This document shows, one piece after another, positions 1 to 64,000 of a DNA stretch of 64,000 nucleotides. Numbering within the stretch: position 1 is the first letter of the stretch; each line of letters opens with the position of its first letter. Below the pieces are notes generated by a model. The model did no database searches, had not been told where the DNA came from, and was given only the letters and a program-made list of their open reading frames with translations. Source of the stretch: an uncultured bacterium (GTDB lineage Bacteria; Krumholzibacteriota; Krumholzibacteriia; Krumholzibacteriales; Krumholzibacteriaceae). Where the stretch lies: assembly GCA_963813815.1 (NCBI GenBank), contig CAWFAD010000008.1, positions 128,001 to 192,000 of the forward strand, written 5' to 3'. The position numbers and the translations under genes were made by a program.

Positions 1-318
1 CTTTTGCCCGACGAGGAGGCCGTACTGCACGTCGGCGCGCTTCGTCGCCCGCACGTAGTAGTTGCCGGCGGCGAGGTCCTCGATCGCGACTCGGCCCGAG
101 TCGTCCGTCGTGAACGTCCGCTGGTACACCTGGCTCGAGCTCGACACCTCGACCGAGGCGCCGGGGACCGGCGCCCGCGCCACGCCCGAGGAGCCGCTCG
201 TGTCGATCGCCTCGAGGATGAGAACGATGCTGCCGTCGGGATCGCCCGGCCGGTCGAGCCCGCAGGAGCCGGCGAGGGCCGCGAGCGCGCAGATCGCCGC
301 GATGACCGCCCGTTTCAT
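1..318 (-). CDS. Lipoprotein, partial (runs off window start); N-terminal prealbumin/carboxypeptidase-regulatory-like domain, probable paralog of the adjacent DUF4876-like lipoprotein
   Basis: Read manually (not in ORF track): MKRAVIAAICALAALAGSC-GLDRPGDPDGSIVLILEAIDTSG...VPGASVEVSS...TTDDSGRVAIEDLAAGNYYVRA. Lipobox LAGSC; ATG overlaps the upstream TGA (ATGA at 315-318); N-terminus resembles that of 315-1448. Confidence 0.75.
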   Translation of the reverse strand, partial: MKRAVIAAICALAALAGSCGLDRPGDPDGSIVLILEAIDTSGSSGVARAPVPGASVEVSSSSQVYQRTFTTDDSGRVAIEDLAAGNYYVRATKRADVQYGLLVGQK

Positions 319-1448
319 TGGAACCACCTCGCGAGCGACGTCGTCGCGTGAAAGTACCCCGGCGTCGCCGGGTAGATATTGACGAAATCGAACGTCGAGT
401 TGTTCGTGTCGAGACCCGGCTCGCGCCGCTCGACGGATATGGCGCTGTACCGGGTGACGCCCACTCCGGCGAACCCCGCGTCGACGCGCACGGTGAGCTC
501 CTTCGCCTTCGTCGGGTCGGCGCTGTACTCGACCCCGTCGATCACCGTGTAGATCGGAATGTGCATGTAGTCGTTTTCGTCGATCGTGTACTCCTCGCCC
601 GTCGCGATCACGACCGCGTTGTGCGCGAGATTGATGAGGTAATCGGTCGTCCGCCCCGGGATGATGTTCACGAAGTTCGCCGCCGTGCGCACGTCGTAGT
701 CGTTCCCGAACGGGTTGAAGCACTCGTATTCGGCGCTCGAGAGATCGGGCGAGTTGACGCAGTAGAGGCTGTGGTTCACCGCGTCGGCCGCGACGACGAC
801 GTAGCGCCCGGGCCCGATCGGCCACTGCGTTCCCGTTCCCTGAAGCTGGAAGGCGTAGAGCGCCGTCACGTAGTCCTTGGTCTCCATGTCCGGGTCGATC
901 GTTCCGAGCTGGCGGGTGAGGATGATGTTGTCGAGATAGAGGGTGTCGTCAGAGGCGTTGTAGAGCTCCACGAACTGGTCGTAGAAGTAGTACGTGCTCG
1001 CGCAGGAGCCCGCGTAGAGGATCTCGTTGATCATGAGGTTGCTCACCGTGACGGTCCCGACGAGAATCGTGTCGGCGATCGTCGCGTCCCCCACGGGCCG
1101 AAGCTCGCCGAAGCCCGTAAAGACGACCCGGTTCGGTCCCACCTCCACCTCGCGCCGCACGAAGACCGAATAAGCGCCGGAGGCGACGGACTCGAACACC
1201 GCCACGCCGCTCTCGCCGGTCGTCACGGTCTCCGTGAACAGGTGCGTGCGGGACTGAATGCTCACCTCGGCGCTGTCCACGAAGAACGGCTCGCCGAGCA
1301 CGCTGCCGGAAAAGAATCCCGACGTGTCCGCCACCGCGACGGCGATCGTCGCGGAGCCTTCCGGATACTCGGGAAGATCCTTGCCGCAACCGCCGGCGAG
1401 GGCGGCGGCGAGGATGAGCGCCGCCGCGGAGATTCGATTCGAGATCAT
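315..1448 (-). CDS. DUF4876-like surface lipoprotein associated with TonB-dependent receptor
   Basis: C-terminal part of ORF 315..3299; real start MISNRISAAALILAAALAGGC (lipobox), coupled to the TBDR stop (ATGA). Motifs INEILYAGS, YFYDQFVELYN..DDTLYLD and DTNNSTFDF match my recollection of DUF4876. Confidence 0.75.
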   Translation of the reverse strand: MISNRISAAALILAAALAGGCGKDLPEYPEGSATIAVAVADTSGFFSGSVLGEPFFVDSAEVSIQSRTHLFTETVTTGESGVAVFESVASGAYSVFVRREVEVGPNRVVFTGFGELRPVGDATIADTILVGTVTVSNLMINEILYAGSCASTYYFYDQFVELYNASDDTLYLDNIILTRQLGTIDPDMETKDYVTALYAFQLQGTGTQWPIGPGRYVVVAADAVNHSLYCVNSPDLSSAEYECFNPFGNDYDVRTAANFVNIIPGRTTDYLINLAHNAVVIATGEEYTIDENDYMHIPIYTVIDGVEYSADPTKAKELTVRVDAGFAGVGVTRYSAISVERREPGLDTNNSTFDFVNIYPATPGYFHATTSLARWFQ

Positions 1449-4258
1449 TCCTCCGCCTCCGCGCTCGGACGCCGCCAGAGATCGTCGAGGATCATGCTGA
1501 ACTCGATGCCGTAGAAGATGGACGGATTGCGCACCTGATAGTAGCCGTAGCAGTCCTCGTACACCGCTTGGTCGTCGAACACGTTGTGGACGAAGAACGA
1601 GAGCTCCGCCCCGCGCCCGACCGATTTCGACACGTTGATGTTGAAGAGGTAGCGGTCGTTCGGACGCTTCGTGACCTGGAGATCGCACGTCGGATTGTCG
1701 TACGTCCGCGTGAGCCCGAGCGCGTCCGATTCGGCCGGCGTGATGCTGACGGTGCGTCCGTCGACGGGATCGTAGTACATCGGCGAATAGACGATGGGAT
1801 CGAGGTAGTTGACGTCGGAATCCCACAGCGTCTGCTGGACGAAGAAGGTGACCCACATGCCGAGCTTCTTGATGAGCCAGTCGGCGCTGTAGTCGACGAT
1901 CATCTTCTTGCCCCACCCCTCCGTGTAGTAATAGTAAGGGTAGACGGTGCGCCCGAGCGTCTGGTTGTATTTCGGCGTCGACATGTTGATTCCCTCGGCG
2001 CCCGATTGCGATTTGACGTAAGACGAGGCGATGCGGAAGGTGGTCGAGAGCTTCTCGATGCGCTTCGTCACGATCGTGAACTCGATGCCCTGCTTGCGAT
2101 ACTTCCCCGCCGGGCGGAAGAAGGCCGTTTTCGGCGTCTGCTGATAGAAGGTGTCGGCGACGCTCCGGCTCTCCTCGTTCGGCCAATCCGTCCAATCGTA
2201 GCGGTAGAGGGTGACGGGCATCTCCTCTTCCCTCGCGATGCCGTCCGCCCGCGAGAACCACCCGGTGAGGATGAACGCGACGGGGCCGATTTTTTGATCG
2301 AACGAGAGCTCCCCCTTCTCCTCTTGATACCCGAGGAGGCCGCTCGTGTCGAGGTTCCACACGTAGGTCGAGATGAGGGAGGTCGTGTCCTCCGGCGTCG
2401 AGTTCTGCTCGACGATGTCGATGTACTGCGGCCCGATGAATATGTCCCGGGCGGAGGGCATCTTCGAGCTCTTCCCCCAGCTGAGACGCAGCTGCGTGCC
2501 GTCGAGCGGCTCGTACTTGAGGCGGATGCGGGGGTTGAGGAACGTGCCGTTCCGCGACTCGACGACGCCCTTCTCGTTGAAGATTCCGTCGAGGTGGAGC
2601 TTCTCCGGCGTGTACATCTCGTAGCGCATGCCGAGCGTCACGTTGTACGGCCGCATGAGGAGAAAGCCGTTGATGTTGTCCTCGAAGTAGAGGTTCGCGC
2701 TCTGGAGCGAGGGAACGGCGTCGAAGGGGAGCGGGCGCTGGCCGAGGTTGCCGCTCGGCGGCTCGAGCGGGTTGAAGATCTTGCCCTCGCCTCTGTTGTC
2801 GTCGAAGCTGTACTCGCCGCCCGCGAGCAGCGCGTGGTTGAGGCGGAACGCGTTCACGTCGGCGCGCAGGTTGAGCTTTGCGTTGAGGCTCCACTCCTCG
2901 CCCCGGGTCCAAATCTTCGACAGGTACGCGCCGGCGTCGAACACGCCCTCGTACGTGCCCGGCTCGGTCGCGTCGGTGAGCACGCGCACGTCCGATCCCA
3001 CGAGGCTCTGGCTGAAGGCGTCGCGCTTCGTGTAGTTGACGTTCGCCGTCCACTCGACCTTCGTGTCCTTCGTCGGCTTGAAATCGACCGAATGGCCGTA
3101 AATGATGGTCTTGTCCTTGTTCGATTGGATGCGGGCGAGCGGATCGCGCCCCGTGAGGTCGTACTCGTCGGCGACGCCCGTGTACATGAACTTGTTGAGG
3201 ATGTTGAGCCGGTCCTCGAAGAGCTTGTTGCTGAAGTTGAGCTGGCCGCCGTACCGCGCGTACTCGTCTCCGTCGAGGCGGACGTCGCGGATGCTCCACG
3301 CGTAGTTGAGGTTGTAGGACACCCCCGTGTTGAAAGCGACTTTCCCCCCGCTCAGGTTGGCTTCCTTCGTATCCGGGTTCGTCTTGAGCTTGAGCCGCGT
3401 CGGCTGCGCGCCGATCTTCGTCCTGACCTTGACGAGCCCCGTCGTGAGATCGCCGTACTCGACCGAGGGCACCCCCGTGACGACCTCGACCCCCTGTATG
3501 TTGTCGGCGGGAATCGTTCGAAGATCGATCCCGCTCCCCGAGTAGCTACTGACAGTGGCCACGGCCGTGCCCGTGCCCGTCTGGAGGTTCGCGTTGTTCG
3601 AAATCGGGATGTCGTCGATGATGATCTTCGTGCCGAAGCGGGCGGCGGACTGCTCGTCGGTCGAGAGCTGCCCCGTGCCGCGCAGATCGAGCTGGTTCAT
3701 CTTCGAGAGGCCCGGGGCCTTCGTGCGTTCGACCCCCGGCACCATGTCCATGATGTCTCCGAGGCTCGTCGAGAGGTAGTGCTCGATTTCGGCGCTCGAT
3801 ATCTCGTGCGTCGTCTCGATCTTATCAGGGAGGATGTCGCGCTTGTCGAGAACGGTGATGCCGCCGATCGAGAAGAAGAACTGCTGGCGCGGATCCCCCG
3901 AGACGAGCTCGCACTTGTAGGTCGTGATCTTGCCGCCCTCGATCGAGACGTCCTGATAGCAGGTGGCGTAGTACTCGTCCTTGAGAATCGAGATGCCGTA
4001 TTTACCCTCGGGAAGCTCGATCTGGAAAACGCCGTTCTTGTCGGCGAGCACGCTCCGCGTCGTCCCCTGAATCGCGATGAGGGCGTTCGGCACGACCTTC
4101 CCCGTCGTGAAATCGAACACCTTGCCCTTGAGAACGCCGGTGCCGGCCGCCGCGGCGTCGCCCGGCGCCGACAGAGAAATGAAAACGGCGAAGAGACACG
4201 CCGCGACTACAGCGCCGATAGCCGGGCAAATCTCCCCCCACCGGATACTCGAGCTCAC
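1445..4258 (-). CDS. TonB-dependent outer membrane receptor with N-terminal carboxypeptidase-regulatory-like domain
   Basis: GTG start at 4258 after GGAGG; signal peptide; LKGKVFD..TGKVVPNA.I.I.GT domain; plug motifs (LGDIMDMVPGV; IDLRTIPADNIQGVEVVTGVPSVEYGDLTTG); beta-barrel with FFVHNVFD near the C-terminus. Confidence 0.9.
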   Translation of the reverse strand: MSSSIRWGEICPAIGAVVAACLFAVFISLSAPGDAAAAGTGVLKGKVFDFTTGKVVPNALIAIQGTTRSVLADKNGVFQIELPEGKYGISILKDEYYATCYQDVSIEGGKITTYKCELVSGDPRQQFFFSIGGITVLDKRDILPDKIETTHEISSAEIEHYLSTSLGDIMDMVPGVERTKAPGLSKMNQLDLRGTGQLSTDEQSAARFGTKIIIDDIPISNNANLQTGTGTAVATVSSYSGSGIDLRTIPADNIQGVEVVTGVPSVEYGDLTTGLVKVRTKIGAQPTRLKLKTNPDTKEANLSGGKVAFNTGVSYNLNYAWSIRDVRLDGDEYARYGGQLNFSNKLFEDRLNILNKFMYTGVADEYDLTGRDPLARIQSNKDKTIIYGHSVDFKPTKDTKVEWTANVNYTKRDAFSQSLVGSDVRVLTDATEPGTYEGVFDAGAYLSKIWTRGEEWSLNAKLNLRADVNAFRLNHALLAGGEYSFDDNRGEGKIFNPLEPPSGNLGQRPLPFDAVPSLQSANLYFEDNINGFLLMRPYNVTLGMRYEMYTPEKLHLDGIFNEKGVVESRNGTFLNPRIRLKYEPLDGTQLRLSWGKSSKMPSARDIFIGPQYIDIVEQNSTPEDTTSLISTYVWNLDTSGLLGYQEEKGELSFDQKIGPVAFILTGWFSRADGIAREEEMPVTLYRYDWTDWPNEESRSVADTFYQQTPKTAFFRPAGKYRKQGIEFTIVTKRIEKLSTTFRIASSYVKSQSGAEGINMSTPKYNQTLGRTVYPYYYYTEGWGKKMIVDYSADWLIKKLGMWVTFFVQQTLWDSDVNYLDPIVYSPMYYDPVDGRTVSITPAESDALGLTRTYDNPTCDLQVTKRPNDRYLFNINVSKSVGRGAELSFFVHNVFDDQAVYEDCYGYYQVRNPSIFYGIEFSMILDDLWRRPSAEAEE

Positions 4259-4601
4259 AGACCCTCCTATCCGCTGTGTAAACTTCCGACGACACCTAGT
4301 CGTAATTATTTTTGACCAAGAGAATTCTCTCACATTGAGACCTCCCAGTCAATAGGCTATATCCTTTATATTTAGAAGGTTGTACACCACTGGGGCCGGC
4401 TGGTTCCGCCCTATTCTCAAACCGGGGCGTCGAGCGCATTCCTTCCTGAGTCGGAACGATTCCGACCGCGGACTCGAACCTCGCGCTATACGAAAACGGG
4501 TGGCGCTGGTAACATGCGCGCCGTGGCCAGCCGGCGCGCGCCACGCGCGTCCCGGGCGGGCGCGATCGAATGACGTGAAAACGAACGCAAGGAGGTCCCG
4601 A

Positions 4602-7103
4602 ATGAAGGGGAATCGGCTGTTTGTCATGGGCGTCGCGGCGATCCTCGCCCTCCCCGCCTTCGCCGCGGCTGCGGCCGCCCAAACGACGGATGTTTCGGCG
4701 CCCGTCTCGCCGCTTCTGCGAAGCGAGCTCGAGGCGACCCGCTTCGTCGCGGACGCGGACGACGCGTCGGCGGTATACGTCAATCCCGCCGGGCTCGCCT
4801 GGAAACATTTCGCCACGTCGCTCCTGCAGGGCACGTACGAGTTCGACCGCGTCGCGGAGATCGACGCGGCGGCCGGGGCGCGCGGGCTCGGCCTCGGCTA
4901 CACGCGCATCGACGGCGCCGCGTACGCGTCGAACACGTATCTCGCCGGCGTCGCGGCGAAGCTCTCGCCCGCGGCGAGCCTCGGCGCGTCGTTCAAATGG
5001 CACCACACGGATTTTCCGTTCGAGAACCGCAGCCCCTTCGCGATCGATCTCGGCCTCATGATCCGTCCGGGGCGCTCGCTCTCGATCGCCGGTGTCTGGA
5101 AAAACGTGAACGAGCCGCGCTTTTCCTCGGGCGAGGCCGTCGATCCCTTTCTGGGGGCCGCGAAGGCGCTCGAGCGAACGTTCATCGGCGGTCTGTCGCT
5201 GCGTCCGCTGCGCGAGCGGCTCACGCTCTCAGCGCAGGCCGAGGTGTGGGACGGGAGGAGGCCCGGCTGGCTCTTCGGCGGACGGATGCGCGCGCTCCCG
5301 GGAGTGGAGATCTTCGGCTCGTATCGCAACGATCTCGCCTGCCGGAGCTGCGGCTCCTACGAGGAATACGCGGCGGGGATCGCCGTGAGCTTCGGCTCGT
5401 CGAGGGTCCGCGCTCAGGGACGCACCGCCGCCGGCGGGGATCTCGATCACGGGCGCTACACCCTCGGCTACGAGACCGCCCGCGCTCACGTCGAGGAATC
5501 GATCGCTCGTCCCGCGCGCTACGCCGAGATCGAGATCGACGGAAACTACCTCGACGAGGGAGGCGGGTTCTCCCTCATGGGCGGATCGAAGGACCTCCAC
5601 GCCCTGCTGCGCGAGCTCGAAAGCGCGCGCGCCGACGAGGACGTGAAGGGGCTGCTCCTGCGGATAGGCCGCATCGACCCCGCCTTCATCGGGCCCGTGA
5701 CCGGCAACCTCTGGGAGCTCCGCCGCGCGGTCGGGGCCGTCCGGGAAGCGGGCAAGCCCGTCGTGGCCTATCTCGTCGAGGGAGGCTCCTCGCCGGAGCT
5801 CTATCTCGCCTCGGCCGCCGACCGGATCGTCGCTCCCCGCACGAGCACGGTCGGGCTCATCGGCGTCTCGCTCGAGCTCATCCGGATGAAGCGCATGTTC
5901 GGCAAGCTCGGCGTCGACTTCGACCATTACACGGCGGGCGATTACAAATCGACCTTTCACACGATCTATACCGACACGACGACCGCCGCGCAGGCGGAGG
6001 AGCTCCGCTCGCTCGTCGACGAGAGCTACCGGCTCCTCGTCGAAACGATCGCCGAGGGCCGGAATATACCGCTGGAGCGCATGACGGAGCTCGCCGACGG
6101 CCGCGTGTATAGGCCGGAGGAGCTCGTCGCGGAGCGGCTCCTCGACGCCGTCGGCTGGGAGCGGGACGCGAAGACCGAGCTCGGGCGTCTCGTCTCGGCG
6201 AGACGGCCCGAGAGGCTCGAAACCTCCCGCATCGGACGGAGGGTGTACTGGACCGAGCGGTGGCGCGGCGCGCCGGCCGTGGCGATCGTCGGCGCGTACG
6301 GCGGCATCGAATCGGGAAAGAGCGGGCGGGGCCTCCGCAGCGGGTCGCGCACCATGGGCTCGGCGACGGTCGTCAAGCAGCTCGAGGCGGCCTCGAGGCA
6401 TCCGGGCGTGCGGGCGATCGTGCTTCGCGTCGACAGCGGAGGCGGCTCCGCGCTCGCGAGCGACGAGATCCTCGAGGAGATCCGCAGGATCCAGAAAGAG
6501 GAGAAGCTGCCCGTCGTCGTGTCGATGGGCAATGTCGCGGGCTCGGGCGGCTACTGGATCTCGATGTACGGCGATCGCGTCTTCGCCGATCCGTTCACCA
6601 TCACGGGGAGCATCGGCGTCGTGTGGTTCAAACCCGTGCTCGAGCGCCTGTACGAAAAGATCGGCGTCACGAACGAGACCTTCAAGCGCGGAGAGCACGT
6701 CGACGCCTCCTCGCCGAGCCGTCCGATGACGGGCGAGGAACGCGATATGCTCGACGCGCATATCGAGGGCCTGTACGATCTCTTCGTCGAGGGGGTCGCC
6801 GCGGGGCGCGGGCTCGCGCCCGAGCGCGTGCGCGAGATCGGCGGAGGGCGCGTCTACTTCGGCACGCAGGCGCTCGAGCTGCGGCTCGTCGACGAGCTCG
6901 GCGGATTGACGGACGCGGTCGCCGAGGCGGCGAGGCGCGCCGGCATCGAGAGCGATTACCGCACCGTGTACTTCAAGGCGTTTCCGGGGTTCTTCGGGAA
7001 CCTCGATCTCGACCCGAGCCCCGTCGGCGTGGCGCGCGCCATCATGAGACTGCTGCGGGAGAGGGGCGAAACGGCGTTCGACGAGACGCTGACCATGTTC
7101 TAG
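4602..7103 (+). CDS. sppA: Signal peptide peptidase SppA (S49, tandem domains) with N-terminal outer-membrane beta-barrel-like extension
   Basis: AAGGAGG RBS then MKGNRLF; two S49 domains (LYLASAADRIV; AGDYKS; LRVDSGGGSALASDEI; SMGNVAGSGGYWIS; TITGSIGV; GGRVYFGTQA..L.LVDELGG). Confidence 0.9.
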   Translation: MKGNRLFVMGVAAILALPAFAAAAAAQTTDVSAPVSPLLRSELEATRFVADADDASAVYVNPAGLAWKHFATSLLQGTYEFDRVAEIDAAAGARGLGLGYTRIDGAAYASNTYLAGVAAKLSPAASLGASFKWHHTDFPFENRSPFAIDLGLMIRPGRSLSIAGVWKNVNEPRFSSGEAVDPFLGAAKALERTFIGGLSLRPLRERLTLSAQAEVWDGRRPGWLFGGRMRALPGVEIFGSYRNDLACRSCGSYEEYAAGIAVSFGSSRVRAQGRTAAGGDLDHGRYTLGYETARAHVEESIARPARYAEIEIDGNYLDEGGGFSLMGGSKDLHALLRELESARADEDVKGLLLRIGRIDPAFIGPVTGNLWELRRAVGAVREAGKPVVAYLVEGGSSPELYLASAADRIVAPRTSTVGLIGVSLELIRMKRMFGKLGVDFDHYTAGDYKSTFHTIYTDTTTAAQAEELRSLVDESYRLLVETIAEGRNIPLERMTELADGRVYRPEELVAERLLDAVGWERDAKTELGRLVSARRPERLETSRIGRRVYWTERWRGAPAVAIVGAYGGIESGKSGRGLRSGSRTMGSATVVKQLEAASRHPGVRAIVLRVDSGGGSALASDEILEEIRRIQKEEKLPVVVSMGNVAGSGGYWISMYGDRVFADPFTITGSIGVVWFKPVLERLYEKIGVTNETFKRGEHVDASSPSRPMTGEERDMLDAHIEGLYDLFVEGVAAGRGLAPERVREIGGGRVYFGTQALELRLVDELGGLTDAVAEAARRAGIESDYRTVYFKAFPGFFGNLDLDPSPVGVARAIMRLLRERGETAFDETLTMF

Positions 7104-7126
7104 CCAGCGCTTCCCGGGCCGGAAAC

Positions 7127-7161
7127 GAAGGCGGGAGCCCCCGGGGCTCCCGCTTCATTTT
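7127..7161 (+). terminator. Intrinsic terminator-like hairpin between convergent sppA and dipeptidase genes
   Basis: GCGGGAGCCC-CCG-GGGCTCCCGC followed by TTCATTTT. Confidence 0.7.
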
Positions 7162-7182
7162 CGGGCGAGGCCTCTCGTCCGC

Positions 7183-8373
7183 CTAGCGCATCGCCTTCTC
7201 GACGACGCGCAGCAGGTTGCCGCCGAGTATCTTCTTGATGTCCCGCTCGGAGTACCCGCGGGCGGCGAGCTCCGCCGTGATCGCGGGCAGCTTCGACGCG
7301 TCCTCGAGCCCGACCGGGGTCGTCGAGATGCCGTCGAAATCCGATCCGAGCCCCACGTGATCGACGCCCGCGACCGCCACCGCGTGATCGATGTGATCGA
7401 CGAGACGCGAAAGGGGTATCGGCGGTATCGCGGCGGTCTCCCTCTCGAGCTCGGGGTGCATCGACCGCCACGCGCGCTCGTAGTCTCCGTCGAACTGCGG
7501 CGCGAGCTCGCGCGCGCGCTCCCGGTACTTCTTCCAGAGAACGCTGACGCGGTCGTTGTACTCCTTGTCGAGAAAACCGGAGAAGAAATTGACGCAGACG
7601 ACCCCTCCCTCCGCGGCGACGGCACGGAGCAGATCGTCGCTCACGTTGCGGGGGATGTCGCAGAGGGCGCGCATGCACGAGTGCGATACGATCACGGGGC
7701 GCTTCGTGATCGCGAGAACGTCCCGCACGGCCTCCTCCGAGGCGTGCGCGCAATCGACGATCATACCGAGCCGATCCATCTCCCGGACGATCTCGCGGCC
7801 GCGATCGTTCAGGCCGTGCCACGCCGCCGTGTCGTCGGAAGAGTCGGCGAACTTGTTCGTGTTCATCCAGGTCAGCGTCAGGCACCGCACGCCGCGCTCG
7901 TAGAATTCCCGTATCGAGGCGGGATCGTCGCCGACCACGTGTCCGCCCTCGATGCCGATGATCGCGGCGAGCTTTCCGCGCCGCGCGATGCGCTTCACGT
8001 CCCGCCCGTCGAGGGCGATCTCCATGCGGTCGCCGTGGCGGCGGGCCTGCTCCCGCATCGCGTCGATCATCGCGATCGCGCGGCGCGCGTACAGGCTCTC
8101 GGGCAGCTGCGGGGGCACCCAAACGGCGAATATCTGGGCGTCGAGCCCGCCCTCGAGCGCGCGCGGCAGATCGATGTGCCCGTCGGAAAGGCGCTCCCCG
8201 AGATCGACCGCCTCCTCGCCGATGAGCCGCATCGCCGTATCGCAGTGCGCGTCGAACACGATCGCTTCGCGGTGAATCTCCGTCACGCGCTCCATGCCGC
8301 CTCCCCCGGCCGCAGCCGCCGCCGGGACCATCGTCGAAGCGACAAGCATCGCGATCATTGCCAGGGTTCTCAT
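7183..8373 (-). CDS. Membrane dipeptidase (peptidase M19), secreted
   Basis: Signal peptide MRTLAMIAMLVAS; motifs DAHCDT, GIEGGH, LTLTW, VSHS, RNVSDD, DHIDH, VGLGSDFDG, GGNLLRV. Confidence 0.92.
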   Translation of the reverse strand: MRTLAMIAMLVASTMVPAAAAAGGGGMERVTEIHREAIVFDAHCDTAMRLIGEEAVDLGERLSDGHIDLPRALEGGLDAQIFAVWVPPQLPESLYARRAIAMIDAMREQARRHGDRMEIALDGRDVKRIARRGKLAAIIGIEGGHVVGDDPASIREFYERGVRCLTLTWMNTNKFADSSDDTAAWHGLNDRGREIVREMDRLGMIVDCAHASEEAVRDVLAITKRPVIVSHSCMRALCDIPRNVSDDLLRAVAAEGGVVCVNFFSGFLDKEYNDRVSVLWKKYRERARELAPQFDGDYERAWRSMHPELERETAAIPPIPLSRLVDHIDHAVAVAGVDHVGLGSDFDGISTTPVGLEDASKLPAITAELAARGYSERDIKKILGGNLLRVVEKAMR

Positions 8374-8378
8374 ACCGC

Positions 8379-8603
8379 TCAAACCGGTTCGACCTTCTTG
8401 ATTTCGGGAATCTTTTCTTTCAGGACGCGCTCGATTCCGAAGGCGAGCGTCATCTGCGACATCGGACATCCCGCGCACGCGCCCTTGAGCCGAAGCTTCA
8501 CGACGCCGTTCGCCGCGTCGACATCCACGAGCTCGACGTCCCCGCCGTCCGCCTGAAGGCTCGGCCGGATCTGATTCAGTATCTCCTCGACTTTTTCACG
8601 CAT
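8379..8603 (-). CDS. NifU/NfuA-like Fe-S cluster carrier (NifU C-terminal domain)
   Basis: IRPSLQADGGDVELV...LKGACAGCPMSQMTL..GIE, 74 aa. Confidence 0.93.
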   Translation of the reverse strand: MREKVEEILNQIRPSLQADGGDVELVDVDAANGVVKLRLKGACAGCPMSQMTLAFGIERVLKEKIPEIKKVEPV

Positions 8604-8733
8604 CAATTGCACCTCCGCAGGGGAACCGGGAAAAGATAACAGGTTCCTCCCGCCCTGCCAAGCGCGCATTTCGCCGCCGCGCGGGCGCCGCGGCCCGATG
8701 CTCCGGACTGCGGCGCTCGCGATTCTCTCTGGA

Positions 8734-10215
8734 TTACGGACGCTCGATCCACGAGTCGAGCGAGCTCTCGAGATCGTACTCGCGGACGAGCGCACGCACG
8801 CCTTCCTCGTCGAGCGGCTCGACGACGCGGCGCTCGGGCCACGCGAGCTCCATGACGAGGATCGAAACGAACGCCGCCGAGCCGGACACGGGGCCGAGCG
8901 CGGCCTTGTCGTACGTATCGGCGACGGTGTGGTAGTAGCGTCCGCTCTCCCCTTCGAGACGCGACATCGGCACGACGACCGGCACGCCCGCGAGCAGGAA
9001 TGCCTGCTGATCGCCGTGGATGCCGGGGCGCACGGACACGCCCGAGGGGAGATCGAACGAGGGGAGCGCCCTCGCGAGCTGCTCGAACCACGGGCGCGCT
9101 TCCTCGTGCCCCATGACGCGGATGCCGCTGGGCGTCCCCGTCATGTCGCAGTTCGTCATCGAGCGGCAGCGGCCGAGCTCGACCCGGTGCGATTCGACGT
9201 AGGCGGCCGATCCATAGAGCCCCGACTCCTCCCCCGTGAAGAGAACGACGCGGATCGTCGCGGCGGGCGCGAGTTTCGAAGCGGCGATGGCGCGGGCGGC
9301 CTCGAGAGCGATCGCGGTTCCCAGCGCGTTGTCCACGGCCCCCGGCGAAAGGTCCCACGAATCGAGGTGCGCGCCGAGCACGACGAACTCGTCGCTCGTT
9401 CCCGCGATCTCCCCCACCACGTTGGCGCACGTCGCTTTCCGGTTGTCGTTCGCCATGGCCACGCGGACGACGACTTCCTCCCCCCGCGCGAGCCGCCGGC
9501 GCATCCATTCTCCGTCTTCCTTCGAGAGGCCGATCCCGGGCACCGGGCTCGGTCCGCCGTGCCAGCAGGTGCCCGTCACGGGAAGCTGCCCGGCCTCGGT
9601 CGTCTGAAAGAGCATCCCCGCGGCCCCGCGCTTCCACACGTCCCGCATGATCTCGGAGCGATGGCGCCATCTGCCGCCGGGCATGACGTCGTCGATGACG
9701 AGCGCCCATTTTCCCTCGAGAGCGTCGCCCAGACGATCGAGCTCGACGGGATCGCCGTGGGCGGCGTCGATCACCGCGGCCTCGATCCCCTCCGGCGGCG
9801 TCGAAGGCGTGTTGCCGAGGGCGAGCGCGTGGAGGGCGAATCGCCGCGGGGCGACGACCTCCCCGGCGAACGCTCCGCGGAACCACCCGGGAAACTCGTA
9901 CTCCTCCTCGTGGACGTTCGAAAGCCCGTAGCGGCGCATGAGATCCATGGCGAAGGCGCGCGCTCGCCCCGCGCCCTCGCTTCCCGAGAGGCGGGGGCCG
10001 ATGTCATCGCAGAGGGCGCGCAGCGTCTCCCGCGCCTCGCACGCGGAGGCCACCTCGCCGGCGAGACGCGCGACGCGGACCTTCCGGTCGCCGGCGTCGC
10101 GAGCTCCTCCGGAACGCGGCGCGCCGGCCGCGGCCGCGGAAGCGGCGAGCGAGAGAGAAAGGGCGCACGCGGCGATCCTCAAGGGCAGCGGATGCATCGT
10201 CGACGGATGTTTCAT
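8734..10215 (-). CDS. M28 family peptidase (carboxypeptidase Q-like, PA domain), secreted
   Basis: IGPRLSGS; VLGAHLDSWD..PGAVDNALG; FTGEESGLYGS; GDQQAF; YYHTVADTYDK. Confidence 0.9.
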   Translation of the reverse strand: MKHPSTMHPLPLRIAACALSLSLAASAAAAGAPRSGGARDAGDRKVRVARLAGEVASACEARETLRALCDDIGPRLSGSEGAGRARAFAMDLMRRYGLSNVHEEEYEFPGWFRGAFAGEVVAPRRFALHALALGNTPSTPPEGIEAAVIDAAHGDPVELDRLGDALEGKWALVIDDVMPGGRWRHRSEIMRDVWKRGAAGMLFQTTEAGQLPVTGTCWHGGPSPVPGIGLSKEDGEWMRRRLARGEEVVVRVAMANDNRKATCANVVGEIAGTSDEFVVLGAHLDSWDLSPGAVDNALGTAIALEAARAIAASKLAPAATIRVVLFTGEESGLYGSAAYVESHRVELGRCRSMTNCDMTGTPSGIRVMGHEEARPWFEQLARALPSFDLPSGVSVRPGIHGDQQAFLLAGVPVVVPMSRLEGESGRYYHTVADTYDKAALGPVSGSAAFVSILVMELAWPERRVVEPLDEEGVRALVREYDLESSLDSWIERP

Positions 10216-10320
10216 GCGTATATCCTCCGGTTCGGGGCGGTTTCCGCGTCACGAGACGGAGATGCATTGTAGCCGAAACCTTCCCCGTCCGCAATGCGCG
10301 GCGGGCGCGAGATTCCTCAA

Positions 10321-10349
10321 TTGTTTCACGCGCCGAAATGAGGTATAAT
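10321..10349 (+). promoter_or_regulatory. Putative sigma70 promoter of the C1 protease gene
   Basis: TTGTTT-N17-TATAAT in an AT-rich island upstream of the GAAGGAG RBS. Confidence 0.5.
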
Positions 10350-10398
10350 AGAATTATTATTTGTTATCGGACGGCCCTGTCGAAGGAGATTGCATCGC

Positions 10399-13300
10399 AT
10401 GAGACCATCGATTTTCACGAGGATCGCGGCCATCGCGTTCATCCTGTCGGGGGTCGCTCTCGCCTCCGCCCCGCTCCTCGCCGAGGAGAGCGCGGAGCAG
10501 CGCATCGAGCGCATCAACAAGGAGAACGCCGAGAAGGGGTACCACTGGACGGCGGGCATCACTTCGATGTCGCGGCTCACCCCCGAGGAGAAAAGGCTTC
10601 GTCTCGGATTCATCCCTCCGACCGAGGATCTCATTTCGACGACCTCGACGATCACCGAGCCGGCCGCCGTCCTCTTCGACGCGGTCTTCGACTGGAGGCC
10701 TCTCGGCGGGGTCACCGCCGTGAAGGACCAGGGATCGTGCGGCTCGTGCTGGGCCTTCGCCGGCATCGGGCAGGTCGAGTCCCACATGCGGATTTTCGAC
10801 CAACGGATCGAGGATCTCTCGGAGCAGGCGATCATCGACTGCAATCCCTACGATCAGAGCTGCGACGGCGGCAACGCGATCGGCGTGTACGTGACGGTGA
10901 GGGACTCCGGGGCCGTTCTCGAGACCTGCGTTCCGTACCAGGCGCGCGACGACCTGCCGTGCACGGAAAGCCTGTGCGAGGTCATGGCGCGCATCGCCAC
11001 GTACTCGTCCGTTTCGAACAACATCAATGCGATCAAGACGGCGCTCGCGACGGGGCCGGTCTACACGAGCATGACCGTCATCGACAACTTTTTCGATTAC
11101 TCGGGCGGTTGCTACAACTCGACGACGACCGAGTCGACGAACCACGCGGTGCTCATCGTGGGCTGGGACGACACGGCGTGCTACGGCTCGGGCGCCTGGA
11201 TCTGCAAGAACAGCTGGGGCGAGGATTGGGGCGAGGACGGGTTCTTTCACATACAGTACGGCGTCTGCAACATCGGCTCGTGGAGCTATCAGATCAGCTA
11301 CATTCCGAGCGTCGTCTTCGTCAGAGTCGATTCGCCGGACGGCGGCGAGGTCTGGAACGTCGGCGAGCATCGTCTCATCACGTGGACGTTGGCGCGGCAG
11401 ACGCCCGACTCGATCAGCGTCTACCTTAGCCTCAACGGAGGCGACAGCTACGATTACACGATCGCGAGCGGCATGGAAAACGTCACCACGTACGACTGGA
11501 TCGTTCCCGAGCTTCCGGTGACGACGGCGCGGATCAAGGTCGTCGCGTACTACGGTGGAGAGATCGGCGGATGGGACGCGAGCGACACCGACTTCGAGAT
11601 CAAGGGCAAGCCGTATCGCTACGTGTCGACGACGGGCGGCAACGTCTATCCGTACAGCACCGCCGCATGGGCGGCCCGGGCGATACAGGACGCGGTCGAC
11701 GCGGCGGTTCCGGGCGATTCCATTCTCGTCGCGGCGGGGATCTACACCCGGCCCATCATGGTCGACAGGGCCGCGTACCTCTTCGGCGGCTGGAACGCCG
11801 ATTTCACCGCGCGCGATCCCGAGGCGTACCCGACCTGGATAAAATCCTCGGGGAGCAACGTGTCCTTCGTGGGCGTGGCCTCGGGCACGTGCGGCGTCGA
11901 GGGGTTCCGTCTCAAGGGCGGAGTCGGCACCTATGCCCTGCTGCCGACGGGCGCGGCCTACGGCGGCGCGATCTTCAGCTATCTCGCCTCTCCGGTGATT
12001 CGGTGGAACGTGATCGACTCGTGCGGAGTGGCGAGCGTGCTCAACTACAGCGCCGGGGGCGGCATCGCCTGCTACGGCGGCACGCCGGTCATCGAGGACA
12101 ACGTCATCACGAGGTGCATGGCCCAGAGCGGCGGGGGCATTTATCTCTACGAGACGAGCGCCGCGATCCGCCGCAACACGATCTCTGGGTGCGCGCCGAA
12201 CGTCGAGTTCAACGGCACGAAAAACGGCGGCGGCGTCCACGCGTACCACGCGACGATGACGCTCGAGGGGAACACGATCACCGATAACGACGGATACCGG
12301 AAGGGGGGCGGGATCTACGGATACTTGAGCCCCTGCGAGATGTCGGGCGACACGATCGCGCTGAACGACAGCAAGGACGCGGGCGGCGGCGTGTTCGCCG
12401 AGCGGTCGGCCCTCTCGATCTCGGGCGCCCTGATCCGCGCCAACACTTCGCTCTCGATGGGAGGCGGCGTCTACCACCGGGCCGGCGCCCTCAACGTCTC
12501 GAACTCGATCATCGCGCAGAACCGCTCCTCGATCATCGGGGGCGGCGTCTACGCCGACAGCTCCTACGGCTCGTTCTCGAACAACGTCGCCGACCGCAAC
12601 GCCGGGCTCTACGGCGGCGGCAACGTCTTCTTCGGCAATCTGCCCTCGATGGCGGTCGAGAACAACTGCGTCACGTACGGGTCGGTGAACGGCGTGCAGG
12701 TCATCTCGGCGGCGAACATCGCGTTCCGCTACAACGATTGCTTCGGCAACACGCCGGCCAACGTCGTGACGCTCGTTCCCGACGCGACGAACGCGAGCTT
12801 CGATCCCCTCTACGCCGACACCGCCGCGGGCGACTATCGCCTCCTCGTGCACTCGCCCGCCATCGACGCCGCCGATCCGGCCGATCTCGATCCGGACGGC
12901 TCGCGGGCGGATATCGGCGCCTTCGGCGGCCCAGGCGCCGTCATGGCGGCTCCCGAGTACGTCCGCAACCTCGCCGCCGCCCCGTACAACGCCTCGACCA
13001 TCAGGCTCACCTGGGACGCCGCCGCGGGCGGCGCGAGCTGGTACGCCGTTTACGGAAGCGACGCATCGGGCCTCGTCCCCTCGCTCGCCTCGTTCATCGC
13101 GAGCGTCCCGGCTCCGGCGACCACCTTCGACCACACGCCGGTCTCGGGCTGCCGCTACTATCGCGTCTCCGCGGTGAGCGCGGACGGATACGGCGGCGGC
13201 TACGCCGCCGAGGCGGGCGCCTGCGCGGCGGACGTCGATCTCATCGCGCCGACCGTGAGCGTGACGTATCCCAACGGCGGCGAGGTGCTCGAATCGGGCG

Positions 13301-13860
13301 ATACGATCGCGATCGACTGGGAGGCGAGCGACAACCGCTGGGTCGACTCTGTGAGCGTCTACTTCTCGCACGACGCCGGAGCCACTTTCGAGCTCGTCGC
13401 CGGCGGGCACGCTCCCGACCTGCCGTGCTCCTGGGTCGTTCCGCCGCTGCTCTCCGACTCGTGCCTCGTCCGGGTCGTCGCCTACGATCCGGGGCTCCTC
13501 GAAGGGACCGACTCGAGCGACTCGCTCTTCGCCATCCGCAACTACACCGGCGTCGACGGGGACGATCCCGAGACGCCGCGCTGGACGACCTCGCTCGAGC
13601 AGAACTTCCCGAACCCCTTCAACGGCACGACCACCATCGCCTATTCGGTCGGGGAGCGCTCGGATATCGAGCTCGGGATCTTCGATCCGGCCGGGCGGTC
13701 CGTCCGCGTCCTCGTCCGAGCGGCGCGCGAGCCGGGACGCTATCACGCGGTCTGGGACGGCAGGGACGACGCAGGCCGGGACGTCGCCTCGGGCGTCTAC
13801 TTCTGCCGCATCAAGACCGGAAGCTACAGCCAGACCCGAAAGGTCGTCTACGTGCGCTGA
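10399..13860 (+). CDS. Secreted multidomain papain-like cysteine protease (C1A) with beta-helix, Ig/FN3-like domains and FlgD-Ig/T9SS-like C-terminal domain
   Basis: DWR..GGVTAVKDQGSCGSCWAF, LSEQAIIDC, NHAVLIVGW, KNSWGEDWGEDGFF; GGG(I/V)Y beta-helix repeats; SPAIDAADP..LDPDGSRADIGAFGG; LEQNFPNPFN...WDGRDDAGRDVASGVYF...KVVYVR. Confidence 0.9.
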   Translation: MRPSIFTRIAAIAFILSGVALASAPLLAEESAEQRIERINKENAEKGYHWTAGITSMSRLTPEEKRLRLGFIPPTEDLISTTSTITEPAAVLFDAVFDWRPLGGVTAVKDQGSCGSCWAFAGIGQVESHMRIFDQRIEDLSEQAIIDCNPYDQSCDGGNAIGVYVTVRDSGAVLETCVPYQARDDLPCTESLCEVMARIATYSSVSNNINAIKTALATGPVYTSMTVIDNFFDYSGGCYNSTTTESTNHAVLIVGWDDTACYGSGAWICKNSWGEDWGEDGFFHIQYGVCNIGSWSYQISYIPSVVFVRVDSPDGGEVWNVGEHRLITWTLARQTPDSISVYLSLNGGDSYDYTIASGMENVTTYDWIVPELPVTTARIKVVAYYGGEIGGWDASDTDFEIKGKPYRYVSTTGGNVYPYSTAAWAARAIQDAVDAAVPGDSILVAAGIYTRPIMVDRAAYLFGGWNADFTARDPEAYPTWIKSSGSNVSFVGVASGTCGVEGFRLKGGVGTYALLPTGAAYGGAIFSYLASPVIRWNVIDSCGVASVLNYSAGGGIACYGGTPVIEDNVITRCMAQSGGGIYLYETSAAIRRNTISGCAPNVEFNGTKNGGGVHAYHATMTLEGNTITDNDGYRKGGGIYGYLSPCEMSGDTIALNDSKDAGGGVFAERSALSISGALIRANTSLSMGGGVYHRAGALNVSNSIIAQNRSSIIGGGVYADSSYGSFSNNVADRNAGLYGGGNVFFGNLPSMAVENNCVTYGSVNGVQVISAANIAFRYNDCFGNTPANVVTLVPDATNASFDPLYADTAAGDYRLLVHSPAIDAADPADLDPDGSRADIGAFGGPGAVMAAPEYVRNLAAAPYNASTIRLTWDAAAGGASWYAVYGSDASGLVPSLASFIASVPAPATTFDHTPVSGCRYYRVSAVSADGYGGGYAAEAGACAADVDLIAPTVSVTYPNGGEVLESGDTIAIDWEASDNRWVDSVSVYFSHDAGATFELVAGGHAPDLPCSWVVPPLLSDSCLVRVVAYDPGLLEGTDSSDSLFAIRNYTGVDGDDPETPRWTTSLEQNFPNPFNGTTTIAYSVGERSDIELGIFDPAGRSVRVLVRAAREPGRYHAVWDGRDDAGRDVASGVYFCRIKTGSYSQTRKVVYVR

Positions 13861-13945
13861 GCGCCGCGGAGACCTCGGTCGATACACGGCGAGCGCCGCA
13901 GCCCGATACTCCGGACCGCGGCGCTCGCGGCAAGGATGACGCCGC

Positions 13946-15079
13946 GTGAAAAAGAGGATCGAGTACTGCAAACACAATCTCGGGGCCGAGGAGCTCGGCC
14001 GCATCGAACGCGTCTTCGGCTCCCTCTTTCTCACCACGGGAGACGAGGTCGCCGAGTTCGAGCGCGCTCTCGCCTCCTATCTCGGGCTCCCGAGCGCGAT
14101 CGCCGTGACGAGCTGCACGGCGGCCATGCATCTCGCCCTCCTCGCCGGGGGCGTCCGCGAGGGCGACGAGGTCGTGACGAGCCCCCTCACCTTCATCGGC
14201 ACGCCGAACAGCATCGTCATGGCCGGCGCGACGCCGGTCTTCGCCGACGTCGACCGCGCGACGGGGAACATCGACCCTCGGGCGATCGAGGCGGCGCTCA
14301 CCGGGCGCACGAGGGCCATCCTACCCGTGCATCTGTACGGCCAGATGGCCGACATGACCGCGATCTCGGAGATCGCGCGGCGGCGGGGCCTCGCCGTCGT
14401 CGAGGACGCCGCCCATTCGCTCGAAGCGGAGTGGAACGGCGGGAAGCCGGGAATGCTCGGCGATTACGCCTGCTTCAGCTTCTACGCCACGAAGAACATC
14501 TCATCGGGCGAGGGAGGAGCGATCTCGGCGAAGACGGAAGACGCGGCCGAGCTCCTGCGGAAGCTGCGCCTGCACGGGTTCGACAAGAGCGCCTCGGAAC
14601 GGTACACGAACCATTTCGAGCGGTACGACGTCGACATCCTCGGCTGGAAGTACAACATGGACAACATCCACGCGGCGATCCTCGTCGAGCAGATGAAAAA
14701 GGTGGAGGGGCTTCTCGCGCGACGGGGCGAGATCTACCGGCGGTACGCCGAGGGATTCAGCGGCGTCGATGGGATCGAGCTGCACGCCGTTCGGCCGGAG
14801 ACGCGCCACGCGTGCCATCTCTTTACCATTCTCGTCGACGCCTCGCGCCGCGAAGCCGTTCTCGAGGAGCTTCAGAACCGAGGGATCGGCGTCTCGGTGA
14901 ACTTTTACCCCGCCCACCTCATGACCTACTACCGCGAGCGGTTCGGCTGCCGGCCGGGCATGTACCCGGCGGCGGAGGAGATCGGCTCGCGGACCATCAG
15001 CCTTCCCCTCTATCCCAAGCTCGCCGAGGACGAGATCGATTTCGTCATCGACACGGTGATCGACGTCGTTCGGGGCTGA
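13946..15079 (+). CDS. DegT/DnrJ/EryC1/StrS family PLP-dependent sugar aminotransferase
   Basis: SCTAAMHLAL, PVHLYGQ, EDAAHS, FSFYATKNISSGEGG, GWKYNM, ISLPLYP. Confidence 0.93.
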   Translation: MKKRIEYCKHNLGAEELGRIERVFGSLFLTTGDEVAEFERALASYLGLPSAIAVTSCTAAMHLALLAGGVREGDEVVTSPLTFIGTPNSIVMAGATPVFADVDRATGNIDPRAIEAALTGRTRAILPVHLYGQMADMTAISEIARRRGLAVVEDAAHSLEAEWNGGKPGMLGDYACFSFYATKNISSGEGGAISAKTEDAAELLRKLRLHGFDKSASERYTNHFERYDVDILGWKYNMDNIHAAILVEQMKKVEGLLARRGEIYRRYAEGFSGVDGIELHAVRPETRHACHLFTILVDASRREAVLEELQNRGIGVSVNFYPAHLMTYYRERFGCRPGMYPAAEEIGSRTISLPLYPKLAEDEIDFVIDTVIDVVRG

Positions 15080-15087
15080 CGCGGGAC

Positions 15088-18000
15088 TCAGCGCACGCGC
15101 ACGCGATAGACGATGCTCCCGGAAGCGCCGCTCTCGAGCGGATAGGGCGCCTGGCGCGAGAGAAGGACGCTGAGCGTCCCTCCCGCGGCGTCGAACATCG
15201 CCTCGTCCGGGTCGAGGGGATCGGCCGTGAGGTACACGGGCACGCCGTCGCGCAGCCACTCCACGTCGAATCCCGGGCCGAAGGCGTCGAGCACGAGCTC
15301 GACCGCCGGCGGTAGGAGATCGATGATTTCGATCTCTTGCACCGCCTCGACGCCCGGGTTCGCGAACGTGATCGTGTACGTCAATACGTCCCCGGGCCGC
15401 GCCTCGGCGAGATCGACGGATTTGGCGAGGGAGAGTAGCCCGCTCGAGCTCGCGAGCACGAGCACCCGGTCCATGGCCGACGCCTCCGCCGTGATCGCCG
15501 TGCCGGCGAGCGTCTGGGAGAGCGTCACCGTGATCGCGCCGATCGTTCCGGCCGGAGCTTGCGGCGGAACGAACACGCGCATGACGATCGGAACGACGTC
15601 CTTCCCCGGAACGTCCGGATCGAGCGCCAGATCGGCCGCCGTGATGAGCGAATCGCCCGGACCGCACGCTCCGTCGCCGTCGTTGTCCCGATAGAAGGCC
15701 GCGACCCATCCCGGCGGCAGCGTCGCGGAGAGGGTCGCCTGTCCCGCCGTGCCCGCGACAACGAGATGCGGCGCGTCGACGAATCCGCCGGCGACGCAGG
15801 TGAGATCGTTCGACGGCGTGATCGCGGGGCCGCGGACGTCCGCGAAATCGACGCGCAGCGTCTCCCCCGCCGCGGCGGCCGCGATCATGACCGTATCGGG
15901 CGAGAGCGATATCATCCCCGCCGGCGTGAGCTCGACGAGCGTGCGCGGCGTTCCGGAGGCGGCCTCGAAGGAATACGACCCGTCGCCGCCGGTGAGCTGC
16001 GCGAGGGTTCCGTCCGGGCCGGCGAGCGTGACGGAAACGCCCGTCCATCCTTCCTCGCACGCGTCCCGCACGCCGTCGTGATCCCGGTCGTCGAACGCGA
16101 CGCCGGCCACGAAAGCGCCCGTGCCGATCTCGAGCGTGACGCTGTCCTCGAGGTCGCGCGAGAGCGCGATGCCGTCGATGATGATCGGCGTGCGGAGCGC
16201 GGCGAACGCCGGAATGTACACCTTGACGGTGAAGATCCGGACGTCTCCGGGAACGATGACGCCGACGTCGTACGGCGACGAGTGATCCCCCGAGCCGTCG
16301 GAAATGACGACCGATCCGGCCGGCCAGCCCGCCGGGGCGGACCAGGACACCCGGAACGAGTCGGGATATCCGCCGCGATTCCAGAGCTCGAGCGTCGCGG
16401 TCGCCATCGCGCCCGGATCGCCGAAGACGAGCGCCAGGCCGCCGTCGCCCGAGCCGGGCGGCGCCGACACGAAAGCGCCGTCACCCTCGATCACGAGATC
16501 GGCGCGCGGCGGCATGCTCACCTGAACGCGGGCGCATACGCTTTCGCCGTTCGTGGAATCGAGCGTCGACACGGCGTCGATGATATAGTCGTAGTCGCCG
16601 GCGAGGGCCGAGAGCGGCACGCTGACGGTGAAGGCGAGGAGCAGCGCGTCGCCCGGCGCCACGGAGGCCGTCGTGTAGGGCGAAGCCGAGCCTTCGAGCC
16701 TCGCCGTCATGCCCGGGACGGCGTTCCAGGAAACGCGGTAGCTCTCCGCTTCGGCGCCCTCGTTCTGGAGCTCCACGGTAAAGGCGATCGTCCTTCCGGC
16801 GACCGTGCTCTGGAGCGACGAGCCTCCCGCGCCGGTCCCCGGATCGCCGAATATCCCGTCTCCGTACCCGTCGATGAGCCCGTCGACGACGCGCGGCGGC
16901 GTCACGCGGACGCGGCCGAGCACGCTGTCGACGAAATAGCGCTTGTTCGTTTTGCATCCGTCGATGACGACGTCGAACGTGCCGCCCGCGCAATCGGCGG
17001 GAACCGACACGGTCATCGTGTAGGCGCCGGCGGGAACGCGGCGCATCGTGGAGGTCGAATCGCCGATGCGGACGTCCCACCCCGGCGGAGTGTTCCACCA
17101 GACGTCGAAGAGATTCTCGCCCGACTCGTTCTGGATCGTGACGGCGAAGGTGACGGTGCTTCCCGGAGTCGCCGTCTTGACCGACGAGCCGCCGAGGCCG
17201 GTGCCGGGCGAGGCGTACGCGTTGTCGCCGTTCCCGTCGATGAGAATATCGATCTCGTTCCCCGTCGCGACCGAAATCGACGCCTTGACGCTCTCGCGCA
17301 CCGTGCCCGACACCGAGGACAAGAAGTTGAATATCGAGGTAAACGTGTCGTAGGCCCCGTTCAGGGGAATCCCCACGGCGAGGACGCAGGGGCGCTCGCT
17401 CCGCGGCGCCATGGTCGGCGTCCTCCACGGAAGCGCGTACGTCGTTCCGTTGTCGATGATGGAGACCGTCCAGCCGCTTGCCGGCGGGACCCAGGACACG
17501 GTGAAGGAGTCGGCGACCCCGCCCTCGTTCTGGATAACGATCGGGAAATACACGGTCGTTCCGCGCGTGCCCGCGACGGAAACGCTCCCGCCGAGCCCCG
17601 CCCCGGTCGGATCGATGATGCCGTCCCCGCTCCCGCAGATGACGACGTCCACCTTCGGGGCGAGCACGCGCGTCACGGCCCTCACCGCGTCCTTCTTCAA
17701 GGTGTCGGTGAGGGAGGTCGCGCGGACGAGGCTCGTATAGTCGCCTCCGAGGAGCGACGCGGGCACGTACACGCGATAGGAATACGACTCCGAGCCGCCC
17801 GACGGAACGAGCCCCGAGCTGAAGGCGCCCGTCCGGACGATCGCTCCGTCGAGAACGTCAGCCGTGAGCGGCGAGGGCGTGGCCCAGTCGACCCGGAACG
17901 AATCGGCGTTCGCCCCTTCGTTATAGAGCGCGATCGTATAGGCCACCATGGCGTTCGGCGCCGTCTCGCGATACGATATCCCGCCTCCGCCCGAGGGATC

Positions 18001-19050
18001 GATCACGCCGTACCCGTTCGCGTCGATGACGAGATCGGCGAGGTAGTCCGCGGGAACGACGTTCGTCGCGAGGCGCACGCTGTCGTAGCGGTTCGCGTAG
18101 ACGGTCGAGACGGCGTCGACGATGGTCGAGTAGCCGCCGACCGCGGCGCCGGGCGGCACGATCGCGACGACCTCGGCGCTGATCGTGGAGCCCGCCGGGA
18201 CGGCGGGCGTGGTCCACGGAAACGCGTACGTCGCGCCTCCGTACCGGACCGACACGCTCCAGCCGGCGGGGGGCGTCGCGCTGAGGCGATAGGTGTCCGC
18301 GGCCGGCCCCTCGTTCTCGACGTCGAGGAAATACGCTATCGTATCGCCCGCCTCGCCGCTCCGGACCGAGTACCCGCCGCTCCCCGTCCCCGCGGCGCCG
18401 AAGAGATCGTCGCCGTCGCCGTCGACCGCGAGATCGACCCATCGGCGATAGACGAGCGACACGTTGTCGACATAGGACCACGTTTCGTAGGAGTTGTTGA
18501 CGCTGTTCTCCTGAAGAAAGTACAGCCGCACGGTCTGCCCCGCGTAGGCGCTCATATCGTATCCCACGGGCGCCGCGGCGTTGTCGTCGAGCCAGCCCGA
18601 ATCCTTGAAGAGGTTGTTCGCCTCCGAGAAGGAGTAGCTGATGACCGTGGCGAGCACGGCGTTCGCCGTGTTGCGGATCTGCATTCGGAACGGATCGCGG
18701 TTCGAGCCGTCGTACCCCTGCTGGCGGAACGCGAAATAGAGAGTCGCCTGCGAGAAGTTCGTCGGAATCGCGACGTCCTGATAGATGTATCCATAATAGT
18801 TGGCGCGGGGCTGCGCGTACTTGAAGCCGATGAGGGCCGAGTAATCGCCGCTGCGCGGCAGATCGAGCACGACGATATGATCGGCGAAGCTCTGATCGGT
18901 GGAGCCCCCTACGATGCTCCCCGCGCCGTGCACCCACCCGCCCGAGAAGCTGCCCGTCTCGAATCCCCCGTTTTGCACGAGCTCTCCCGCGTTCGCGCGC
19001 GTCGCCGCGATCGCGGCGAGAAGATATATGCCGGCGACAAACCGTCTCAT
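15088..19050 (-). CDS. Large secreted repeat protein: N-terminal CBM-like jelly roll, six ~120-aa Ig-like repeats, SdrD-B-like domain and C-terminal truncated DUF11 domain (putative tip adhesin)
   Basis: Signal peptide; ELVQNGGFETG...W and YVDNVSL; repeats Dxx(I/V)DGxGDxxxxxxGxGxGG; GVAFDDRDHDGVRD.CEEGWTGVSVTL; LSLAKSVD...PGDVLTYTITFANPG......IIDLLP ending SIVYRVRVR. Confidence 0.8.
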   Translation of the reverse strand: MRRFVAGIYLLAAIAATRANAGELVQNGGFETGSFSGGWVHGAGSIVGGSTDQSFADHIVVLDLPRSGDYSALIGFKYAQPRANYYGYIYQDVAIPTNFSQATLYFAFRQQGYDGSNRDPFRMQIRNTANAVLATVISYSFSEANNLFKDSGWLDDNAAAPVGYDMSAYAGQTVRLYFLQENSVNNSYETWSYVDNVSLVYRRWVDLAVDGDGDDLFGAAGTGSGGYSVRSGEAGDTIAYFLDVENEGPAADTYRLSATPPAGWSVSVRYGGATYAFPWTTPAVPAGSTISAEVVAIVPPGAAVGGYSTIVDAVSTVYANRYDSVRLATNVVPADYLADLVIDANGYGVIDPSGGGGISYRETAPNAMVAYTIALYNEGANADSFRVDWATPSPLTADVLDGAIVRTGAFSSGLVPSGGSESYSYRVYVPASLLGGDYTSLVRATSLTDTLKKDAVRAVTRVLAPKVDVVICGSGDGIIDPTGAGLGGSVSVAGTRGTTVYFPIVIQNEGGVADSFTVSWVPPASGWTVSIIDNGTTYALPWRTPTMAPRSERPCVLAVGIPLNGAYDTFTSIFNFLSSVSGTVRESVKASISVATGNEIDILIDGNGDNAYASPGTGLGGSSVKTATPGSTVTFAVTIQNESGENLFDVWWNTPPGWDVRIGDSTSTMRRVPAGAYTMTVSVPADCAGGTFDVVIDGCKTNKRYFVDSVLGRVRVTPPRVVDGLIDGYGDGIFGDPGTGAGGSSLQSTVAGRTIAFTVELQNEGAEAESYRVSWNAVPGMTARLEGSASPYTTASVAPGDALLLAFTVSVPLSALAGDYDYIIDAVSTLDSTNGESVCARVQVSMPPRADLVIEGDGAFVSAPPGSGDGGLALVFGDPGAMATATLELWNRGGYPDSFRVSWSAPAGWPAGSVVISDGSGDHSSPYDVGVIVPGDVRIFTVKVYIPAFAALRTPIIIDGIALSRDLEDSVTLEIGTGAFVAGVAFDDRDHDGVRDACEEGWTGVSVTLAGPDGTLAQLTGGDGSYSFEAASGTPRTLVELTPAGMISLSPDTVMIAAAAAGETLRVDFADVRGPAITPSNDLTCVAGGFVDAPHLVVAGTAGQATLSATLPPGWVAAFYRDNDGDGACGPGDSLITAADLALDPDVPGKDVVPIVMRVFVPPQAPAGTIGAITVTLSQTLAGTAITAEASAMDRVLVLASSSGLLSLAKSVDLAEARPGDVLTYTITFANPGVEAVQEIEIIDLLPPAVELVLDAFGPGFDVEWLRDGVPVYLTADPLDPDEAMFDAAGGTLSVLLSRQAPYPLESGASGSIVYRVRVR

Positions 19051-22000
19051 GGCCGCTCGTTCACCCCCGCCCCGTGAAAGTAGCTCAGGATTTTCTCGTT
19101 GAACTTGAGCCGCATGCCGACGTGAAATCCCCGGCGCGAGTAACAGTTATCGGCCGTGTCCGTGTCCTCGCGCCCTCCGAAATCGTATCCGGCGCCGACC
19201 CACACGTTCCCGGCGACGACCCGTCCGGCCTCCACGCCGCCGCCGTAGCTCGTCGTATGAGTCTCGAGCTGGCTCACGACGCGAGCCGCGAGGCTCACGT
19301 CCCACCGTCCGCCGAACGTCCGTATGACCTGCGTCTGATACAGCACGGCCGACGCGGCGGCGGAGTATTCGCGGAAGGTGTTCTCGACGCGGCGCCCCGC
19401 GATCTTTCCCTCGATCTCCCAGTCGGCCGCCGGCCGCCAGTTCGCCTCGAGGGAGGCGAGGTTCTCGCGATCGATCCCCTCGGGATGCGCGGGGCTTCGC
19501 TCCTCGTAGCTCGAGCGGAGGAGCGAGAGAACCGTGAGCGCGTCGCCGCCGCCCGGCCTGACGGAGACGCCGAGCAGGCCTCCTCCCTTGACGTGATCGG
19601 CCTCGCGCTTCTCGTCGGAGAACCAGAGGTCTCCCCGGAGCAGCACGGCCAAGCGCTCGCCGATGCGCCGGAGCCCGGCGAGCTCGGCGAGATGCTTGCG
19701 GCGATCGGGCTCGAGGCGGAGCTCGTAGCTTCCCTTGAGCCGGTAGTCCCCGGCCGCGGGCGTGTAGGCCGCGTTCGTCGACCAGGAGAAATGATCGTCG
19801 ACCGCCTCGCCGCTCACCGTGGCGACCTTCTCGATCGCGACGACCGCCGAGAGCTCGTCGGAGAGCGCGAGGCGCTCCTTGACGCCGAATATCGCCTGCG
19901 CGCGCTCGCCGCTCATCGCCCCCTCGAGCTGGTACCGCGTGTACGCCTGGAGACGCTCCGATACGTTCGACTCGAGACCGAGCTGCGTGAGATGCCTCGT
20001 GCCGGTATGGCTTCCCGTCCGGTACTCGTGCTTGAGCACGGCCGAGACGCGGCGCCAGAGCCGCTGCGAGAGCTTCGCCTGTATGCGGTTCGGATACTCC
20101 TCGACTTCCTCGCCGTCGAGAATCTGGTCCCACTCGATCGCTCCGGCCGTCCGCTCTCCGCCGAGGCCGAGGCCCGTGCGCAGGAGGACGCTCCGGGCGT
20201 TTCCGTCGCGAGCGTCGTTCCGGGCGGCGGCGGCGAAACCCACCGTGCAATCGAGGCGCCCGGCCGTGTACCGCGCGGTGAGATCGCCGTAGCTCTTTTC
20301 CTCGTCCCGCTCCCGGAGCTCGTGCCGGAAGCCCCGCGCGCCGAGCGCGAGCGTCGGCGCGACCCGCCAACTCGCTTCCGCGCCGAGCTTGCGGCTCCCG
20401 AGCTCCGTCTTGCCGCCCGTGAAGGACGGATTGAAGAACGAGTCGTCGACGTCGCGGTAGTAGGCGCTCCACCGGAGGACGCGATCGCGTTCTCCCGCGA
20501 AGCGAATCCGGAAGGCGCTGCCGCCGCCGAGGACGAACTTGTCGCTGCGCGCGAGCTCGCTCTCGATCCGGACCCCGTCGGCGAGCCGGCCCGCGAGATC
20601 GACGCCGAAGAGCGTCGAATTTTCCACGCCCTCCTCCTCGAGCACCGCGGTCACACCGAAGGCGAGGCTGTCGGCGACCTCGAGCGAGCTGCGGACGCCG
20701 TAGATGAAATTGCGCTCCCCCGCGTCGCGGCATTCGTAGCTCACGACGATGGTCACGGGATCGAGGTTCTCGTCGAACCGGGGAATGGGCTCCTTGAAGA
20801 GAATGCTGCCGTCCTCGTAGTTGATGTCGTAGTCGCGGTTCACCTGCTGGTAATCCACGCGCAGGATCCGCTCGGAGAGGTAGCGGTCGCGAACCTCGAT
20901 GCGCACCTTTTCGCTCCCCTCGACGAGCGGGTAATGCTCGAGAAAATAGAATCCACTCGTTCCCTCGCCGGCGAGCTCTTCCTGATAGGTCGCCTGATCG
21001 GTGTTCGTGACGAACGCCCGGATCGAGCCCTGCGGCAGTCGCGCCTCTCCCGAGAGGCCGTTCATGGAGCGGTGGTATTTCGTGAACTCGGTGCTCGCGA
21101 ACTCCGTCCGAAAATCGCCGAGCATCGCCGAGTACCGGCGGTGATCGAGGCGCGCGAACACGCCGCTGCGGGAGGCGGTGTTGAACCGCAGCTCGCTCGC
21201 GTCGCCGTAGACCGGGTAGTACTTCTCCGGCTCGATGCGGCGGAAGAGCATGTCGTCCCGCACGGGCCGCGTGTTGATCGCCGCGGTGAGAACGTGTCCG
21301 GCGCGCACCTCGCCCTGCCCGTAGAGGGCGACCATCCCCTCGGCGTAGCCCCCGTCCGGATTGCGTTCGAGGGAGCGGTGCGCTCCGCCCGCCCCGCCGA
21401 GCGAGGAGTAGCCGAGCGCCCCCTCGCCGTACCCCATGAGGAACCAGCTTCTCTGCGGGCTCTCGTAGTCCACGCGGCAGGCGGCGGATGCCGTTCCGAG
21501 CGCGACGCGCACGAGCTCGCGCCGCGAGTCGCGCAGCGGGGGGAGCCTGAGCGTCACGCGCCCGCCGGCGGTCGCGGCCTGCACGCCGGCCTGCTGCGGA
21601 TTGACGTCGAGCGAGTCGACGAGATCGGCGGGGCCGGTCACCGCCACAAAAACGCCGTCCCGGACCGGGAGCCCGTTGCGGTCGCTCACGAGGAACACCG
21701 CCTCGGGACGAGAGACGCCGTCCGCCGGCGCCGATACGGTCTCGCGCTCGGCGACGATCGCGTGCGGCCGCCCCGCGAGATACACGTGCCGCACGCAGGT
21801 GCTCCGCCTGCCGCCGTACTCGCGGCACACCACGAGAATGTCGTTCCGGCCCTCCTCGATCTTGACCCCGTAGAAAACGGTGCCGAAGACGCCGGCGGCG
21901 ATGTCGATCTTCTTGAGCCCGATGCGGTCCCGTCCGATCGGAAGGCCGTTCACGTAGAGCTCGACGTCCGAGCCGAGCGGCGAGACGACGTCGACGTCGA

Positions 22001-24827
22001 TCTCTCCGCGGGAGTAGAATACCGCTCCCTCGGCGGGCCGGACGATATCGGCGCACAGGCCCGACGAGTCCGAAAGGGCGTACGTGCTCGTATCGGCGCG
22101 GGCGAGCTCTCCGGCGAGCCCCGGATCGCCGGCCGCCGAGCCGGCTGGGGGCACGACGCGGATCTCGACGCGCCGGTTCATCGCGCGCCCCGCCTCGGTG
22201 GCGTTCGTGGCGACCGGTTCGCGATCGCCTCTCCCCGTGTAGTCCATGCGATCCTCGGGAATGCCGTTCATTCTCAGCACCTGAAACACCGAGCGCGCGC
22301 GGGCGAGCGAGAGCTCGAGGTTCGAGGGGAACCGCGCGCTCGCGATCGGTATGCTGTCCGTGTGTCCCTCGACGAACACCGTCCAGCCCTCGTGCTCGCG
22401 GATCCAGAGCGAGAGGGCGGCGATTCGCGAAAGGGGAACGCCCTCGATCAGGGCCTCCCCCGCGCTGAAATGCGTGCCGGGAATCGTGATGGCGTCGAAG
22501 TCCGGCGTCCGCTGCGACGTGGCCGCGGCTCCCGCGGCGGCCGCCGGGATCGTCTCCGGGGCGTTTTCGGAAGGCCGCGCCGGCGGAGGACCGGCGAGCG
22601 CCGAGTCGGCGGCGGCTCCGGCGGCCGCTCCGCCCGCCGCCCGAACCACCGCGAAATCGACCCGCCGGTGGCCGCTCGGCGCGAGGTCGATGAGCGCTTC
22701 GCCCTTCTCCCCGTAGCCGAAATGGCCCGCGTCCCCGGCCGCGAGCGAGTCGGCGAGGGAGGAGGGATCGAGGCGCACGGCGTGCCGCCCCTCGACGACG
22801 CCCGGGATCGAGTAACGTCCGGCCGCGTCCGTCACGGCGTAGGTGCCGTCTTCGATGAACACGGACGCCCCCGGGACGCCCCGCTCCCCCTCGTCCCACG
22901 CGCCGTCCCGGTCGTCGTCGGCGAAAACGGCCCCCGAGATGACGCCGCGCCGCGTGAAGATTCCCTCGACGATGAGCACCGAGGCGCGCGCGGGGCCGTC
23001 GCTCGCGCGCTCGCCGGCGCTCGTCACGCAGTGCGCCCACGCGCTTCCCGTGAGCCTTCCCGTCTCCTGCCCCGAACCCACGCGGGCGCGGAAAACGATT
23101 TCCCGCTTCTCCCCCGGCGCGAGCGAGCCGAGGCTCCACGAGAGGGCGCCGCCGTCGATCGCGGGCGCCATGCTGCCGGTCGCGTACTCGAGACCGGCGC
23201 ACAGACGCTCGACGACCTCGACGCTGTCGAGCGTCGTTTCGTCCGCGACGTTCTCGACCGTCACGATGAAGCTGACGACGTCGCCGACCATGGCGACCGG
23301 CTCGCGGATCGACTGCGAGACGGAAACGAGAGGAATGAACGACTTGAGCAGAACGTCCTCGACCCGGTCGCTCGAGCCCGCGACCGAGAGGGAGGCGGCC
23401 TCGAGATCGAAAACGAGCTCCCTCCCGTCGAAGAGCCGGAATCCCTCCGGAGTCGATTCGAGCCGCAGCCCGACGACGACGGAGGCGCCGCGCGGAACGA
23501 CGCCGGCGAAGGCCCGATACCGCGAGAGGCTCTCGAGCGGCGCGCCGGTCGAATCGACGAACGCGATCCCCCATTCGGGGGGAATCGCCGCCGAATCGGC
23601 CACGGCCACCGAGATGCTGTCGTCGAAATTGCCGCCGTTCAGAATCTCGTGCCAGAGAACGTAGGAGCCGTCGGTGCCGTTGAGCGCCGCGACCACGCGG
23701 TCGGCGGGGGTTTCCGCCGGCGCGTCGGGGTCGCCGCGCGGGCCGATGGCGACGAGGCTCACGCGGCCCACGAGTACGAGGACCTCGTTCGAGACGGCCT
23801 CGCGGTCGGCGCCGGCACCGTCGAGATACGCGCACGACGCCCGGTCGAGAATCCATCCCTCGGGGTGATCGTCCCGCACCCGCGTCCGGTACGAGAAGGC
23901 GCCCGACTCTCCCGCCGAAAGGCTGTCGAGAAGGAGGCGCACGCCCTTCACGCGCTCGGCCGGAGGCTCCGTGGAGGTCCAGACGGATGCCGCCGCGTCG
24001 AAAAATTCGATCCGCCCGCCGAGGGACGAAGCGGCGGATCCCGCGGCGAACTCCGCGCCCGTCAGCACGCCGCCGTCGTCGATTCGCGACTCCAGCGCGA
24101 CGAGCGTCGCGGCCCGCTCTCCCGAATTCTCGAAGTCGATCGCGAAGCCGATCGTATCGCCCGGCAGCGCCGCCGCGGCGTCCGCCGAGAGCGAAAGGGC
24201 GACCGAGGCTTCCGCCCGCGCCGTGACGCGCACGACGTTGCCGCGATCGTACAATGATGTGTCCTCCGACGATCGCGCGACGAGATCGATGTGCGCCGTC
24301 TCTCCTCCGGCGAGGCCCGGCGGCAGAACCGCCTCGAGCAGCAGGAAAACCGATTCGCCCGGATCGAGCGGTCCCACGCTCGTGACCTCGGGCTCTCCCG
24401 CGTCGAGTGCCCCGTCTCCGTCGGCGTCGATGTACACGGCCGTCCGCGCCGGGACGAAGCTCGACGGTGCGGGATACGCGATCGCGAGCGCGAAGGCGTC
24501 CTCGACGTTCCCCGCGTTTTCCAGCCGGAACGGGAAGCGCACCGTCTCCCCAGTGAAGGCGAGCGCCGTCGCCGCGGGACTCGAAACGGTTCCGTCGGGG
24601 GTCAAGAGGGGGCCGTAAGCGGCGAGAACGCTCACGAAAACGGTGTTCGAAAAGATCGAGAGCCGCGCTCCATCGCGGTCGTAAACCGCCTCCGACCGGC
24701 TCGAGATGACCTGTCCGGCCGGCGGAGCTTGGCCGCGGACGAGCGAAGGAAACAGGGCGAGCCCCGCAACCACAAGCAAGAAAAGGGCTTGCCCCCTTCT
24801 CGATCGTATGGCCAACGGTCCGCTCAC
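19047..24827 (-). CDS. Very large DUF11/SdrD-B/OmpA-domain protein with C-terminal outer-membrane beta-barrel (putative anchor/usher)
   Basis: GTG after GGAGG; signal peptide; two DUF11-like domains; GAVFADDDRDGAWDEGERGVPGA; OmpA motifs VEGHTDS, NLELSLARA, NATEAGRAMNRRVEI; long amphipathic beta-strand region ending GFHVGMRLKF. Its stop overlaps the next start (ATGA). Confidence 0.85.
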   Translation of the reverse strand: MSGPLAIRSRRGQALFLLVVAGLALFPSLVRGQAPPAGQVISSRSEAVYDRDGARLSIFSNTVFVSVLAAYGPLLTPDGTVSSPAATALAFTGETVRFPFRLENAGNVEDAFALAIAYPAPSSFVPARTAVYIDADGDGALDAGEPEVTSVGPLDPGESVFLLLEAVLPPGLAGGETAHIDLVARSSEDTSLYDRGNVVRVTARAEASVALSLSADAAAALPGDTIGFAIDFENSGERAATLVALESRIDDGGVLTGAEFAAGSAASSLGGRIEFFDAAASVWTSTEPPAERVKGVRLLLDSLSAGESGAFSYRTRVRDDHPEGWILDRASCAYLDGAGADREAVSNEVLVLVGRVSLVAIGPRGDPDAPAETPADRVVAALNGTDGSYVLWHEILNGGNFDDSISVAVADSAAIPPEWGIAFVDSTGAPLESLSRYRAFAGVVPRGASVVVGLRLESTPEGFRLFDGRELVFDLEAASLSVAGSSDRVEDVLLKSFIPLVSVSQSIREPVAMVGDVVSFIVTVENVADETTLDSVEVVERLCAGLEYATGSMAPAIDGGALSWSLGSLAPGEKREIVFRARVGSGQETGRLTGSAWAHCVTSAGERASDGPARASVLIVEGIFTRRGVISGAVFADDDRDGAWDEGERGVPGASVFIEDGTYAVTDAAGRYSIPGVVEGRHAVRLDPSSLADSLAAGDAGHFGYGEKGEALIDLAPSGHRRVDFAVVRAAGGAAAGAAADSALAGPPPARPSENAPETIPAAAAGAAATSQRTPDFDAITIPGTHFSAGEALIEGVPLSRIAALSLWIREHEGWTVFVEGHTDSIPIASARFPSNLELSLARARSVFQVLRMNGIPEDRMDYTGRGDREPVATNATEAGRAMNRRVEIRVVPPAGSAAGDPGLAGELARADTSTYALSDSSGLCADIVRPAEGAVFYSRGEIDVDVVSPLGSDVELYVNGLPIGRDRIGLKKIDIAAGVFGTVFYGVKIEEGRNDILVVCREYGGRRSTCVRHVYLAGRPHAIVAERETVSAPADGVSRPEAVFLVSDRNGLPVRDGVFVAVTGPADLVDSLDVNPQQAGVQAATAGGRVTLRLPPLRDSRRELVRVALGTASAACRVDYESPQRSWFLMGYGEGALGYSSLGGAGGAHRSLERNPDGGYAEGMVALYGQGEVRAGHVLTAAINTRPVRDDMLFRRIEPEKYYPVYGDASELRFNTASRSGVFARLDHRRYSAMLGDFRTEFASTEFTKYHRSMNGLSGEARLPQGSIRAFVTNTDQATYQEELAGEGTSGFYFLEHYPLVEGSEKVRIEVRDRYLSERILRVDYQQVNRDYDINYEDGSILFKEPIPRFDENLDPVTIVVSYECRDAGERNFIYGVRSSLEVADSLAFGVTAVLEEEGVENSTLFGVDLAGRLADGVRIESELARSDKFVLGGGSAFRIRFAGERDRVLRWSAYYRDVDDSFFNPSFTGGKTELGSRKLGAEASWRVAPTLALGARGFRHELRERDEEKSYGDLTARYTAGRLDCTVGFAAAARNDARDGNARSVLLRTGLGLGGERTAGAIEWDQILDGEEVEEYPNRIQAKLSQRLWRRVSAVLKHEYRTGSHTGTRHLTQLGLESNVSERLQAYTRYQLEGAMSGERAQAIFGVKERLALSDELSAVVAIEKVATVSGEAVDDHFSWSTNAAYTPAAGDYRLKGSYELRLEPDRRKHLAELAGLRRIGERLAVLLRGDLWFSDEKREADHVKGGGLLGVSVRPGGGDALTVLSLLRSSYEERSPAHPEGIDRENLASLEANWRPAADWEIEGKIAGRRVENTFREYSAAASAVLYQTQVIRTFGGRWDVSLAARVVSQLETHTTSYGGGVEAGRVVAGNVWVGAGYDFGGREDTDTADNCYSRRGFHVGMRLKFNEKILSYFHGAGVNERP

Positions 24828-24972
24828 ACTGTTTCCTCCAGAAACGAAACGAGAGGTTGGCCCTTTCTCGGAAGCCAACCTCCAGTTCGGCGTTTTCACG
24901 CCCGATACGCTGGATGGTGCCGACTCATCGCTGCTCGCTTCTCGCTATCCTACCGCCCGTTTCTTGAAAGTC

Positions 24973-25002
24973 GTTGCGGGGCGCCTTTCGGCGCCCCGCA
25001 AC
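24973..25002 (-). terminator. Strong intercistronic stem-loop after the major DUF11 subunit gene (mRNA stabiliser or partial terminator)
   Basis: On the minus strand GTTGCGGGGCGCC-GAAA-GGCGCCCCGCAAC: 13-bp perfect stem with a GNRA loop, 12 nt after the stop, and no strong U-tract. Confidence 0.7.
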
Positions 25003-25014
25003 TCGCCGCGCCGA

Positions 25015-27711
25015 TTATTCCGCTATGATGCGAACGATAAAGGCCGCGCCGTCGGCCGTGCCCGCGCCGCCGGCGAGGGATCCCGCGAGCACCCAGCGAA
25101 CGTTCGTCACGCTCGCGTCGAAGCCCGCCGGAGCGCCGCCGCCGCCGCTCACGGGTGTGTAGGCCCACGTGGCGCCACCGTCATCCGAGAACTCGATCGT
25201 GATGCCCGTGATGCCCGGGGCGAGCGTTCCCGTGACGGCCGAGCCGACCCGGTACTGCGTCCACGCCGGGATCGCGTCATAGATTTCGATCGCCGCGAGA
25301 TCGGCGGTGCCCACGTTCGAGTAGTCGGTCCGGTAGGTGAGCTCCGTTCCCGGAAGCTGCGAACCCGACGGATTGACGGATTTCACGAGAACGAGATTGC
25401 CGGCGACGATCGTCGTGACGTCCGTCGCCGTGTCGGTCGCGCCGGTCGCCTGGCCCGTCGCGCTGATCGTCCCCGTCTCGACCGTGCCGAGCGGCACGCC
25501 CGACGGAATCGAGAGCTGGACGATGACGTTCGTCGAAGCGCCCGGGGCGAGCGTGACGGCCGCGATCGGGTTGTTCGCGAGATCGAAGTACGCGTACGAC
25601 CAGCCGTTCGAGCTCACCGCCGCGAACAGGAACGTGTCGCCGACGTTGCCGGTGTTCGTCACGGCGTGCTGGTAGCGCACCGTTCCGCCGCTCGTGCCGG
25701 TGCCGGCGCGATCGGGGTCGATGGTGACGGAGGCCGCCTGCAGAATCGTGACGGTGTCGGCGATCTCGTCGAAGACGGAGCCGTTATTGGCCGAGGTCGC
25801 CCGGAAGGTCACGGGATTGACGCCGGGAACGGCGCCGAGCGGCACGGCGACGCGCGCTATGACGTTCACCTCGTTGCCGCCCGCGATGGGGCCCACGCCC
25901 GTGATCGGGGTGAGCTCCGGCAGGTCGAGAAGGCCGTTGGCGTTCACGTCGAAATAGTACGTGGCGACCCAGCCCGCGGGAACGGAAGCGGAGAGGTTGA
26001 AGTTGTCGGTCGAGCCGCCCGTGTTGATCACGTCGAGCGCGAAGTCGACGTTCACGCCCGGATTGGCGTTCTGGTTGACCGCGACGTTGTTCGTGCCGGG
26101 AACGCCGTCGTAGTTGCCGATGTCGACCGAGGCCGGCGCGACGAGCGCGATCCGGTCGGTCGTGATGTTCGACTCGGCGGGATCGTTCGCCGAGACGGCC
26201 TGGATGACGGCGTCATACGGACCGCCGGCGCCGGCCGTGCCCGGGATGATGATCCGCACGATGAAATCGCGCGTGTCGCCGGGGTTGAGCGTTCCCACGT
26301 CGGGAATGCCGTCCGTGCCCGTGTCGCCGAGCGGCGTGACGCCGTCGCTGCGGAAGAAGAGCACGCTCCAGCCGGCGGGGATCGTCGAAGCGCCGTCGAG
26401 GACGATGTTGATCTCGTCGGCCGCGTTGCCGTCGTTCCGCACGGTGTTCGTGAAGGAGACGGTCGAGTTGGCGTACGCGAGCGGAATCGACTGCACGTCG
26501 TCGGCGTAGTTCGGCGGCGTGCCGGCGGCCGGCTGGCCGACGGGACCGACGAGCACGTCGGCGAGAACGTTCACGTTGATCTGCGTGTTGTTCGTCGGAA
26601 CGATCGTCGGATCGGGAGAACCGGGGTTGTTGTCCGTGAACGCGACGGCGCCGCTGTTGTTGATGATGCCGGCGCGCATCGTGACCGGAACGACGAGATC
26701 GTAGCCGAAGCTGTAGTTCTGTCCGACCGGGAGCGCGCCGTTCGTGAGATACGCCACGGCGATATCCCCGGCGCCCGCGATCGCGGACCATGCCCACGTC
26801 TCGGGCGAACCCGCCATCGGGCTTCCGGCGGGCAGGTACAACACCGATCCGCCCGCGGGGGCTCCGGCGGGGGCGCCGGAGAGCGCGAGCGGAAGACCCG
26901 TCGTCGGGTCGGTCGGCAGGGCGTCGTACATGAGGACGCCCGTGAGGCCGACGGAGGGAACGGTGACGCCGTTCGCGGGCTGGGTGCCCACGTTGGCGCC
27001 CGTGATCGTGTAGGTGATGACGTTGCCCGGATCGACGTTCGCGGGCACGCCCGACATCACGGCGGTGAGCACGGCGTCGCTCACGACGTCCGTCAGATGG
27101 TAGTTCCGTGTGTCGATGCGGGTCGGATCGCCCGCGGAGGCGCCCTCAACGCCGACGTAGGCGACCTCGCCGACGAGCGAGCCGGGAGGCACCTGATAGG
27201 TGACGAGGATGCCGACCGTCGTTCCCGCGGCGATCGGTCCGAGGTTGCCCGGAACGCCGCCCGAGGAAATCGCCGGTTCGCCGCCGTCGAGAACGCCGTT
27301 GCCGTTCGCGTCATAGTAGATCGTGATGTCGCCGAGCCCGAGCGTCATCGTCGTGTTGGCGGCGTCGAGCAGCGGCTCGATCGAGTATATGTCGGCGTCG
27401 TTGCCGGTGTTCGTGAGGCTGTAGCTGTAGTAAACGGTCTGCCCCGGTATGGCGGTCTGCGTCAGAGCCGGCGTCACGGGCGGGGTCTCGCCCGAATCGT
27501 CCGGAAGGATCGACAGCCCGTACACGGGGAGCACGATCGTCGTGACCTCGTTCGAGGTCGCGGTGTACGTGTTGCCCGAGAGGTCCTGGAACCTCGCCGA
27601 GGCTTGGTTCCGGATCGTCGTGCCGGCGGGGGTCTGCGCCTGCGCCGCCGAAACGACGCAGAGCACGACCGCCAGCATGGCGACGCCGGAGAATAGACGC
27701 GCCTTGAACAT
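25015..27711 (-). CDS. Secreted DUF11/Ig-repeat protein, putative major fimbrial (shaft) subunit
   Basis: GAAGGAG RBS; signal MFKARLF...AQA/Q; mature N-terminus QTPAGTTIRNQASARF; several (T/I)N(T/D)GNxxDx(F/Y/I) Ig repeats with D.NGNG.LD loops; C-terminal LVLVKSV..PG.ELTY...YSNVG......IYDAIP ending FIVRIIAE. Very Thr/Gly/Val/Ala rich. Confidence 0.85.
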   Translation of the reverse strand: MFKARLFSGVAMLAVVLCVVSAAQAQTPAGTTIRNQASARFQDLSGNTYTATSNEVTTIVLPVYGLSILPDDSGETPPVTPALTQTAIPGQTVYYSYSLTNTGNDADIYSIEPLLDAANTTMTLGLGDITIYYDANGNGVLDGGEPAISSGGVPGNLGPIAAGTTVGILVTYQVPPGSLVGEVAYVGVEGASAGDPTRIDTRNYHLTDVVSDAVLTAVMSGVPANVDPGNVITYTITGANVGTQPANGVTVPSVGLTGVLMYDALPTDPTTGLPLALSGAPAGAPAGGSVLYLPAGSPMAGSPETWAWSAIAGAGDIAVAYLTNGALPVGQNYSFGYDLVVPVTMRAGIINNSGAVAFTDNNPGSPDPTIVPTNNTQINVNVLADVLVGPVGQPAAGTPPNYADDVQSIPLAYANSTVSFTNTVRNDGNAADEINIVLDGASTIPAGWSVLFFRSDGVTPLGDTGTDGIPDVGTLNPGDTRDFIVRIIIPGTAGAGGPYDAVIQAVSANDPAESNITTDRIALVAPASVDIGNYDGVPGTNNVAVNQNANPGVNVDFALDVINTGGSTDNFNLSASVPAGWVATYYFDVNANGLLDLPELTPITGVGPIAGGNEVNVIARVAVPLGAVPGVNPVTFRATSANNGSVFDEIADTVTILQAASVTIDPDRAGTGTSGGTVRYQHAVTNTGNVGDTFLFAAVSSNGWSYAYFDLANNPIAAVTLAPGASTNVIVQLSIPSGVPLGTVETGTISATGQATGATDTATDVTTIVAGNLVLVKSVNPSGSQLPGTELTYRTDYSNVGTADLAAIEIYDAIPAWTQYRVGSAVTGTLAPGITGITIEFSDDGGATWAYTPVSGGGGAPAGFDASVTNVRWVLAGSLAGGAGTADGAAFIVRIIAE

Positions 27712-27767
27712 TTGAAACCACACTCCTTCGTGAAGCTCCCGCGAACGGCCGCGCGCGGCCGAACGGG

Positions 27768-28259
27768 TTACTTCACCTGCACGCGATAGGAGACCGAAAC
27801 TTCCTTGCCGACCTCGAGAACGCTCGAGATGTCCCACATGATGTGCGTATACATATCGGGTGTCGCGACGCGCGGCTCCTCGATGCCCCGTTCGTTTACG
27901 ACGTTGTAGCGAACGGGAGCTTCGTGGAACGACTTGCCGCCGTCGATGCTGTAGCTGGTCTTCGCGGCGCCGCTCTCGGTCGCGGTCTTCTCCAGGTACT
28001 CGGTCCCCGCGGGGATCGGCCCCACGAGGCTCACCCCGGAGGCCGGAGCGTCGCCGACGTTGCGGTAGCGCAGCGTGTACTCGAGACGGTCGCTCGGAAA
28101 GACCTTCTCCGCGGAAACCGCGGTCTCGCGGTTTTCCGCGTCAACGACGATCTTCCGGGCTTCCATCGTGCCGGCGAGGGTCGGCCCCTTGCCGTACGCT
28201 GATGCGGAGAGCGATGCGACGATGAGGAAAATGGTCGCAACGACGAAACTCGCTCTCAT
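27768..28259 (-). CDS. Small secreted single DUF11-like domain protein (163 aa)
   Basis: RBS GGAGGGAGAGGG; signal peptide; VFPSDRLEYTLRYRNVG..PASGVSLVGPIPAGTEY; YSIDGGKSF; ends VSYRVQVK. Confidence 0.85.
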   Translation of the reverse strand: MRASFVVATIFLIVASLSASAYGKGPTLAGTMEARKIVVDAENRETAVSAEKVFPSDRLEYTLRYRNVGDAPASGVSLVGPIPAGTEYLEKTATESGAAKTSYSIDGGKSFHEAPVRYNVVNERGIEEPRVATPDMYTHIMWDISSVLEVGKEVSVSYRVQVK

Positions 28260-28373
28260 TCCCTCTCCCTCCTTTTTGCGCTCCTCCCGGGGAGGAGCCG
28301 GTGAAACGAACCATAGCCGCCCCCTGCTCGATGAGCGGGACGGCGCTCGCAAATTTTCCCATCCGAGACAAAG

Positions 28374-28389
28374 GCAATCAGCATTCCAA
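28374..28389 (-). promoter_or_regulatory. sigma54 (RpoN) -24/-12 promoter for the DUF11 operon
   Basis: Minus strand TTGGAATGCTGATTGC = GG-N10-GC, close to consensus TGGCAC-N5-TTGC, about 115 nt upstream of the first ATG. Confidence 0.7.
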
Positions 28390-28556
28390 ACTTCAGGAAG
28401 AGCCCGAGGTTACGAGGTCCGGAGGGGGGCGCGGGCGGGCCCTCTGGAGCCGCCGCGTCGAACGTATCTCTCTGCGGGACAATACGTTGAGTGCGAGGAA
28501 GAGGCGCGCGGACGAACGGGAAAGAATGGGGAATCGGCGGGAATCATGCGCCCATG

Positions 28557-28585
28557 AAAAAGCCCCCCCGTGCGGGAGGGCTTCT
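28557..28585 (-). terminator. Intrinsic terminator after the YHS lipoprotein gene
   Basis: Minus strand AAGCCCTCCCG-CA-CGGGGGGGCTT followed by TTT. Confidence 0.65.
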
Positions 28586-28657
28586 CATAGAGCGGGCAAT
28601 CTCCGCCGCCTCGGCTGCAAGAAAGATTGCCAGGGGGAAGAGCCTCGAAAGGGCCCT

Positions 28658-28972
28658 TTACTTGTCCCCGCTCTCTTTCTCGCCGATGTACTTCTGCGGA
28701 TCCGCCTTGAAGGCTTCCATGTTCTCCGCGCTCGCGAAATAGTAAATCACGCCGTCGAGCTCGAACGAGTACGGCGTGCTCATCACGTCGATCTCTTCCT
28801 TGCTCACCAGATCGTAAGACGGGCTCACCTTGCCGGCCCGCTCCGATGCGTCCGCCGCCGGGGTCGCGGTCTGCGTGGTCTCGTTCGCCGGGGCCTGCTC
28901 CGTCTTCTTCGAGCATCCGAACGAAAGCGCGATGAAAAGGGCGAGGCTCAGGACGACAATCATTCTCATCAT
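28658..28972 (-). CDS. Small lipoprotein with YHS/TRASH-like domain lacking cysteines
   Basis: Lipobox LSFGC; DLVS...I....PYSFELDGVIYYFASAENMEAFKADPQKY fits the YHS pattern. Confidence 0.75.
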   Translation of the reverse strand: MMRMIVVLSLALFIALSFGCSKKTEQAPANETTQTATPAADASERAGKVSPSYDLVSKEEIDVMSTPYSFELDGVIYYFASAENMEAFKADPQKYIGEKESGDK

Positions 28973-29186
28973 GGTTGTGTGCACCTCCCTTCGATCGATA
29001 GCAGCGATGCGGGTGTTTCGTGTTTCGAAGCACGTTGTCCGTGTCGCCTTTTTGAAGGTCGGAAAATAGCAGATTCCCCGGGAAAGTCAAGAAAACAGTG
29101 GCGGCGGCGGCGGCGGGTGGCGTAGTACTGTCAATCGAATGGGCGGCGCCGGACGGGGTCCCGCCGCCGAACCGAGAGGAGTCGAC

Positions 29187-30344
29187 GTGAAGCGAAACAA
29201 TATCCGGCGCACGTCCCCCCGAGCCCGCGGGAGGGGCGCGGGAGCGGACCCGATACGGCGCATCGCGATACTCACCGGCGGCGGCGACTGTCCGGGCCTC
29301 AACGCCGTCATACGCGGCGTCGTGCGCGCGGCGATCCTCGAGCACGGTTGGGAGGTGTACGGCATTCTCGACGGGTACGACGGGCTGCTCTCGACCGATC
29401 GGTGCCGCCGCCTCTTCCCCCACGACGTTCGCGGGCTCCAGACGCGCGGCGGCACGATCCTCGGCACCTCGAACCGCGGCAACCCACTCCACTACCCCGT
29501 GAAGAAAAACGGCGCGACGCGCTACCGGAACGTCACCGGTGAAATCGTCCGGAACATCCGCGCGATGGGCATCGACGTTCTCATCGCGGTCGGCGGCGAC
29601 GGAACGATGAAGATCACGCAGGCCCTCTCCGAGAAGGGCGTCCGCGTGGTCGGCGTGCCGAAAACGATCGACAACGATCTCGAGGCCACCGACGTCACCT
29701 TCGGGTTCAACAGCGCCGTGTCGACGGCGACGGAGGCGATCGACCGGCTCCACACGACCGCCGAGAGTCACCACCGCATTCTCGTCATCGAGCTCATGGG
29801 CCGCGACTGCGGCTGGATCGCCCTCGAAGCGGGCATCGCCGGCGGCGCCGACGTCATCCTCATCCCCGAGATTCCCTTCGAGCTCGAAGAAGTGTGCGCG
29901 CACATCGAGGCGCGCAAGCTGCGCGGCAGCCGCTTCAGCATCGTCGTGGTCGCGGAGGGAGCCTTCCCCGCCGGGGGCGAGAAGGTGTACGAGCAGGAGC
30001 CCGGCGCCGCGGGCGCGCCCGGCCGCCTCGGGGGCATGGGGCGGTGGGTGGCCGAGAGGATCTCGCTCTGCACGAGCTTCGAGACCCGCGTCGTCGTGCT
30101 CGGGCACCTGCAGCGCGGCGGCGCGCCGACGACCTTCGACCGCATCCTCGCGACGCGATTCGGGGTCGAGGCCGTGAACCTCGTCGCGTGGAAGAAGTTC
30201 GGCTACATGGTGTGCCTGCGGGGCCGGAGCATCGAATCGGCTCCCATCTCCCGCGCCATCAAGCGGATCAAGCGCGTGAGCCCGCGCGGGCAGCTCGTGC
30301 GCGCGGCCGAGGCGCTCGGGATCTCGCTCGGCCGCGCACGATAG
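29187..30344 (+). CDS. pfkA: 6-phosphofructokinase (PfkA, group III-like)
   Basis: TGGGDCPGLNAVIR, GGTILGTSN, GGDGT, PKTIDND, MGRDCGW, LGHLQRGG; GTG start after GAGGAG. Confidence 0.93.
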   Translation: MKRNNIRRTSPRARGRGAGADPIRRIAILTGGGDCPGLNAVIRGVVRAAILEHGWEVYGILDGYDGLLSTDRCRRLFPHDVRGLQTRGGTILGTSNRGNPLHYPVKKNGATRYRNVTGEIVRNIRAMGIDVLIAVGGDGTMKITQALSEKGVRVVGVPKTIDNDLEATDVTFGFNSAVSTATEAIDRLHTTAESHHRILVIELMGRDCGWIALEAGIAGGADVILIPEIPFELEEVCAHIEARKLRGSRFSIVVVAEGAFPAGGEKVYEQEPGAAGAPGRLGGMGRWVAERISLCTSFETRVVVLGHLQRGGAPTTFDRILATRFGVEAVNLVAWKKFGYMVCLRGRSIESAPISRAIKRIKRVSPRGQLVRAAEALGISLGRAR

Positions 30345-30368
30345 GGAACGCTCCGCGGGGCGAAGCCG

Positions 30369-30866
30369 CTAGAACACGTAGCGGATGCCGAGCCCGCCGT
30401 TGATGTCCGCCTCCGTCTCCGGCGCGAAGTCGATGATCGGGGCGATCTCGAAGAATACGCTCATGGGATACGCGTCGGTGAGATACTCGGCGCCGAGAAC
30501 GAGCCGCAGACCGATCCGCACTCCATCGTTGTCCTCGTGGTTGTCCTCGTCGAGCCTCAGGCGCCCGCCGATCCCGAAGTATATCGGAAAGCTCCCCTGA
30601 TCCACCTTGAAGAACTCGTAGTTGTGAAACAGGTAATCGCAGTGGAAATGGAACTGCCCATCCCCCTCGAACGACCACGCCGCCCCGAAGTCGACGGCGT
30701 TGTCCCGGGACGTCCAGTACTTCGCGCTGAGCCCCGTCGGCTCGCCAAGAATGACGCCGAGCTCCCAGATACCGCTCGAGGGCTCGACCGCCGCCGCGGG
30801 TCCGGCCGCGATCCCGGCGAAGCAGGCTGCGAGAACGAGTCCCAGCACGAAAGAGTTGCGTCTCAC
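30369..30866 (-). CDS. Small outer-membrane beta-barrel protein (DUF3996-like)
   Basis: AAGGAGG RBS and GTG start overlapping the upstream stop; signal peptide; LGVILGEPTGLSAKYW; C-terminal GGLGIRYVF (terminal Phe). Confidence 0.75.
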   Translation of the reverse strand: MRRNSFVLGLVLAACFAGIAAGPAAAVEPSSGIWELGVILGEPTGLSAKYWTSRDNAVDFGAAWSFEGDGQFHFHCDYLFHNYEFFKVDQGSFPIYFGIGGRLRLDEDNHEDNDGVRIGLRLVLGAEYLTDAYPMSVFFEIAPIIDFAPETEADINGGLGIRYVF

Positions 30867-31390
30867 GACGACCTCCTTTTGAAAGAGAGAACGAACCGAT
30901 GGACCGGCGCGGCGAGCAGCACGAGCGAGGCGGCGACAAGAAGGGTGTCCTCGATGAGCTTCTTCCACGCGTAGGTCGCTCCGAAACCGCAGCCGCAATC
31001 GAAGTACACGCCGAGAAAGGGCGTTCCCGACCGCACCATGCTCGCCGAGCGAAACGCGATCACGGCGATGAAAACGGCGTTCAGGACGAGCAGCGCGAGC
31101 GCCGAGCCGCGGATCATGACTCCCGCCGCGAGGGCCGCGCCGCAGAGGATCTCGAGCCATGGAAGGACGATCGCTCCGAGATAGACCGGCGGCCCGTAAT
31201 CGATCACGCCGTACGCGTGGATCTCGTCGGCGAAAAGAAGCGGCTTGCCGACTTTCTGGGCCCCCGCGTAGATGAAGACGGCGGCGAGGACGAGACGCAG
31301 GACGAGCAGCGTCCCCGGGTGAAAAATCCACGCGCCCCGGCGCGCCGCGCCCGGGGCGGCGGAGACGCCGCGCTCCTCGCGAGCGCTCAT
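30863..31390 (-). CDS. MauE/DoxX family redox-associated membrane protein
   Basis: RLVLAAVFIYAG.QK, LPWLEILCG, DCGCGFG; four TM segments. Confidence 0.85.
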   Translation of the reverse strand: MSAREERGVSAAPGAARRGAWIFHPGTLLVLRLVLAAVFIYAGAQKVGKPLLFADEIHAYGVIDYGPPVYLGAIVLPWLEILCGAALAAGVMIRGSALALLVLNAVFIAVIAFRSASMVRSGTPFLGVYFDCGCGFGATYAWKKLIEDTLLVAASLVLLAAPVHRFVLSFKRRSS

Positions 31391-31887
31391 TCGCCGACCT
31401 CCACCGGCATACCCGCCCCCAGCCATTCCGCGTACCCTCCCTTGAACAGCAGCAGATTCCGGTATCCGAGGGAGTAGAGCTCCTTGGCGAGCAGCTCCGA
31501 ATCCTCGCAGGAAAGCTCCGAGCAGTAGATCATGATGAGCTCGTCGGGAGAGAGGAGGGGAAGCACGAGGTCGCAGTAGGTCCCGAGCTGATAGTAATCG
31601 AGGAGGATGGCTCCCGGGATGTGCCCCTCGGCGTAGACCTCCTCCGTGCGCGCGTCGATCACGCGGCCTCCGCTCTCGACGAACCGGCGAGCCTCGTCGA
31701 GATCCACGATTCGGATCGCCTGCGCGTGAAGCGAATCCACGACCGAGCCGTTGACCACCGGGACCCTCGCCGGCCGTTTCAGCGGGTCGATCCCGTCGCG
31801 ATTCATCGCGTTGTGCGCGAGGCCGGCGACGAGGGCGGCGCCCGCGAGAACGAGCGCCTGCGACACGGGATGTTTCGGCAGCTTCAT
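31387..31887 (-). CDS. Membrane-anchored rhodanese-like domain protein
   Basis: IDAR....YAEGHIPGAI, YCSELSCEDS, FKGGYAEW...G.PVE. Confidence 0.88.
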   Translation of the reverse strand: MKLPKHPVSQALVLAGAALVAGLAHNAMNRDGIDPLKRPARVPVVNGSVVDSLHAQAIRIVDLDEARRFVESGGRVIDARTEEVYAEGHIPGAILLDYYQLGTYCDLVLPLLSPDELIMIYCSELSCEDSELLAKELYSLGYRNLLLFKGGYAEWLGAGMPVEVGE

Positions 31888-31930
31888 ATCGGGCCCACTA
31901 TACCGGCGAAACGCCGGAAATGCAAGACGG

Positions 31931-31959
31931 TTGACCCTTCACGCGCGCGCGTCTACAAT
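31931..31959 (+). promoter_or_regulatory. sigma70 promoter of nth (near-leaderless)
   Basis: TTGACC-N17-TACAAT, 9 nt before ATG, no SD sequence. Confidence 0.65.
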
Positions 31960-31968
31960 TCGTACGCC

Positions 31969-32616
31969 ATGGCGAAGAAAAAGTTCGACGCGAAAACGGC
32001 GCACAGGATTCTCGGAGAGCTGGAGAGGCTCTATCCGAACCCCCGGCACTATCTCGATTTCGAGGGGCCGTTCCAGCTCCTCGTGGCGACCATTCTCTCG
32101 GCGCAGTGCACCGACGAGAAGGTGAACGCCGTCACGCGCGATCTCTTCGCGAGGTACCCCTCGCCCCTCGATCTCGCCGGAGAGCGCCTCGAAACGATCG
32201 AGGCCGCCGTGCGGCCGACCGGTTTCTATCGCAACAAGGCCAAGGCGATTCAGGGGGCCGCGCGCGCCGTCGTCGAGCGGTTCGGCGGGCGCGTGCCCGA
32301 CACGATGGACGAGCTCCTCACGCTCCCCGGCATCGCCCGCAAGTCCGCGAACGCCATCCTGCAGCACGGGTTCGGAAAGGTCGTCGGGATCGTCGTCGAC
32401 ACGCACGTGATCCGCGTGGCGGGACGCCTCGGCTGGACGCGGAACACCGATCCCGAAAAGATCGAGCGGGATCTCATGGAGCTGTTCGAGCAAGAGACGT
32501 GGCGCGCGCTCCCATTCTATCTCAAGAGCCACGGCCGCGCCGTCTGCAAGGCCCCCGTTCCGCGGTGCGGGGCATGCGCCGTCGCCGCGCTCTGCCCGTC
32601 GGCGCTCAGCGTTTGA
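31969..32616 (+). CDS. nth: Endonuclease III
   Basis: LLVATILSAQCTD, TGFYRNKAK, HhH LPGIARKSAN, VVDTHV, Fe-S motif C-X6-C-X2-C-X5-C. Confidence 0.95.
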   Translation: MAKKKFDAKTAHRILGELERLYPNPRHYLDFEGPFQLLVATILSAQCTDEKVNAVTRDLFARYPSPLDLAGERLETIEAAVRPTGFYRNKAKAIQGAARAVVERFGGRVPDTMDELLTLPGIARKSANAILQHGFGKVVGIVVDTHVIRVAGRLGWTRNTDPEKIERDLMELFEQETWRALPFYLKSHGRAVCKAPVPRCGACAVAALCPSALSV

Positions 32617-34159
32617 TCCGAGCGGCCTTGGCCGCCTCCCAAGCGTCCAGCTTCTTCCGGAAAACCGCCGAAAGCGAATCGCCGGGGAACGCCTCGATGT
32701 ATTTCGCGTACAGCTCGCCGGCGTTCTTGGTGAAACCGTCCTGCTCGTAGAGCTTTCCGAGATCCGCGTACACCCACGGCATCTCCCGGCGCACGCGGCC
32801 GTCGTCGATGGTGACGAGCTTCTGGAGCGAGTTCCGCTCGCCGGTGAGGTCCCCGATCTCGCGGTACGCGCGGAAGAGTATCGTATAGAGGCCGAAATCG
32901 TTCGGTCGAAACGGCGCGAGGCTCCGGAGATAGGTGATCGCGTCGAAGGGCCGCTTCGAGGCGAAGAAGAAGACGCCCTTCTGGTAGTCGAGCTCGGACC
33001 GGCCCACGATCTTCACGAGCTCGGGGGAGTCGAGGATCTCGATTCCCGTCGGGATGTTCCCGGCGGCGCCGAGCACGCGGGCGAGCTGGAAAAAGCCCCT
33101 CAGGTACTCGTGGTCGTGGCGGTACGCCTCGAGAAGCGCCTCGCGCGATTCGACTCCCTTTCCCTCGAATCCGAGGGCGACGGCGAGCGCGAAGTGAATG
33201 CCGGCGCTCTTTTCCTTTCCCTCCGCGAGTATCGAGCGGTAGAGCGCGGCGGCGGCGGCGTATCGCCCCGCCCTGATCGAATCCTCGGCCTGGATCATCG
33301 TGTCGTATATTCCCGCGGGGGGCGGCTCGAGGCTCTTCGGCTCGGCGAGCGTCTCGGCGATCACGCCGCCATAGTACCGCAGATCCATCGGCACCTCGTT
33401 CCCCTGCGTCGCGCAGTTCACGGTGACGAGCCGGGCGCGCACGCGGGCGGAGGCGAGAGAGCGGAGAAAGGCGAAGAGCGCTTGCGTTCCGGGACGGTAG
33501 CCCGGGGTCCCGGCCGCGAGCAACTGGAAGTAGTTGAGGTCGATGTCGACGATCGCCGTCTCGTTCCCGTCGAGCGACAGATCCTCGAGGCGGGTGATCG
33601 TGAGCGGAATGCCCGCGATCGAGCCCGTGACGCGCTTCCCATCCACCTTGAACTCGCCGACCGAGGCGGGTGGAAATTTTCTCCGCTCGATGAAGAATCG
33701 CCGGTACGTGTCGATCGGCTCCTCTCCCGTCGCGGTCGCGGACGGGATCACCCAGATGACCCGCCGGTACATGCCGGCGATATAGCCGACCGTGGCGACG
33801 GAGCCCCGCTCGATGAGGGGGGATATCGTTGAGAGCGCGTTCACGTCGCCCCGCTGGAGGCCCTTCGCCGCGTTCTCGACGCTGTCGAGATAGCTCTGGG
33901 GTATCAGACCGAGGTCGTCGCCGGAATCGATGTGCACGAGCACGTCGGCCCTCGCCTTCGCGTCGGTCCACACCCGCAGCGCGTCGACGTTGTTCTCGAC
34001 GGTGTACACGTTCTTCACCGGTTTCTCGCCGATCGTCGGGACGCCCCCGCACCCCGCGAGCCCCGCCGCGCCGATCGCCAGGACGGCCGCCGCCGCGGCC
34101 ACGCGGACGACCCGCGCCCCGCCGGACCGGGCGCCGTTTCGGGAAAGTGACAATTTCAT
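32606..34159 (-). CDS. Lipoprotein with UPF0489-like N-terminal domain and C-terminal TPR repeats
   Basis: Lipobox LAGC; VLVHIDSGDD and IVDIDLNYF resemble UPF0489 motifs; helical TPR-like repeats in the C-terminal half. Confidence 0.65.
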   Translation of the reverse strand: MKLSLSRNGARSGGARVVRVAAAAAVLAIGAAGLAGCGGVPTIGEKPVKNVYTVENNVDALRVWTDAKARADVLVHIDSGDDLGLIPQSYLDSVENAAKGLQRGDVNALSTISPLIERGSVATVGYIAGMYRRVIWVIPSATATGEEPIDTYRRFFIERRKFPPASVGEFKVDGKRVTGSIAGIPLTITRLEDLSLDGNETAIVDIDLNYFQLLAAGTPGYRPGTQALFAFLRSLASARVRARLVTVNCATQGNEVPMDLRYYGGVIAETLAEPKSLEPPPAGIYDTMIQAEDSIRAGRYAAAAALYRSILAEGKEKSAGIHFALAVALGFEGKGVESREALLEAYRHDHEYLRGFFQLARVLGAAGNIPTGIEILDSPELVKIVGRSELDYQKGVFFFASKRPFDAITYLRSLAPFRPNDFGLYTILFRAYREIGDLTGERNSLQKLVTIDDGRVRREMPWVYADLGKLYEQDGFTKNAGELYAKYIEAFPGDSLSAVFRKKLDAWEAAKAARIKR

Positions 34160-34382
34160 ATCTTCTCCTCGCTCTAACTGGTGTATCCGCAACTCAGTAT
34201 AGAAGTATAGGGGATGTGGGGCGTCCGTGTCAAATGCGGCCGCGCGCGGGCCGGACGCGCGGACGGTCCGCGAGCGTTCTTGACACGCGTCCGCCGCCGC
34301 CCGTACCCTTGGCCCCGAGCGGCGCGAGCGCCGAACGCGGCGCGGATGACGGCGCGCGCATCATCTCAACAAGGAGAGCGTC

Positions 34383-35588
34383 ATGTTCCGCCACCTCATA
34401 CGGCGAACCGACTCGAAGATCGTGTTCCTCGTGCTGGACGGGCTCGGAGACATCCGGGCTCCCGGCTTTCCGAAGACCGCGCTCGACGCCGCGCGCAAGC
34501 CCAACCTCGACCGGCTCGCCCGAGAGGGGCTTTGCGGCCGAAGCCTCCCGATATCCGTCGGCGTCACCCCGGGAAGCGGCCCCGCGCACTTCGCGCTCTT
34601 CGGGTACGATCCGCTCGCCCCGGAGAACGACGTCGGCCGGGGCGTGCTCGAGGTGCTCGGCACGGGGTTCGCGCTCGGCCACGACGACGTCGCGATCCGC
34701 GGGAACTTCGCGACGGCGGACGCCGACGGCGTGCTCACGGACCGGCGCGCCGGCCGGATTCCCCACGAGGAATGCGTTCGCCTCTGCCGGATGCTTCAGG
34801 ACAGGATCGCGGAAATCGACGGCGTCGAAACGATCATCATGCCGGTGCGCGAGTACCGCTTCGGCGTGGTGCTCCGCGGCGCGGGCCTGTCCCCCGAGGT
34901 CGAGGAGACCGATCCGCAGCTCACGGGCCGAAAGCCGCTCCCCCCCTCGCCGCGCGTTCCCGGCGCGAAGCGCACGGCGGAGATCATCGAAAAGCTCGTC
35001 GCGCGCTGCAACGCGGCGCTCGCCGCCGAGCCGAAGGCGAACTCCGTGCTCATGCGCGGCATCTCGCGCATGCCGCGCGTCGAAACGTTCCAGGAGCGCA
35101 CCGGGCTCCGCCCGTGCGCCATCGCCGCGTACCCCCTCTACCGGGGCGTCGCGAAGCTCTGCGGCATGGACCTCGTCGACACGGGATTCTCCGTGGCGGA
35201 TGAGATCGAGGCCCTCCGCGGGGCGTGGGCGGGCGGGTACGACTTTTTCTTCGTGCACGTCAAGAAAACTGATTCGTTCGGAGAGGACGGCAATCTCGAG
35301 GGAAAAACGAAGATCATCGAGGAAGTCGACGCGCAGCTGCCGCACCTCCTCGATCTCGCCCCCGACGTGGTCGTCGTGACGGGGGACCACTCGACGCCGT
35401 GCGCCCTCAAGGCGCACTCGTGGCACCCGGTCCCGTTTCTCATTCACTCGAAATCCTGCGGAATGGACGACGCGCGGGCTTTTACCGAGAGCGAGTGCGA
35501 CCGCGGCGGTCTCGGGATCTTCCCCGCGCGGAACATCGTGGAGCTCGCGCTCGCGAACGCGGGGAAGCTCAAGAAGCACGGCGCTTGA
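34383..35588 (+). CDS. apgM: 2,3-bisphosphoglycerate-independent phosphoglycerate mutase (ApgM type)
   Basis: VLDGLGD, TPGSGPAHFALFGYDP, GRGVLE, DRRAGRI, HVKKTDSFGEDG, TGDHSTP, HSWHPVP; AAGGAG RBS. Confidence 0.93.
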   Translation: MFRHLIRRTDSKIVFLVLDGLGDIRAPGFPKTALDAARKPNLDRLAREGLCGRSLPISVGVTPGSGPAHFALFGYDPLAPENDVGRGVLEVLGTGFALGHDDVAIRGNFATADADGVLTDRRAGRIPHEECVRLCRMLQDRIAEIDGVETIIMPVREYRFGVVLRGAGLSPEVEETDPQLTGRKPLPPSPRVPGAKRTAEIIEKLVARCNAALAAEPKANSVLMRGISRMPRVETFQERTGLRPCAIAAYPLYRGVAKLCGMDLVDTGFSVADEIEALRGAWAGGYDFFFVHVKKTDSFGEDGNLEGKTKIIEEVDAQLPHLLDLAPDVVVVTGDHSTPCALKAHSWHPVPFLIHSKSCGMDDARAFTESECDRGGLGIFPARNIVELALANAGKLKKHGA

Positions 35589-35599
35589 GCGCGGCGGCG

Positions 35600-36991
35600 C
35601 TACTCCTTCACGCGGAAGGTCGCGGCGATCCGCTCGAGCTCGGCGATGTTCCGTTTCTCTTTCGCCGGATCGAGCGCGGCCTCGGTCGCGCACTGCACCA
35701 CGTAGAGCTTCCCGCCTCTCAGCATCATGGTCCATGACCAGCGGCCGCTGCCCGGCTCGCTCGTCACGTCTTTCCCCCTCCAGGTGCCGGACGCCCCTAT
35801 CGCCGGACCGCCCGGCGTCTCGAGGCGTCCCGTCCGCTCGATCTTCATGAGCCGGCCGCCCTGCTCGTCGTAGCGCGAGACCGCCTCGGCGATGTCCTGC
35901 ACGATGAGCTCGGCGTTCGAGGACGACTTCCACTGCGCCTCGATCTCGAGGTACCCCTCCCCCGATTGCGCCCCCCAGCGGATGTATCCCATCCGCGGAT
36001 TGCCGCCCCCGTCCAGTATGAGAAACTCGGCCGGGAAATCGAGCGTGAATCCGGGTTTCACGATCCTCGGAATCTCGCGCCGGTAGACGGCCTGCACGTT
36101 GAAGGGAATGATGTTCGGCTGCAGCCATCCCTCCGCCTCCGGCATCCTGAGCGTCCGCACGACCTCCTCGAGCGGGTAGCGCTTGCCGATGGCGTCGACG
36201 CAGATCTCGCGAAGAGACTCGATGTAGCGCCGCTCCCCGTCGATCGCGTCCTTGCCGCAGACGAGCCCCTGGCCCGGCACGAATAGGCGCGCCTTCATTC
36301 CCTCGAGCCGCCCGAGGGTCCGGAGCCAGTTGTCGAAATCGGCTCCCGGATCGCCGAGATTCGGATGGTAGCCGTTGCTGAGAAGGCCTCCGGTAAAGAC
36401 GACGCGGTCCTTCGGAACGGCGACCACGGCGTCCCCCGCCGTATGCCCCGGGCCGAAATGCCGCAGCTCGACCGTGACGCCGCCGAGATCGAGCGCCGCC
36501 TCGCCGGCGAAGAGGGTGTCGGGCGGCACGAAGCGGACGTCCGCGAGCGGAGCGAAGGCCTCTTCCCCGCGCCCGCGATAGATGTCGAGGTAGATCGGCG
36601 AATAGAGCTCGAAGGCGTCGCGCGTCTCCGCGGTCGCCACGACGGCCGCGCCCTGTTCCTTGAAAACGGAGTTGCCCCAGGTGTGATCCTGATGGTAGTG
36701 CGTGTTGACGACCCAGCGGATCGGGAGGTCCGTCACCGAACGAATCTCCTCGAGCAGCTCGCTCGCGAGGGCGGGCGTGTACCGGGCGTCGATGACGGCG
36801 ACGCAGTCCCTGCCGACGACGAAGCCGCTGTTCGCCCCGAGCCCCTCCTCCGAGGCCGGTCCGCTCGCGATCAGGGCCCACGTGTGCTTGCCCACGCGGA
36901 CGAGGCCGGTGTTCCCGATCTCCTCTCGCCCGCACCCCGCGCTCGAAGCGAGAACGGCGGCGAGCGCGAGCACGACGATCGAACGCTTCAT
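35600..36991 (-). CDS. Lipoprotein MBL-fold metallo-hydrolase with an additional C-terminal domain
   Basis: Lipobox SAGC; NTHYHQDHTWGN, GHTAGD, VFTGGL, VPGQG. Confidence 0.85.
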   Translation of the reverse strand: MKRSIVVLALAAVLASSAGCGREEIGNTGLVRVGKHTWALIASGPASEEGLGANSGFVVGRDCVAVIDARYTPALASELLEEIRSVTDLPIRWVVNTHYHQDHTWGNSVFKEQGAAVVATAETRDAFELYSPIYLDIYRGRGEEAFAPLADVRFVPPDTLFAGEAALDLGGVTVELRHFGPGHTAGDAVVAVPKDRVVFTGGLLSNGYHPNLGDPGADFDNWLRTLGRLEGMKARLFVPGQGLVCGKDAIDGERRYIESLREICVDAIGKRYPLEEVVRTLRMPEAEGWLQPNIIPFNVQAVYRREIPRIVKPGFTLDFPAEFLILDGGGNPRMGYIRWGAQSGEGYLEIEAQWKSSSNAELIVQDIAEAVSRYDEQGGRLMKIERTGRLETPGGPAIGASGTWRGKDVTSEPGSGRWSWTMMLRGGKLYVVQCATEAALDPAKEKRNIAELERIAATFRVKE

Positions 36992-37066
36992 GCGACGCTC
37001 CTTCTCATGCGAAGGGAATAGCCCCGGCGCCGGCGGCCGGCGCGCGAGCGCGAGCCGCGCGCCGCA

Positions 37067-38629
37067 TCAAGGGGCTTCGCCGGGGCGGGGCTGCCGCGCT
37101 CCGAAGAGCACGAGATCGCCCGCGCCGTAATAGACGCGTATCTCCGTTTGGAAGTCGCCGCAGCCTTCGAGCGACTTCATGTCCTTGACGGACGAGAGAA
37201 ACAGCTTCGACGGCTCCGCGCGCAGGGCCGCGGCGAGCGCCGCGGGCTCCTCGATCGGATCGTCGAAGGCGCGGTTGCCGTAAAAGAGCATCCGGGCGCC
37301 CTGCTCGCGGACCGGCTGCCTGAAGCTCCCGATCCGCGCGCCTTCGGGCGTGATGCGTCCCGCGACGAGCGCGATCTCCCGGATCGGATCGGCGCTCGCG
37401 CGCCTCAGGCTCACGAGCGTCGCAACGACGAACAGCATGAGGAGGCAGAAGAGCGCCGTCAGAACGCTGTTCACGACCCACACCCGCTTCATCGGGTGCC
37501 TCCCCCGCCGCAGCGCCCAGCGGGCGATCTCGCGCGAGGCGAGCAGGGCCGTGAACGGGGCGACGGCGAGAAACGCGCTGACCGGCTCGGCGCCCGAGAG
37601 CGCGAGCGGCACGAAGATCGCCGCGAGGAACACGAGGATCGCCGAATCGATCCCGCCCGCGAGCGAGGAGCGGCGCCGATCGCCCCGGAGGAAGAGAATC
37701 CGAGCGACGCCGATCGACGCCGGAATGGACCAGGGAATGGACCGCAGCCACACGTTCGCCGCCGATCCGAGAAAATCGGCTCCGGCGCCCGGGCCGGGCC
37801 GGACGAGCCCGGCGATCGGCGCCCAGAGCGGGCTCCCGAAGAACCCGCCGCTCCGCTGCGCCGCGGGGACGAGCCACAATCCGCCGAGCGCGACCCCCGC
37901 CGCCGTCGCGGCCAGAAACGAGGGCATGGTCCAGATCCGCCGCCTGCTCCGCTCGACGGCGCCCGCGGCGGCCGCGCCCGCGACCGGCAGGAGCCCCGCC
38001 GCCCCGACGCTCAGGATGCCGCCCGCGATCGCCGCGCCCCAGAGGATCGCGCCGCCGCGCCGCTCGGGAAGGTACAGCCAGCCCAGCATCGCGAGCGCCG
38101 CGAACATCGCGAAGGGAAGTCCGGTCGTGACGTGCGGGGCGAACCGGCCGAAGAGCGGGGTCGAGGCGAGAACGATCGCCGCCAGCACCCCGACGGCCGC
38201 CGGGAGCGTGCCCCAGCGCGTCGCGCGCGACGCCTCCCGCGCCTCGGCCGCGGCTCCCTCGTGCGAGGCGAAGTCGCGCGAGGCTTCACGCCCCGCGACG
38301 AGGAGCACCCACGCGACGGCTATGGAGAGGAGGACGAAACCGAGCCTGGCGGCGAAATCGCTCGCGCCGAGAAGGAGAAAAAAGAGCGACATGAGCCACG
38401 GAGCGAGGGGCGGCGTGTCGTAGGCGGGCGCTCCGTTGAACTGCATCGGCAGCGGCCTGCCCGTGACGACGATCTCCCGGGCGGTTTCGGCGAGCGCCGC
38501 CTCGTCGCCGGGGGGAAGCGCCCCGTCCCACGTGCCCCAGACGGTTATGACGAGGGCGGAAAAAAAGAAGAGGAGGACGAGTATGTGCCCTCGACCCTCC
38601 TCTCCTGCGAAAAACGGAAGCTCTGCCAC
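37067..38629 (-). CDS. ArnT/PMT-like GT-C membrane glycosyltransferase (GT39/GT83-like)
   Basis: DEAALAETAREI, YDTPPLAPWL, FAARL; many TM helices; periplasmic C-terminal domain. Confidence 0.75.
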   Translation of the reverse strand: MAELPFFAGEEGRGHILVLLFFFSALVITVWGTWDGALPPGDEAALAETAREIVVTGRPLPMQFNGAPAYDTPPLAPWLMSLFFLLLGASDFAARLGFVLLSIAVAWVLLVAGREASRDFASHEGAAAEAREASRATRWGTLPAAVGVLAAIVLASTPLFGRFAPHVTTGLPFAMFAALAMLGWLYLPERRGGAILWGAAIAGGILSVGAAGLLPVAGAAAAGAVERSRRRIWTMPSFLAATAAGVALGGLWLVPAAQRSGGFFGSPLWAPIAGLVRPGPGAGADFLGSAANVWLRSIPWSIPASIGVARILFLRGDRRRSSLAGGIDSAILVFLAAIFVPLALSGAEPVSAFLAVAPFTALLASREIARWALRRGRHPMKRVWVVNSVLTALFCLLMLFVVATLVSLRRASADPIREIALVAGRITPEGARIGSFRQPVREQGARMLFYGNRAFDDPIEEPAALAAALRAEPSKLFLSSVKDMKSLEGCGDFQTEIRVYYGAGDLVLFGARQPRPGEAP

Positions 38630-38672
38630 GCCGCGCCTCCCTGCGTTCGGTACGGCGCGGAGTATACGGGAA

Positions 38673-38885
38673 TCAGCGCTCCCCTTCCAGAAATTGTTGC
38701 AGCTCGCGGATCGTCTTCGCCGCGTCCGCCCCGTACAGGGCGATGAGATTGCCCAGGGACCCCCAGGCAGGCGTCCCTCATCTCAGGCAGACGACGCCGC
38801 GGCTCATGAGGAACCCGATCGAAGCGGGATACGCCTCGACGAGCTCCTCGACCGTCATCTCGGCGGTGATTGCGGTCTTCTTCAT
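38673..38885 (-). CDS. DUF1858-like selenoprotein (CxxU), 70 aa
   Basis: Not in ORF track. GGGAGGGAG RBS; MKKTAITAEMTVEELVEAYPASIGFLMSRGVVCLR-TGA-GTPAWGSLGNLIALYGADAAKTIRELQQFLEGER*. The in-frame TGA (38778-38780) sits at the second Cys of the family CxxC and is followed by a SECIS-like hairpin. Confidence 0.82.
38742..38782 (-). promoter_or_regulatory. Bacterial SECIS element
   Basis: GAUGAG/CUCAUC lower stem spanning the UGA; upper stem UGCCUGGG/CCUGGGCA with apical loop GGUC starting 16 nt after the UGA. Confidence 0.72.
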
Positions 38886-38912
38886 GCTCGGCTCCCTCCC
38901 GTCGTGGCGGCG

Positions 38913-39245
38913 CTACTTCGCGAGCGCCTTGGTCAAGAACTCGTTCAGAAGATCCTTCGGAACGGCTCCGGACATCGAATTGACCTCCGCGCCGCCCTTG
39001 AACACCTTGAGCGTCGGAATGCTCATGATGCCGTACTGAATCGCGATGTTTTGGCTCTCGTCCGTGTTGAGCTTCGCGAATTTCACCTTCCCGGCGTATT
39101 CGCCGGCGAGCTCCTCGAAAACCGGCCCGAGAAACTTGCACGGTCCGCACCACGGCGCCCAGAAATCGACGATCACGGGGATATTCGATTCGAGCACTTC
39201 CGCCTTCCAGCTCGTTTCGTTCACATGAATTGCGTTCGCCCCCAT
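38913..39245 (-). CDS. trxA: Thioredoxin
   Basis: VDFWAPWCGPCK, YGIMSIPTL; GAGGAGGAG RBS. Confidence 0.96.
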   Translation of the reverse strand: MGANAIHVNETSWKAEVLESNIPVIVDFWAPWCGPCKFLGPVFEELAGEYAGKVKFAKLNTDESQNIAIQYGIMSIPTLKVFKGGAEVNSMSGAVPKDLLNEFLTKALAK

Positions 39246-39289
39246 TGCTCCTCCTCGCGCCGGTTTCGCCGGCCGTTCGATGATACGCC

Positions 39290-39643
39290 CTACCGCTTCC
39301 GCGCCCGCGGAACGCCCTCGCACCGATTGAGGCAATCGAGCATGCGGATGACGTTTCGCTCGGCGAGGCGGTAATAAATGTGAGAATCCTTCCGCTGGCT
39401 CCGCACGATGTTGCTCAGCCGCAGAATCTTGAGCTGCTGCGACACGAGCGACTGCTTGAGCCCGGAGAGGCCGCAGAGGTCCGTCACGGTCCTCTCCCCG
39501 CGGGTGAGGATGTTCACGAGACGCAGCCGCGCCGGGCTCGCGAGAGCCTTCAGCACGTCGGCGAATCGCTCGATCTCCCCCGCCGCCAGGGGCTCGCGCG
39601 TCTGCCGCGCAACCGCTCGTTCCAGCAATCCCTCTTCCATCAT
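39290..39643 (-). CDS. ArsR/SmtB family transcriptional regulator
   Basis: LKALASPARLRLVNIL, TVTDL, QSLVSQQLKILR, IYYRL; C-terminal CLNRC. Confidence 0.9.
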   Translation of the reverse strand: MMEEGLLERAVARQTREPLAAGEIERFADVLKALASPARLRLVNILTRGERTVTDLCGLSGLKQSLVSQQLKILRLSNIVRSQRKDSHIYYRLAERNVIRMLDCLNRCEGVPRARKR

Positions 39644-39677
39644 GATATTAATATATCATAATATCACAATGGGTCAA
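39642..39677 (-). promoter_or_regulatory. Leaderless promoter and palindromic operator of arsR
   Basis: Minus strand TTGACC-N16-TATATT-N6-ATG; inverted repeat ATGATAT-TAAT-ATATCAT (39642-39659) overlapping the -10 and the start codon. Confidence 0.65.
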
Positions 39678-39752
39678 GAAAAATTCCCGCGCCGGTCCGG
39701 GGATCCCCTTTTCCCCCTTGCCTTGCGGTTGGCAAACTGCAACCATGGCAAC

Positions 39753-41933
39753 ATGATGCGCCTGCCGGTTCTTTTCGCCGCGCTGCTCCTCGCCCTTTCC
39801 GCTCCGGCCTCGCCGGCGCCGGGAACCCGTCCCCGCGTCGGCCTCGCCCTCGGAGGAGGCGGCGCGCGCGGGCTCGCCCACATCGGCGTGCTCAAGGTGA
39901 TCGAGGAGGCGGGGCTCCCCGTGGACGTCGTGACGGGCACGAGCATGGGAAGCATCGTCGGCGGCCTCTACGCGATCGGCTACACGCCGGCCGAGATCGA
40001 GCGGATCGTGCTCGAGGCCGATTGGCCGGAGCTCTTCAGGGACCGGCTCGCGCGCAATGAGCTTCCCATGAAAAATCGGAAGCGCGACGACCGTTACCTC
40101 GTCTCCTTCCCCGTCTCGAAGAGGCGCGTGCGCCTTCCCTCGGGCCTCATCGGCGGGCAGAGGATTTACGATCTTTTCGTGCGGCTCGCCTGGCCCGTTC
40201 TCGAGACGGACGATTTCCGCCTGTTTCCGAGATCCTTCGCCTGCCTGGCGACCGACATCGAAACGGGGGACGCGGTCGTTTTCGATCGCGGCTACCTGCC
40301 CGACGCGATGCGGGCGAGCATGGCGATACCGTCCGTCTTTACGCCGGTGCGCATCGGCGGGAGGCTCCTCGTCGACGGCGGTCTCGCGCGCAACCTCCCC
40401 GCCGCGGACGCCCGGGCGCTCGGCGCGGACATCGTCATCGGCGTCGACGTGAGCAGCGATCTCGCCGGCGCCGACGAGCTCGAATCGTTCATCGACATCC
40501 TCAACCAGACGCTCGACATCGCGCTCAAAACCAACAACGCCGATCAGGCGGCGCTCTGCACGATCTTCCTCGCCCCCCGGCTCGACGAGTTCCGGAGCAT
40601 CGACTACGATCGCGCCCGCGAGATAATCCGGGCCGGGGAGACCTCCGCGCGCGAGCGTCTCGACGATCTGCGCGCGATCGCGGATTCGCTCGACGGCCTC
40701 CCGCCGGAGGGGCCCTCCCCCGGCCCCGTCGAGCGCGGCCCCGTGCGCGTGGACGAGATCGAGGTGCGCGGACTCCGGGACGTCGCGGAGCGCTTCGTTC
40801 TCGCCGAGCTCGGCATGCGGCCGCCGCAAACGGTCACGGCCGACGGGCTCGAGACGGCCATGCGGCGGCTTTTCAGCAGCGGCTACTTCACCGGCATCAG
40901 GTACCGCTTCGAGCAGATCCCCGCGGGACGCCGGCTCGTCGTCATCGTCGAGGAAGAGAGTGGCGTGACGCTCAACGCCGGCCTGCGGTACGACTCGCAC
41001 TGGCAGGCGTCGCTCCTCCTCAACGCGACCGTCCGAAATCTCCTCGAGCACGGCTCGCAGTTCGATTTCGATCTCCTCTTCGGCGAACGAAGCCGTCTCG
41101 CCGCGGCGTACGCCCTCCATACGGGCATCCGGCGCAGCGCGGGGGTTCGCGTCGAGGCCGACTGGCTCGACGACGCCGTCGACGAGTACCGCGACGCCTC
41201 GCTGGTGAGCCGCGCGGAGGTGTCGAGCGTGCGGGCCGGGATGCTCGTCGAAACCCTTTTTTCCCGCGTCCTCTACTCGGCGGCCGGGCTCAACGTCGAA
41301 TGGTACGATATCCGGCCCGAGATCGCGCCCGAGACGGCGGTCGCCGAATCGGGCCGTCTCGCGTTCTTCTCCGGCGACCTGTGGTTCGACACGCTCGACC
41401 GATCGTCATTCGCGCGCCGCGGCGTGTCGTTCCGGCTCCGCGGCGAAAAGGCGCTCGCCTCCCTCGGAAGCGACGCGTCGTTCGAGCGGGGATACGCCGC
41501 GGCCCGCGTCGCCGTGCCCGTTCACCGGCTCGTCACGGCGCGCGCCGACGTCTTTTTCGGCCTCGCCGGGGGCGAGAGCATCCCCCCGCACTACCGCTTC
41601 TTCGTCGGCGGGATCAACTCGTGCGTCGTGCTGCAGGGAGATCGGACGTCGGCCTTCTACGGCTACCGCCACCAGGAGCTCGCTGGGGAGAACGCTTTCA
41701 TGGCCGCCGTCGACGTCCAGATCGAACCGTACTCCGGCTGGTACGTGACGCTGCGCGGAAACGCCGGAAACGCCGCCGACGACCGGAGCGACCTCTTCGG
41801 CGGATCCCTCGTTCGATCGGGCGGCGCTCTGCGCCTCGGGGCCGATACGCCCGCGGGGCCCGTCGAGATTTCCCTCACGTACGGCGAGACGGCGGATTTC
41901 GGCGTGTTCTTCGACGCGGGATTCGCCTTCTAG
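39753..41933 (+). CDS. Patatin-like phospholipase-POTRA-Omp85-type beta-barrel protein (PlpD/type Vd-like)
   Basis: Signal peptide; LGGGGARGLAHIGV, GTSMG, DGG; POTRA-like segment (VDEIEVRGL...LFSSGYF); barrel ending DAGFAF. Confidence 0.88.
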   Translation: MMRLPVLFAALLLALSAPASPAPGTRPRVGLALGGGGARGLAHIGVLKVIEEAGLPVDVVTGTSMGSIVGGLYAIGYTPAEIERIVLEADWPELFRDRLARNELPMKNRKRDDRYLVSFPVSKRRVRLPSGLIGGQRIYDLFVRLAWPVLETDDFRLFPRSFACLATDIETGDAVVFDRGYLPDAMRASMAIPSVFTPVRIGGRLLVDGGLARNLPAADARALGADIVIGVDVSSDLAGADELESFIDILNQTLDIALKTNNADQAALCTIFLAPRLDEFRSIDYDRAREIIRAGETSARERLDDLRAIADSLDGLPPEGPSPGPVERGPVRVDEIEVRGLRDVAERFVLAELGMRPPQTVTADGLETAMRRLFSSGYFTGIRYRFEQIPAGRRLVVIVEEESGVTLNAGLRYDSHWQASLLLNATVRNLLEHGSQFDFDLLFGERSRLAAAYALHTGIRRSAGVRVEADWLDDAVDEYRDASLVSRAEVSSVRAGMLVETLFSRVLYSAAGLNVEWYDIRPEIAPETAVAESGRLAFFSGDLWFDTLDRSSFARRGVSFRLRGEKALASLGSDASFERGYAAARVAVPVHRLVTARADVFFGLAGGESIPPHYRFFVGGINSCVVLQGDRTSAFYGYRHQELAGENAFMAAVDVQIEPYSGWYVTLRGNAGNAADDRSDLFGGSLVRSGGALRLGADTPAGPVEISLTYGETADFGVFFDAGFAF

Positions 41934-41986
41934 GCGCGGGGGCTTTTTGCGGCGACAGAGGCCGCGACCCCTGCTATGATCGCCTC

Positions 41987-43063
41987 ATGAGCATCTCCTA
42001 TCCGCCGGCCCTGAGCCTCGCCCGCCTTCCGACGCCGGTCGAGCGTCTGCGGCGGCCGCCCGAATACCCGCGTCTTCCGAACGTGTTCGTCAAGCGCGAC
42101 GACCTCACCGGCTCCGTTCTCTCGGGGAACAAAGTCCGCAAGCTCGAGTTCTGTCTGGCGGAGGCCGCGGCGGCCGGCGCCGACACCGTGATCACCTGCG
42201 GGGGCGTTCAGTCCAACCACGCGCGGGCGACCGCGGTCGCGGCGGCGAGACTCGGCCTGCGGCCGGTCCTCGTGCTGCGGGGACCGGAGCCCGCGGAGAA
42301 CGACGGCAATCTGCTGCTCGACCGGCTCGCCGGGGCGGACGTCAGGTTCATCGGGGAGGCCGAGTGGCCGTACGTGGGCGAGATCATGAAATCGATCGCC
42401 GGCGAGCTCGCCGCGGCCGGGCGCGTCGCGCACACGATCCCCGAGGGGGCCTCCTATCCTCCCGGCGTGTTCGGATACATCAGGGCGGCGGAGGAGATCG
42501 CCGCCTCGGAGCGGGAGCTCGGCGCCGCGTTCGACGCGATCGTCTTCGCCGTCGGCAGCGGCGGAACGTACGCCGGGCTCGCGTACGGAGCGCGCATCTT
42601 CGGCCTCGGGGCCCGCGTCGTCGGGGTCAACGTGCTCGACACGCCGGAGCGTTTCGCCGACCGCATCCATGCGATCTCCGAGGATTTCATCAGGACGTAC
42701 GAGGACCGCTACCGGGGGGAGCGGTGGTTCCGGCCGATCGCCCCGGACGAGATCGAGATCGCGGGCGGGTACGAGGGGCCCGCGTACGCCGTGCCGAGCG
42801 CCGAGGGGCTCTCTCTCATCCGGGCGTTCGCCCGCTCCGCCGGGCTCTTCCTCGACCCGGCCTACACCGGCAAGGCGATGCTCGGCCTCGCCGGCGAATC
42901 GGACCGGGGACGGTGGAAGAGCTCGGACAACGTTCTCTTCATTCACACGGGCGGGATCTTCTCCCTCTTTCCGTGGCGCCGCGAGCTCGCGCCCGGCCCC
43001 GGCGACTCGGCGGAAAACGCGGTCCCGGCGCCGGCCGCGGCCCCGCCGGCCCAATCCCCTTGA
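41987..43063 (+). CDS. D-cysteine desulfhydrase / ACC deaminase family PLP enzyme
   Basis: LPTPVERL, KRDDLTG..LSGNKVRKLEF, GGVQSNHARAT, GSGGT, LDPAYTGKAM, FIHTGG. Confidence 0.9.
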   Translation: MSISYPPALSLARLPTPVERLRRPPEYPRLPNVFVKRDDLTGSVLSGNKVRKLEFCLAEAAAAGADTVITCGGVQSNHARATAVAAARLGLRPVLVLRGPEPAENDGNLLLDRLAGADVRFIGEAEWPYVGEIMKSIAGELAAAGRVAHTIPEGASYPPGVFGYIRAAEEIAASERELGAAFDAIVFAVGSGGTYAGLAYGARIFGLGARVVGVNVLDTPERFADRIHAISEDFIRTYEDRYRGERWFRPIAPDEIEIAGGYEGPAYAVPSAEGLSLIRAFARSAGLFLDPAYTGKAMLGLAGESDRGRWKSSDNVLFIHTGGIFSLFPWRRELAPGPGDSAENAVPAPAAAPPAQSP

Positions 43064-43088
43064 CACCCCCCCTGCGGCGGCATACTGT
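43060..43088 (+). promoter_or_regulatory. Putative sigma70 promoter of dapA-dapB
   Basis: TTGACA-N17-TACTGT. Confidence 0.5.
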
Positions 43089-43178
43089 ACCATCCGGCGC
43101 TGCCGCGACGCGGCCGCCGTTCACGACGAGCAACGATCATTTCCGCGGCGGGCCGCGGAAGAAGGAGGATGGAAGATC

Positions 43179-44069
43179 ATGACGATGCAGGGGCTCTACG
43201 TGGCGCTCGTCACGCCATTCGACGAGAAAACGGGCGCCTTGAACGAGGCGAAGCTCCGCGAGCTCGTGAAGTTCCACGTCGACGCGGGAACGGACGGCAT
43301 CGTCCCGTGCGCGACGACGAGCGAGAATCCGACCTACACCTGGGACGAGCACTTCCGGATCATCGATATCGCCGTCAAGGCGGCGGCCGGCAAGATCAAA
43401 GTCGTCCCCGGCTGCGGCACGAACGCGACCGCGAAATCCCTCGAGAACGTCAAGAAGGCGCGCGAGCTCGGCGCCGACGGCGCGATGGTCGTGACCCCCT
43501 ACTACAACAAGCCGACGCAGGAAGGCCTCTACGCGCACTTCATGAAGCTCGCCGACGAGGGCGGGCTGCCGCTCATGCTCTACAACGTGCCGGGACGCAC
43601 CGGCCTCAACATGCTCCCGAAGACGGTCCAGCGCCTCTCGAAACACGAGCGCATCGTCGCGATCAAGGAGGCGAGCGGCTCGCTCGAGCAGATGTGCGAG
43701 ATCGTGCAGCTCTGCGGCGACGGCATCACGCTCCTCTCGGGCGACGACGGCATCACGCTCCCTATTCTCTCGATCGGCGGCAAGGGCGTCGTGAGCGTCG
43801 TCGGCAACATCGTGCCGAAGGACATGCTTGCGATGATCGCGGCCTTCGAGAAGGGGGATCTCGCGAAAGCGCGCGCCCTCCACTACCAGCTCTTCCCGCT
43901 CTGCAAGGCGATGTTCCTCGAGACGAACCCGACTCCGGTGAAGGAAGCGATGAACATGCTCGGCATGGGCGTCGGAGACGTGCGGCTCCCGCTCGTCGGT
44001 CTCCAACCGGAGAACCGCGAGAAGCTCCGCAAGGCGCTCGCGGACTACGGGCTCAAACTCGCGAAGTAA
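43179..44069 (+). CDS. dapA: 4-hydroxy-tetrahydrodipicolinate synthase
   Basis: ALVTPF, TPYYNKPTQEGL, LYNVPGRTG, AIKEASG, LSGDD, ETNPTPVK, VRLPL; adjacent to dapB. Confidence 0.93.
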   Translation: MTMQGLYVALVTPFDEKTGALNEAKLRELVKFHVDAGTDGIVPCATTSENPTYTWDEHFRIIDIAVKAAAGKIKVVPGCGTNATAKSLENVKKARELGADGAMVVTPYYNKPTQEGLYAHFMKLADEGGLPLMLYNVPGRTGLNMLPKTVQRLSKHERIVAIKEASGSLEQMCEIVQLCGDGITLLSGDDGITLPILSIGGKGVVSVVGNIVPKDMLAMIAAFEKGDLAKARALHYQLFPLCKAMFLETNPTPVKEAMNMLGMGVGDVRLPLVGLQPENREKLRKALADYGLKLAK

Positions 44070-44080
44070 GGCGGTCGATC

Positions 44081-44848
44081 ATGATCAGAGTCGTCGTATG
44101 CGGCGCCCTCGGCAAGATGGGACGCACCGTCGCCGACGAGATCGCGGGGACCGCTGATCTCGCGCTCGCCGGCGCGATCGAGGCGCCGGGTCATTCGGGG
44201 CTCGGCACGAAGCTCGGCGCCGTCGAGGTGACGGCCGACCTCGCGCGCGCCCTCATCTCCGCCGACGTCGTCGTCGACTTCACGAACCCCGCCGCAACGC
44301 TCGCGCACGTCGAGGTGGCGGCCGCGGCGGGAAAACCGATGATCGTCGGCACGACCGGGCTTTCGGCGGACGAGATCGCCGCCGCGAAGCGGGCGGGCGG
44401 CCGGATACCCCTCGTCATCAGCCCGAACATGTCGGCGGGGGTCAACCTGCTCTTCAAGGTCGTCGAGGACGTGGCGCGCGCGCTTCCCGACTTCGACGCC
44501 GAGATCGTCGAGATGCACCACAACAAGAAGAAGGACAGCCCGAGCGGAACGGCGGCGAAGCTCGCGGACGCCGTCGCGAAGGCGCGGCCGGGATCGAACG
44601 TCATTTACGGCCGCGAGGGAATGATCGGGGCGCGCCCGGCGGCCGAGATCGCCGTGCACGCGCTCCGCGGCGGGGACGTCGTCGGCGAGCACACGATCGT
44701 CTTCGCCGGCGAGGGCGAGCGCTTCGAGCTCACGCACCGCGCGCATTCGCGACGGACCTTCGCGCGCGGGACACTCCGGGCGATCCGCTTCGTTCACGGG
44801 AAAAAGCCCGGTCTCTACACGATGGCCGACGTGCTCGGCCTGAAGTGA
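44081..44848 (+). CDS. dapB: 4-hydroxy-tetrahydrodipicolinate reductase
   Basis: GALGKMG, VDFT, GTTG, PNMSAGVN, EMHHNKKKDSPSGTA, RGGDVVGEH. Confidence 0.95.
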   Translation: MIRVVVCGALGKMGRTVADEIAGTADLALAGAIEAPGHSGLGTKLGAVEVTADLARALISADVVVDFTNPAATLAHVEVAAAAGKPMIVGTTGLSADEIAAAKRAGGRIPLVISPNMSAGVNLLFKVVEDVARALPDFDAEIVEMHHNKKKDSPSGTAAKLADAVAKARPGSNVIYGREGMIGARPAAEIAVHALRGGDVVGEHTIVFAGEGERFELTHRAHSRRTFARGTLRAIRFVHGKKPGLYTMADVLGLK

Positions 44849-44860
44849 CCCGCCCGCGTC

Positions 44861-46276
44861 TCAGTAGAGGTTGAAGCACACGACGCGCGGCTCGGTCATC
44901 TCCTGAAGCGCGAACTTGATCCCCTCGCGTCCGAGGCCGCTCCGCTTCACGCCGCCGAACGGCATCATATCGATCCGGTAATCGGACGAATCGTTCACGA
45001 CGACCCCGCCGACCTCGAGCTCGCGTATCGCCTTGAACGCCTTGTTGACGTCCCGCGTGAAGATGCCCGCGTGGAGGCCGAAGTCGACGGCGTTCGCGCG
45101 CTCGATCGCCTCGTCGAGATCCTTCACCGGGTAGAGGTTCACCGTCGGCGCGAACACCTCGTCCACGTCGACCCGCGCGCCCGGCGGCACGTCCGCGAGC
45201 ACCGTCGGCTCGTAGATCGCGCCCCGCCGCTTGCCGCCCGTGAGCACCTTCGCCCCGGCCTTCACGGCCTCCTCGACCCAGCGCTCGATCCGCTTCGCCT
45301 CGCCCTCGTTGATCATGGGACCCATGTCGCAGTCTTCCTCGAGCTTCGGGCCGACCTTGTAGGAGCGCGTGCGCGCGACGAAGAGCGTCTCGAACCGCTT
45401 GTAGATCGACTGCTCTATGTAAATGCGCTGGACGCCGATGCAGTTCTGCCCGGCGGCCCAGAAGGCGCCCGAGACGCAGTCGTCCACGGCGCGCTTGAGA
45501 TCGCAGTCTTCGAGCACGATGACGGGGGTGTTCGATCCGAGCTCCATGCCGATCTTCTTGAGCCCCGCCTTCTTCACGATCTCCTCCCCCGCCTCGGCGC
45601 CCCCGGTGAAGCTCACCATGCGCACGCGCGGGTCGGTGACGAGCGCGTCGCCCGTTTTCGCCGCGTAGCCGGTGACGACGTTCAGGATGCCCGGCGGCAG
45701 CCCCGCCTCGTCGAAGGCCCGGGCGAGCATGAGCGCCGAGAGCGGCGTCACGGTCGCCGGTTTCACGACGACGGCGTTCCCCGCGGCGACGGCCGGACCG
45801 ACCTTGTGCGCGACGAGGTTCAGCGGATCGTTGAAGGGCGTGATCGCCGCCACGATCCCGATCGGAAACCGGAAGTAGTACCCCACGCGGTTCTCGGATC
45901 CCGGTCGCGAATCGAAGGGAATCGTCTCGCCCTGGAGGCGGCGCGCCTCCTCGGCGGAGATGCGGACGGTGTCGACGCAGCGGGAGGCCTCCTTGCGCGC
46001 CTCGCGGATCGTCTTCGATCCCTCGCGCGCGATCACGCGAGCGTACTCCTCCTGACGCGATTCGATGTAGGAGGCGGCCGCGTTGAGGATCCGGATGCGC
46101 TCGTGAACGGGAAGGTTCCGGTTCGTCCGGTAACCCTGCTCCGCCGCGGCGATGGCGGCCTTGACGTCCTCCGCCCCGCCGCTCGGAACGGTGTCGACGA
46201 GCGAGTCATCGTACGGGTCCCTGACCTCGATCGTCTCTTTCTTGTCGATCCACTTTCCGCCGATGAACATCTTCAT
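44861..46276 (-). CDS. NAD(P)-dependent aldehyde dehydrogenase
   Basis: ITPFNDPLN, KPA, SFTGG, MELGSN, AGQNCIG, EVFAP, PFGGVKRSGLGREG. Confidence 0.93.
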   Translation of the reverse strand: MKMFIGGKWIDKKETIEVRDPYDDSLVDTVPSGGAEDVKAAIAAAEQGYRTNRNLPVHERIRILNAAASYIESRQEEYARVIAREGSKTIREARKEASRCVDTVRISAEEARRLQGETIPFDSRPGSENRVGYYFRFPIGIVAAITPFNDPLNLVAHKVGPAVAAGNAVVVKPATVTPLSALMLARAFDEAGLPPGILNVVTGYAAKTGDALVTDPRVRMVSFTGGAEAGEEIVKKAGLKKIGMELGSNTPVIVLEDCDLKRAVDDCVSGAFWAAGQNCIGVQRIYIEQSIYKRFETLFVARTRSYKVGPKLEEDCDMGPMINEGEAKRIERWVEEAVKAGAKVLTGGKRRGAIYEPTVLADVPPGARVDVDEVFAPTVNLYPVKDLDEAIERANAVDFGLHAGIFTRDVNKAFKAIRELEVGGVVVNDSSDYRIDMMPFGGVKRSGLGREGIKFALQEMTEPRVVCFNLY

Positions 46277-46313
46277 ACGGGATCCTGCCTTCTTCGGTGC
46301 CCGGTCTCCGGGG

Positions 46314-47480
46314 CTAGCGCTTGCGCGCGGTCTTTTTCGCTTTTTTCGGAGCCTTCCTCGCGGCCTTCTTCGCCGGCTTCTTCGAGGTCTTCTTCGGAGT
46401 CTTCTTCGTCGCCCTCGCGGCGGGCTTTTTCGCCGCGGCCGGCCCGCGCCTTCCGGCCGGGCCGAACTTGTGAATGGCGAGCAGATCGACGAGCACCGAG
46501 TAGCCGGTCTCGATCCTGCCCGCGCCCGCGCCGACGATCGTCACGTTCCCCATGAGATCGGTGCGGAAGGTCGCGGCGTTCGTCGCGCCCATGACCCCGG
46601 CGAGCGGATCGGCGAGCGGAAGCTTTTCCGGCCGCACGGAGGCCCGAACCGACGCCCCGTCCCGCGCGACGCGGCCGATGAGCTTCCAGCGTTTTCCCTC
46701 GGCCTTCGCCGCGTTGACGTCGTCGATCGTGATCCTCGTGATTCCGACCCGATCGACGTCGGCGACGTTGATGTCGGCGCCCATGACGGCCTTGGCGAGA
46801 ATGATGACCTTGGCCATCGCGTCGTACCCCTCGACGTCCGCGTCGGGCACGGCCTCCGCGAAACCGAGATCCTGCGCTTCCTTGAGCGCCTCGGCGTAGC
46901 TCTTGCCCGTCTCCATGTTGGAGAGGATGAAGTTCGTCGTTCCGTTCAGGATCCCGCGGATCTCGCGGATCTCGTTCCCGGCGAGGCAAAACTCGTTGAG
47001 ATTGAGGACCGGCGTCCCGCTCATCACGCTTCCCTCGTAGCGGAACCGCACGCCCTTCGCGCGTGCGAGGGCGGAGAGCTCCTTGAAGAAGAGCGCGGTG
47101 GGGCCCTTGTTCGTCGTCACGAGGTGCTTGCCCGACTCGAGCGCCGCCTTGAAGTGGGAGTAGGCGGGCTCGCCCGTCTTGATGTTCGTGTAGGAGGCCT
47201 CGACGACGACGTCGGCGTTCGACTTCTTGATCGTCTCGAGCGCGTTCCAGCCGGTCGCCGCGCCGGGATAGGCCGCGATCCGGCCGTCCTTCGCGAGCGC
47301 GAGGAGCCTCGCGAGATCGAGGCCCTTCGGATCGTACACCGAGCCCTTGTTGACGTCGCTCACGGCGACGACCGAGCATTCGAACCCGTGCTCGCGCGCG
47401 AGACGCTCGCGCTGCTTCAGCAGTATCTCGGCGAACCCCTGCCCCACGACCCCGAACCCGATGATTGCGATGCGGTACAT
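46314..47480 (-). CDS. hom: Homoserine dehydrogenase (no ACT domain) with Lys/Ala-rich C-terminal tail
   Basis: GFGVVG, HLVTTNKGP, YEGSVMSGTP, GILNGTTNFIL, AQDLGFAE..PDADVEGYDA..K, GAGAGRIET. Confidence 0.92.
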   Translation of the reverse strand: MYRIAIIGFGVVGQGFAEILLKQRERLAREHGFECSVVAVSDVNKGSVYDPKGLDLARLLALAKDGRIAAYPGAATGWNALETIKKSNADVVVEASYTNIKTGEPAYSHFKAALESGKHLVTTNKGPTALFFKELSALARAKGVRFRYEGSVMSGTPVLNLNEFCLAGNEIREIRGILNGTTNFILSNMETGKSYAEALKEAQDLGFAEAVPDADVEGYDAMAKVIILAKAVMGADINVADVDRVGITRITIDDVNAAKAEGKRWKLIGRVARDGASVRASVRPEKLPLADPLAGVMGATNAATFRTDLMGNVTIVGAGAGRIETGYSVLVDLLAIHKFGPAGRRGPAAAKKPAARATKKTPKKTSKKPAKKAARKAPKKAKKTARKR

Positions 47481-47526
47481 GGCCGCCTCCTTCGTGCCGC
47501 GCCGCCGCGGCGCTTCAGGTGAGTTC

Positions 47527-48717
47527 CTACGCGCGCTCGAGCGCGTTGTCGAGATCCTCGATGAGATCCTGCGCGTCCTCGATTCCCGCGGAGTACCGGA
47601 TGAGGTTGTCGGGCACCCCCGCCTTCGCCCGCTCCTCCGGGCCGAGCTGCCAGTGCGTCGTCGCCGCGGGTTGGATCGCCACCGTCTGCGACGAGCCGAG
47701 ATGCGTCGTATGCACGGCGATCTTGAGGTTGTCGATCACGCGACGCGCCGCCTCGAGCCCGCCCTTCACCCGGAACCCCAGGAGCGATGAAAAGCCGCTC
47801 ATGTTGCGTTTGGCGGCCTCGTGCTGGGGATGGCTCGGAAGGCCGGGGTAGAACACGGATTCGATCTTGGGGTGCTTTTCGAGAAACTTCGCGACCGCCA
47901 TCGCGTTGTCGCTGTGCTTGCGCATGCGGAGCGAGAGGCTCTCGAGCCCGAGGAGGCACAGCCAGCTGTTGAAGGGGGACGCCGTCGGCCCGATGTTGCG
48001 GAATCCGACGTGCCGCACGTGATTCACGAACTCGCTCTTCCCGACGACGACGCCGCTGAGGCTCGTGCCGTTGCCGCTGATGTATTTCGTCGCGGAGTGG
48101 ATGACGATGTCGGCTCCGAGCTCGATCGGCCGCATGAGCGCCGGCGTGCAGATCGTGTTGTCCACCATGAGCGGGATGCCGTGCTTCTTGGCGAGCTTCG
48201 CGAGCGGCGGGAGGTCGGCGACGAAGAGGTTCGGGTTGCTCGGGCTCTCGACGTGGAGGAGCTTCGTCTTTGGCGTGATGAGCTTTTCCCACTCTTCGAT
48301 CTTGTCGGGCTGCTCGACCCACTTCACCGAGATCCCCATCCGCGGGCACGAGACGGCGAAGAGCTGCTGCGTGCCGCCGTAGACGCGGATCGACGAGACG
48401 ATCTCCTGACCGGCCTCGACGAGGTGGTGCAGCACCATGAAGATCGCGGCCATCCCTGAAGAGGTCGCGAGTCCGGCCTCGCCTCCCTCGAGCATCGCCA
48501 TGCGCTTCTCGAAGATGTCGTTCGTGGGGTTGTTGATGCGGCCGTACGCGAACCCCTCGATCTTGTAGCTGTAGAGATCGGCGGCCCATTGCGCCGATTC
48601 GTACGGGAACACGGCGGCCTGAATGAGCGGCGGCGCCATCGTGTGGTAGCGGAGCTGCTCCTCCCACGGGAAGCCCCCCTTCACCGCCATCGTGTCGAAC
48701 CGGTGTTTCTCTTCCAT
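47527..48717 (-). CDS. Cys/Met metabolism PLP-dependent enzyme (trans-sulfuration gamma-family; MetY/MetZ/gamma-lyase-like)
   Basis: YGRINNPT, SSGMAAI, YGGT, ESPSNP, VDNT, HSATKY, YPGLPSHPQH, IRYSAGIED. Confidence 0.9.
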   Translation of the reverse strand: MEEKHRFDTMAVKGGFPWEEQLRYHTMAPPLIQAAVFPYESAQWAADLYSYKIEGFAYGRINNPTNDIFEKRMAMLEGGEAGLATSSGMAAIFMVLHHLVEAGQEIVSSIRVYGGTQQLFAVSCPRMGISVKWVEQPDKIEEWEKLITPKTKLLHVESPSNPNLFVADLPPLAKLAKKHGIPLMVDNTICTPALMRPIELGADIVIHSATKYISGNGTSLSGVVVGKSEFVNHVRHVGFRNIGPTASPFNSWLCLLGLESLSLRMRKHSDNAMAVAKFLEKHPKIESVFYPGLPSHPQHEAAKRNMSGFSSLLGFRVKGGLEAARRVIDNLKIAVHTTHLGSSQTVAIQPAATTHWQLGPEERAKAGVPDNLIRYSAGIEDAQDLIEDLDNALERA

Positions 48718-48753
48718 GTGGTCCTCCTTCCGGGAATCTTCCCGCGTTCGGTT

Positions 48754-49308
48754 CTATTTCCGTCGTGCGCGGCGCCTCGCCGGAGCGGCCTTTCCGCCGT
48801 TCGGCCCCTTCGCCTTTCCGTTCACCGGCACGCCTCCGAGCGGAATCGCCGTTTCGCGCTTCAGCGTCGACAGGACGAACATCGTTTTCACCTTGTCGAT
48901 CCCTTTCGTCCGTGTGAGGCTCGTGAGCAGGAACCGCTCGTAATCCTCGATGTCGCGCGTATAGACCTTGAGGAGGTAATCCTCGCCCCCCGCGACGTGG
49001 TAACACTCGAGCACCTTCTCGCTCTCCCGGACGAAACGGTGGAAGTTCTCGATGGAGTCGGCGTGGTGCAGGTTGAGCGAGACGGCCACGAACGCGACCG
49101 TTCCGAGCCCGAGCTTGCGGCTGTCGAGAAGGGTGACGTACCGGTCGATGATGCCGCGCTCCTCGAGCTTCCGCACGCGCTCGAGGACGGCCGAGGGGCT
49201 GAGACCCACCTCGGCGGCGAGCTGCACGTTCGGAATGCGCCCCTGCGTCTGCAGGATCTCGAGGATCCTCTTGTCGACGGGATGGATCGTTCCGTTTTCC
49301 GCGGCCAC
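48754..49308 (-). CDS. Lrp/AsnC family transcriptional regulator
   Basis: DKRILEILQ.QGRIPN..LA.EVGLSPS....RVRKLEERGII, ECYHVAGGEDYLLKV; GTG start after GGAG. Confidence 0.93.
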   Translation of the reverse strand: MAAENGTIHPVDKRILEILQTQGRIPNVQLAAEVGLSPSAVLERVRKLEERGIIDRYVTLLDSRKLGLGTVAFVAVSLNLHHADSIENFHRFVRESEKVLECYHVAGGEDYLLKVYTRDIEDYERFLLTSLTRTKGIDKVKTMFVLSTLKRETAIPLGGVPVNGKAKGPNGGKAAPARRRARRK

Positions 49309-49357
49309 GGACGCTCCAATCAGAATAATATTATACCGGATGTTTGCGTACCTGCAG

Positions 49358-49386
49358 ATTGTCCTGCATTTGGCGGAAAATGTCAA
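49358..49386 (-). promoter_or_regulatory. Putative sigma70 promoter of the lrp-led operon
   Basis: Minus strand TTGACA-N17-GACAAT within an AT-rich intergenic region. Confidence 0.55.
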
Positions 49387-49471
49387 CTAATATGTTGAAT
49401 ATCTAGGCCGCAACAAACAATAGTTCTGAATATGTGCGCCCGGCCGAGGCCCGGCGAAGCCTTCGACGGCC

Positions 49472-49500
49472 TTGACGCGGGGGAGATTTTCCCTTAGAAT
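49472..49500 (+). promoter_or_regulatory. Putative sigma70 promoter
   Basis: TTGACG-N17-TAGAAT. Confidence 0.6.
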
Positions 49501-49559
49501 AGACCCGCAGCGGCGAATCTCATTTCATACATCCCAAAAGCGGAGGCCGGCGTGCGGAC

Positions 49560-50813
49560 ATGAACGCGCGGACTCCCATCGGACGCGTTGGAATCGTCCT
49601 CGCGGTCTCGCTAACCGTGTCGCTCCTCGTTTACGCGAGATCCTTCGACAACGGCTTTCGGAACGACGATTTCACATTCCTCGAGCATGTCGCCTCATCG
49701 CCGTTCCCCGAATGCATCATCCAGCCGAGCCATGAGTTCGCCTTCTACCGGCCCGGCGCCATATGCCTGTTCCTCGTCGAGCGCAGGCTCTTCGGGCTCG
49801 ACGGCGGCTTGTATATTCTCTTCAACTATCTCGTTCACCTCGCGATCGCCGGCCTCGGCATCGGCCTCTTGCTGGCGCTCGGGTTCGAGAGGAGCGTCGC
49901 CGTTCTCGCCGGCTCGCTCTTTCTCGTGGGCGCCGGGCATTACGGCAAGACGGTGATGTGGGCGAGCTGCGGCGGGGCGCTCTTCGCCTGGATGCTTTCG
50001 ATGATCGCCCTGACGCTCGCGGCGCGGTGGGCGAAGCGGCTCAAGGAATCCGTATCGATCGCTTTCCCCGGGGGATGGGCCCTCGCGGCGGGGGCCTTCG
50101 CGATCCTTCTCGGGGCCCCTTTCTTTCACGAGTCGGCGCTCGTCGCCGCCCCGCTTTCGATCTGCGTTCTCGCCTTCTTCGGCCGCTGTCCATGGAGACT
50201 GAAATTCATCTGCGCCGCGGCGATGGCTGCGGCCGCTCTTTTTCCGGCCGCCGTGTTTCTCGCCATTCGCGTCCGGTATCCGGTCTACGGAGTCTCCCCG
50301 GATGCCTTCCCGGCGGCCGCGGGGGCCGCGGTGCGCTACCTCGGGTTCATGGCCCTCCCCCTGCAACCGTCCGTTATCGCCGAGCGCGCGCCGGCCGCGG
50401 TCGAATTCCTCGCGATGCACATCCAGCCGGTCCAATTCGCGGCGGGCGCCTTTCTGCTCCTCGCGGCCGCCGCGTGGATCCTCTCCCCTCTCGCGCGGAG
50501 AAGGGTCGTGGGGATCTGGCTCGTGCTCGCGCTGTGCCCCTTCATGCTCGTGCCGATGCCGGAAGGGTATCTCGAGCTGCGGTACCTGTACGGCGCGTCG
50601 TTCCCCTTCTCGGTCCTCGCGGCCGAGGCCTTCCTCTCGGCGCTCCGGAGCCGAAGGAGAGCTGCGAGGATCTCCGGCTGGACGATGCTCGCGTACGCGA
50701 TCGTCGTCTCCGTCGCGCTCACGGCGATCCTGGAGGCGAAGTACGACGCCCGAGGCCGCGAGCGCGAGAGCATCGAGCGGCTCGAGGAGATCCGCTCGCT
50801 CAACCCTTTTTGA
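49560..50813 (+). CDS. Multi-pass membrane protein, GT-C (TMTC/ArnT-like) glycosyltransferase-like
   Basis: N-terminal TM then F.NDDF and FYRP motifs, FHES and RYLY; about 10 TM helices. Confidence 0.6.
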   Translation: MNARTPIGRVGIVLAVSLTVSLLVYARSFDNGFRNDDFTFLEHVASSPFPECIIQPSHEFAFYRPGAICLFLVERRLFGLDGGLYILFNYLVHLAIAGLGIGLLLALGFERSVAVLAGSLFLVGAGHYGKTVMWASCGGALFAWMLSMIALTLAARWAKRLKESVSIAFPGGWALAAGAFAILLGAPFFHESALVAAPLSICVLAFFGRCPWRLKFICAAAMAAAALFPAAVFLAIRVRYPVYGVSPDAFPAAAGAAVRYLGFMALPLQPSVIAERAPAAVEFLAMHIQPVQFAAGAFLLLAAAAWILSPLARRRVVGIWLVLALCPFMLVPMPEGYLELRYLYGASFPFSVLAAEAFLSALRSRRRAARISGWTMLAYAIVVSVALTAILEAKYDARGRERESIERLEEIRSLNPF

Positions 50814-50846
50814 TCGCGACCCTCCTCCCGTCGCGAACAAATCTCA

Positions 50847-50875
50847 TTGACATATAATCAGTTATGGCGTACAAT
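50847..50875 (+). promoter_or_regulatory. Near-consensus sigma70 promoter
   Basis: TTGACA-N17-TACAAT. Confidence 0.7.
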
Positions 50876-50992
50876 GGAGCTCAATAGGGGAAGCGATCGA
50901 TCCATTCAATAGGCTCCGAGAGCGCTGCGTGCCGGGTTTTGCAAGGGGGTTCCGCCATGCATGCTCATCCGCGTAAAGGGTTTGCCTTCGGC

Positions 50993-53482
50993 ATGACGAA
51001 GTTGGCCGTTTCGTGCTTGCTGATGCTCCTTTCGAGCTCCAGCATCCTCGCCTCGAATAGGTTCTCATTCGATGCGTTCGAGATCTTTCCCGTGGATGCT
51101 CCGGTGAACATCTGCAGCGCCGATTTGAACGGGGACGGAATCGCGGATCTCGCGACCAACGGCCCGTGCATCTCGATCCTTTTCGGGATCGGAAACGGGA
51201 CGTTTCGGACGATGGTGCGGTACGTGCCGGACCCGGCTCGCGACGAATATCAGTCGCTCGTGGTCGCGGATTTCAACAAAGACGGCGCGACCGATCTCTC
51301 GATGGTGAGCCACGACTATCCCCCGATGCTCGTCATAGCTCTCAACGACGGGAGCGGCGGCTTCGAGCCGGGCATCTTGATTGCGCCGACCGCATACGCG
51401 GGCGGGCCTCAGAGCCTCGCCCTCTCCGATTTCAATGGGGACGGAAACGAAGACGTCGCGCTTCTTTACCGTGACAGCACGCCGGACTTCGTATCGATCT
51501 TCCTCGGCAACGGGGATGGAACGTTTCAGCCGGAGATCGTGACTGCCATCCCGACGGATTATACGAGTCTGAAGAACATCTGCGCGGCCGACTTCAACGG
51601 CGACGGCGACGCCGACGTCGCCTTCGCCGACTCATACAGCCTGAGCCTCATCGTCCTCTTGGGCCGGGGCGACGGGACCTTTCGCACGGGGCCGGTATGC
51701 AGCGACCTCCCCGAGACGCCGGGGGTCATGTCCGTCGCGGACGTGGATCTCGACGGCGACTGGGACATCGCGACCAACGGAAACGATTATTACGAAAGCG
51801 ATTACTATTTTTACGTCCTCCTCAACGCGGGAGACGGCGGATTCGACGACCTGTACACGAGCCCTCCTCAATCGTATCTCTACGGAGATCCGAAAGGCAT
51901 TTTTGCTTCGGATCTCGACGGAGACGGCGACGCCGACATGGTCGTGCTCCACTGGTACCACGTCACCCTTTTCGAGAATGACGGAGCGGGGGTCTATGCG
52001 TTGATCGGCGGATATGAGACCAATATGGATCCGCGCGCATGCGTCGGGGATTTCGATCGCGACGGCGATAGCGATATCGCTTACGCCTCCTCTAACAACG
52101 ACGCGACGATTCTCCTCAACAACGGCGACACCACGTTCCGCGACGCCGACTATTATTTGAAGAGCGAAATCACGGCATTGAGCTCCGCGGATTTCAACCG
52201 CGACGGCAAGCCGGATCTCGCGGCCTCGACCTTCTATGGAAAGCTCGCGATATACCTCGGCGACGGCGAGGGCGCGTTGCAGGAGACGGCCAATTATGTC
52301 TCGAGCCCCGAGGCGCAATGGGTCGACATCGCGGATTACAACGCCGACGCCTTCGCCGACATCGCCATCAGCAACGGATATCAGAACACGGTCTCCATCC
52401 TGCTCGGCAACGGAGACGGAACGCTCCGGCCCAAGACGGACTATGCGGCGGGAGGCGTAGCGGTACAGATCTGTTCGGCCGATCTCGACGGCGATGGGGC
52501 GGTCGACCTCGCCGCGGCGAACGTCGCTCCCTCGCAGATCAGCGTCCTCTTCGGAAACGGGGATGGAACCTTTCGAGCTCCCGTGGCATACGCGAGCCCG
52601 GCTGATCTGCCGCAGCCCTATTCCATATGCGCCGCGGATTTCGACGGCGACGGGGACGCGGATCTCGCCGTCGGCGCATATGAAACCACGTGGAGGGCGA
52701 TCTCCCTCGGAGTGTTCATGAATAACGGGGACGGAACGTTCCAATCCCCGGCGCTGTACCACTCCACCCGCACGCGGAGAGTCATCGCCTCCGACGTCGA
52801 TCATGACGGCGACGTCGACATCGTGGCGCTGCACAGCGAAGGGATCGCTATACACCTGAACAACGGGTACGGGACGTTCTCCGTGTTGGCCGAGTACGCA
52901 CTGGGCTATGCGGACTCCTTCTGCCTATCCGATTTCAACCTCGACGGAAAATTGGATATCGCGGCCTGCGGAGGGTTTAGCTATACGGTATGGGTCAATG
53001 GGCTTCATCTGCTGGCGGGAAACGGCGACGGGTCCTTCACGCCCCAGCAGACGTTCTTCGGACTCGGTCACGGCCGTTTGGTCGCCGGCGATCTCGAGAA
53101 CGACGGCGATCCGGATCTCATCATCGCGGACTCTTACAGAATCATGGTCACGCACAACCTGGCGTCCGTCGCGACGGCAATCGGCGGCGAAGCGGCGATG
53201 CCGGCCCTGCCGTTCCTGTCGCAGAACTTCCCCAATCCCTTCAATCCCAGCACCACGTTCAGGGTCTCGCTGTCCACGCCCGGTCATGCGCGAATCGTCG
53301 CGTACGACTCGGCGGGACGCTTGGTGGCAGTCATCGCCGATCGCTATTTTCCCGCGGGCGTTTCGGAGATTGTCTGGCACGGCAGGGACGAAAGGGGCGA
53401 AGCGCTCGCTTCGGGCGTTTATTTCGCGCGCATGACGATGAACGGACGCGCCCTGGCCAAGAAAGTCTTGCTGTTGCGATAG
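50993..53482 (+). CDS. FG-GAP/VCBS repeat beta-propeller protein with FlgD-Ig/T9SS-like C-terminal domain
   Basis: About 13 repeats of (A/S)D(F/L)(N/D)GDG..D(L/I)A and GNGDGTF; LSQNFPNPFNPST...WHGRDERGEALASGVYF...KKVLLLR. Start could alternatively be 50957. Confidence 0.88.
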   Translation: MTKLAVSCLLMLLSSSSILASNRFSFDAFEIFPVDAPVNICSADLNGDGIADLATNGPCISILFGIGNGTFRTMVRYVPDPARDEYQSLVVADFNKDGATDLSMVSHDYPPMLVIALNDGSGGFEPGILIAPTAYAGGPQSLALSDFNGDGNEDVALLYRDSTPDFVSIFLGNGDGTFQPEIVTAIPTDYTSLKNICAADFNGDGDADVAFADSYSLSLIVLLGRGDGTFRTGPVCSDLPETPGVMSVADVDLDGDWDIATNGNDYYESDYYFYVLLNAGDGGFDDLYTSPPQSYLYGDPKGIFASDLDGDGDADMVVLHWYHVTLFENDGAGVYALIGGYETNMDPRACVGDFDRDGDSDIAYASSNNDATILLNNGDTTFRDADYYLKSEITALSSADFNRDGKPDLAASTFYGKLAIYLGDGEGALQETANYVSSPEAQWVDIADYNADAFADIAISNGYQNTVSILLGNGDGTLRPKTDYAAGGVAVQICSADLDGDGAVDLAAANVAPSQISVLFGNGDGTFRAPVAYASPADLPQPYSICAADFDGDGDADLAVGAYETTWRAISLGVFMNNGDGTFQSPALYHSTRTRRVIASDVDHDGDVDIVALHSEGIAIHLNNGYGTFSVLAEYALGYADSFCLSDFNLDGKLDIAACGGFSYTVWVNGLHLLAGNGDGSFTPQQTFFGLGHGRLVAGDLENDGDPDLIIADSYRIMVTHNLASVATAIGGEAAMPALPFLSQNFPNPFNPSTTFRVSLSTPGHARIVAYDSAGRLVAVIADRYFPAGVSEIVWHGRDERGEALASGVYFARMTMNGRALAKKVLLLR

Positions 53483-53520
53483 CGGCGGAGAGAGAGATCG
53501 CGCCGCGCGGATTCCGGAAC

Positions 53521-54765
53521 TCAACCCTTCTTGATCGTGATGTTTCCGTTCACCGTCTTGATCCGGACGAGGTGATCGCCGCCGCCGACAGCGCCCGTGC
53601 CGCGGATGTGCCGGTGCTTGTTTCCCCAGTGCCCCTCCCAGTCGGCCGTTTCCTTGCGCTCCATGGGAAAATCGCTCTCGATGCGGTAGCGGCCCTCTTT
53701 CCCCTTGGAAAACTGCAGATCGATGTCGAACTCCATCGAAAGGCCCTCGGGCACGACGAGCGTGATGTCTCCGCCCATCGACGAGATCTCGACGTCGCGC
53801 TTTCCCTGCTTCGGGTCGCCCGTCATTCTGACGTCGACGTCGCCGCCCATCGTCGAAACGTCCACCCATCCGTCGACCGCCCCGACCTCGATGTCGCCGC
53901 CCATCGTGTTCGCCTTGACGAAGTTTCCCGCCGAGAGAATCTCGATGTCGCCGCCCATCGTCGAGGCCGTCGCGCCGCCCGGCGCATCCGCGATGTTCAC
54001 GTCGCCGCCCATCGTCGAGACGTTCACCGCCTCGCCCCCCGCGACGTCGACGTCTCCGCCGTACGTTTTCGCCCTGACGTTCCGGTCCGTCTTCTCGATG
54101 ACGATATCGCCGCCCATCGTTCTCAGGTTCACTTCGTCGTCGGCGCTTCCGTCGGGACGGCCGGTGACGTTGCGATAGACGACTTTTCCGCCCATCGTGG
54201 AGCCCTTGAGGTTCCCCTTCACGTCCTCTATGAGAATGCTTCCGCCCATCGTGCTCACTTTCCCGTCCGCCTCGCATTCCCGCACCGTCACCGAACCGCC
54301 CATCGTTTCGAGATCGACGTCGCCCTTCACGCGGGAGAGATCGATGTCGCCTCCCATCGTCGAGCCCCCGATCTCACCGGCGACTCCCTCGATATCCACG
54401 GAGCCGCCCTTCGATTCGATCGAGACGTCGAATCGCTCCGGCACCTTGATGACGAAGCGCACGTCCGAGTCGCAGCCCCAGCGCCCCGAGCAGTGCGAAT
54501 GAATCTTGAGGCTCCGGACGCCCGGATCGAAATCGACGCGCACGTCCTCGGCGTCCTTCCCCTTGATCTCGGCCGTGACGGATATCTCTTCTTTCGCCCA
54601 GCCGGCGATTTCGAGGGAGCCACCCGTGTCGAGATCGAGCACGAGCCGGCCTTCCATCTTGACGGGAAACGTCTTCTCGATCGTGGCCGGCTTCGCCGCG
54701 GATTCGCGCGCACCGGCGGCCGAGACGACGATCATGACGAGCGAGAGCGCCAGCGGGTATTTCAT
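53521..54765 (-). CDS. DUF4097 family beta-strand repeat (putative adhesin/YvlB-LiaX-like) protein
   Basis: AAAGGAG RBS; signal peptide; about 10 repeats of (S/E/N/R)TMGG(D/S)(I/V); ends IKTVNGNITIKKG. Confidence 0.85.
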   Translation of the reverse strand: MKYPLALSLVMIVVSAAGARESAAKPATIEKTFPVKMEGRLVLDLDTGGSLEIAGWAKEEISVTAEIKGKDAEDVRVDFDPGVRSLKIHSHCSGRWGCDSDVRFVIKVPERFDVSIESKGGSVDIEGVAGEIGGSTMGGDIDLSRVKGDVDLETMGGSVTVRECEADGKVSTMGGSILIEDVKGNLKGSTMGGKVVYRNVTGRPDGSADDEVNLRTMGGDIVIEKTDRNVRAKTYGGDVDVAGGEAVNVSTMGGDVNIADAPGGATASTMGGDIEILSAGNFVKANTMGGDIEVGAVDGWVDVSTMGGDVDVRMTGDPKQGKRDVEISSMGGDITLVVPEGLSMEFDIDLQFSKGKEGRYRIESDFPMERKETADWEGHWGNKHRHIRGTGAVGGGDHLVRIKTVNGNITIKKG

Positions 54766-54809
54766 ATCGAGGCTCCTTTCGAGGTGGTCGAACGCCGTAC
54801 CTCTCATAC

Positions 54810-54835
54810 TACGGCGCGGCGCACCCCGTGTTTCA
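54810..54835 (-). promoter_or_regulatory. ECF sigma (SigW-like) promoter of the DUF4097 gene
   Basis: Minus strand TGAAAC-N16-CGTA. Confidence 0.6.
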
Positions 54836-54899
54836 GCGTTTTTCGACTCTCTCCCTTTTGCCTTTTCCCGGCGGCCAATCGCATGTTACAATGCGGCTT

Positions 54900-56630
54900 A
54901 TGAACGTGCGCATCGCCCTCGCACAGGTCAACCCCACGGTCGGCGATCTCGCGGGAAACGCCGCGCTCGCCCGGCGCCTGACGGCTGAGGCGAAGCGTCT
55001 CGGGTGCGGCCTCGTCGCCTTCCCCGAGCTGATGCTCTGCGGATACCCGCCGGAGGACCTCCTCCTCAAGCCGCGCTTTCTCGAGGACTGCGAGAGAACG
55101 CTCCGGCGCCTCGCCCGGGAGACCAGCGGCATCGCCGTTCTCATCGGCGCCCCCGCGCCGGCGGAGATCCCCGGCGGCCGCCCCTACAACGCGTGCCGCC
55201 TCCTCGTCGACGGCCGGATCGCCGCCACGTACCGCAAGATCAACCTCCCGAACTACGGCGTGTTCGACGAGCAGCGCTACTTCGAGCAGGGTCGGCTCGC
55301 GCTCGTCGCCCGCTTCGGCCGCGTGCCGGTCGCCGTCAACATCTGCGAGGACATCTGGGTGGAGGACGGCCCGGCGGAGGCGCAGACGGAGCTCGGCGGG
55401 GCGCGGATCGTCGTCAACATTTCCGCCTCGCCCTACCACCGCGGCAAGGGCCGGGAGCGCGAGCGCCTCATGCGGCGGCGCGCGCGGGAGAACGGATGCT
55501 GGCTCTGCTACCTCAACCTCGTCGGCGGTCAGGACGAGCTCGTTTTCGACGGCTGCAGCGTCGTCGCCGATCCCGCCGGCCGCACGATCGCCCGCGGAAA
55601 GCAGTTCGAGGAGGATCTCCTCGTCGTCGACATCGATCCCGGCTCCGCGCCGGCCCGCCGGCGGCGGCCGGCCCGCCGGGCGGCGCGCCACATCGTCGAG
55701 ATCGTCGATCTGCCGGCGCTCCGGAGCGCGCGCGGCGCGCGGGCGCGGCGGCGCGTCGAACCGCACCCGCAGCCGATCGAGGAGGTCTACCGGGCGCTCG
55801 TCCTCGGCACGCGCGACTACGTCGAGAAGAACGGATTCTCGGGGGTCGTTCTCGGGATGAGCGGAGGAGTCGACTCGGCGCTCGTCGGAGCGATCGCCGC
55901 GGACGCCCTCGGCGAGGATCGCGTCGTCGCCGTCACCATGCCTTCGCCCTTCACCTCGCCCGAAACGCTTCGCGACGCGCGCGCGGTGTGCCGCAACCTC
56001 CGGCTGCGGATGATCGAGGCGCCGATTCACGCCGTCTACGAGTCGTTCATCGACACGATGCGACCCGCCTTCTCCGGAAAGCGTCCGGACGTCACCGAGG
56101 AGAATATCCAGGCGCGCGTCCGCGGTAACATTCTCATGGCGCTCTCGAACAAGTTCGGCTGGCTCGTGCTCACGACGGGAAACAAGAGCGAGCTCGCCAC
56201 CGGCTACTGCACGCTCTACGGCGACATGGCCGGCGGGTTCGCCGTCATCAAGGACGTGCCGAAGACCCTCGTCTATCCGCTCTGCCGCTACCGCAACGCG
56301 CGGGCGCGGCGGCGGGTCATTCCGTCCTCCGTGTTGCGGCGACGCCCCACGGCGGAGCTCAGGGCGGGCCAGTGCGACGAGGACACGCTCCCGCCCTATC
56401 CCGTCCTCGACCGCATCATCGAGCTCTACGTCGAGCGGGACCGGAGCTTCGACGAGATCGTCGCCTCGGGGCTCGACCGCGCCGTCGTGCGGCGGACGCT
56501 CGGCATGATCGACGGGAGCGAGTACAAGCGCCGCCAGGGCGCCCCGGGCATCAAGATCACGCCGAAGGCCTTCGGCCGCGACCGGCGGCTTCCCATCACG
56601 AACCGCTACCGCGGGGCCGGCCATGACTGA
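54900..56630 (+). CDS. nadE: Glutamine-dependent NAD+ synthetase
   Basis: Nitrilase triad FPEL / YRK..LPNYGVFDE / NICEDIW; GMSGGVDSAL, EENIQARVRG, TGNKSE, YCTLYGDM, PTAELR, EYKRRQ. Confidence 0.96.
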   Translation: MNVRIALAQVNPTVGDLAGNAALARRLTAEAKRLGCGLVAFPELMLCGYPPEDLLLKPRFLEDCERTLRRLARETSGIAVLIGAPAPAEIPGGRPYNACRLLVDGRIAATYRKINLPNYGVFDEQRYFEQGRLALVARFGRVPVAVNICEDIWVEDGPAEAQTELGGARIVVNISASPYHRGKGRERERLMRRRARENGCWLCYLNLVGGQDELVFDGCSVVADPAGRTIARGKQFEEDLLVVDIDPGSAPARRRRPARRAARHIVEIVDLPALRSARGARARRRVEPHPQPIEEVYRALVLGTRDYVEKNGFSGVVLGMSGGVDSALVGAIAADALGEDRVVAVTMPSPFTSPETLRDARAVCRNLRLRMIEAPIHAVYESFIDTMRPAFSGKRPDVTEENIQARVRGNILMALSNKFGWLVLTTGNKSELATGYCTLYGDMAGGFAVIKDVPKTLVYPLCRYRNARARRRVIPSSVLRRRPTAELRAGQCDEDTLPPYPVLDRIIELYVERDRSFDEIVASGLDRAVVRRTLGMIDGSEYKRRQGAPGIKITPKAFGRDRRLPITNRYRGAGHD

Positions 56631-57102
56631 CCTCGCGATCCGGCCCTTTCGCCCCGAGGACAAGCCCGGCGTCGTCTCCATCATCGAATCGGTCTACCGC
56701 GTCTACGGCTACCGGCTCGACTTCGATCACTTCGACGCGGATCTCGTCGACGTCCAGACGACGTACCAGGACGCGGGGGGAGAGTTCTGGGCGGCGGACG
56801 AGGGCGGCTCGGTCGCCGGCTGCGTCGGCGTCCTGCCGCACGGGGCGGACGAGTGCGAGCTCAAGCGCCTCTACGTCGCCGGGGCGCGCCGCCGCCGCGG
56901 GCTCGCGACGCGGCTCCTCGCGACGGCGCGCGGATGGGCGATCTCGAGGGGATACCGGCGGATGATTCTCTGGTCGGACGTGCTGCTCGCGGCCGCGCAC
57001 ACCCTCTACCTCAAGAGCGGATTTCGGGCGACGAACGAGACGCGCGCGATCGATCCCACCAACCCGACGAGCGTCGAGCGGCGCTTCGAGATCGACCTCT
57101 AG
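56623..57102 (+). CDS. GNAT family N-acetyltransferase
   Basis: CELKRLYV....RRRGLA..LL, A..LYLKSGF. Confidence 0.88.
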   Translation: MTDLAIRPFRPEDKPGVVSIIESVYRVYGYRLDFDHFDADLVDVQTTYQDAGGEFWAADEGGSVAGCVGVLPHGADECELKRLYVAGARRRRGLATRLLATARGWAISRGYRRMILWSDVLLAAAHTLYLKSGFRATNETRAIDPTNPTSVERRFEIDL

Positions 57103-58370
57103 ACCTCCGTCCCGTTTTCCAGCGTGGCGCCCTTCGGCACGACGATGATGCCGCCGCGGATGTAGAAGCGTTCGGCGGGGTCGTCGTACGAGTCGAGCTT
57201 TTTTCTGTTCTCGAGGACGACGCCGTCGCCGATGCGGGCGTTCTTGTCGACGATGGCGCGCCGTATCCGGCAACGCTCGCCGATCCCGAGCGGCACCTTC
57301 CCCTTCGCCTCCCACGGCAGCTCGTAGAGGTCGGACCCCATCACGATCGCGTCGGAGATCCGCGTGCCGGCGCCGACCCGCGTCCGGACGCCGATGATCG
57401 AGCGGCGGATCACGGCGCTCTCGATGATGGCCCCGCCCCCGAGGATGGAGCGCTCGATCGTGCCGCGGTTCACCTTGGGGCCCGGCAGCGAGCGGCAGTG
57501 CGTGTAGAGGGGATGGTGCTCGTCGAAGAGGTTGTAGGGCGGAAGCGGCTCGAGGAGATCCATGTGCGCCTCGTAGAACGTGCGGATCGTCCCGATGTCC
57601 TCCCAGTAGCCGTCGAAGAGGTAGGCGCGCACGTCGAGGGAGGGGAGCGCGTGGGGAATGATCTCCTTCGCGAAATCGATGAGCCGCTGCTCGCGCTCGA
57701 GCACGTCGCGCAGGACGTCGAACTTGAAAAGATAGACGCCCATCGATCCGAGGTAGGGCCGCCGCTTCGCCTCGGCCGCGGAGAGCCCGAGGGTGCGCGT
57801 GTTCGTGCGCATCTCCGCGAGAAACTTCCCGCGGGGCTTCTCGTGAAACTCGGTGATCTTTCCCTTCCCGTCCGCCCGCAGCACGCCGAGCTCGTGGGCG
57901 CGCGAGGTCGGGACGGGCTTCACCGCGATCGTGATGTCGGAGCCGAGGAACCGGTGGCGCGCGAGAAAATCGACGTAGTCCATCCGGTACAGGTGGTCCC
58001 CCGACAGGATGAGCACTTCCCGCGGCCCGTGCGTCGCGACATGCGGCAGCACCTTCCGCACGGCGTCGGCCGTCCCCTGGAACCAGTCGATCGAGGAGGG
58101 CGTCTGCTCCGCGGCGAAGATCTCGACGAAGCCGCCGCTGAAGATGTCGAAACGGTACGTCCGCGAGATGTGCTGGTTGAGGGAGGCCGAGTTGTACTGC
58201 GTGAGCACGTAGATGCGGTCGATCCCCGAGTTGATGCAGTTCGAGATCGTGACGTCGACGAGCCGGTAGCTCCCCGCGAGCGGCACGGCCGGCTTCGAGC
58301 GCATCCGGGTGAGCGGAAAGAGCCGCGTGCCTCTTCCGCCGCCGAGTATGAGGGCGATCACGTCGCGCAT
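57099..58370 (-). CDS. glgC: Glucose-1-phosphate adenylyltransferase
   Basis: LGGGRGTRLFPLT..RSKPAVP, LTQYNSASLN.H, WFQGTADAVR, LSGDHLY, FHEKP, YWEDIGT. Confidence 0.96.
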   Translation of the reverse strand: MRDVIALILGGGRGTRLFPLTRMRSKPAVPLAGSYRLVDVTISNCINSGIDRIYVLTQYNSASLNQHISRTYRFDIFSGGFVEIFAAEQTPSSIDWFQGTADAVRKVLPHVATHGPREVLILSGDHLYRMDYVDFLARHRFLGSDITIAVKPVPTSRAHELGVLRADGKGKITEFHEKPRGKFLAEMRTNTRTLGLSAAEAKRRPYLGSMGVYLFKFDVLRDVLEREQRLIDFAKEIIPHALPSLDVRAYLFDGYWEDIGTIRTFYEAHMDLLEPLPPYNLFDEHHPLYTHCRSLPGPKVNRGTIERSILGGGAIIESAVIRRSIIGVRTRVGAGTRISDAIVMGSDLYELPWEAKGKVPLGIGERCRIRRAIVDKNARIGDGVVLENRKKLDSYDDPAERFYIRGGIIVVPKGATLENGTEV

Positions 58371-58425
58371 GAGGGCTCCCTCGCGGACCCCGCGGCGCCT
58401 CGCGGCGCCGCGGTCCGTCCGCCGG

Positions 58426-59844
58426 TCACTGCTGTTCGAGCTCGATCACGTTCACCGCTCCGAAGTCCGAGAGCGGCCGGTCGAAGAGCTCCGCGTTTCC
58501 CACGAAGAGCATCGTAAGCCTGTCGGGCGCGAGGTACTTCTCCGCCGCGGCCTTGATGTCGGCCGCGGTGAGCTTCGCGTACGTATCGAGATCGAGCTTC
58601 GGCGTGTCGAGCGGCCGGCCCTCGAAACGGAGAGTCACGAGCCGCATCATGACTTGAACCTTCGACTCGTAATCGAACACCTGGCCGTTGACGTAGAAAT
58701 CGACGGCCTTCTCGACCTCGTCCTCGCTCGGCCCCTGCTCCCGCATCCGCTTCATGAGATCGATCATGATCCGCGTCGCGCGGCTGCACGCGTCCCCCTT
58801 CGTCTGGGCGGAGGCGGCGAAGGTCCCCTTCGCGAACGCGTCGGCCGAGTATCGCGATCCAGCGTGGTACGCGAGCCCCTCGTCGCTACGCACCTTTTCG
58901 GTGATCCAGGAGGTGAAGCTCCCGCCGCCGAGAACGAAGTTCATGATGTTGACGGCGCAGCGGTCCGGATTCTTCGCGTTGATGCCCTCGTGCCCGAGGG
59001 TGACGTACGCCTGATTGATGTCCATGTAGGCGTAGTTGACGCTCGAGGCCGGCGTCGCGGCGACGTCGGGAACGCCCGGGATCGAAACATTCGCCCCTGC
59101 CCAGCCGGCGAACGCCGTCTCGAGGGCCGCGACGATCTCCTCCCGCGTCACGTCCCCGCTCACGCCGATAATGGCGTTCGCGGGATGGAAGTAGGTCTCG
59201 TGGAATTTCACGAGATCGGCGCGGGAGATCGCGTTCACCGACGCCGTGCCGTACTCCCAGCCGTACGGATGCTCCCCGTACACGAGCTTCGCGAACTCGC
59301 GCCGCGAGACGGCGTTGGGCTCGTCGTTCTTCCGGCGGATTTCCTCGAGCAGGGTCTTGCGTTTCATCTCGATTTTGTCCTCGGGAAACGCCGGGTTCAT
59401 GACGAGATCGGCGAAGATCCCGAGAACCCGCGGCAGATCCTTCTTCATGCAGGTGAACGAGATCTGCGTGTTGAGCGGGGCGCCGCGCACTTCGACGAAG
59501 GCCGCGAGAAACTCGAGCTCGTCGTTGAGCTTGTCGGCGGGCCAGGCGGCGCTGCCGCCGTTGCGCATGACCCACCGCGCCATCTCGTCGAGCCCGCAGA
59601 CGCCGCGATCGGCGAAGTACGTTTTGACGAGAAGCACGCCGCTCACGACGGGGATCTCGTGATCCTCGACGAAGAAGCCGGCGAGACCGTTCGAGAGCGC
59701 TATCTCGACCGTCTCCGGCGTCTTGACCGAGAGCGGCGCGTAGACGAGCTTGCTCGGGTGCGGGCGCTTGCCCGCCTCAGCGAGCGAGGCGAACGAGACC
59801 GCGAGGACCGCGGCCAGAACGACGATCAAGGCTTTGCTGCGCAT
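58426..59844 (-). CDS. M16 family peptidase, non-catalytic partner subunit
   Basis: Signal peptide; LSNGL..F.VEDHE.PVV, N.VLGGG.FTS.I...VRSDEGLAY; no HxxEH motif. Confidence 0.88.
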   Translation of the reverse strand: MRSKALIVVLAAVLAVSFASLAEAGKRPHPSKLVYAPLSVKTPETVEIALSNGLAGFFVEDHEIPVVSGVLLVKTYFADRGVCGLDEMARWVMRNGGSAAWPADKLNDELEFLAAFVEVRGAPLNTQISFTCMKKDLPRVLGIFADLVMNPAFPEDKIEMKRKTLLEEIRRKNDEPNAVSRREFAKLVYGEHPYGWEYGTASVNAISRADLVKFHETYFHPANAIIGVSGDVTREEIVAALETAFAGWAGANVSIPGVPDVAATPASSVNYAYMDINQAYVTLGHEGINAKNPDRCAVNIMNFVLGGGSFTSWITEKVRSDEGLAYHAGSRYSADAFAKGTFAASAQTKGDACSRATRIMIDLMKRMREQGPSEDEVEKAVDFYVNGQVFDYESKVQVMMRLVTLRFEGRPLDTPKLDLDTYAKLTAADIKAAAEKYLAPDRLTMLFVGNAELFDRPLSDFGAVNVIELEQQ

Positions 59845-59856
59845 CGCACCTCTCCT

Positions 59857-61737
59857 TTACTTCTTCGTGGCGGCCTTCGCGCGCTCCCAGAGCTCTTTGC
59901 CGAGCTCTTTGCGCTCGGCGTCGGTCTTGAGACTCTGGAACTTCTGGAATATCGCGACCTGCTCCTCCTGCGGGAGCGTCTGGATGTACTGCATGAGCGC
60001 CTTCTCGTCGATCTGCTCCTCGCCCCCCGCCCCTTCCCGCTGCTCGACCTGAACGCGGTAGGCGACCGTGCGGTTCTTCGCCGTGAGGTATTCTCGCGCG
60101 ACCCGCATGACGTCCTCGGCCGTCACCTGCTTCGCGCGCTCGAGGATGCGGAAGTTGGCGCGGTAGTCGCCGTAGAAAAGCCGTCCGAACCCGGCGGTGA
60201 AGGCGATCCCGAGGTTCGATCCGAGCTGGCGGATGAGCGCCGCGTCGATCTGATTCTTGACTCTCTCGAGCTCCCGAGCCGTCACGGGCTCGCTCTTGAG
60301 CCGCTCGATCTCAGCGAGCAGCGCCGCCTCGACCTCCTCGAGCGTGTGCGGGTTGCGCGGCAGGGCCTCGATCACCATGAGGTTGTCGTACCGGGAGCCC
60401 GGCCCGTCGTAAACGTTCGGCTCCTCGGCCAGAAGCTGCTGCTTCTCGAACACCGTCTGGTAGAAACGGGAGGTGCGTCCGTTCGCGAGAACGTTCTCGA
60501 TCACGTCGAACGCCGCGGCGTCGGGATCGGGGTAGATGGGCTTGTGATATCCGATCATGAGCTTCGGATTGGCCGTGTGCTCGAGGACGATCCGCCGCTC
60601 CCCCTTCTGTTCGGGCTCGATCGTTTCGACGCGGGGCGGCTCGGCGCCGCGCGGGATCGATCCGAAATATTTCTCCGCGAGCTTCTTCACCTCGCCGACC
60701 GTGACGTCTCCGACCACGATGGCGATGGCGTTGTTCGGCGTGTAGTAGAGATCGTGATAGCGGATGAGCTCCTCGCGATCGATCGTGCGCAGGTCGCTCA
60801 TCCAGCCGACGACCGGCCAACGGTAGGGATGCGCGGTGAATGCGGCCGCGTAGAACGCCTCGCCGAGCTCGTTGTCGGGATCGTTCTCGCCGAGCCGCCG
60901 CTCCTCCATGATCACGTCGCGCTCCGACCAGAACTCCCTGAACACCGGCGATTCCATGCGGTCGGACTCGAGGTTCATGAAGAGCTCGAGGCGGTTCGCC
61001 GGAAGATACTCGATGTACACGGTGAAATCGTTCGACGTGAACGCGTTGAGAAAGCGCGAGCCGTTGTTCATGAACTGGCCCCAGAGCTCGTCCTTCACGA
61101 GGTACTGGCGCTGCTCGTCGAGGAGGCGCGAAATGTCCCCCCAGGCGGTTTCGTACTCGAGGTACTTCTCGAGGTAGTCGACGCCCCCGTCCTCGACGAG
61201 ATACGGGACCGATGCGACGGAGTCGGGAAGCGGCTTCATCGCGCGGATCTTCGCGACGAGCAGCTTCTGCTGCTCGGGCTTGTTCGCGCCGATCGCCGTT
61301 TTCTCCTCCTCGGTGAAGGCGTTCAGAACCTGCTTCGCGAGCTCGCTGAAGCGCTCGAACCGCCATTCGCCCATTTCCTTGCGGAGCCGGATCGTGCGCC
61401 CGCCGAGCTCGTCCGTCTCGCGCAGGTAGGGCAGCTCCTTCTTGTAGTTCTTGGTCCCCATCATCTCGGTGCCCTTGAACATCATGTGCTCGAGCATGTG
61501 CGAGATGCCGGTGATGTTGGGCCACTCGTTCGCCGCGCCGGCGTCGTACGCGATCGCGCAGAAAACGACCGGCGCCGCGCTGCGCTCGACGACGACCCAC
61601 GTCATGCCGTTCCGGAGCTCGAACTCCTTGATCTTCTCCTCGAGAGTCTGCGCCGCGAGCGGCCCGGCCGCGATGACGGCCGCCGCCACCGCGACGGCCA
61701 CCGCGCGGAGAAACGACGTTCCCTTCCGTCCGTGCAT
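59857..61737 (-). CDS. M16 family zinc peptidase, catalytic subunit
   Basis: L.NGM, GISHMLEHMMFKGT (HxxEH), NAFTS.D.T.Y, ESDRM, ERDVIMEERR, HPYRWPVVGW, YY.PNNA. Confidence 0.92.
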   Translation of the reverse strand: MHGRKGTSFLRAVAVAVAAAVIAAGPLAAQTLEEKIKEFELRNGMTWVVVERSAAPVVFCAIAYDAGAANEWPNITGISHMLEHMMFKGTEMMGTKNYKKELPYLRETDELGGRTIRLRKEMGEWRFERFSELAKQVLNAFTEEEKTAIGANKPEQQKLLVAKIRAMKPLPDSVASVPYLVEDGGVDYLEKYLEYETAWGDISRLLDEQRQYLVKDELWGQFMNNGSRFLNAFTSNDFTVYIEYLPANRLELFMNLESDRMESPVFREFWSERDVIMEERRLGENDPDNELGEAFYAAAFTAHPYRWPVVGWMSDLRTIDREELIRYHDLYYTPNNAIAIVVGDVTVGEVKKLAEKYFGSIPRGAEPPRVETIEPEQKGERRIVLEHTANPKLMIGYHKPIYPDPDAAAFDVIENVLANGRTSRFYQTVFEKQQLLAEEPNVYDGPGSRYDNLMVIEALPRNPHTLEEVEAALLAEIERLKSEPVTARELERVKNQIDAALIRQLGSNLGIAFTAGFGRLFYGDYRANFRILERAKQVTAEDVMRVAREYLTAKNRTVAYRVQVEQREGAGGEEQIDEKALMQYIQTLPQEEQVAIFQKFQSLKTDAERKELGKELWERAKAATKK

Positions 61738-61973
61738 ACCGCCTCCCTTCGAAATGGATCTCGTGGTGAGGCCCGGCCGGGCCGGGCGAATGCCGGCCCC
61801 CGCCGGAGCCCCGTCATCCTACTATAAAGGAAGCGCGAAGTGAAGGGGGGAAGCTTCCCCGGGAACCTTCTCGCGGCTTGCTACCCGCGCGCCCCTGTGC
61901 TACCCTTCCCGCGCCGATCACCCGCCGACCGTGAGGGTGCGAGTCCGCTTCCTGAGCCGATACGAGGTGACCC

Positions 61974-64000
61974 ATGAGGTTGTGCCGGCTGAAACATATC
62001 ATTCGCGCGACGCTGGTCTTTTCGATCGTTTCGGCCTTCGCGGCCCGGCCCTCGGGGTCCCAGGCCCTCGCCGACGGCGAAGCGCCCTACTGGCAGCAGG
62101 GGGCCGACTACACGATCGAGGCCTCGCTCGACACGAGGGATCACCTCCTCGCGGGCACCGAGATCGTCTCCTACACGAACAACTCCCCCGACACGCTGCG
62201 CGAGTTTTACCTCCACCTCTACGCGAACGCGTTCCGGGACAAGACCTCCCAGCTCATCCGCGACTACCTTCAGGGGACGCTCTACTTCTTCGTCGGGCTC
62301 CCCGAGTCGATGCGCGGCTGGATCGACGTCTCGGATCTCGCCGTGAACGGCCGCGCGGTCGAGTTTACGGTCGACGGCACGATTCTCGCGAGCGACTTCC
62401 CGAAGCCCCTCCTCCCCGGCGAGACGGCCGTCATCACGCTCTCGTTCCGCGAAAAGATCATGCGGCGCCTCGGCCGGATGGGATGGGCGGGCGAGCACTA
62501 CGACATGGCGCAGTGGTATCCGAAGATGGCGGTCTACGACGGCGACGGCTGGCACCCCGATCAGTACCGCATGGGCGAGTTCTACGGCGAGTTCGGAACG
62601 TTCGACGTCAGCGTCACGCTCCCCGAGAAGTACGTCGTCGCGGCGACGGGGCTTCCGGTCTCGGGAGACCCGGGCTGGACGAAGAACGCGCCCCGGCCCG
62701 AAGCGGCGGGCGGAGGGGGCGGCGGCCATCCGGGCGGACGGCCGTCAGGTGACGCCGCGAGCGGCGAGGCCGCACCCGCGACGAAAACCGTGCGCTTTCG
62801 CGCCGAGAGGGTTCACGATTTCGCCTGGTGCGCGAATCCTTCGTTCGTCGTGCAGGATTCGACGGTGAGCGGGGTCCGCGTCATGAGCTTCTTCCGTCCG
62901 TGGAACCGTCCCTGGGCCGACTCCACGCTCGCGCAGGGGATCCGCGCGGTCCGCTGGCTCGAAGGGGTCGCGGGACCCTTCCCGTACCCCCAGATCAGCA
63001 TCGTCGACTCGCCGACGCGGGGCGGCATGGAGTATCCGATGCTCGTCATGAACGGCTACGTCGACGACGGCCTCGTGCTCCACGAGCTCGCGCACATCTA
63101 TTTCTACGGAGCGCTCGGGAACGACGAGCGCGCCGAGGCGTGGCTCGACGAGGGGCTCGCCCAGTACAGCGTCTTCTGGCGCGCGGAAGAGGCATACGGC
63201 CCCTACGGTCCGCCCTCGGAGCGCCCCTGGCCCTTTTCGCTCTTCCGCGAGCGGCGGATGTGGGACGACATCGAGCGCCCCGTCGTGAAGCTCCACCGCA
63301 CCGGCTTCGCCGAGCGCATCGCCACTCCCGCGCACGAGTTCAAAAACGGCTTCAGCACGATGCCCTATATCGGCGCGCCGCTCTTCCTGCGGGCGCTCCG
63401 TTACACCGTCGGCGACGAGAATTTCCGCGAGATCGTCTCGACCTACGTCGACCGCTGGAAGTTCAAGCACGTCGACGAGGAGGCCTTCCGCTCGGTGTGC
63501 GAGGAAGTCTCCGGGATGGACCTCAAGGAGCTCTTCCGCCAGTGGCTCCACACGACCAAGTCCTGCGATTACCGGCTCGCGCGCTTCAGGACGAAGCGGA
63601 CCAAGGACGGCTGGAGCGCGGATCTCAGGATCGACCGCAAGGGCGAGCTCATGATGCCGGTCACCCTCGCCGTGCGGCTCGCCGACGGCAACACCGTCAC
63701 GGAGCGGTTCGACGGCGTCTCCCGCACGATCACGGACACCCTCCGCTTCGAATCGAAGCCCGTCCGGGCCTCGATCAATCCCGACAACGAGATCCTCGAC
63801 GTCTACCGGCTCGACAACGTCTCGCCGCGGCGGCGGCATTTCACGCTCCTCGACGTGCCGTTCAACCGGTACTACCCGCCCGACGCCTTCTCGTACCGCT
63901 TCCTGCCGGTCGGGTACTACAACGACGTCGACGGGGGAAAAGCGGGGCTCCGCATGCGCGGGAGCTTCGACGACACGTACCGGAAATTCACGCTTCAGGG
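61974..64000 (+). CDS. M1 family zinc metallopeptidase, secreted; partial (runs off window end)
   Basis: Read manually: MRLCRLKHIIRATLV...PYWQQGADYTIEASLD, YTNNSPDTL, AQWYPKMAVYD, VHDFAW, GGMEYPM, HELAH, AWLDEG; GAGGTG RBS. Confidence 0.9.
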   Translation, partial: MRLCRLKHIIRATLVFSIVSAFAARPSGSQALADGEAPYWQQGADYTIEASLDTRDHLLAGTEIVSYTNNSPDTLREFYLHLYANAFRDKTSQLIRDYLQGTLYFFVGLPESMRGWIDVSDLAVNGRAVEFTVDGTILASDFPKPLLPGETAVITLSFREKIMRRLGRMGWAGEHYDMAQWYPKMAVYDGDGWHPDQYRMGEFYGEFGTFDVSVTLPEKYVVAATGLPVSGDPGWTKNAPRPEAAGGGGGGHPGGRPSGDAASGEAAPATKTVRFRAERVHDFAWCANPSFVVQDSTVSGVRVMSFFRPWNRPWADSTLAQGIRAVRWLEGVAGPFPYPQISIVDSPTRGGMEYPMLVMNGYVDDGLVLHELAHIYFYGALGNDERAEAWLDEGLAQYSVFWRAEEAYGPYGPPSERPWPFSLFRERRMWDDIERPVVKLHRTGFAERIATPAHEFKNGFSTMPYIGAPLFLRALRYTVGDENFREIVSTYVDRWKFKHVDEEAFRSVCEEVSGMDLKELFRQWLHTTKSCDYRLARFRTKRTKDGWSADLRIDRKGELMMPVTLAVRLADGNTVTERFDGVSRTITDTLRFESKPVRASINPDNEILDVYRLDNVSPRRRHFTLLDVPFNRYYPPDAFSYRFLPVGYYNDVDGGKAGLRMRGSFDDTYRKFTLQ

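What the first reader, a model, noticed from the sequence alone, without database searches (positions are those of the whole stretch)
15088..28389. Candidate new pilus system: split DUF11 domains predict head-to-tail strand complementation and Lys-Asn isopeptide crosslinking in a diderm
Seen: four co-oriented secreted-protein genes behind a sigma54 motif. A complete DUF11 domain runs 'L.l.K....pGd.ltYti...N.G......v.D.lP ... ltf.v.v ... gt.i.N.A'. Three proteins here end right at the 'f.v.v' strand and lack the final Asn-bearing strands: the 163-aa protein (VSYRVQVK*), the 898-aa protein (AFIVRIIAE*) and the 1320-aa protein (IVYRVRVR*). Two proteins instead begin, right after the signal peptide, with those missing strands: QTPAGTTIRNQASARF...SNEVTTIV (898 aa) and QAPPAGQVISSRSEAVY...SNTVFVSV (1926 aa). 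The distribution is tip = acceptor only plus lectin-like N-domain, shaft = donor plus acceptor, base = donor only plus OmpA peptidoglycan-binding domain and OM beta-barrel. Established: DUF11/CnaB-like Ig folds can form autocatalytic Lys-Asn isopeptide bonds with a nearby acidic residue, and chaperone-usher and type V pili polymerise by donor strands. Inference: a self-polymerising fibre that needs no sortase and no classical usher family, covalently linked between shaft subunits. Similar DUF11/OmpA clusters occur in other bacteria, but I know of no characterised assembly mechanism for them.
Basis: partly seen in the sequence, partly recalled or inferred. Interest (0 to 1): 0.93.

Follow-up and report, generated by a model that had tools for sequence, protein, structure and literature searches.

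The report
Split isopeptide-domain fibre on giant porin
Four neighbouring genes encode secreted proteins in which one stabilising domain is cut in two, its last two strands sitting at the start of other proteins, so the proteins probably plug into each other to form a chain anchored on a giant outer-membrane barrel.

Summary
Four minus-strand genes (163, 898, 1926 and 1320 aa) follow a sigma54-type -24/-12 box. Three proteins stop right after the seventh strand of a DUF11/CLIPPER domain. Two start, right after the signal peptide, with a two-strand segment that looks like the missing strands.

A fold of the 898-aa protein's C-terminal domain with its own N-terminal 41 residues scored 0.87, against 0.02 for the best control. 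The same polarity, an acceptor-only protein next to a donor-bearing giant OmpA barrel protein, recurs in 14 of 14 usable Geomonas-type loci.

The Lys/Asp/Asn triad is complete and invariant only for the 898-aa donor with the 898-aa and 1320-aa acceptors. Here the anchor's donor has Ser and the 163-aa acceptor has Gly, so those joints would be non-covalent.

Four things are not shown: homopolymerisation, cis versus trans closure of the 898-aa protein, any crosslink, and surface location. OmpA placement suggests the anchor's arm starts on the periplasmic side.

Donor-strand exchange locked by an isopeptide bond is already known in BsaA and archaeal threads. A naturally split CLIPPER domain was not found in my literature searches. 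Verdict: a new variant of a known kind, of high interest.

The parts
28373..28388 (-). sigma54-type -24/-12 box TGGAATGCTGATTGCC upstream of P1
   Evidence: Read. A like box was found in 40 of 48 related loci.
27768..28259 (-). P1, 163 aa. It has a signal peptide and a single acceptor-type truncated DUF11 domain with an Asp-box-like insert. Lys36 is present, but Gly80 stands at the catalytic Asp position.
25015..27711 (-). P2, 898 aa. It has a signal peptide, an N-terminal two-strand donor, about six Ig-like domains and a C-terminal acceptor domain. It is the most conserved of the four proteins.
27526..27636 (-). P2 donor hairpin (aa 26-62), carrying the invariant Asn35
25018..25410 (-). P2 acceptor domain (aa 768-898; DUF7507/CLIPPER_2 hit), with invariant Lys777 and Asp812
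19047..24827 (-). P3, 1926 aa. In order: donor, Ig-like arm (homologous to the P2 N-terminal half), complete DUF11, SdrD_B, variable Ala/Pro/Gly linker, OmpA, two Ig-like domains and a giant beta-barrel.
24627..24731 (-). P3 donor hairpin (aa 33-67), with Ser43 at the Asn position
22962..23333 (-). P3 internal complete DUF11 (aa 499-622), used as the ruler
22173..22397 (-). P3 OmpA-like peptidoglycan-binding domain
   Evidence: PF00691 scores 44.9 bits against a cut-off of 27.2. There are many NCBIfam OmpA/MotB-type hits.
19101..21443 (-). P3 C-terminal beta-barrel, with at least 32 long strands in the model. It ends with an OMP-like ...RLKF signature plus a short tail.
   Evidence: AF2 model, pLDDT 73. 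The top Foldseek hits are Deinococcus SlpA, then SprA and LptD, all at low TM.
15088..19050 (-). P4, 1320 aa. It has a signal peptide, an N-terminal jelly-roll-like domain (weak leads only), repeated Ig-like modules, SdrD_B and a C-terminal acceptor.
15091..15453 (-). P4 acceptor domain (aa 1200-1320), with invariant Lys1210 and Asp1244

Best explanation
The four proteins are exported by Sec and join end to end by completing each other's split CLIPPER (DUF11/DUF7507) domains. The free N-terminal hairpin of P2 or P3 stands in for strands 8 and 9 of the fold. It inserts into the seven-strand C-terminal domain of P1, P2 or P4, with one donor strand going to each sheet.

P3 is donor-only and carries the OmpA domain and a giant outer-membrane barrel, so it is the anchor. 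P2 has both a donor and an acceptor, so it is the connector and may repeat head to tail. P4 and P1 are acceptor-only, so they end the chain.

Where the P2 donor (Asn35) meets a P2 or P4 acceptor (Lys plus Asp), an autocatalytic Lys-Asn isopeptide bond could lock the joint. In this genome the joints made by the P3 donor (Ser43) or the P1 acceptor (Gly80) would stay non-covalent.

Shown: the termini, their conservation, and the modelled fit of one pair. Inferred: pairing in trans, the order of the parts, the number of P2 copies, the covalent bond and the cellular location.
For: 1. Truncation and donor motifs are present and conserved.

2. Complex fold of P2 765-898 with P2 26-66. The scores were 0.87, 0.87 and 0.86, and the best of 3 controls was 0.02. 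The mark was reached by 116 of 157 solved complexes and 2 of 215 mismatched pairs. The runs agree in at least 94% of contacts, and the partner's pLDDT is at least 87. Donor residues 33-44 lie against 808-812 (the Asp812 strand). Donor residues 51-56 lie against 773-779 (the Lys777 strand). Residue 37 touches 775 and 812, which puts Asn35, Lys777 and Asp812 in one register. That matches the CnaA-like rule of Lys on the first strand and Asn on the penultimate strand, on opposing sheets (PMC12617251, passages read).

3. Only pairing in trans can serve P3, which has no acceptor, and P1 and P4, which have no donor. One complete relative, G023, keeps only P3 and P4.

4. Triad residues: P2 Asn35, Lys777 and Asp812 are invariant in 15 of 15 sequences. 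P4 Lys1210 and Asp1244 are invariant in 10 of 10.

5. A distant lineage shows the same polarity. P3 homologues from Geomonas silvestris and relatives begin with the donor motif. In 14 of 14 loci that hold both the N-terminus and upstream DNA, the gene immediately upstream ends ...LYVYFRVQVE, just after a half DUF11 hit.

6. No usher, PapD_N or sortase family was found in the genome, and the positive controls rang.
Against: - The complex fold rebuilds a fold that is known as a single chain, so the pass may be fold recognition. It cannot separate cis from trans for P2.
- Only one of the six possible donor-acceptor pairs was folded.
- P1 alone folds confidently (pLDDT 88.5). Its insert strands might fill the gap. 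Its alignment to CLIPPER 9IFR runs over chain residues 18-109 of 123 (Z 8.0, a middling score), so only the absence of the last strand is clear from structure.
- Pfam and my own ruler did not detect the short donors.
- There are three acceptors for two donors.
- No coordinates were available to measure the Lys-Asn distance.
- The OmpA position implies that the donor arm leaves the barrel on the periplasmic side, so a surface fibre needs an export step that is not identified.
Confidence: 0.6

Rival explanations
1. Defined hetero-oligomer with no polymer. Each P3 anchor carries one P2 and one cap (P4 or P1), giving a stalk of fixed length. P2 never binds P2.
For: The gene set allows it: two donors and three acceptors. 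G023 works with P3 and P4 alone, and the Geomonas-type system has only one acceptor protein per anchor. P2 length is almost fixed at 884-920 aa in the 120 listed homologues.
Against: The P2 acceptor keeps Lys777 and Asp812 in every lineage. Yet the P3 donor lacks Asn in the window's clade (Ser in 8 and Ala in 1 of 9 sequences). The only Asn-bearing donor that could use them is P2's own. The folded P2-P2 pair scored 0.87.
Confidence: 0.25
2. Cis closure. P2's N-terminal hairpin folds back into its own C-terminal domain, making a circularly split domain with a large insertion. Only P3 pairs in trans, with P1 or P4.
For: CnaA- and CnaB-like folds tolerate domain insertions (PMC12617251, passage read). 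The fold fits cis as well as trans. The P2 donor and acceptor are both nearly invariant.
Against: About 700 residues of Ig-like domains would have to loop back. P2 would then have no link to the three proteins it is always encoded with. One of the two acceptor-only proteins would be left without a partner.
Confidence: 0.15
3. No complementation. The C-terminal domains are complete variants, with the Asp-box-like insert replacing the lost strands. The N-terminal motif is simply the first strands of the first Ig domain.
For: The P1 monomer model is confident. The donors are not recognised by Pfam.
Against: The insert residues are not in the modelled interface, and the donor pairs with the first and third strands. 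Both termini are conserved, and the donor-only/acceptor-only split recurs in two distant lineages.
Confidence: 0.08
4. Same chain chemistry, but the assembly is periplasmic. It would be an outer-membrane-to-wall tether or scaffold hung from the P3 barrel and its OmpA domain, not a surface pilus.
For: OmpA lies before the barrel here and after it in the Geomonas type, so both barrel ends, and the arm, are periplasmic by the usual OMP topology. P1, P2 and P4 have plain Sec signals and no T9SS C-terminal domain, unlike the neighbouring protease. The best structural neighbour of the barrel is the OM-wall tether SlpA (low TM of 0.21). P2 is 57-84% identical across the phylum, which is unusually conserved for a surface adhesin.
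Against: P4 starts with a domain whose weak leads are carbohydrate-binding or adhesin modules (all scores under 0.9). A chain of more than 20 Ig domains is longer than a periplasm. A barrel of at least 32 strands could let folded Ig domains pass.
Confidence: 0.35

Closest known systems
CLIPPER (DUF11, PF01345) and CLIPPER_2 (DUF7507) intramolecular isopeptide domains, PDB 9IFR (PMC12617251; abstract and passages read)
   Same: The domain family is the same. The Lys (first strand), Asp and Asn (penultimate strand) positions are the same. The context is also alike: Ig-rich secreted proteins, sometimes with an OmpA-like anchor.
   Different: In the known case the domain is whole within one chain and the bond is intramolecular. 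Here the last two strands are encoded at the N-terminus of the same or another protein. The paper's text holds no 'split' or 'strand complementation'.
BsaA (TasA family) of Clostridium perfringens: donor-strand exchange locked by an Asn-Lys isopeptide bond with a Glu catalyst (bioRxiv 10.1101/2024.11.04.621531; abstract and passages read). Also archaeal threads (PMC9715654; search listing only).
   Same: An N-terminal donor inserts into the neighbouring subunit, followed by an autocatalytic intermolecular Lys-Asn bond. Neither sortase nor usher is involved.
   Different: The fold family is different: no TasA or camelysin hit appears. In BsaA one strand is donated rather than a hairpin, the host is a monoderm or archaeon, and there is no barrel anchor. 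The bond there is shown by mutants. Here it is only inferred.
Chaperone-usher pili (Fim and Pap)
   Same: An incomplete Ig fold is completed by an N-terminal extension of the next subunit. The layout of tip adhesin, shaft and outer-membrane component is similar.
   Different: No usher or PapD chaperone was found. The donor has two strands. The anchor is itself a subunit fused to a barrel of at least 32 strands. A covalent lock is possible.
SpyTag/SpyCatcher and related engineered split isopeptide domains (PMC5487036 and PMC5333627; search listings only)
   Same: An isopeptide domain is cut into a short strand-bearing tag and a catcher that reconstitute and bond.
   Different: Those are man-made, from CnaB or RrgA domains. 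Here the split would be natural and in a CnaA-like CLIPPER domain.
Deinococcus SlpA / OmpM-type outer-membrane-to-wall tethers (PDB 8ae1, 8agd)
   Same: A giant barrel is combined with a wall-binding domain in one protein. These are the top Foldseek hits for the P3 barrel.
   Different: TM is only 0.21. P3 has OmpA in place of SLH, no coiled coil, and an added Ig arm with a donor hairpin.

Membership tests
CLIPPER / DUF11 (PF01345) and DUF7507 | Profile match above the curated cut-off | tested here: met
   P1 scores 27.4 against a cut-off of 24.6. P3 scores 51.0. P4 scores 52.5. P2 hits DUF7507 at 40.6 against a cut-off of 27.
CLIPPER / DUF11 (PF01345) and DUF7507 | All nine strands of the sandwich in one contiguous stretch | tested here: not met
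   The C-terminal copies of P1 and P4 end at position 86 of the 124-position ruler. The Pfam hits stop at profile positions 50-67. P3's internal copy is complete.
CLIPPER / DUF11 (PF01345) and DUF7507 | Lys (first strand), Asp and Asn (penultimate strand) triad | tested here: inconclusive
   The residues are present and invariant, but lie on separate segments: P2 Lys777/Asp812 with Asn35, and P4 Lys1210/Asp1244. They are absent from the P3 donor (Ser43) and from P1 (Gly80). The geometry was not measurable and the bond was not tested.
Chaperone-usher pili | Usher (PF00577) and PapD-like chaperone (PF00345) | tested here: not met
   There were 0 matches in the own genome (90.8% complete), and the controls rang.
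Sortase-assembled pili | Sortase (PF04203) and a C-terminal LPXTG sorting signal | tested here: not met
   No sortase was found. The four C-termini end in a beta-strand and carry no LPXTG.
Type V (Bacteroidota FimA-type) pili | Lipoprotein precursors (lipobox Cys) | tested here: not met
   The signal peptides end ASA-YG, AQA-QT and VRG-QA, with no Cys. The donor is N-terminal.
Type V (Bacteroidota FimA-type) pili | Proteolytic activation | not tested
   No call addressed proteolytic activation of the subunits.
BsaA/TasA 'exchange and lock' fibres | TasA/camelysin fold family | tested here: not met
   No such Pfam family appears among the hits. The mechanism is alike, but the family is not.
OmpA-family peptidoglycan-binding proteins | OmpA C-terminal-like domain (PF00691) | tested here: met
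   44.9 bits against a cut-off of 27.2, plus NCBIfam hits. One orthologue line (G027; P0459) lacks the domain.
SlpA/OmpM-type tethers | SLH domain plus a 30-strand barrel trimer | tested here: inconclusive
   The barrel is the top Foldseek hit, but TM is 0.21. No SLH hit appears.

The most novel reading that the evidence does not exclude
This would be a natural tag/catcher system. A CnaA-like isopeptide domain is split between proteins, so that Sec-exported subunits self-assemble into a covalently locked fibre of P2 units with no chaperone, usher or sortase. The fibre is capped by a carbohydrate-binding P4. It is held by P3, and is perhaps exported through P3's barrel of at least 32 strands. 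The triad has been switched off at chosen joints (P3 donor, P1) to leave reversible links.
Probability: 0.25. Interest if true: 0.9.

Novelty: new variant of a known kind. Interest (0 to 1): 0.8.

Why it matters
If true, this adds a further route to bacterial fibres besides chaperone-usher, sortase, type IV, type V and TasA-like assembly. It would be built from a very common stalk domain simply by moving two strands. It would be the natural counterpart of engineered split isopeptide tags.

It also gives a role to a large family of unannotated giant OmpA-barrel proteins. That family occurs in Krumholzibacteriota, in Geomonas-type bacteria and in MAGs labelled Polarisedimenticolia. Finally, it offers a culturable model, Geomonas silvestris GMST_05590 and its upstream gene, for testing.

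Tried and rejected
- PDB sequence searches with the P4 and P2 acceptor domains gave only chance hits.
- Pfam at E up to 10 on the isolated donors found nothing. My HMM ruler also did not align them.
- Foldseek on the P1 model found nothing at E of 0.001 or better.
- The profile search of 1.84 billion representatives with P1 was swamped by giant multi-repeat DUF11 proteins. It gave only three P1-sized hits and was useless for judging range.
- Earlier-findings look-up: nothing to show.
- RNA runs: no RNA holder listed.
- I first thought that P1 never has both Lys and Asp. This is wrong: seven divergent loci have both.
- A possible covariation was seen. P3-donor Asn co-occurs with P1 Lys plus Asp in 5 of 5 loci where both could be read, with one exception (L073: Ser with Lys plus Asp). 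It rests on perhaps two or three independent changes among kin, so I treat it as a lead, not evidence.
- Literature searches found no split or intermolecular CLIPPER and nothing on Krumholzibacteriota fibres. The term sets were: DUF11 + isopeptide; DUF11 + donor strand; intermolecular isopeptide / donor strand / autocatalytic; CLIPPER domain + isopeptide; and Krumholzibacteriota with DUF11, isopeptide, pilus or adhesin. Supplements were not read.

Full report
**What is there.**
The region holds four co-oriented minus-strand genes:
- P1: 163 aa, 27768-28259.
- P2: 898 aa, 25015-27711.
- P3: 1926 aa, 19047-24827.
- P4: 1320 aa, 15088-19050.

The cluster is bounded by a DegT-type aminotransferase gene and a phosphofructokinase gene on the other strand. 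A small lipoprotein gene (28660-28972) ends in a hairpin with a T run. A GG-N10-GC sigma54-type box, TGGAATGCTGATTGCC, follows at 28373-28388. A like box lies upstream of P1 in 40 of 48 related loci. All four proteins have Sec-type signal peptides without a lipobox.

**Domains.**
Pfam and NCBIfam find DUF11/TIGR01451 at the C-termini of P1 and P4, but only over the first half of the profile. The P2 C-terminus hits DUF7507. P3 has a complete internal DUF11, an SdrD_B domain and an OmpA domain.

I made a 124-position ruler from P3's own complete DUF11. On it, P1 and P4 both stop at position 86, right after the 'f.v.v' strand.

The last 1002 residues of P3 were folded with a 24-row alignment (mean pLDDT 73). 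The model gives two Ig-like domains and then a barrel with at least 32 long strands. Its best PDB neighbours are Deinococcus SlpA, T9SS SprA and LptD, all at low TM of 0.21 or less. The ESM Atlas gives unnamed outer-membrane proteins of about 860 aa.

The N-terminal 194 residues of mature P4 give only weak leads, all under 0.9, to CBM_4_9, DUF642 and Cleaved_Adhesin clusters. 'Lectin-like' is therefore plausible but not shown.

**The split domain.**
A paper read in passages (PMC12617251) shows that DUF11, renamed CLIPPER, is a nine-strand CnaA-like sandwich. It has an intramolecular bond between Lys on strand 1 and Asn on the penultimate strand, on opposing sheets, with a nearby Asp (PDB 9IFR: Lys715, Asp748, Asn806).

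The C-terminal domains of P1, P2 and P4 keep the Lys strand and the 'v.D.lP' strand but lack strands 8 and 9. Mature P2 and P3 begin, one to four residues after the predicted signal-peptide cleavage site, with a hairpin that has the pattern of those two strands. The first strand reads 'G..I.N.A...F/Y' and the second 'SN.V...V'.

P3's first roughly 450 residues are homologous to P2's (29% identity). The donor therefore belongs to a shared N-terminal module.

**Model test.**
P2 765-898 was folded with P2 26-66, using my 15-row alignment. The scores were 0.87, 0.87 and 0.86, and the best of three controls was 0.02. The mark was reached by 116 of 157 solved complexes and 2 of 215 mismatched pairs. 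The runs agree in at least 94% of contacts, and the partner's pLDDT is at least 87.

Donor residues 33-44 lie on 808-812, and donor residues 51-56 lie on 773-779. Residue 37 touches both 775 and 812. By register, that brings Asn35, Lys777 and Asp812 together.

There are caveats. The two chains rebuild a fold that is known as one chain, so the pass may be fold recognition. It cannot tell cis from trans. No coordinates were given. Only this one pair was tested.

P1 alone folds confidently (pLDDT 88.5). It aligns to 9IFR at a middling Z of 8.0 (rmsd 2.4, 91 residues, chain residues 18-109 of 123). So structure alone shows clearly only that the last strand has no counterpart.

**Conservation.**
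The P2 query matched 30 of 41 related genomes. With a P2 profile, 68 of 181 genomes of the phylum that are at least 80% complete match:
- families f1 30/34, f2 1/1, f3 7/8, f6 19/21, f9 10/12;
- families f4 0/78, f5 0/5, f7 0/11, f8 0/10.

The P3 barrel profile matched 30 of 71 genomes at least 95% complete. That includes 22 of 22 in families f1, f3, f6 and f9.

Record titles name the organisms as Candidatus Krumholzibacteriota, with some labelled Latescibacteria-like.

The order P1-P2-P3-P4 holds in 8 of 9 fetched loci. It also holds wherever the DNA reaches in 51 further loci. In some divergent loci P3 fell under my identity filter and was then found as the ORF between P2 and P4.

P2 is the most conserved of the four, at 57-84% identity, with length 884-920 aa in 116 of the 120 listed homologues (four shorter rows, 711-879 aa). 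All are annotated only as hypothetical, TIGR01451 or DUF11 proteins. P1-sized homologues are likewise unannotated.

One single-contig relative (G023, 91% complete) has only P3 and P4.

**Triad.**
- P2 Asn35, Lys777 and Asp812 are invariant in 15 of 15 sequences. They are also kept in the divergent loci read.
- P4 Lys1210 and Asp1244 are invariant in 10 of 10.
- P3 has Ser at the Asn position in 8 of 9 sequences and Ala in 1.
- P1 has Lys36 but Gly80 in the window's clade.

Divergent clades differ. P1 is Arg+Asp or Lys+Asp, and the P3 donor carries Asn in five loci. Those five are exactly loci where P1 has Lys+Asp. There is one exception the other way, L073. This hints that the P3 donor may pair with P1, but it rests on few independent changes.

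**A second lineage.**
Searching with the P3 barrel found 105 proteins. They include Geomonas silvestris GMST_05590 and MAG proteins labelled Polarisedimenticolia. Of the 12 read, 11 begin after the signal peptide with the donor-like motif, carrying His, Asn or Ser at the Asn position; one (P0494) shows none.

In the Geomonas type, OmpA lies after the barrel. A metagenome scan gave 37 loci. Of the 22 close ones, 8 lack the N-terminus or upstream DNA. In the other 14 of 14, the gene immediately upstream encodes an Ig-rich protein of about 415-480 aa. Its DUF11 hit covers profile positions 11-58 or 11-64 of 114, and the protein ends ...LYVYFRVQVE or similar.

That protein has Glu and Ser at the Lys and Asp positions, so the joint would be non-covalent.

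**How it most likely works.**
Pairing in trans is the only use for a donor-only protein and for acceptor-only proteins. It also links all four products.
- P3 anchors the chain.
- P2 connects, and may repeat.
- P4 or P1 terminates the chain.

The invariant P2 acceptor triad, set against a P3 donor without Asn, argues that the P2 donor does enter P2 acceptors, either in trans as a polymer or in cis. A covalent lock is then plausible for P2-P2 and P2-P4 joints only.

Location is open. OmpA lies on either side of the barrel in different lineages, so the arm starts in the periplasm. It may stay there as a tether or scaffold. Or the chain may pass through the very wide barrel, as an autotransporter passenger does.

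No usher, PapD or sortase family was found in the 90.8%-complete genome.

**Compared with what is known.**
Donor-strand complementation defines chaperone-usher pili. Donor-strand exchange locked by an autocatalytic Asn-Lys bond is described for BsaA (bioRxiv 10.1101/2024.11.04.621531, abstract and passages read) and for archaeal threads (search listing only). Split isopeptide domains are known as engineered tags (search listings only).

What appears new is a natural split of the CLIPPER fold, a two-strand donor, and a giant-barrel subunit as the anchor. None of this turned up in five searches.

**Verdict.**
- Observation: confirmed.
- Interpretation: partly supported.
- Novelty: a new variant of a known kind.
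- Interest: 0.8.

Noticed in passing
window 10390-13860 (+): A protein of 1156 aa with a papain-family C1 peptidase domain, Ig-like domains and a T9SS C-terminal sorting domain. The organism therefore probably has type IX secretion, yet P1-P4 lack that tail.
   Followed up: no
window 28660-28972 (-): A small lipoprotein gene (lipobox ...SFGC) upstream of the cluster. It is followed by a GC-rich hairpin with a T run, before the sigma54-type box.
   Followed up: no
L020 (G023:C1:2885000-2904000): A single-contig relative keeps only P3 and P4. No P1 or P2 was found in that genome. Its P4 still has Lys and Asp, although its P3 donor has Ser.
   Followed up: partly
L015 (G027) P3; protein P0459: This P3 orthologue has lost most of the OmpA domain. 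There is a gap in alignment columns about 900-960, and no PF00691 in the precomputed domains.
   Followed up: no
P2 aa 838-850 and P1 aa 104-112 (window about 25160-25200 and 27925-27950): The acceptor domains carry an insert with an Asp-box-like motif (S-x-D-G-G-x-T/S-W/F). The insert is outside the modelled donor interface.
   Followed up: no
L077, L081, L089 downstream of the P3-like gene: In Geomonas-type loci the pair is followed by a membrane protein, a histidine kinase and a response regulator whose C-terminal end, read by eye, resembles a GGDEF domain (not scanned against Pfam). This hints at c-di-GMP-linked control.
   Followed up: no
P3 aa about 735-790 (window about 22460-22620): An Ala/Pro/Gly-rich linker lies between the Ig arm and OmpA. 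Its length varies greatly between orthologues, and G023 has long Gly-Asp-Gly-Thr repeats there.
   Followed up: no
G121:C320:15513-17924 and G137:C2:42646-44718: Family f4 had no P2 match in 78 genomes, yet two members hold P3-like ORFs of about 1955-1988 aa. These may be another reduced form of the system.
   Followed up: no

Follow-up and report, generated by a model that had tools for sequence, protein, structure and literature searches.

A CLIPPER domain divided between the two ends of a predicted shaft subunit suggests a head-to-tail fibre in an outer-membrane-bearing bacterium

In the window analyzed here (a single stretch of 64,000 nucleotides from an uncultured bacterium), gene B encodes a predicted secreted subunit whose two ends appear to share one divided CLIPPER (DUF11, CnaA-like) domain. 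The reading that we consider probable is a head-to-tail shaft fibre of an outer-membrane-bearing bacterium, in which the junctions are locked by Lys777-Asn35 bonds. It draws on the observed residues, half homology, conservation and synteny, together with a docking model. The main features of gene B are listed below in window coordinates.

25015..27711, (-): gene B, 898-aa secreted shaft subunit (predicted), ORF 27711..25015
27637..27711, (-): Sec-type signal peptide, residues 1-25, ending in AQA, assigned by eye
27526..27636, (-): N-terminal donor beta-hairpin, residues 26-62, the last two CLIPPER strands
27607..27609, (-): Asn35 (IRNQA), predicted isopeptide acceptor residue, equivalent to Asn352
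27550..27552, (-): Asn54 (TSNEV), another conserved Asn, taken to be structural
26557..27084, (-): complete internal CLIPPER/DUF11 (CnaA-like) domain, residues 210-385, with Met219, Asp263 and Asn352
27055..27057, (-): Met219 (ATG; LTAVMSG) at the Lys site of the internal domain
25018..25404, (-): C-terminal acceptor, residues 770-898, a CLIPPER domain minus its final two strands
25381..25383, (-): Lys777 (LVLVKSV), sole Lys of the mature protein
25276..25278, (-): Asp812 (IYDAIP), predicted catalytic acid

The domain order is signal peptide, donor hairpin, Ig1, complete CLIPPER, Ig3-Ig5 and truncated CLIPPER acceptor, and the full-length AF2 model displays a mean pLDDT of 89.8 and a pTM of 0.63. 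An AAGGAG motif is located upstream of the start, and conservation begins at Q26, directly after the putative signal peptide. No C-terminal LPxTG or membrane anchor was found, the protein ending in an acceptor strand without a hydrophobic tail. Gene B matches the Pfam family DUF7507 at residues 772-835 (40.2 bits, cut-off 27) and TIGR01451 (39.6 bits, cut-off 24), and scores 18.2 bits with DUF11, below the cut-off of 24.6. Translation of the ORF confirmed the codons that an earlier sequence-only reading had assigned to Asn35, Lys777, Asp812 and Met219. Of the two Lys of the protein, K3 belongs to the signal peptide; K777, the lone Lys among the 873 mature residues, sits on the CLIPPER Lys column. 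In a weak profile comparison with 9IFR (E 0.37), the Asp812 column is aligned with the Asp of LNDTL. The internal domain retains Asp263 and Asn352 despite Met219, whose ATG codon is a single base away from the Lys AAG present at locus L003.

The relationship of the two ends to the internal domain was established using hhalign. The donor hairpin is aligned with internal-domain positions 140-176 (probability 90.6) and the C-terminal acceptor with positions 5-136 (probability 99.1), both halves tiling the internal CLIPPER domain end to end, contiguously and without overlap. The residue equivalences are K777 to M219, D812 to D263 and N35 to N352. Neither CLIPPER domain of gene B holds Lys, Asp and Asn in one continuous domain; Lys and Asp are present in the terminal one, with the Asn strand at the opposite chain end. 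Structural alignment of the internal-domain model (pLDDT 95.2) gave Z 11.8 with an rmsd of 2.1 over 122 residues for 9IFR, and Z 13.4 with an rmsd of 2.5 over 139 for BcpA; Foldseek scored 9IFR at TM 0.70, normalised by target length. As modelled, the domain adopts the fold seen in 9IFR and in CnaA domains of Gram-positive pilins. The donor was correctly described by the sequence-only reading as an N-terminal Asn-bearing element; it is modelled as two strands, at about residues 32-60, and not as the single strand proposed.

A complex model of residues 660-898 with residues 26-211 obtained a score of 0.88, the best of three controls reaching 0.11; the mark applied to this score was reached by 116 of 157 solved pairs and 2 of 215 mismatched ones, and is only roughly valid for the custom alignment used here. 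At least 80% of contacts are shared between runs, and the partner pLDDT is at least 91. Asn35 is present in the interface list, which includes L775-A37, K777-N54/V56 and I810/Y811-A37/S38. The K777-N35 pair is absent among the 25 interface pairs listed, and by our reading of the strands N35 would be in register with both K777 and D812. Success of the docking was to be expected from the halves of a single domain that is similar to solved CnaA structures, and it does not establish pairing in trans, because both fragments derive from one protein: the model fits cis and trans alike. Half homology and docking model together support a split Lys/Asp and Asn triad at the predicted subunit junction, as the earlier reading had proposed.

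Gene B sits in a conserved four-gene operon. The A-B-C order recurs at loci of Krumholzibacteriota, Pseudomonadota and Marinimicrobiota, and close relatives are labelled Krumholzibacteriota/Latescibacterota. The operon is also carried by the cultured bacterium Brevirhabdus pacifica DSM 27767 (L024). The other elements of the operon are the following.

27768..28259, (-): gene A, 163-aa secreted acceptor-only domain, candidate cap or chaperone
24973..25002, (-): 13-bp perfect, G+C-rich RNA hairpin directly after the gene B stop (region z -3.99)
19047..24827, (-): gene C, encoding a giant protein; probable GTG start at 24827 in an ORF that is open from 24899; donor hairpin at the N-terminus, two DUF11 domains without Lys, SdrD_B, OmpA domain and probable C-terminal barrel
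15088..19050, (-): gene D, 1320 aa, candidate tip, ending in a truncated CLIPPER acceptor
15423-15421, (-): Lys1210 of gene D, acceptor Lys
15321-15319, (-): Asp1244 of gene D, acceptor Asp

The donor hairpin of gene C carries Ser at the Asn site (codon 24701-24699). The protein has 40 NCBIfam matches, the best 25 of the 40 being all of OmpA/MotB type, and the C-terminal outer-membrane barrel is a probable assignment based on a resemblance found by a language model and on a rough count of strands. In gene A, Lys36 is in register with K777 and Gly80 occupies the catalytic Asp column; the Lys column of gene A is kept in 15 of 18 cases and the Asp in 4 of 18. TTHA1873 (7WRK, Z 10.9) was considered as a solved homologue of gene A and set aside, not being matched by the A profile. 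No donor hairpin was found at the gene D N-terminus by the internal-domain profile. No Pfam match to usher or PapD-type chaperone families (E up to 0.1) and no TasA-family or signal-peptidase family (Pfam, NCBIfam) was obtained for the four operon proteins. The D acceptor, with both Lys and Asp, and the C donor are orphan halves, and partners are therefore needed in trans.

The hairpin could also complete the C-terminal domain of its own chain, producing a six-domain ring, or a closed monomer, sealed by an intramolecular covalent bond. The two-fragment docking fits such a cis arrangement equally, and in the single-chain model the hairpin is placed confidently (pLDDT 77-91), the lone low stretch is the linker before the acceptor and strain is confined to residues 768-772. 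Structure predictors often close head-to-tail polymers into rings. Ring closure is at odds with the unpaired halves of D and C and with the retention of both ends in shafts of only four domains, and is judged unlikely. The head-to-tail covalent fibre is favoured because the operon has an acceptor-only candidate tip and a donor-only giant predicted to reside in the outer membrane.

Conservation was analyzed in a close set comprising the best 120 of 601 matches, query included, with 62-100% identity. K777 is Lys and D812 is Asp in 120 of 120 rows, and N35 is Asn in 119 with one gap. Since many columns are invariant (159 of 869, with 19 of the 60 Asn and 20 of the 57 Asp among them), an invariant Asn or Asp alone says little, and K777, as the sole invariant Lys, is the telling part. 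In 66 distant orthologues the K777 column is Lys in 59 and the junction triad is kept in 58 and missing from 8; both triads are present in 49, the junction triad only in 9, the internal triad only in 3 and neither in 5. Independent losses are found in six clades for K777 and eight for K219. Four-domain shafts (L023, L027, L029) retain both split halves.

Complementation between subunits might instead be non-covalent, with Lys, Asp and Asn maintained to aid packing or to form a buried network of polar groups. Gene A holds Lys mostly without Asp, so a conserved Lys is by itself no proof of chemistry; the C donor lacks Asn in this clade, five of the 66 distant orthologues have neither triad, and the N35A mutant of BsaA still gives SDS-stable oligomers according to the available passages of PMC11580942. 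This alternative nevertheless seems improbable, given that K777 is invariant with no other Lys in the mature protein, that the equivalent columns make a proven bond in 9IFR and that N35 and K777 are lost together in P0244/P0245. Asn54, which adjoins K777 in the model, was examined as the reactive residue and rejected, as it maps to the last strand and is retained in P0244/P0245 after loss of K777 and N35; the co-loss argument comes from one clade only, and P0229 loses N35 alone.

Column 219 of the close set contains Met in 78 rows, Leu in 29 and Lys in 13. The 13 rows carry a complete internal triad and belong to three separate groups. Within the close clade, site 219 switches between Lys and non-Lys at least four times, a pattern that fits relaxed selection on a putative internal bond. 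In the window and most close loci, the two DUF11 domains and the donor of the anchor have also lost reactive residues. Of the earlier proposal, the loss of reactive residues at internal sites is supported in this lineage, for shaft and anchor protein alike. Selection for intermolecular rather than intramolecular bonding, also proposed earlier, is not supported as a rule, 49 distant orthologues keeping both triads; the residue patterns indicate instead that this lineage can dispense with the internal bond but has retained the one at the junction. A stronger version holds that intramolecular bonds are actively disfavoured, leaving only junctions to react, for instance if early internal cross-linking hinders export. 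It gains from the absence of the internal Lys in 107 of 120 close rows, from the parallel losses in the anchor and from the excess of junction-only over internal-only orthologues (9 vs 3), but the prevalence of both triads in distant orthologues, the three groups with a full internal triad, locus L003 with Lys in the internal domains of both shaft and anchor, and the similar loss counts (6 vs 8 clades) leave it little credit.

A strong RNA hairpin follows the gene B stop in 20 of 27 loci and the upstream gene in 3 of 25, and it likely raises the A-B message relative to C-D. Because it is found after gene B in most loci, it supports the major-subunit role contained in the earlier designation of a major pilin. 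The least probable alternative is a fixed D-B-C chain, akin to a multi-gene fibrillar adhesin, in which one or a few copies of B serve as stalk segments and no long homopolymer is made: the operon does encode every junction partner, but B has both halves and could in principle repeat, and the strong hairpin after its stop in 20 of 27 loci is what would be expected for an excess subunit.

Assembly of the covalent fibre can be summarized as follows. Once a subunit has been exported and its signal peptide removed, its N-terminal hairpin would complete the truncated C-terminal domain of the next. Asn35 would come to lie buried beside Lys777 and Asp812, where an isopeptide bond between Lys and Asn would form spontaneously and lock the junction without sortase. 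The distal hairpin would enter the reactive acceptor of tip protein D and the basal acceptor would take the hairpin of giant protein C; with Ser replacing the Asn of C in this lineage, the latter joint would presumably be non-covalent. Protein A, with Lys and without the catalytic Asp, would probably act as an exchangeable cap for free hairpins. The trans geometry, the covalent bond, the polarity and the roles of A, C and D are what we infer in this scheme. A broader proposal, to which we give even chances, is that of an undescribed diderm pilus class of several phyla, with multi-domain subunits locking head to tail through an isopeptide bond that forms spontaneously in a naturally split CnaA-type domain, a catalytically disabled acceptor as exchangeable cap, an OmpA-barrel giant as platform, and a split forming a Tag/Catcher pair orthogonal to Spy, Snoop and Dog.

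Covalently linked pili are textbook knowledge for Gram-positive bacteria, where sortase is employed, and spontaneous covalent linkage was recently shown in a TasA-type fibre and in archaeal threads. An enzyme-free covalent fibre in outer-membrane bacteria would, if true, represent a further route to strong surface filaments and provide a function for a widespread operon whose sole annotation is that of DUF11 repeat proteins. The lineage lends itself to clean tests: with no Lys in the subunit other than that at the junction, any Lys-based cross-link could be assigned directly, and natural Met/Lys variants at site 219 allow asking what an internal bond adds. A naturally evolved CnaA split could seed a new ligation pair, although a long tag and a catcher lacking two strands may be less handy than existing pairs.

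Structural searches were performed at several levels. The gene B protein alone gave no match in a PDB sequence search, and the C-terminal domain gave only Asp-box look-alikes (E 0.09 or worse). With the full-length model, all Foldseek matches were multi-Ig chains of a generic sort, with TM values of at most 0.23 by query length, and no solved fibre of this kind appeared in that comparison. Among 117 shorter proteins screened for minimal donor-plus-acceptor pilins, one (P0285) has a donor hairpin and was excluded as an apparently fused or misassembled record. Three published candidates were rejected on the available passages: TLP-1 fibrils (PMC11494351) have single-domain protomers and a single strand, with no isopeptide term alongside CryoSeek; Tafi (PMC11821415) is archaeal, its passages mentioning no isopeptide or covalent link; Litorilinea GhlA (10.1101/2025.08.19.671072) is a single chain of 49 DUF11 domains, its passages mentioning neither donor nor isopeptide. 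The literature searched, which contained few subscription papers, yielded no split CLIPPER fibre in diderms.

The comparisons below refer to the available parts of the papers cited. CLIPPER/DUF11 (PF01345) and CLIPPER_2/DUF7507 occur as whole domains repeated in single-chain adhesins with intramolecular bonds, as in 9IFR, where Lys715 is bonded to Asn806 with Asp748; Lys-less DUF11 domains were already noted, and no split domains are described in sections 2.3, 2.4 and the Discussion (PMC12617251). Gene B shares the CnaA-like fold with Lys in the first strand, Asp ~35 residues on and Asn near the domain end, but has one copy divided between the chain ends. BsaA of Clostridium perfringens, a TasA-family protein with donor-strand exchange-and-lock (N-E-K), is a precedent for the proposed junction chemistry: a spontaneous, sortase-free intermolecular Asn-Lys bond, with the Asn on an N-terminal donor and Lys plus an acid on the acceptor (PMC11580942). 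The same residue arrangement is found in gene B, with N35 on the donor and K777 and D812 on the acceptor. BsaA is a small TasA-type subunit with a single donor strand, a Glu catalyst and a SipW operon, mostly Gram-positive, whereas gene B encodes an 898-aa six-domain subunit with a two-strand hairpin, Asp, a CnaA fold and a giant OmpA/outer-membrane partner.

In chaperone-usher pili (FimA/PapA, with FimH as tip, FimC as chaperone and FimD as usher), the N-terminal extension of a neighbour completes an incomplete Ig fold, and tip, shaft, cap and outer-membrane protein are encoded in a single operon, but the junction is non-covalent and uses one donor strand (PMC13721041); in gene B complementation was modelled with a two-strand hairpin, from fragments of one protein. 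The archaeal threads of Saci_0406 are likewise donor-strand polymers with intermolecular amide links, but join the N-terminal amine to Asn of subunit n+2 with no Lys (PMC9715654). AbpX is a donor-strand polymer, but a calcium-driven and non-covalent one (10.64898/2026.01.04.697558). The gene B family profile matches AbpX weakly over domain 3, away from the junction (E 3e-4).

SpyTag belongs to a CnaB class domain, with the Asp on the tag. In SpyTag/SpyCatcher and DogTag/DogCatcher the parts of a split Ig-like domain reassemble and become joined by an isopeptide bond; DogTag is a hairpin that bears the Asn, and both pairs are man-made splits of Gram-positive adhesin domains (RrgA D4 being Glu-assisted) with tags of 12-23 residues (PMC10288437). 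The likeness to SpyTag/SpyCatcher drawn by the sequence-only reading is consequently a loose one: gene B would be a natural CnaA-type split of putative reactivity, with an Asn hairpin of roughly 35 residues as its tag and a chemistry closer to that of DogTag.

Gene B, the candidate shaft subunit, is a single open reading frame of 898 residues and the second of four minus-strand genes, which form the sole locus of this type in the genome.

15088-19050, minus strand: gene D, candidate tip
19047-24827, minus strand: gene C, giant anchor
24852-24883, minus strand: further terminator-like hairpin, lying between genes B and C, directly upstream of the likely ribosome site of C
25015-27711, minus strand: gene B
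25162-25188, minus strand: Asp-box motif (S-x-D-G-G-x-T/S-W/F), residues 842-849 in the acceptor domain of B
27768-28259, minus strand: gene A, candidate cap

Translation places Asn35, Lys777 and Asp812 (the junction triad) and Met219 at the codons proposed by the sequence-only reading. Asp263 and Asn352 are also present in the internal domain, and Lys777 is the sole lysine after the signal peptide. The mature chain was modelled with AlphaFold2 using a 115-row alignment (mean pLDDT 89.8, pTM 0.63) and is all-beta, with a two-strand hairpin at the N-terminus and six Ig-like domains. In profile alignments, the internal domain is matched over positions 5-136 by the C-terminal domain (probability 99.1) and over positions 140-176 by the hairpin (probability 90.6), with Lys777 equivalent to Met219, Asp812 to Asp263 and Asn35 to Asn352. 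Since both ends map onto one domain, the chain begins and ends within the same domain. The internal domain modelled by itself (pLDDT 95.2) resembles the CnaA domains of the pilins BcpA (Z 13.4, rmsd 2.5, 139 aligned) and SpaD (Z 12.2), as well as the CLIPPER structure 9IFR (Z 11.8, rmsd 2.1, 122 aligned), for which PMC12617251 describes a Lys715-Asn806 bond with Asp748 close by. The remaining four domains are mutually related in profile alignments, are devoid of lysine and match AbpX weakly (E 3e-4). The Asp-box motif, found also at residues 104-111 of A, accounts for weak sialidase matches of the acceptor domains. Loops of the DxNxNGxxD type, likely calcium sites, are located as follows.

Gene B: residues 134-142 and 588-596
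Gene C: residues 158-166 and 661-669
Gene D: residues 988-996 and 1122-1130

Together with the weak AbpX match, these loops suggest that calcium may stiffen the fibre.

Docking of the two halves was modelled by co-folding residues 660-898 with residues 26-211. The score was 0.88 against 0.11 for the best control, the mark applied being passed by 116 of 157 solved pairs and 2 of 215 mismatched ones and only roughly valid with a custom alignment; a pass is expected, since the halves belong to a split domain resembling solved CnaA folds. The runs share at least 80% of their contacts, with a partner pLDDT of at least 91. Strand 2 of the hairpin runs along the Lys777 strand and strand 1 along the IYDAIP strand. 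Asn35, Lys777, Asp812 and the invariant Tyr793 all belong to the interface, whose listed pairs include L775-A37, K777-N54, K777-V56 and I810/Y811-A37; from the strand register Asn35 would face Lys777, a pair absent from the 25 listed.

We consider it probable that B is exported through Sec, that the donor hairpin of one subunit complements the acceptor of another and that a Lys777-Asn35 bond then arises spontaneously with the assistance of Asp812; D would cap the far end covalently, C would hold the base non-covalently and A would shield free hairpins. The residues, the homology of the two halves, their conservation and the gene order are observed and the docking is modelled; the bond, the trans geometry and the parts played by the accessory proteins are inferred. 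The modelled co-fold score is unable to separate this pairing in trans from pairing in cis, as in a closed ring where the hairpin completes the C-terminal domain of its own chain. The main argument for trans pairing is provided by unpaired halves in the neighbouring genes: C starts with a donor hairpin and D ends with a truncated acceptor containing Lys1210 and Asp1244. The ring, which we regard as unlikely, is further disfavored by three loci (L023, L027, L029) whose four-domain shafts of 539-560 residues keep both donor and acceptor.

The homologue search scored 8000 candidates. Across the best 120 of 601 matches, query included, Lys777 and Asp812 do not vary, and position 35 is Asn in 119 and a gap in one. 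Since this set shows no variation at 159 of 869 columns, the Asn and Asp counts alone are weak evidence; unlike them, the single invariant lysine is not weak by itself. A non-covalent fibre is regarded as unlikely. Column 219 contains Met in 78, Leu in 29 and Lys in 13 of these 120 sequences. At least four Lys/non-Lys changes occurred there within the close clade, and none at Lys777. The tree gives one loss and three regains with weak deep nodes; repeated loss also fits, the more so as L003 has Lys in the internal domains of both shaft and anchor.

For the distant set, 95 sequences of 780-1200 residues, out of 150 representatives at 50% clustering, were aligned; a filter blind to the triad columns removed 28, leaving 67, and one further non-orthologue was discarded. 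Among the resulting 66 orthologues, 49 have both triads and 5 have neither, 9 retain just the junction triad and 3 just the internal one, so both bonds are the usual predicted state. K777 was lost in 6 clades and K219 in 8; for the whole triads the counts are 7 and 10. In the distant shaft homologues P0244 and P0245, Lys and Asn are missing at the junction and at the internal site alike, and P0245 is free of Lys past residue 30; as read from these residues, both are natural non-covalent versions. In anchor C of the window the reactive residues are gone as well (Leu237/Ser271/Asp352, Gln529, donor Ser67); the same holds for most close loci, but Nevskia and L023 retain them. With the anchor and internal sites disabled, the B-B and B-D junctions are the only places in this genome where complete triads are predicted. 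The residues of the sequence-only reading are thus confirmed and its interpretation is supported in part: the proposal of selection for intermolecular rather than intramolecular bonds gains from the anchor but is not supported as a rule, given the 49 orthologues keeping both triads. A fair reading is that the junction appears more strongly constrained and the inside relaxed, rather than internal bonds being selected against.

The order A-B-C recurs wherever the contig extends far enough (29 loci, GTDB genomes), in records labelled Krumholzibacteriota, Latescibacterota, Polaromonas, Nevskia, Brevirhabdus and Marinimicrobiota. Language-model look-alikes, a lead only, are mostly clusters from Deinococcota and Pseudomonadota. 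Operons with a gene B 76% identical to that of the window occur in L004 (titled Micrarchaeota) and L014 (titled Patescibacteria), probably misbinned contigs in bins labelled with unrelated phyla. In L023, L027 and L029 the giant is split into two genes, with the barrel/OmpA part on its own, and a gene ending in an acceptor lies upstream of A in L023 and L027. P0285, a 237-residue record in which a signal and hairpin of the anchor type are joined to an acceptor of the shaft type, looks like a deletion or assembly artefact. Gene C carries DUF11, SdrD_B and OmpA domains; its C-terminal part is similar to unnamed outer-membrane proteins (language-model look-alike) and contains 16 amphipathic segments by a crude count, versus 7.6 +/- 2.4 in shuffles. 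Gene A is a lone acceptor. Among 18 aligned A proteins, from the 25 A loci scored for downstream folding, 15 have Lys in the Lys777 register and only four (L018, L023, L027, L029) have the catalytic Asp, all four together with the Lys; the window has Gly in place of the Asp. By sequence, A may act as a covalent terminator in certain lineages and as a reversible cap elsewhere. The stop codon of B is followed by a 13-bp RNA hairpin. Downstream folding z-scores were -2 or below (approximate shuffle) at 20 of 27 loci for B and at 3 of 25 for A, which fits B as the abundant subunit. A short fixed D-B-C stalk is regarded as unlikely.

A literature search covering few subscription papers turned up no account of a fibre built on a split CLIPPER domain; chances are about even that this system represents a new covalent pilus class and a usable natural Tag/Catcher pair. 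Gene B is predicted to work by the same exchange-and-lock as BsaA, for which PMC11580942 gives donor N35, K74 and E56, but lies outside the TasA family. Other spontaneous intermolecular links are described for threads (PMC9715654) and A-ENA (PMC13111695). Gene B is built of CLIPPER domains, yet its terminal triad is not inside one continuous domain, and its fibre would share the logic of chaperone-usher pili but not their protein families.
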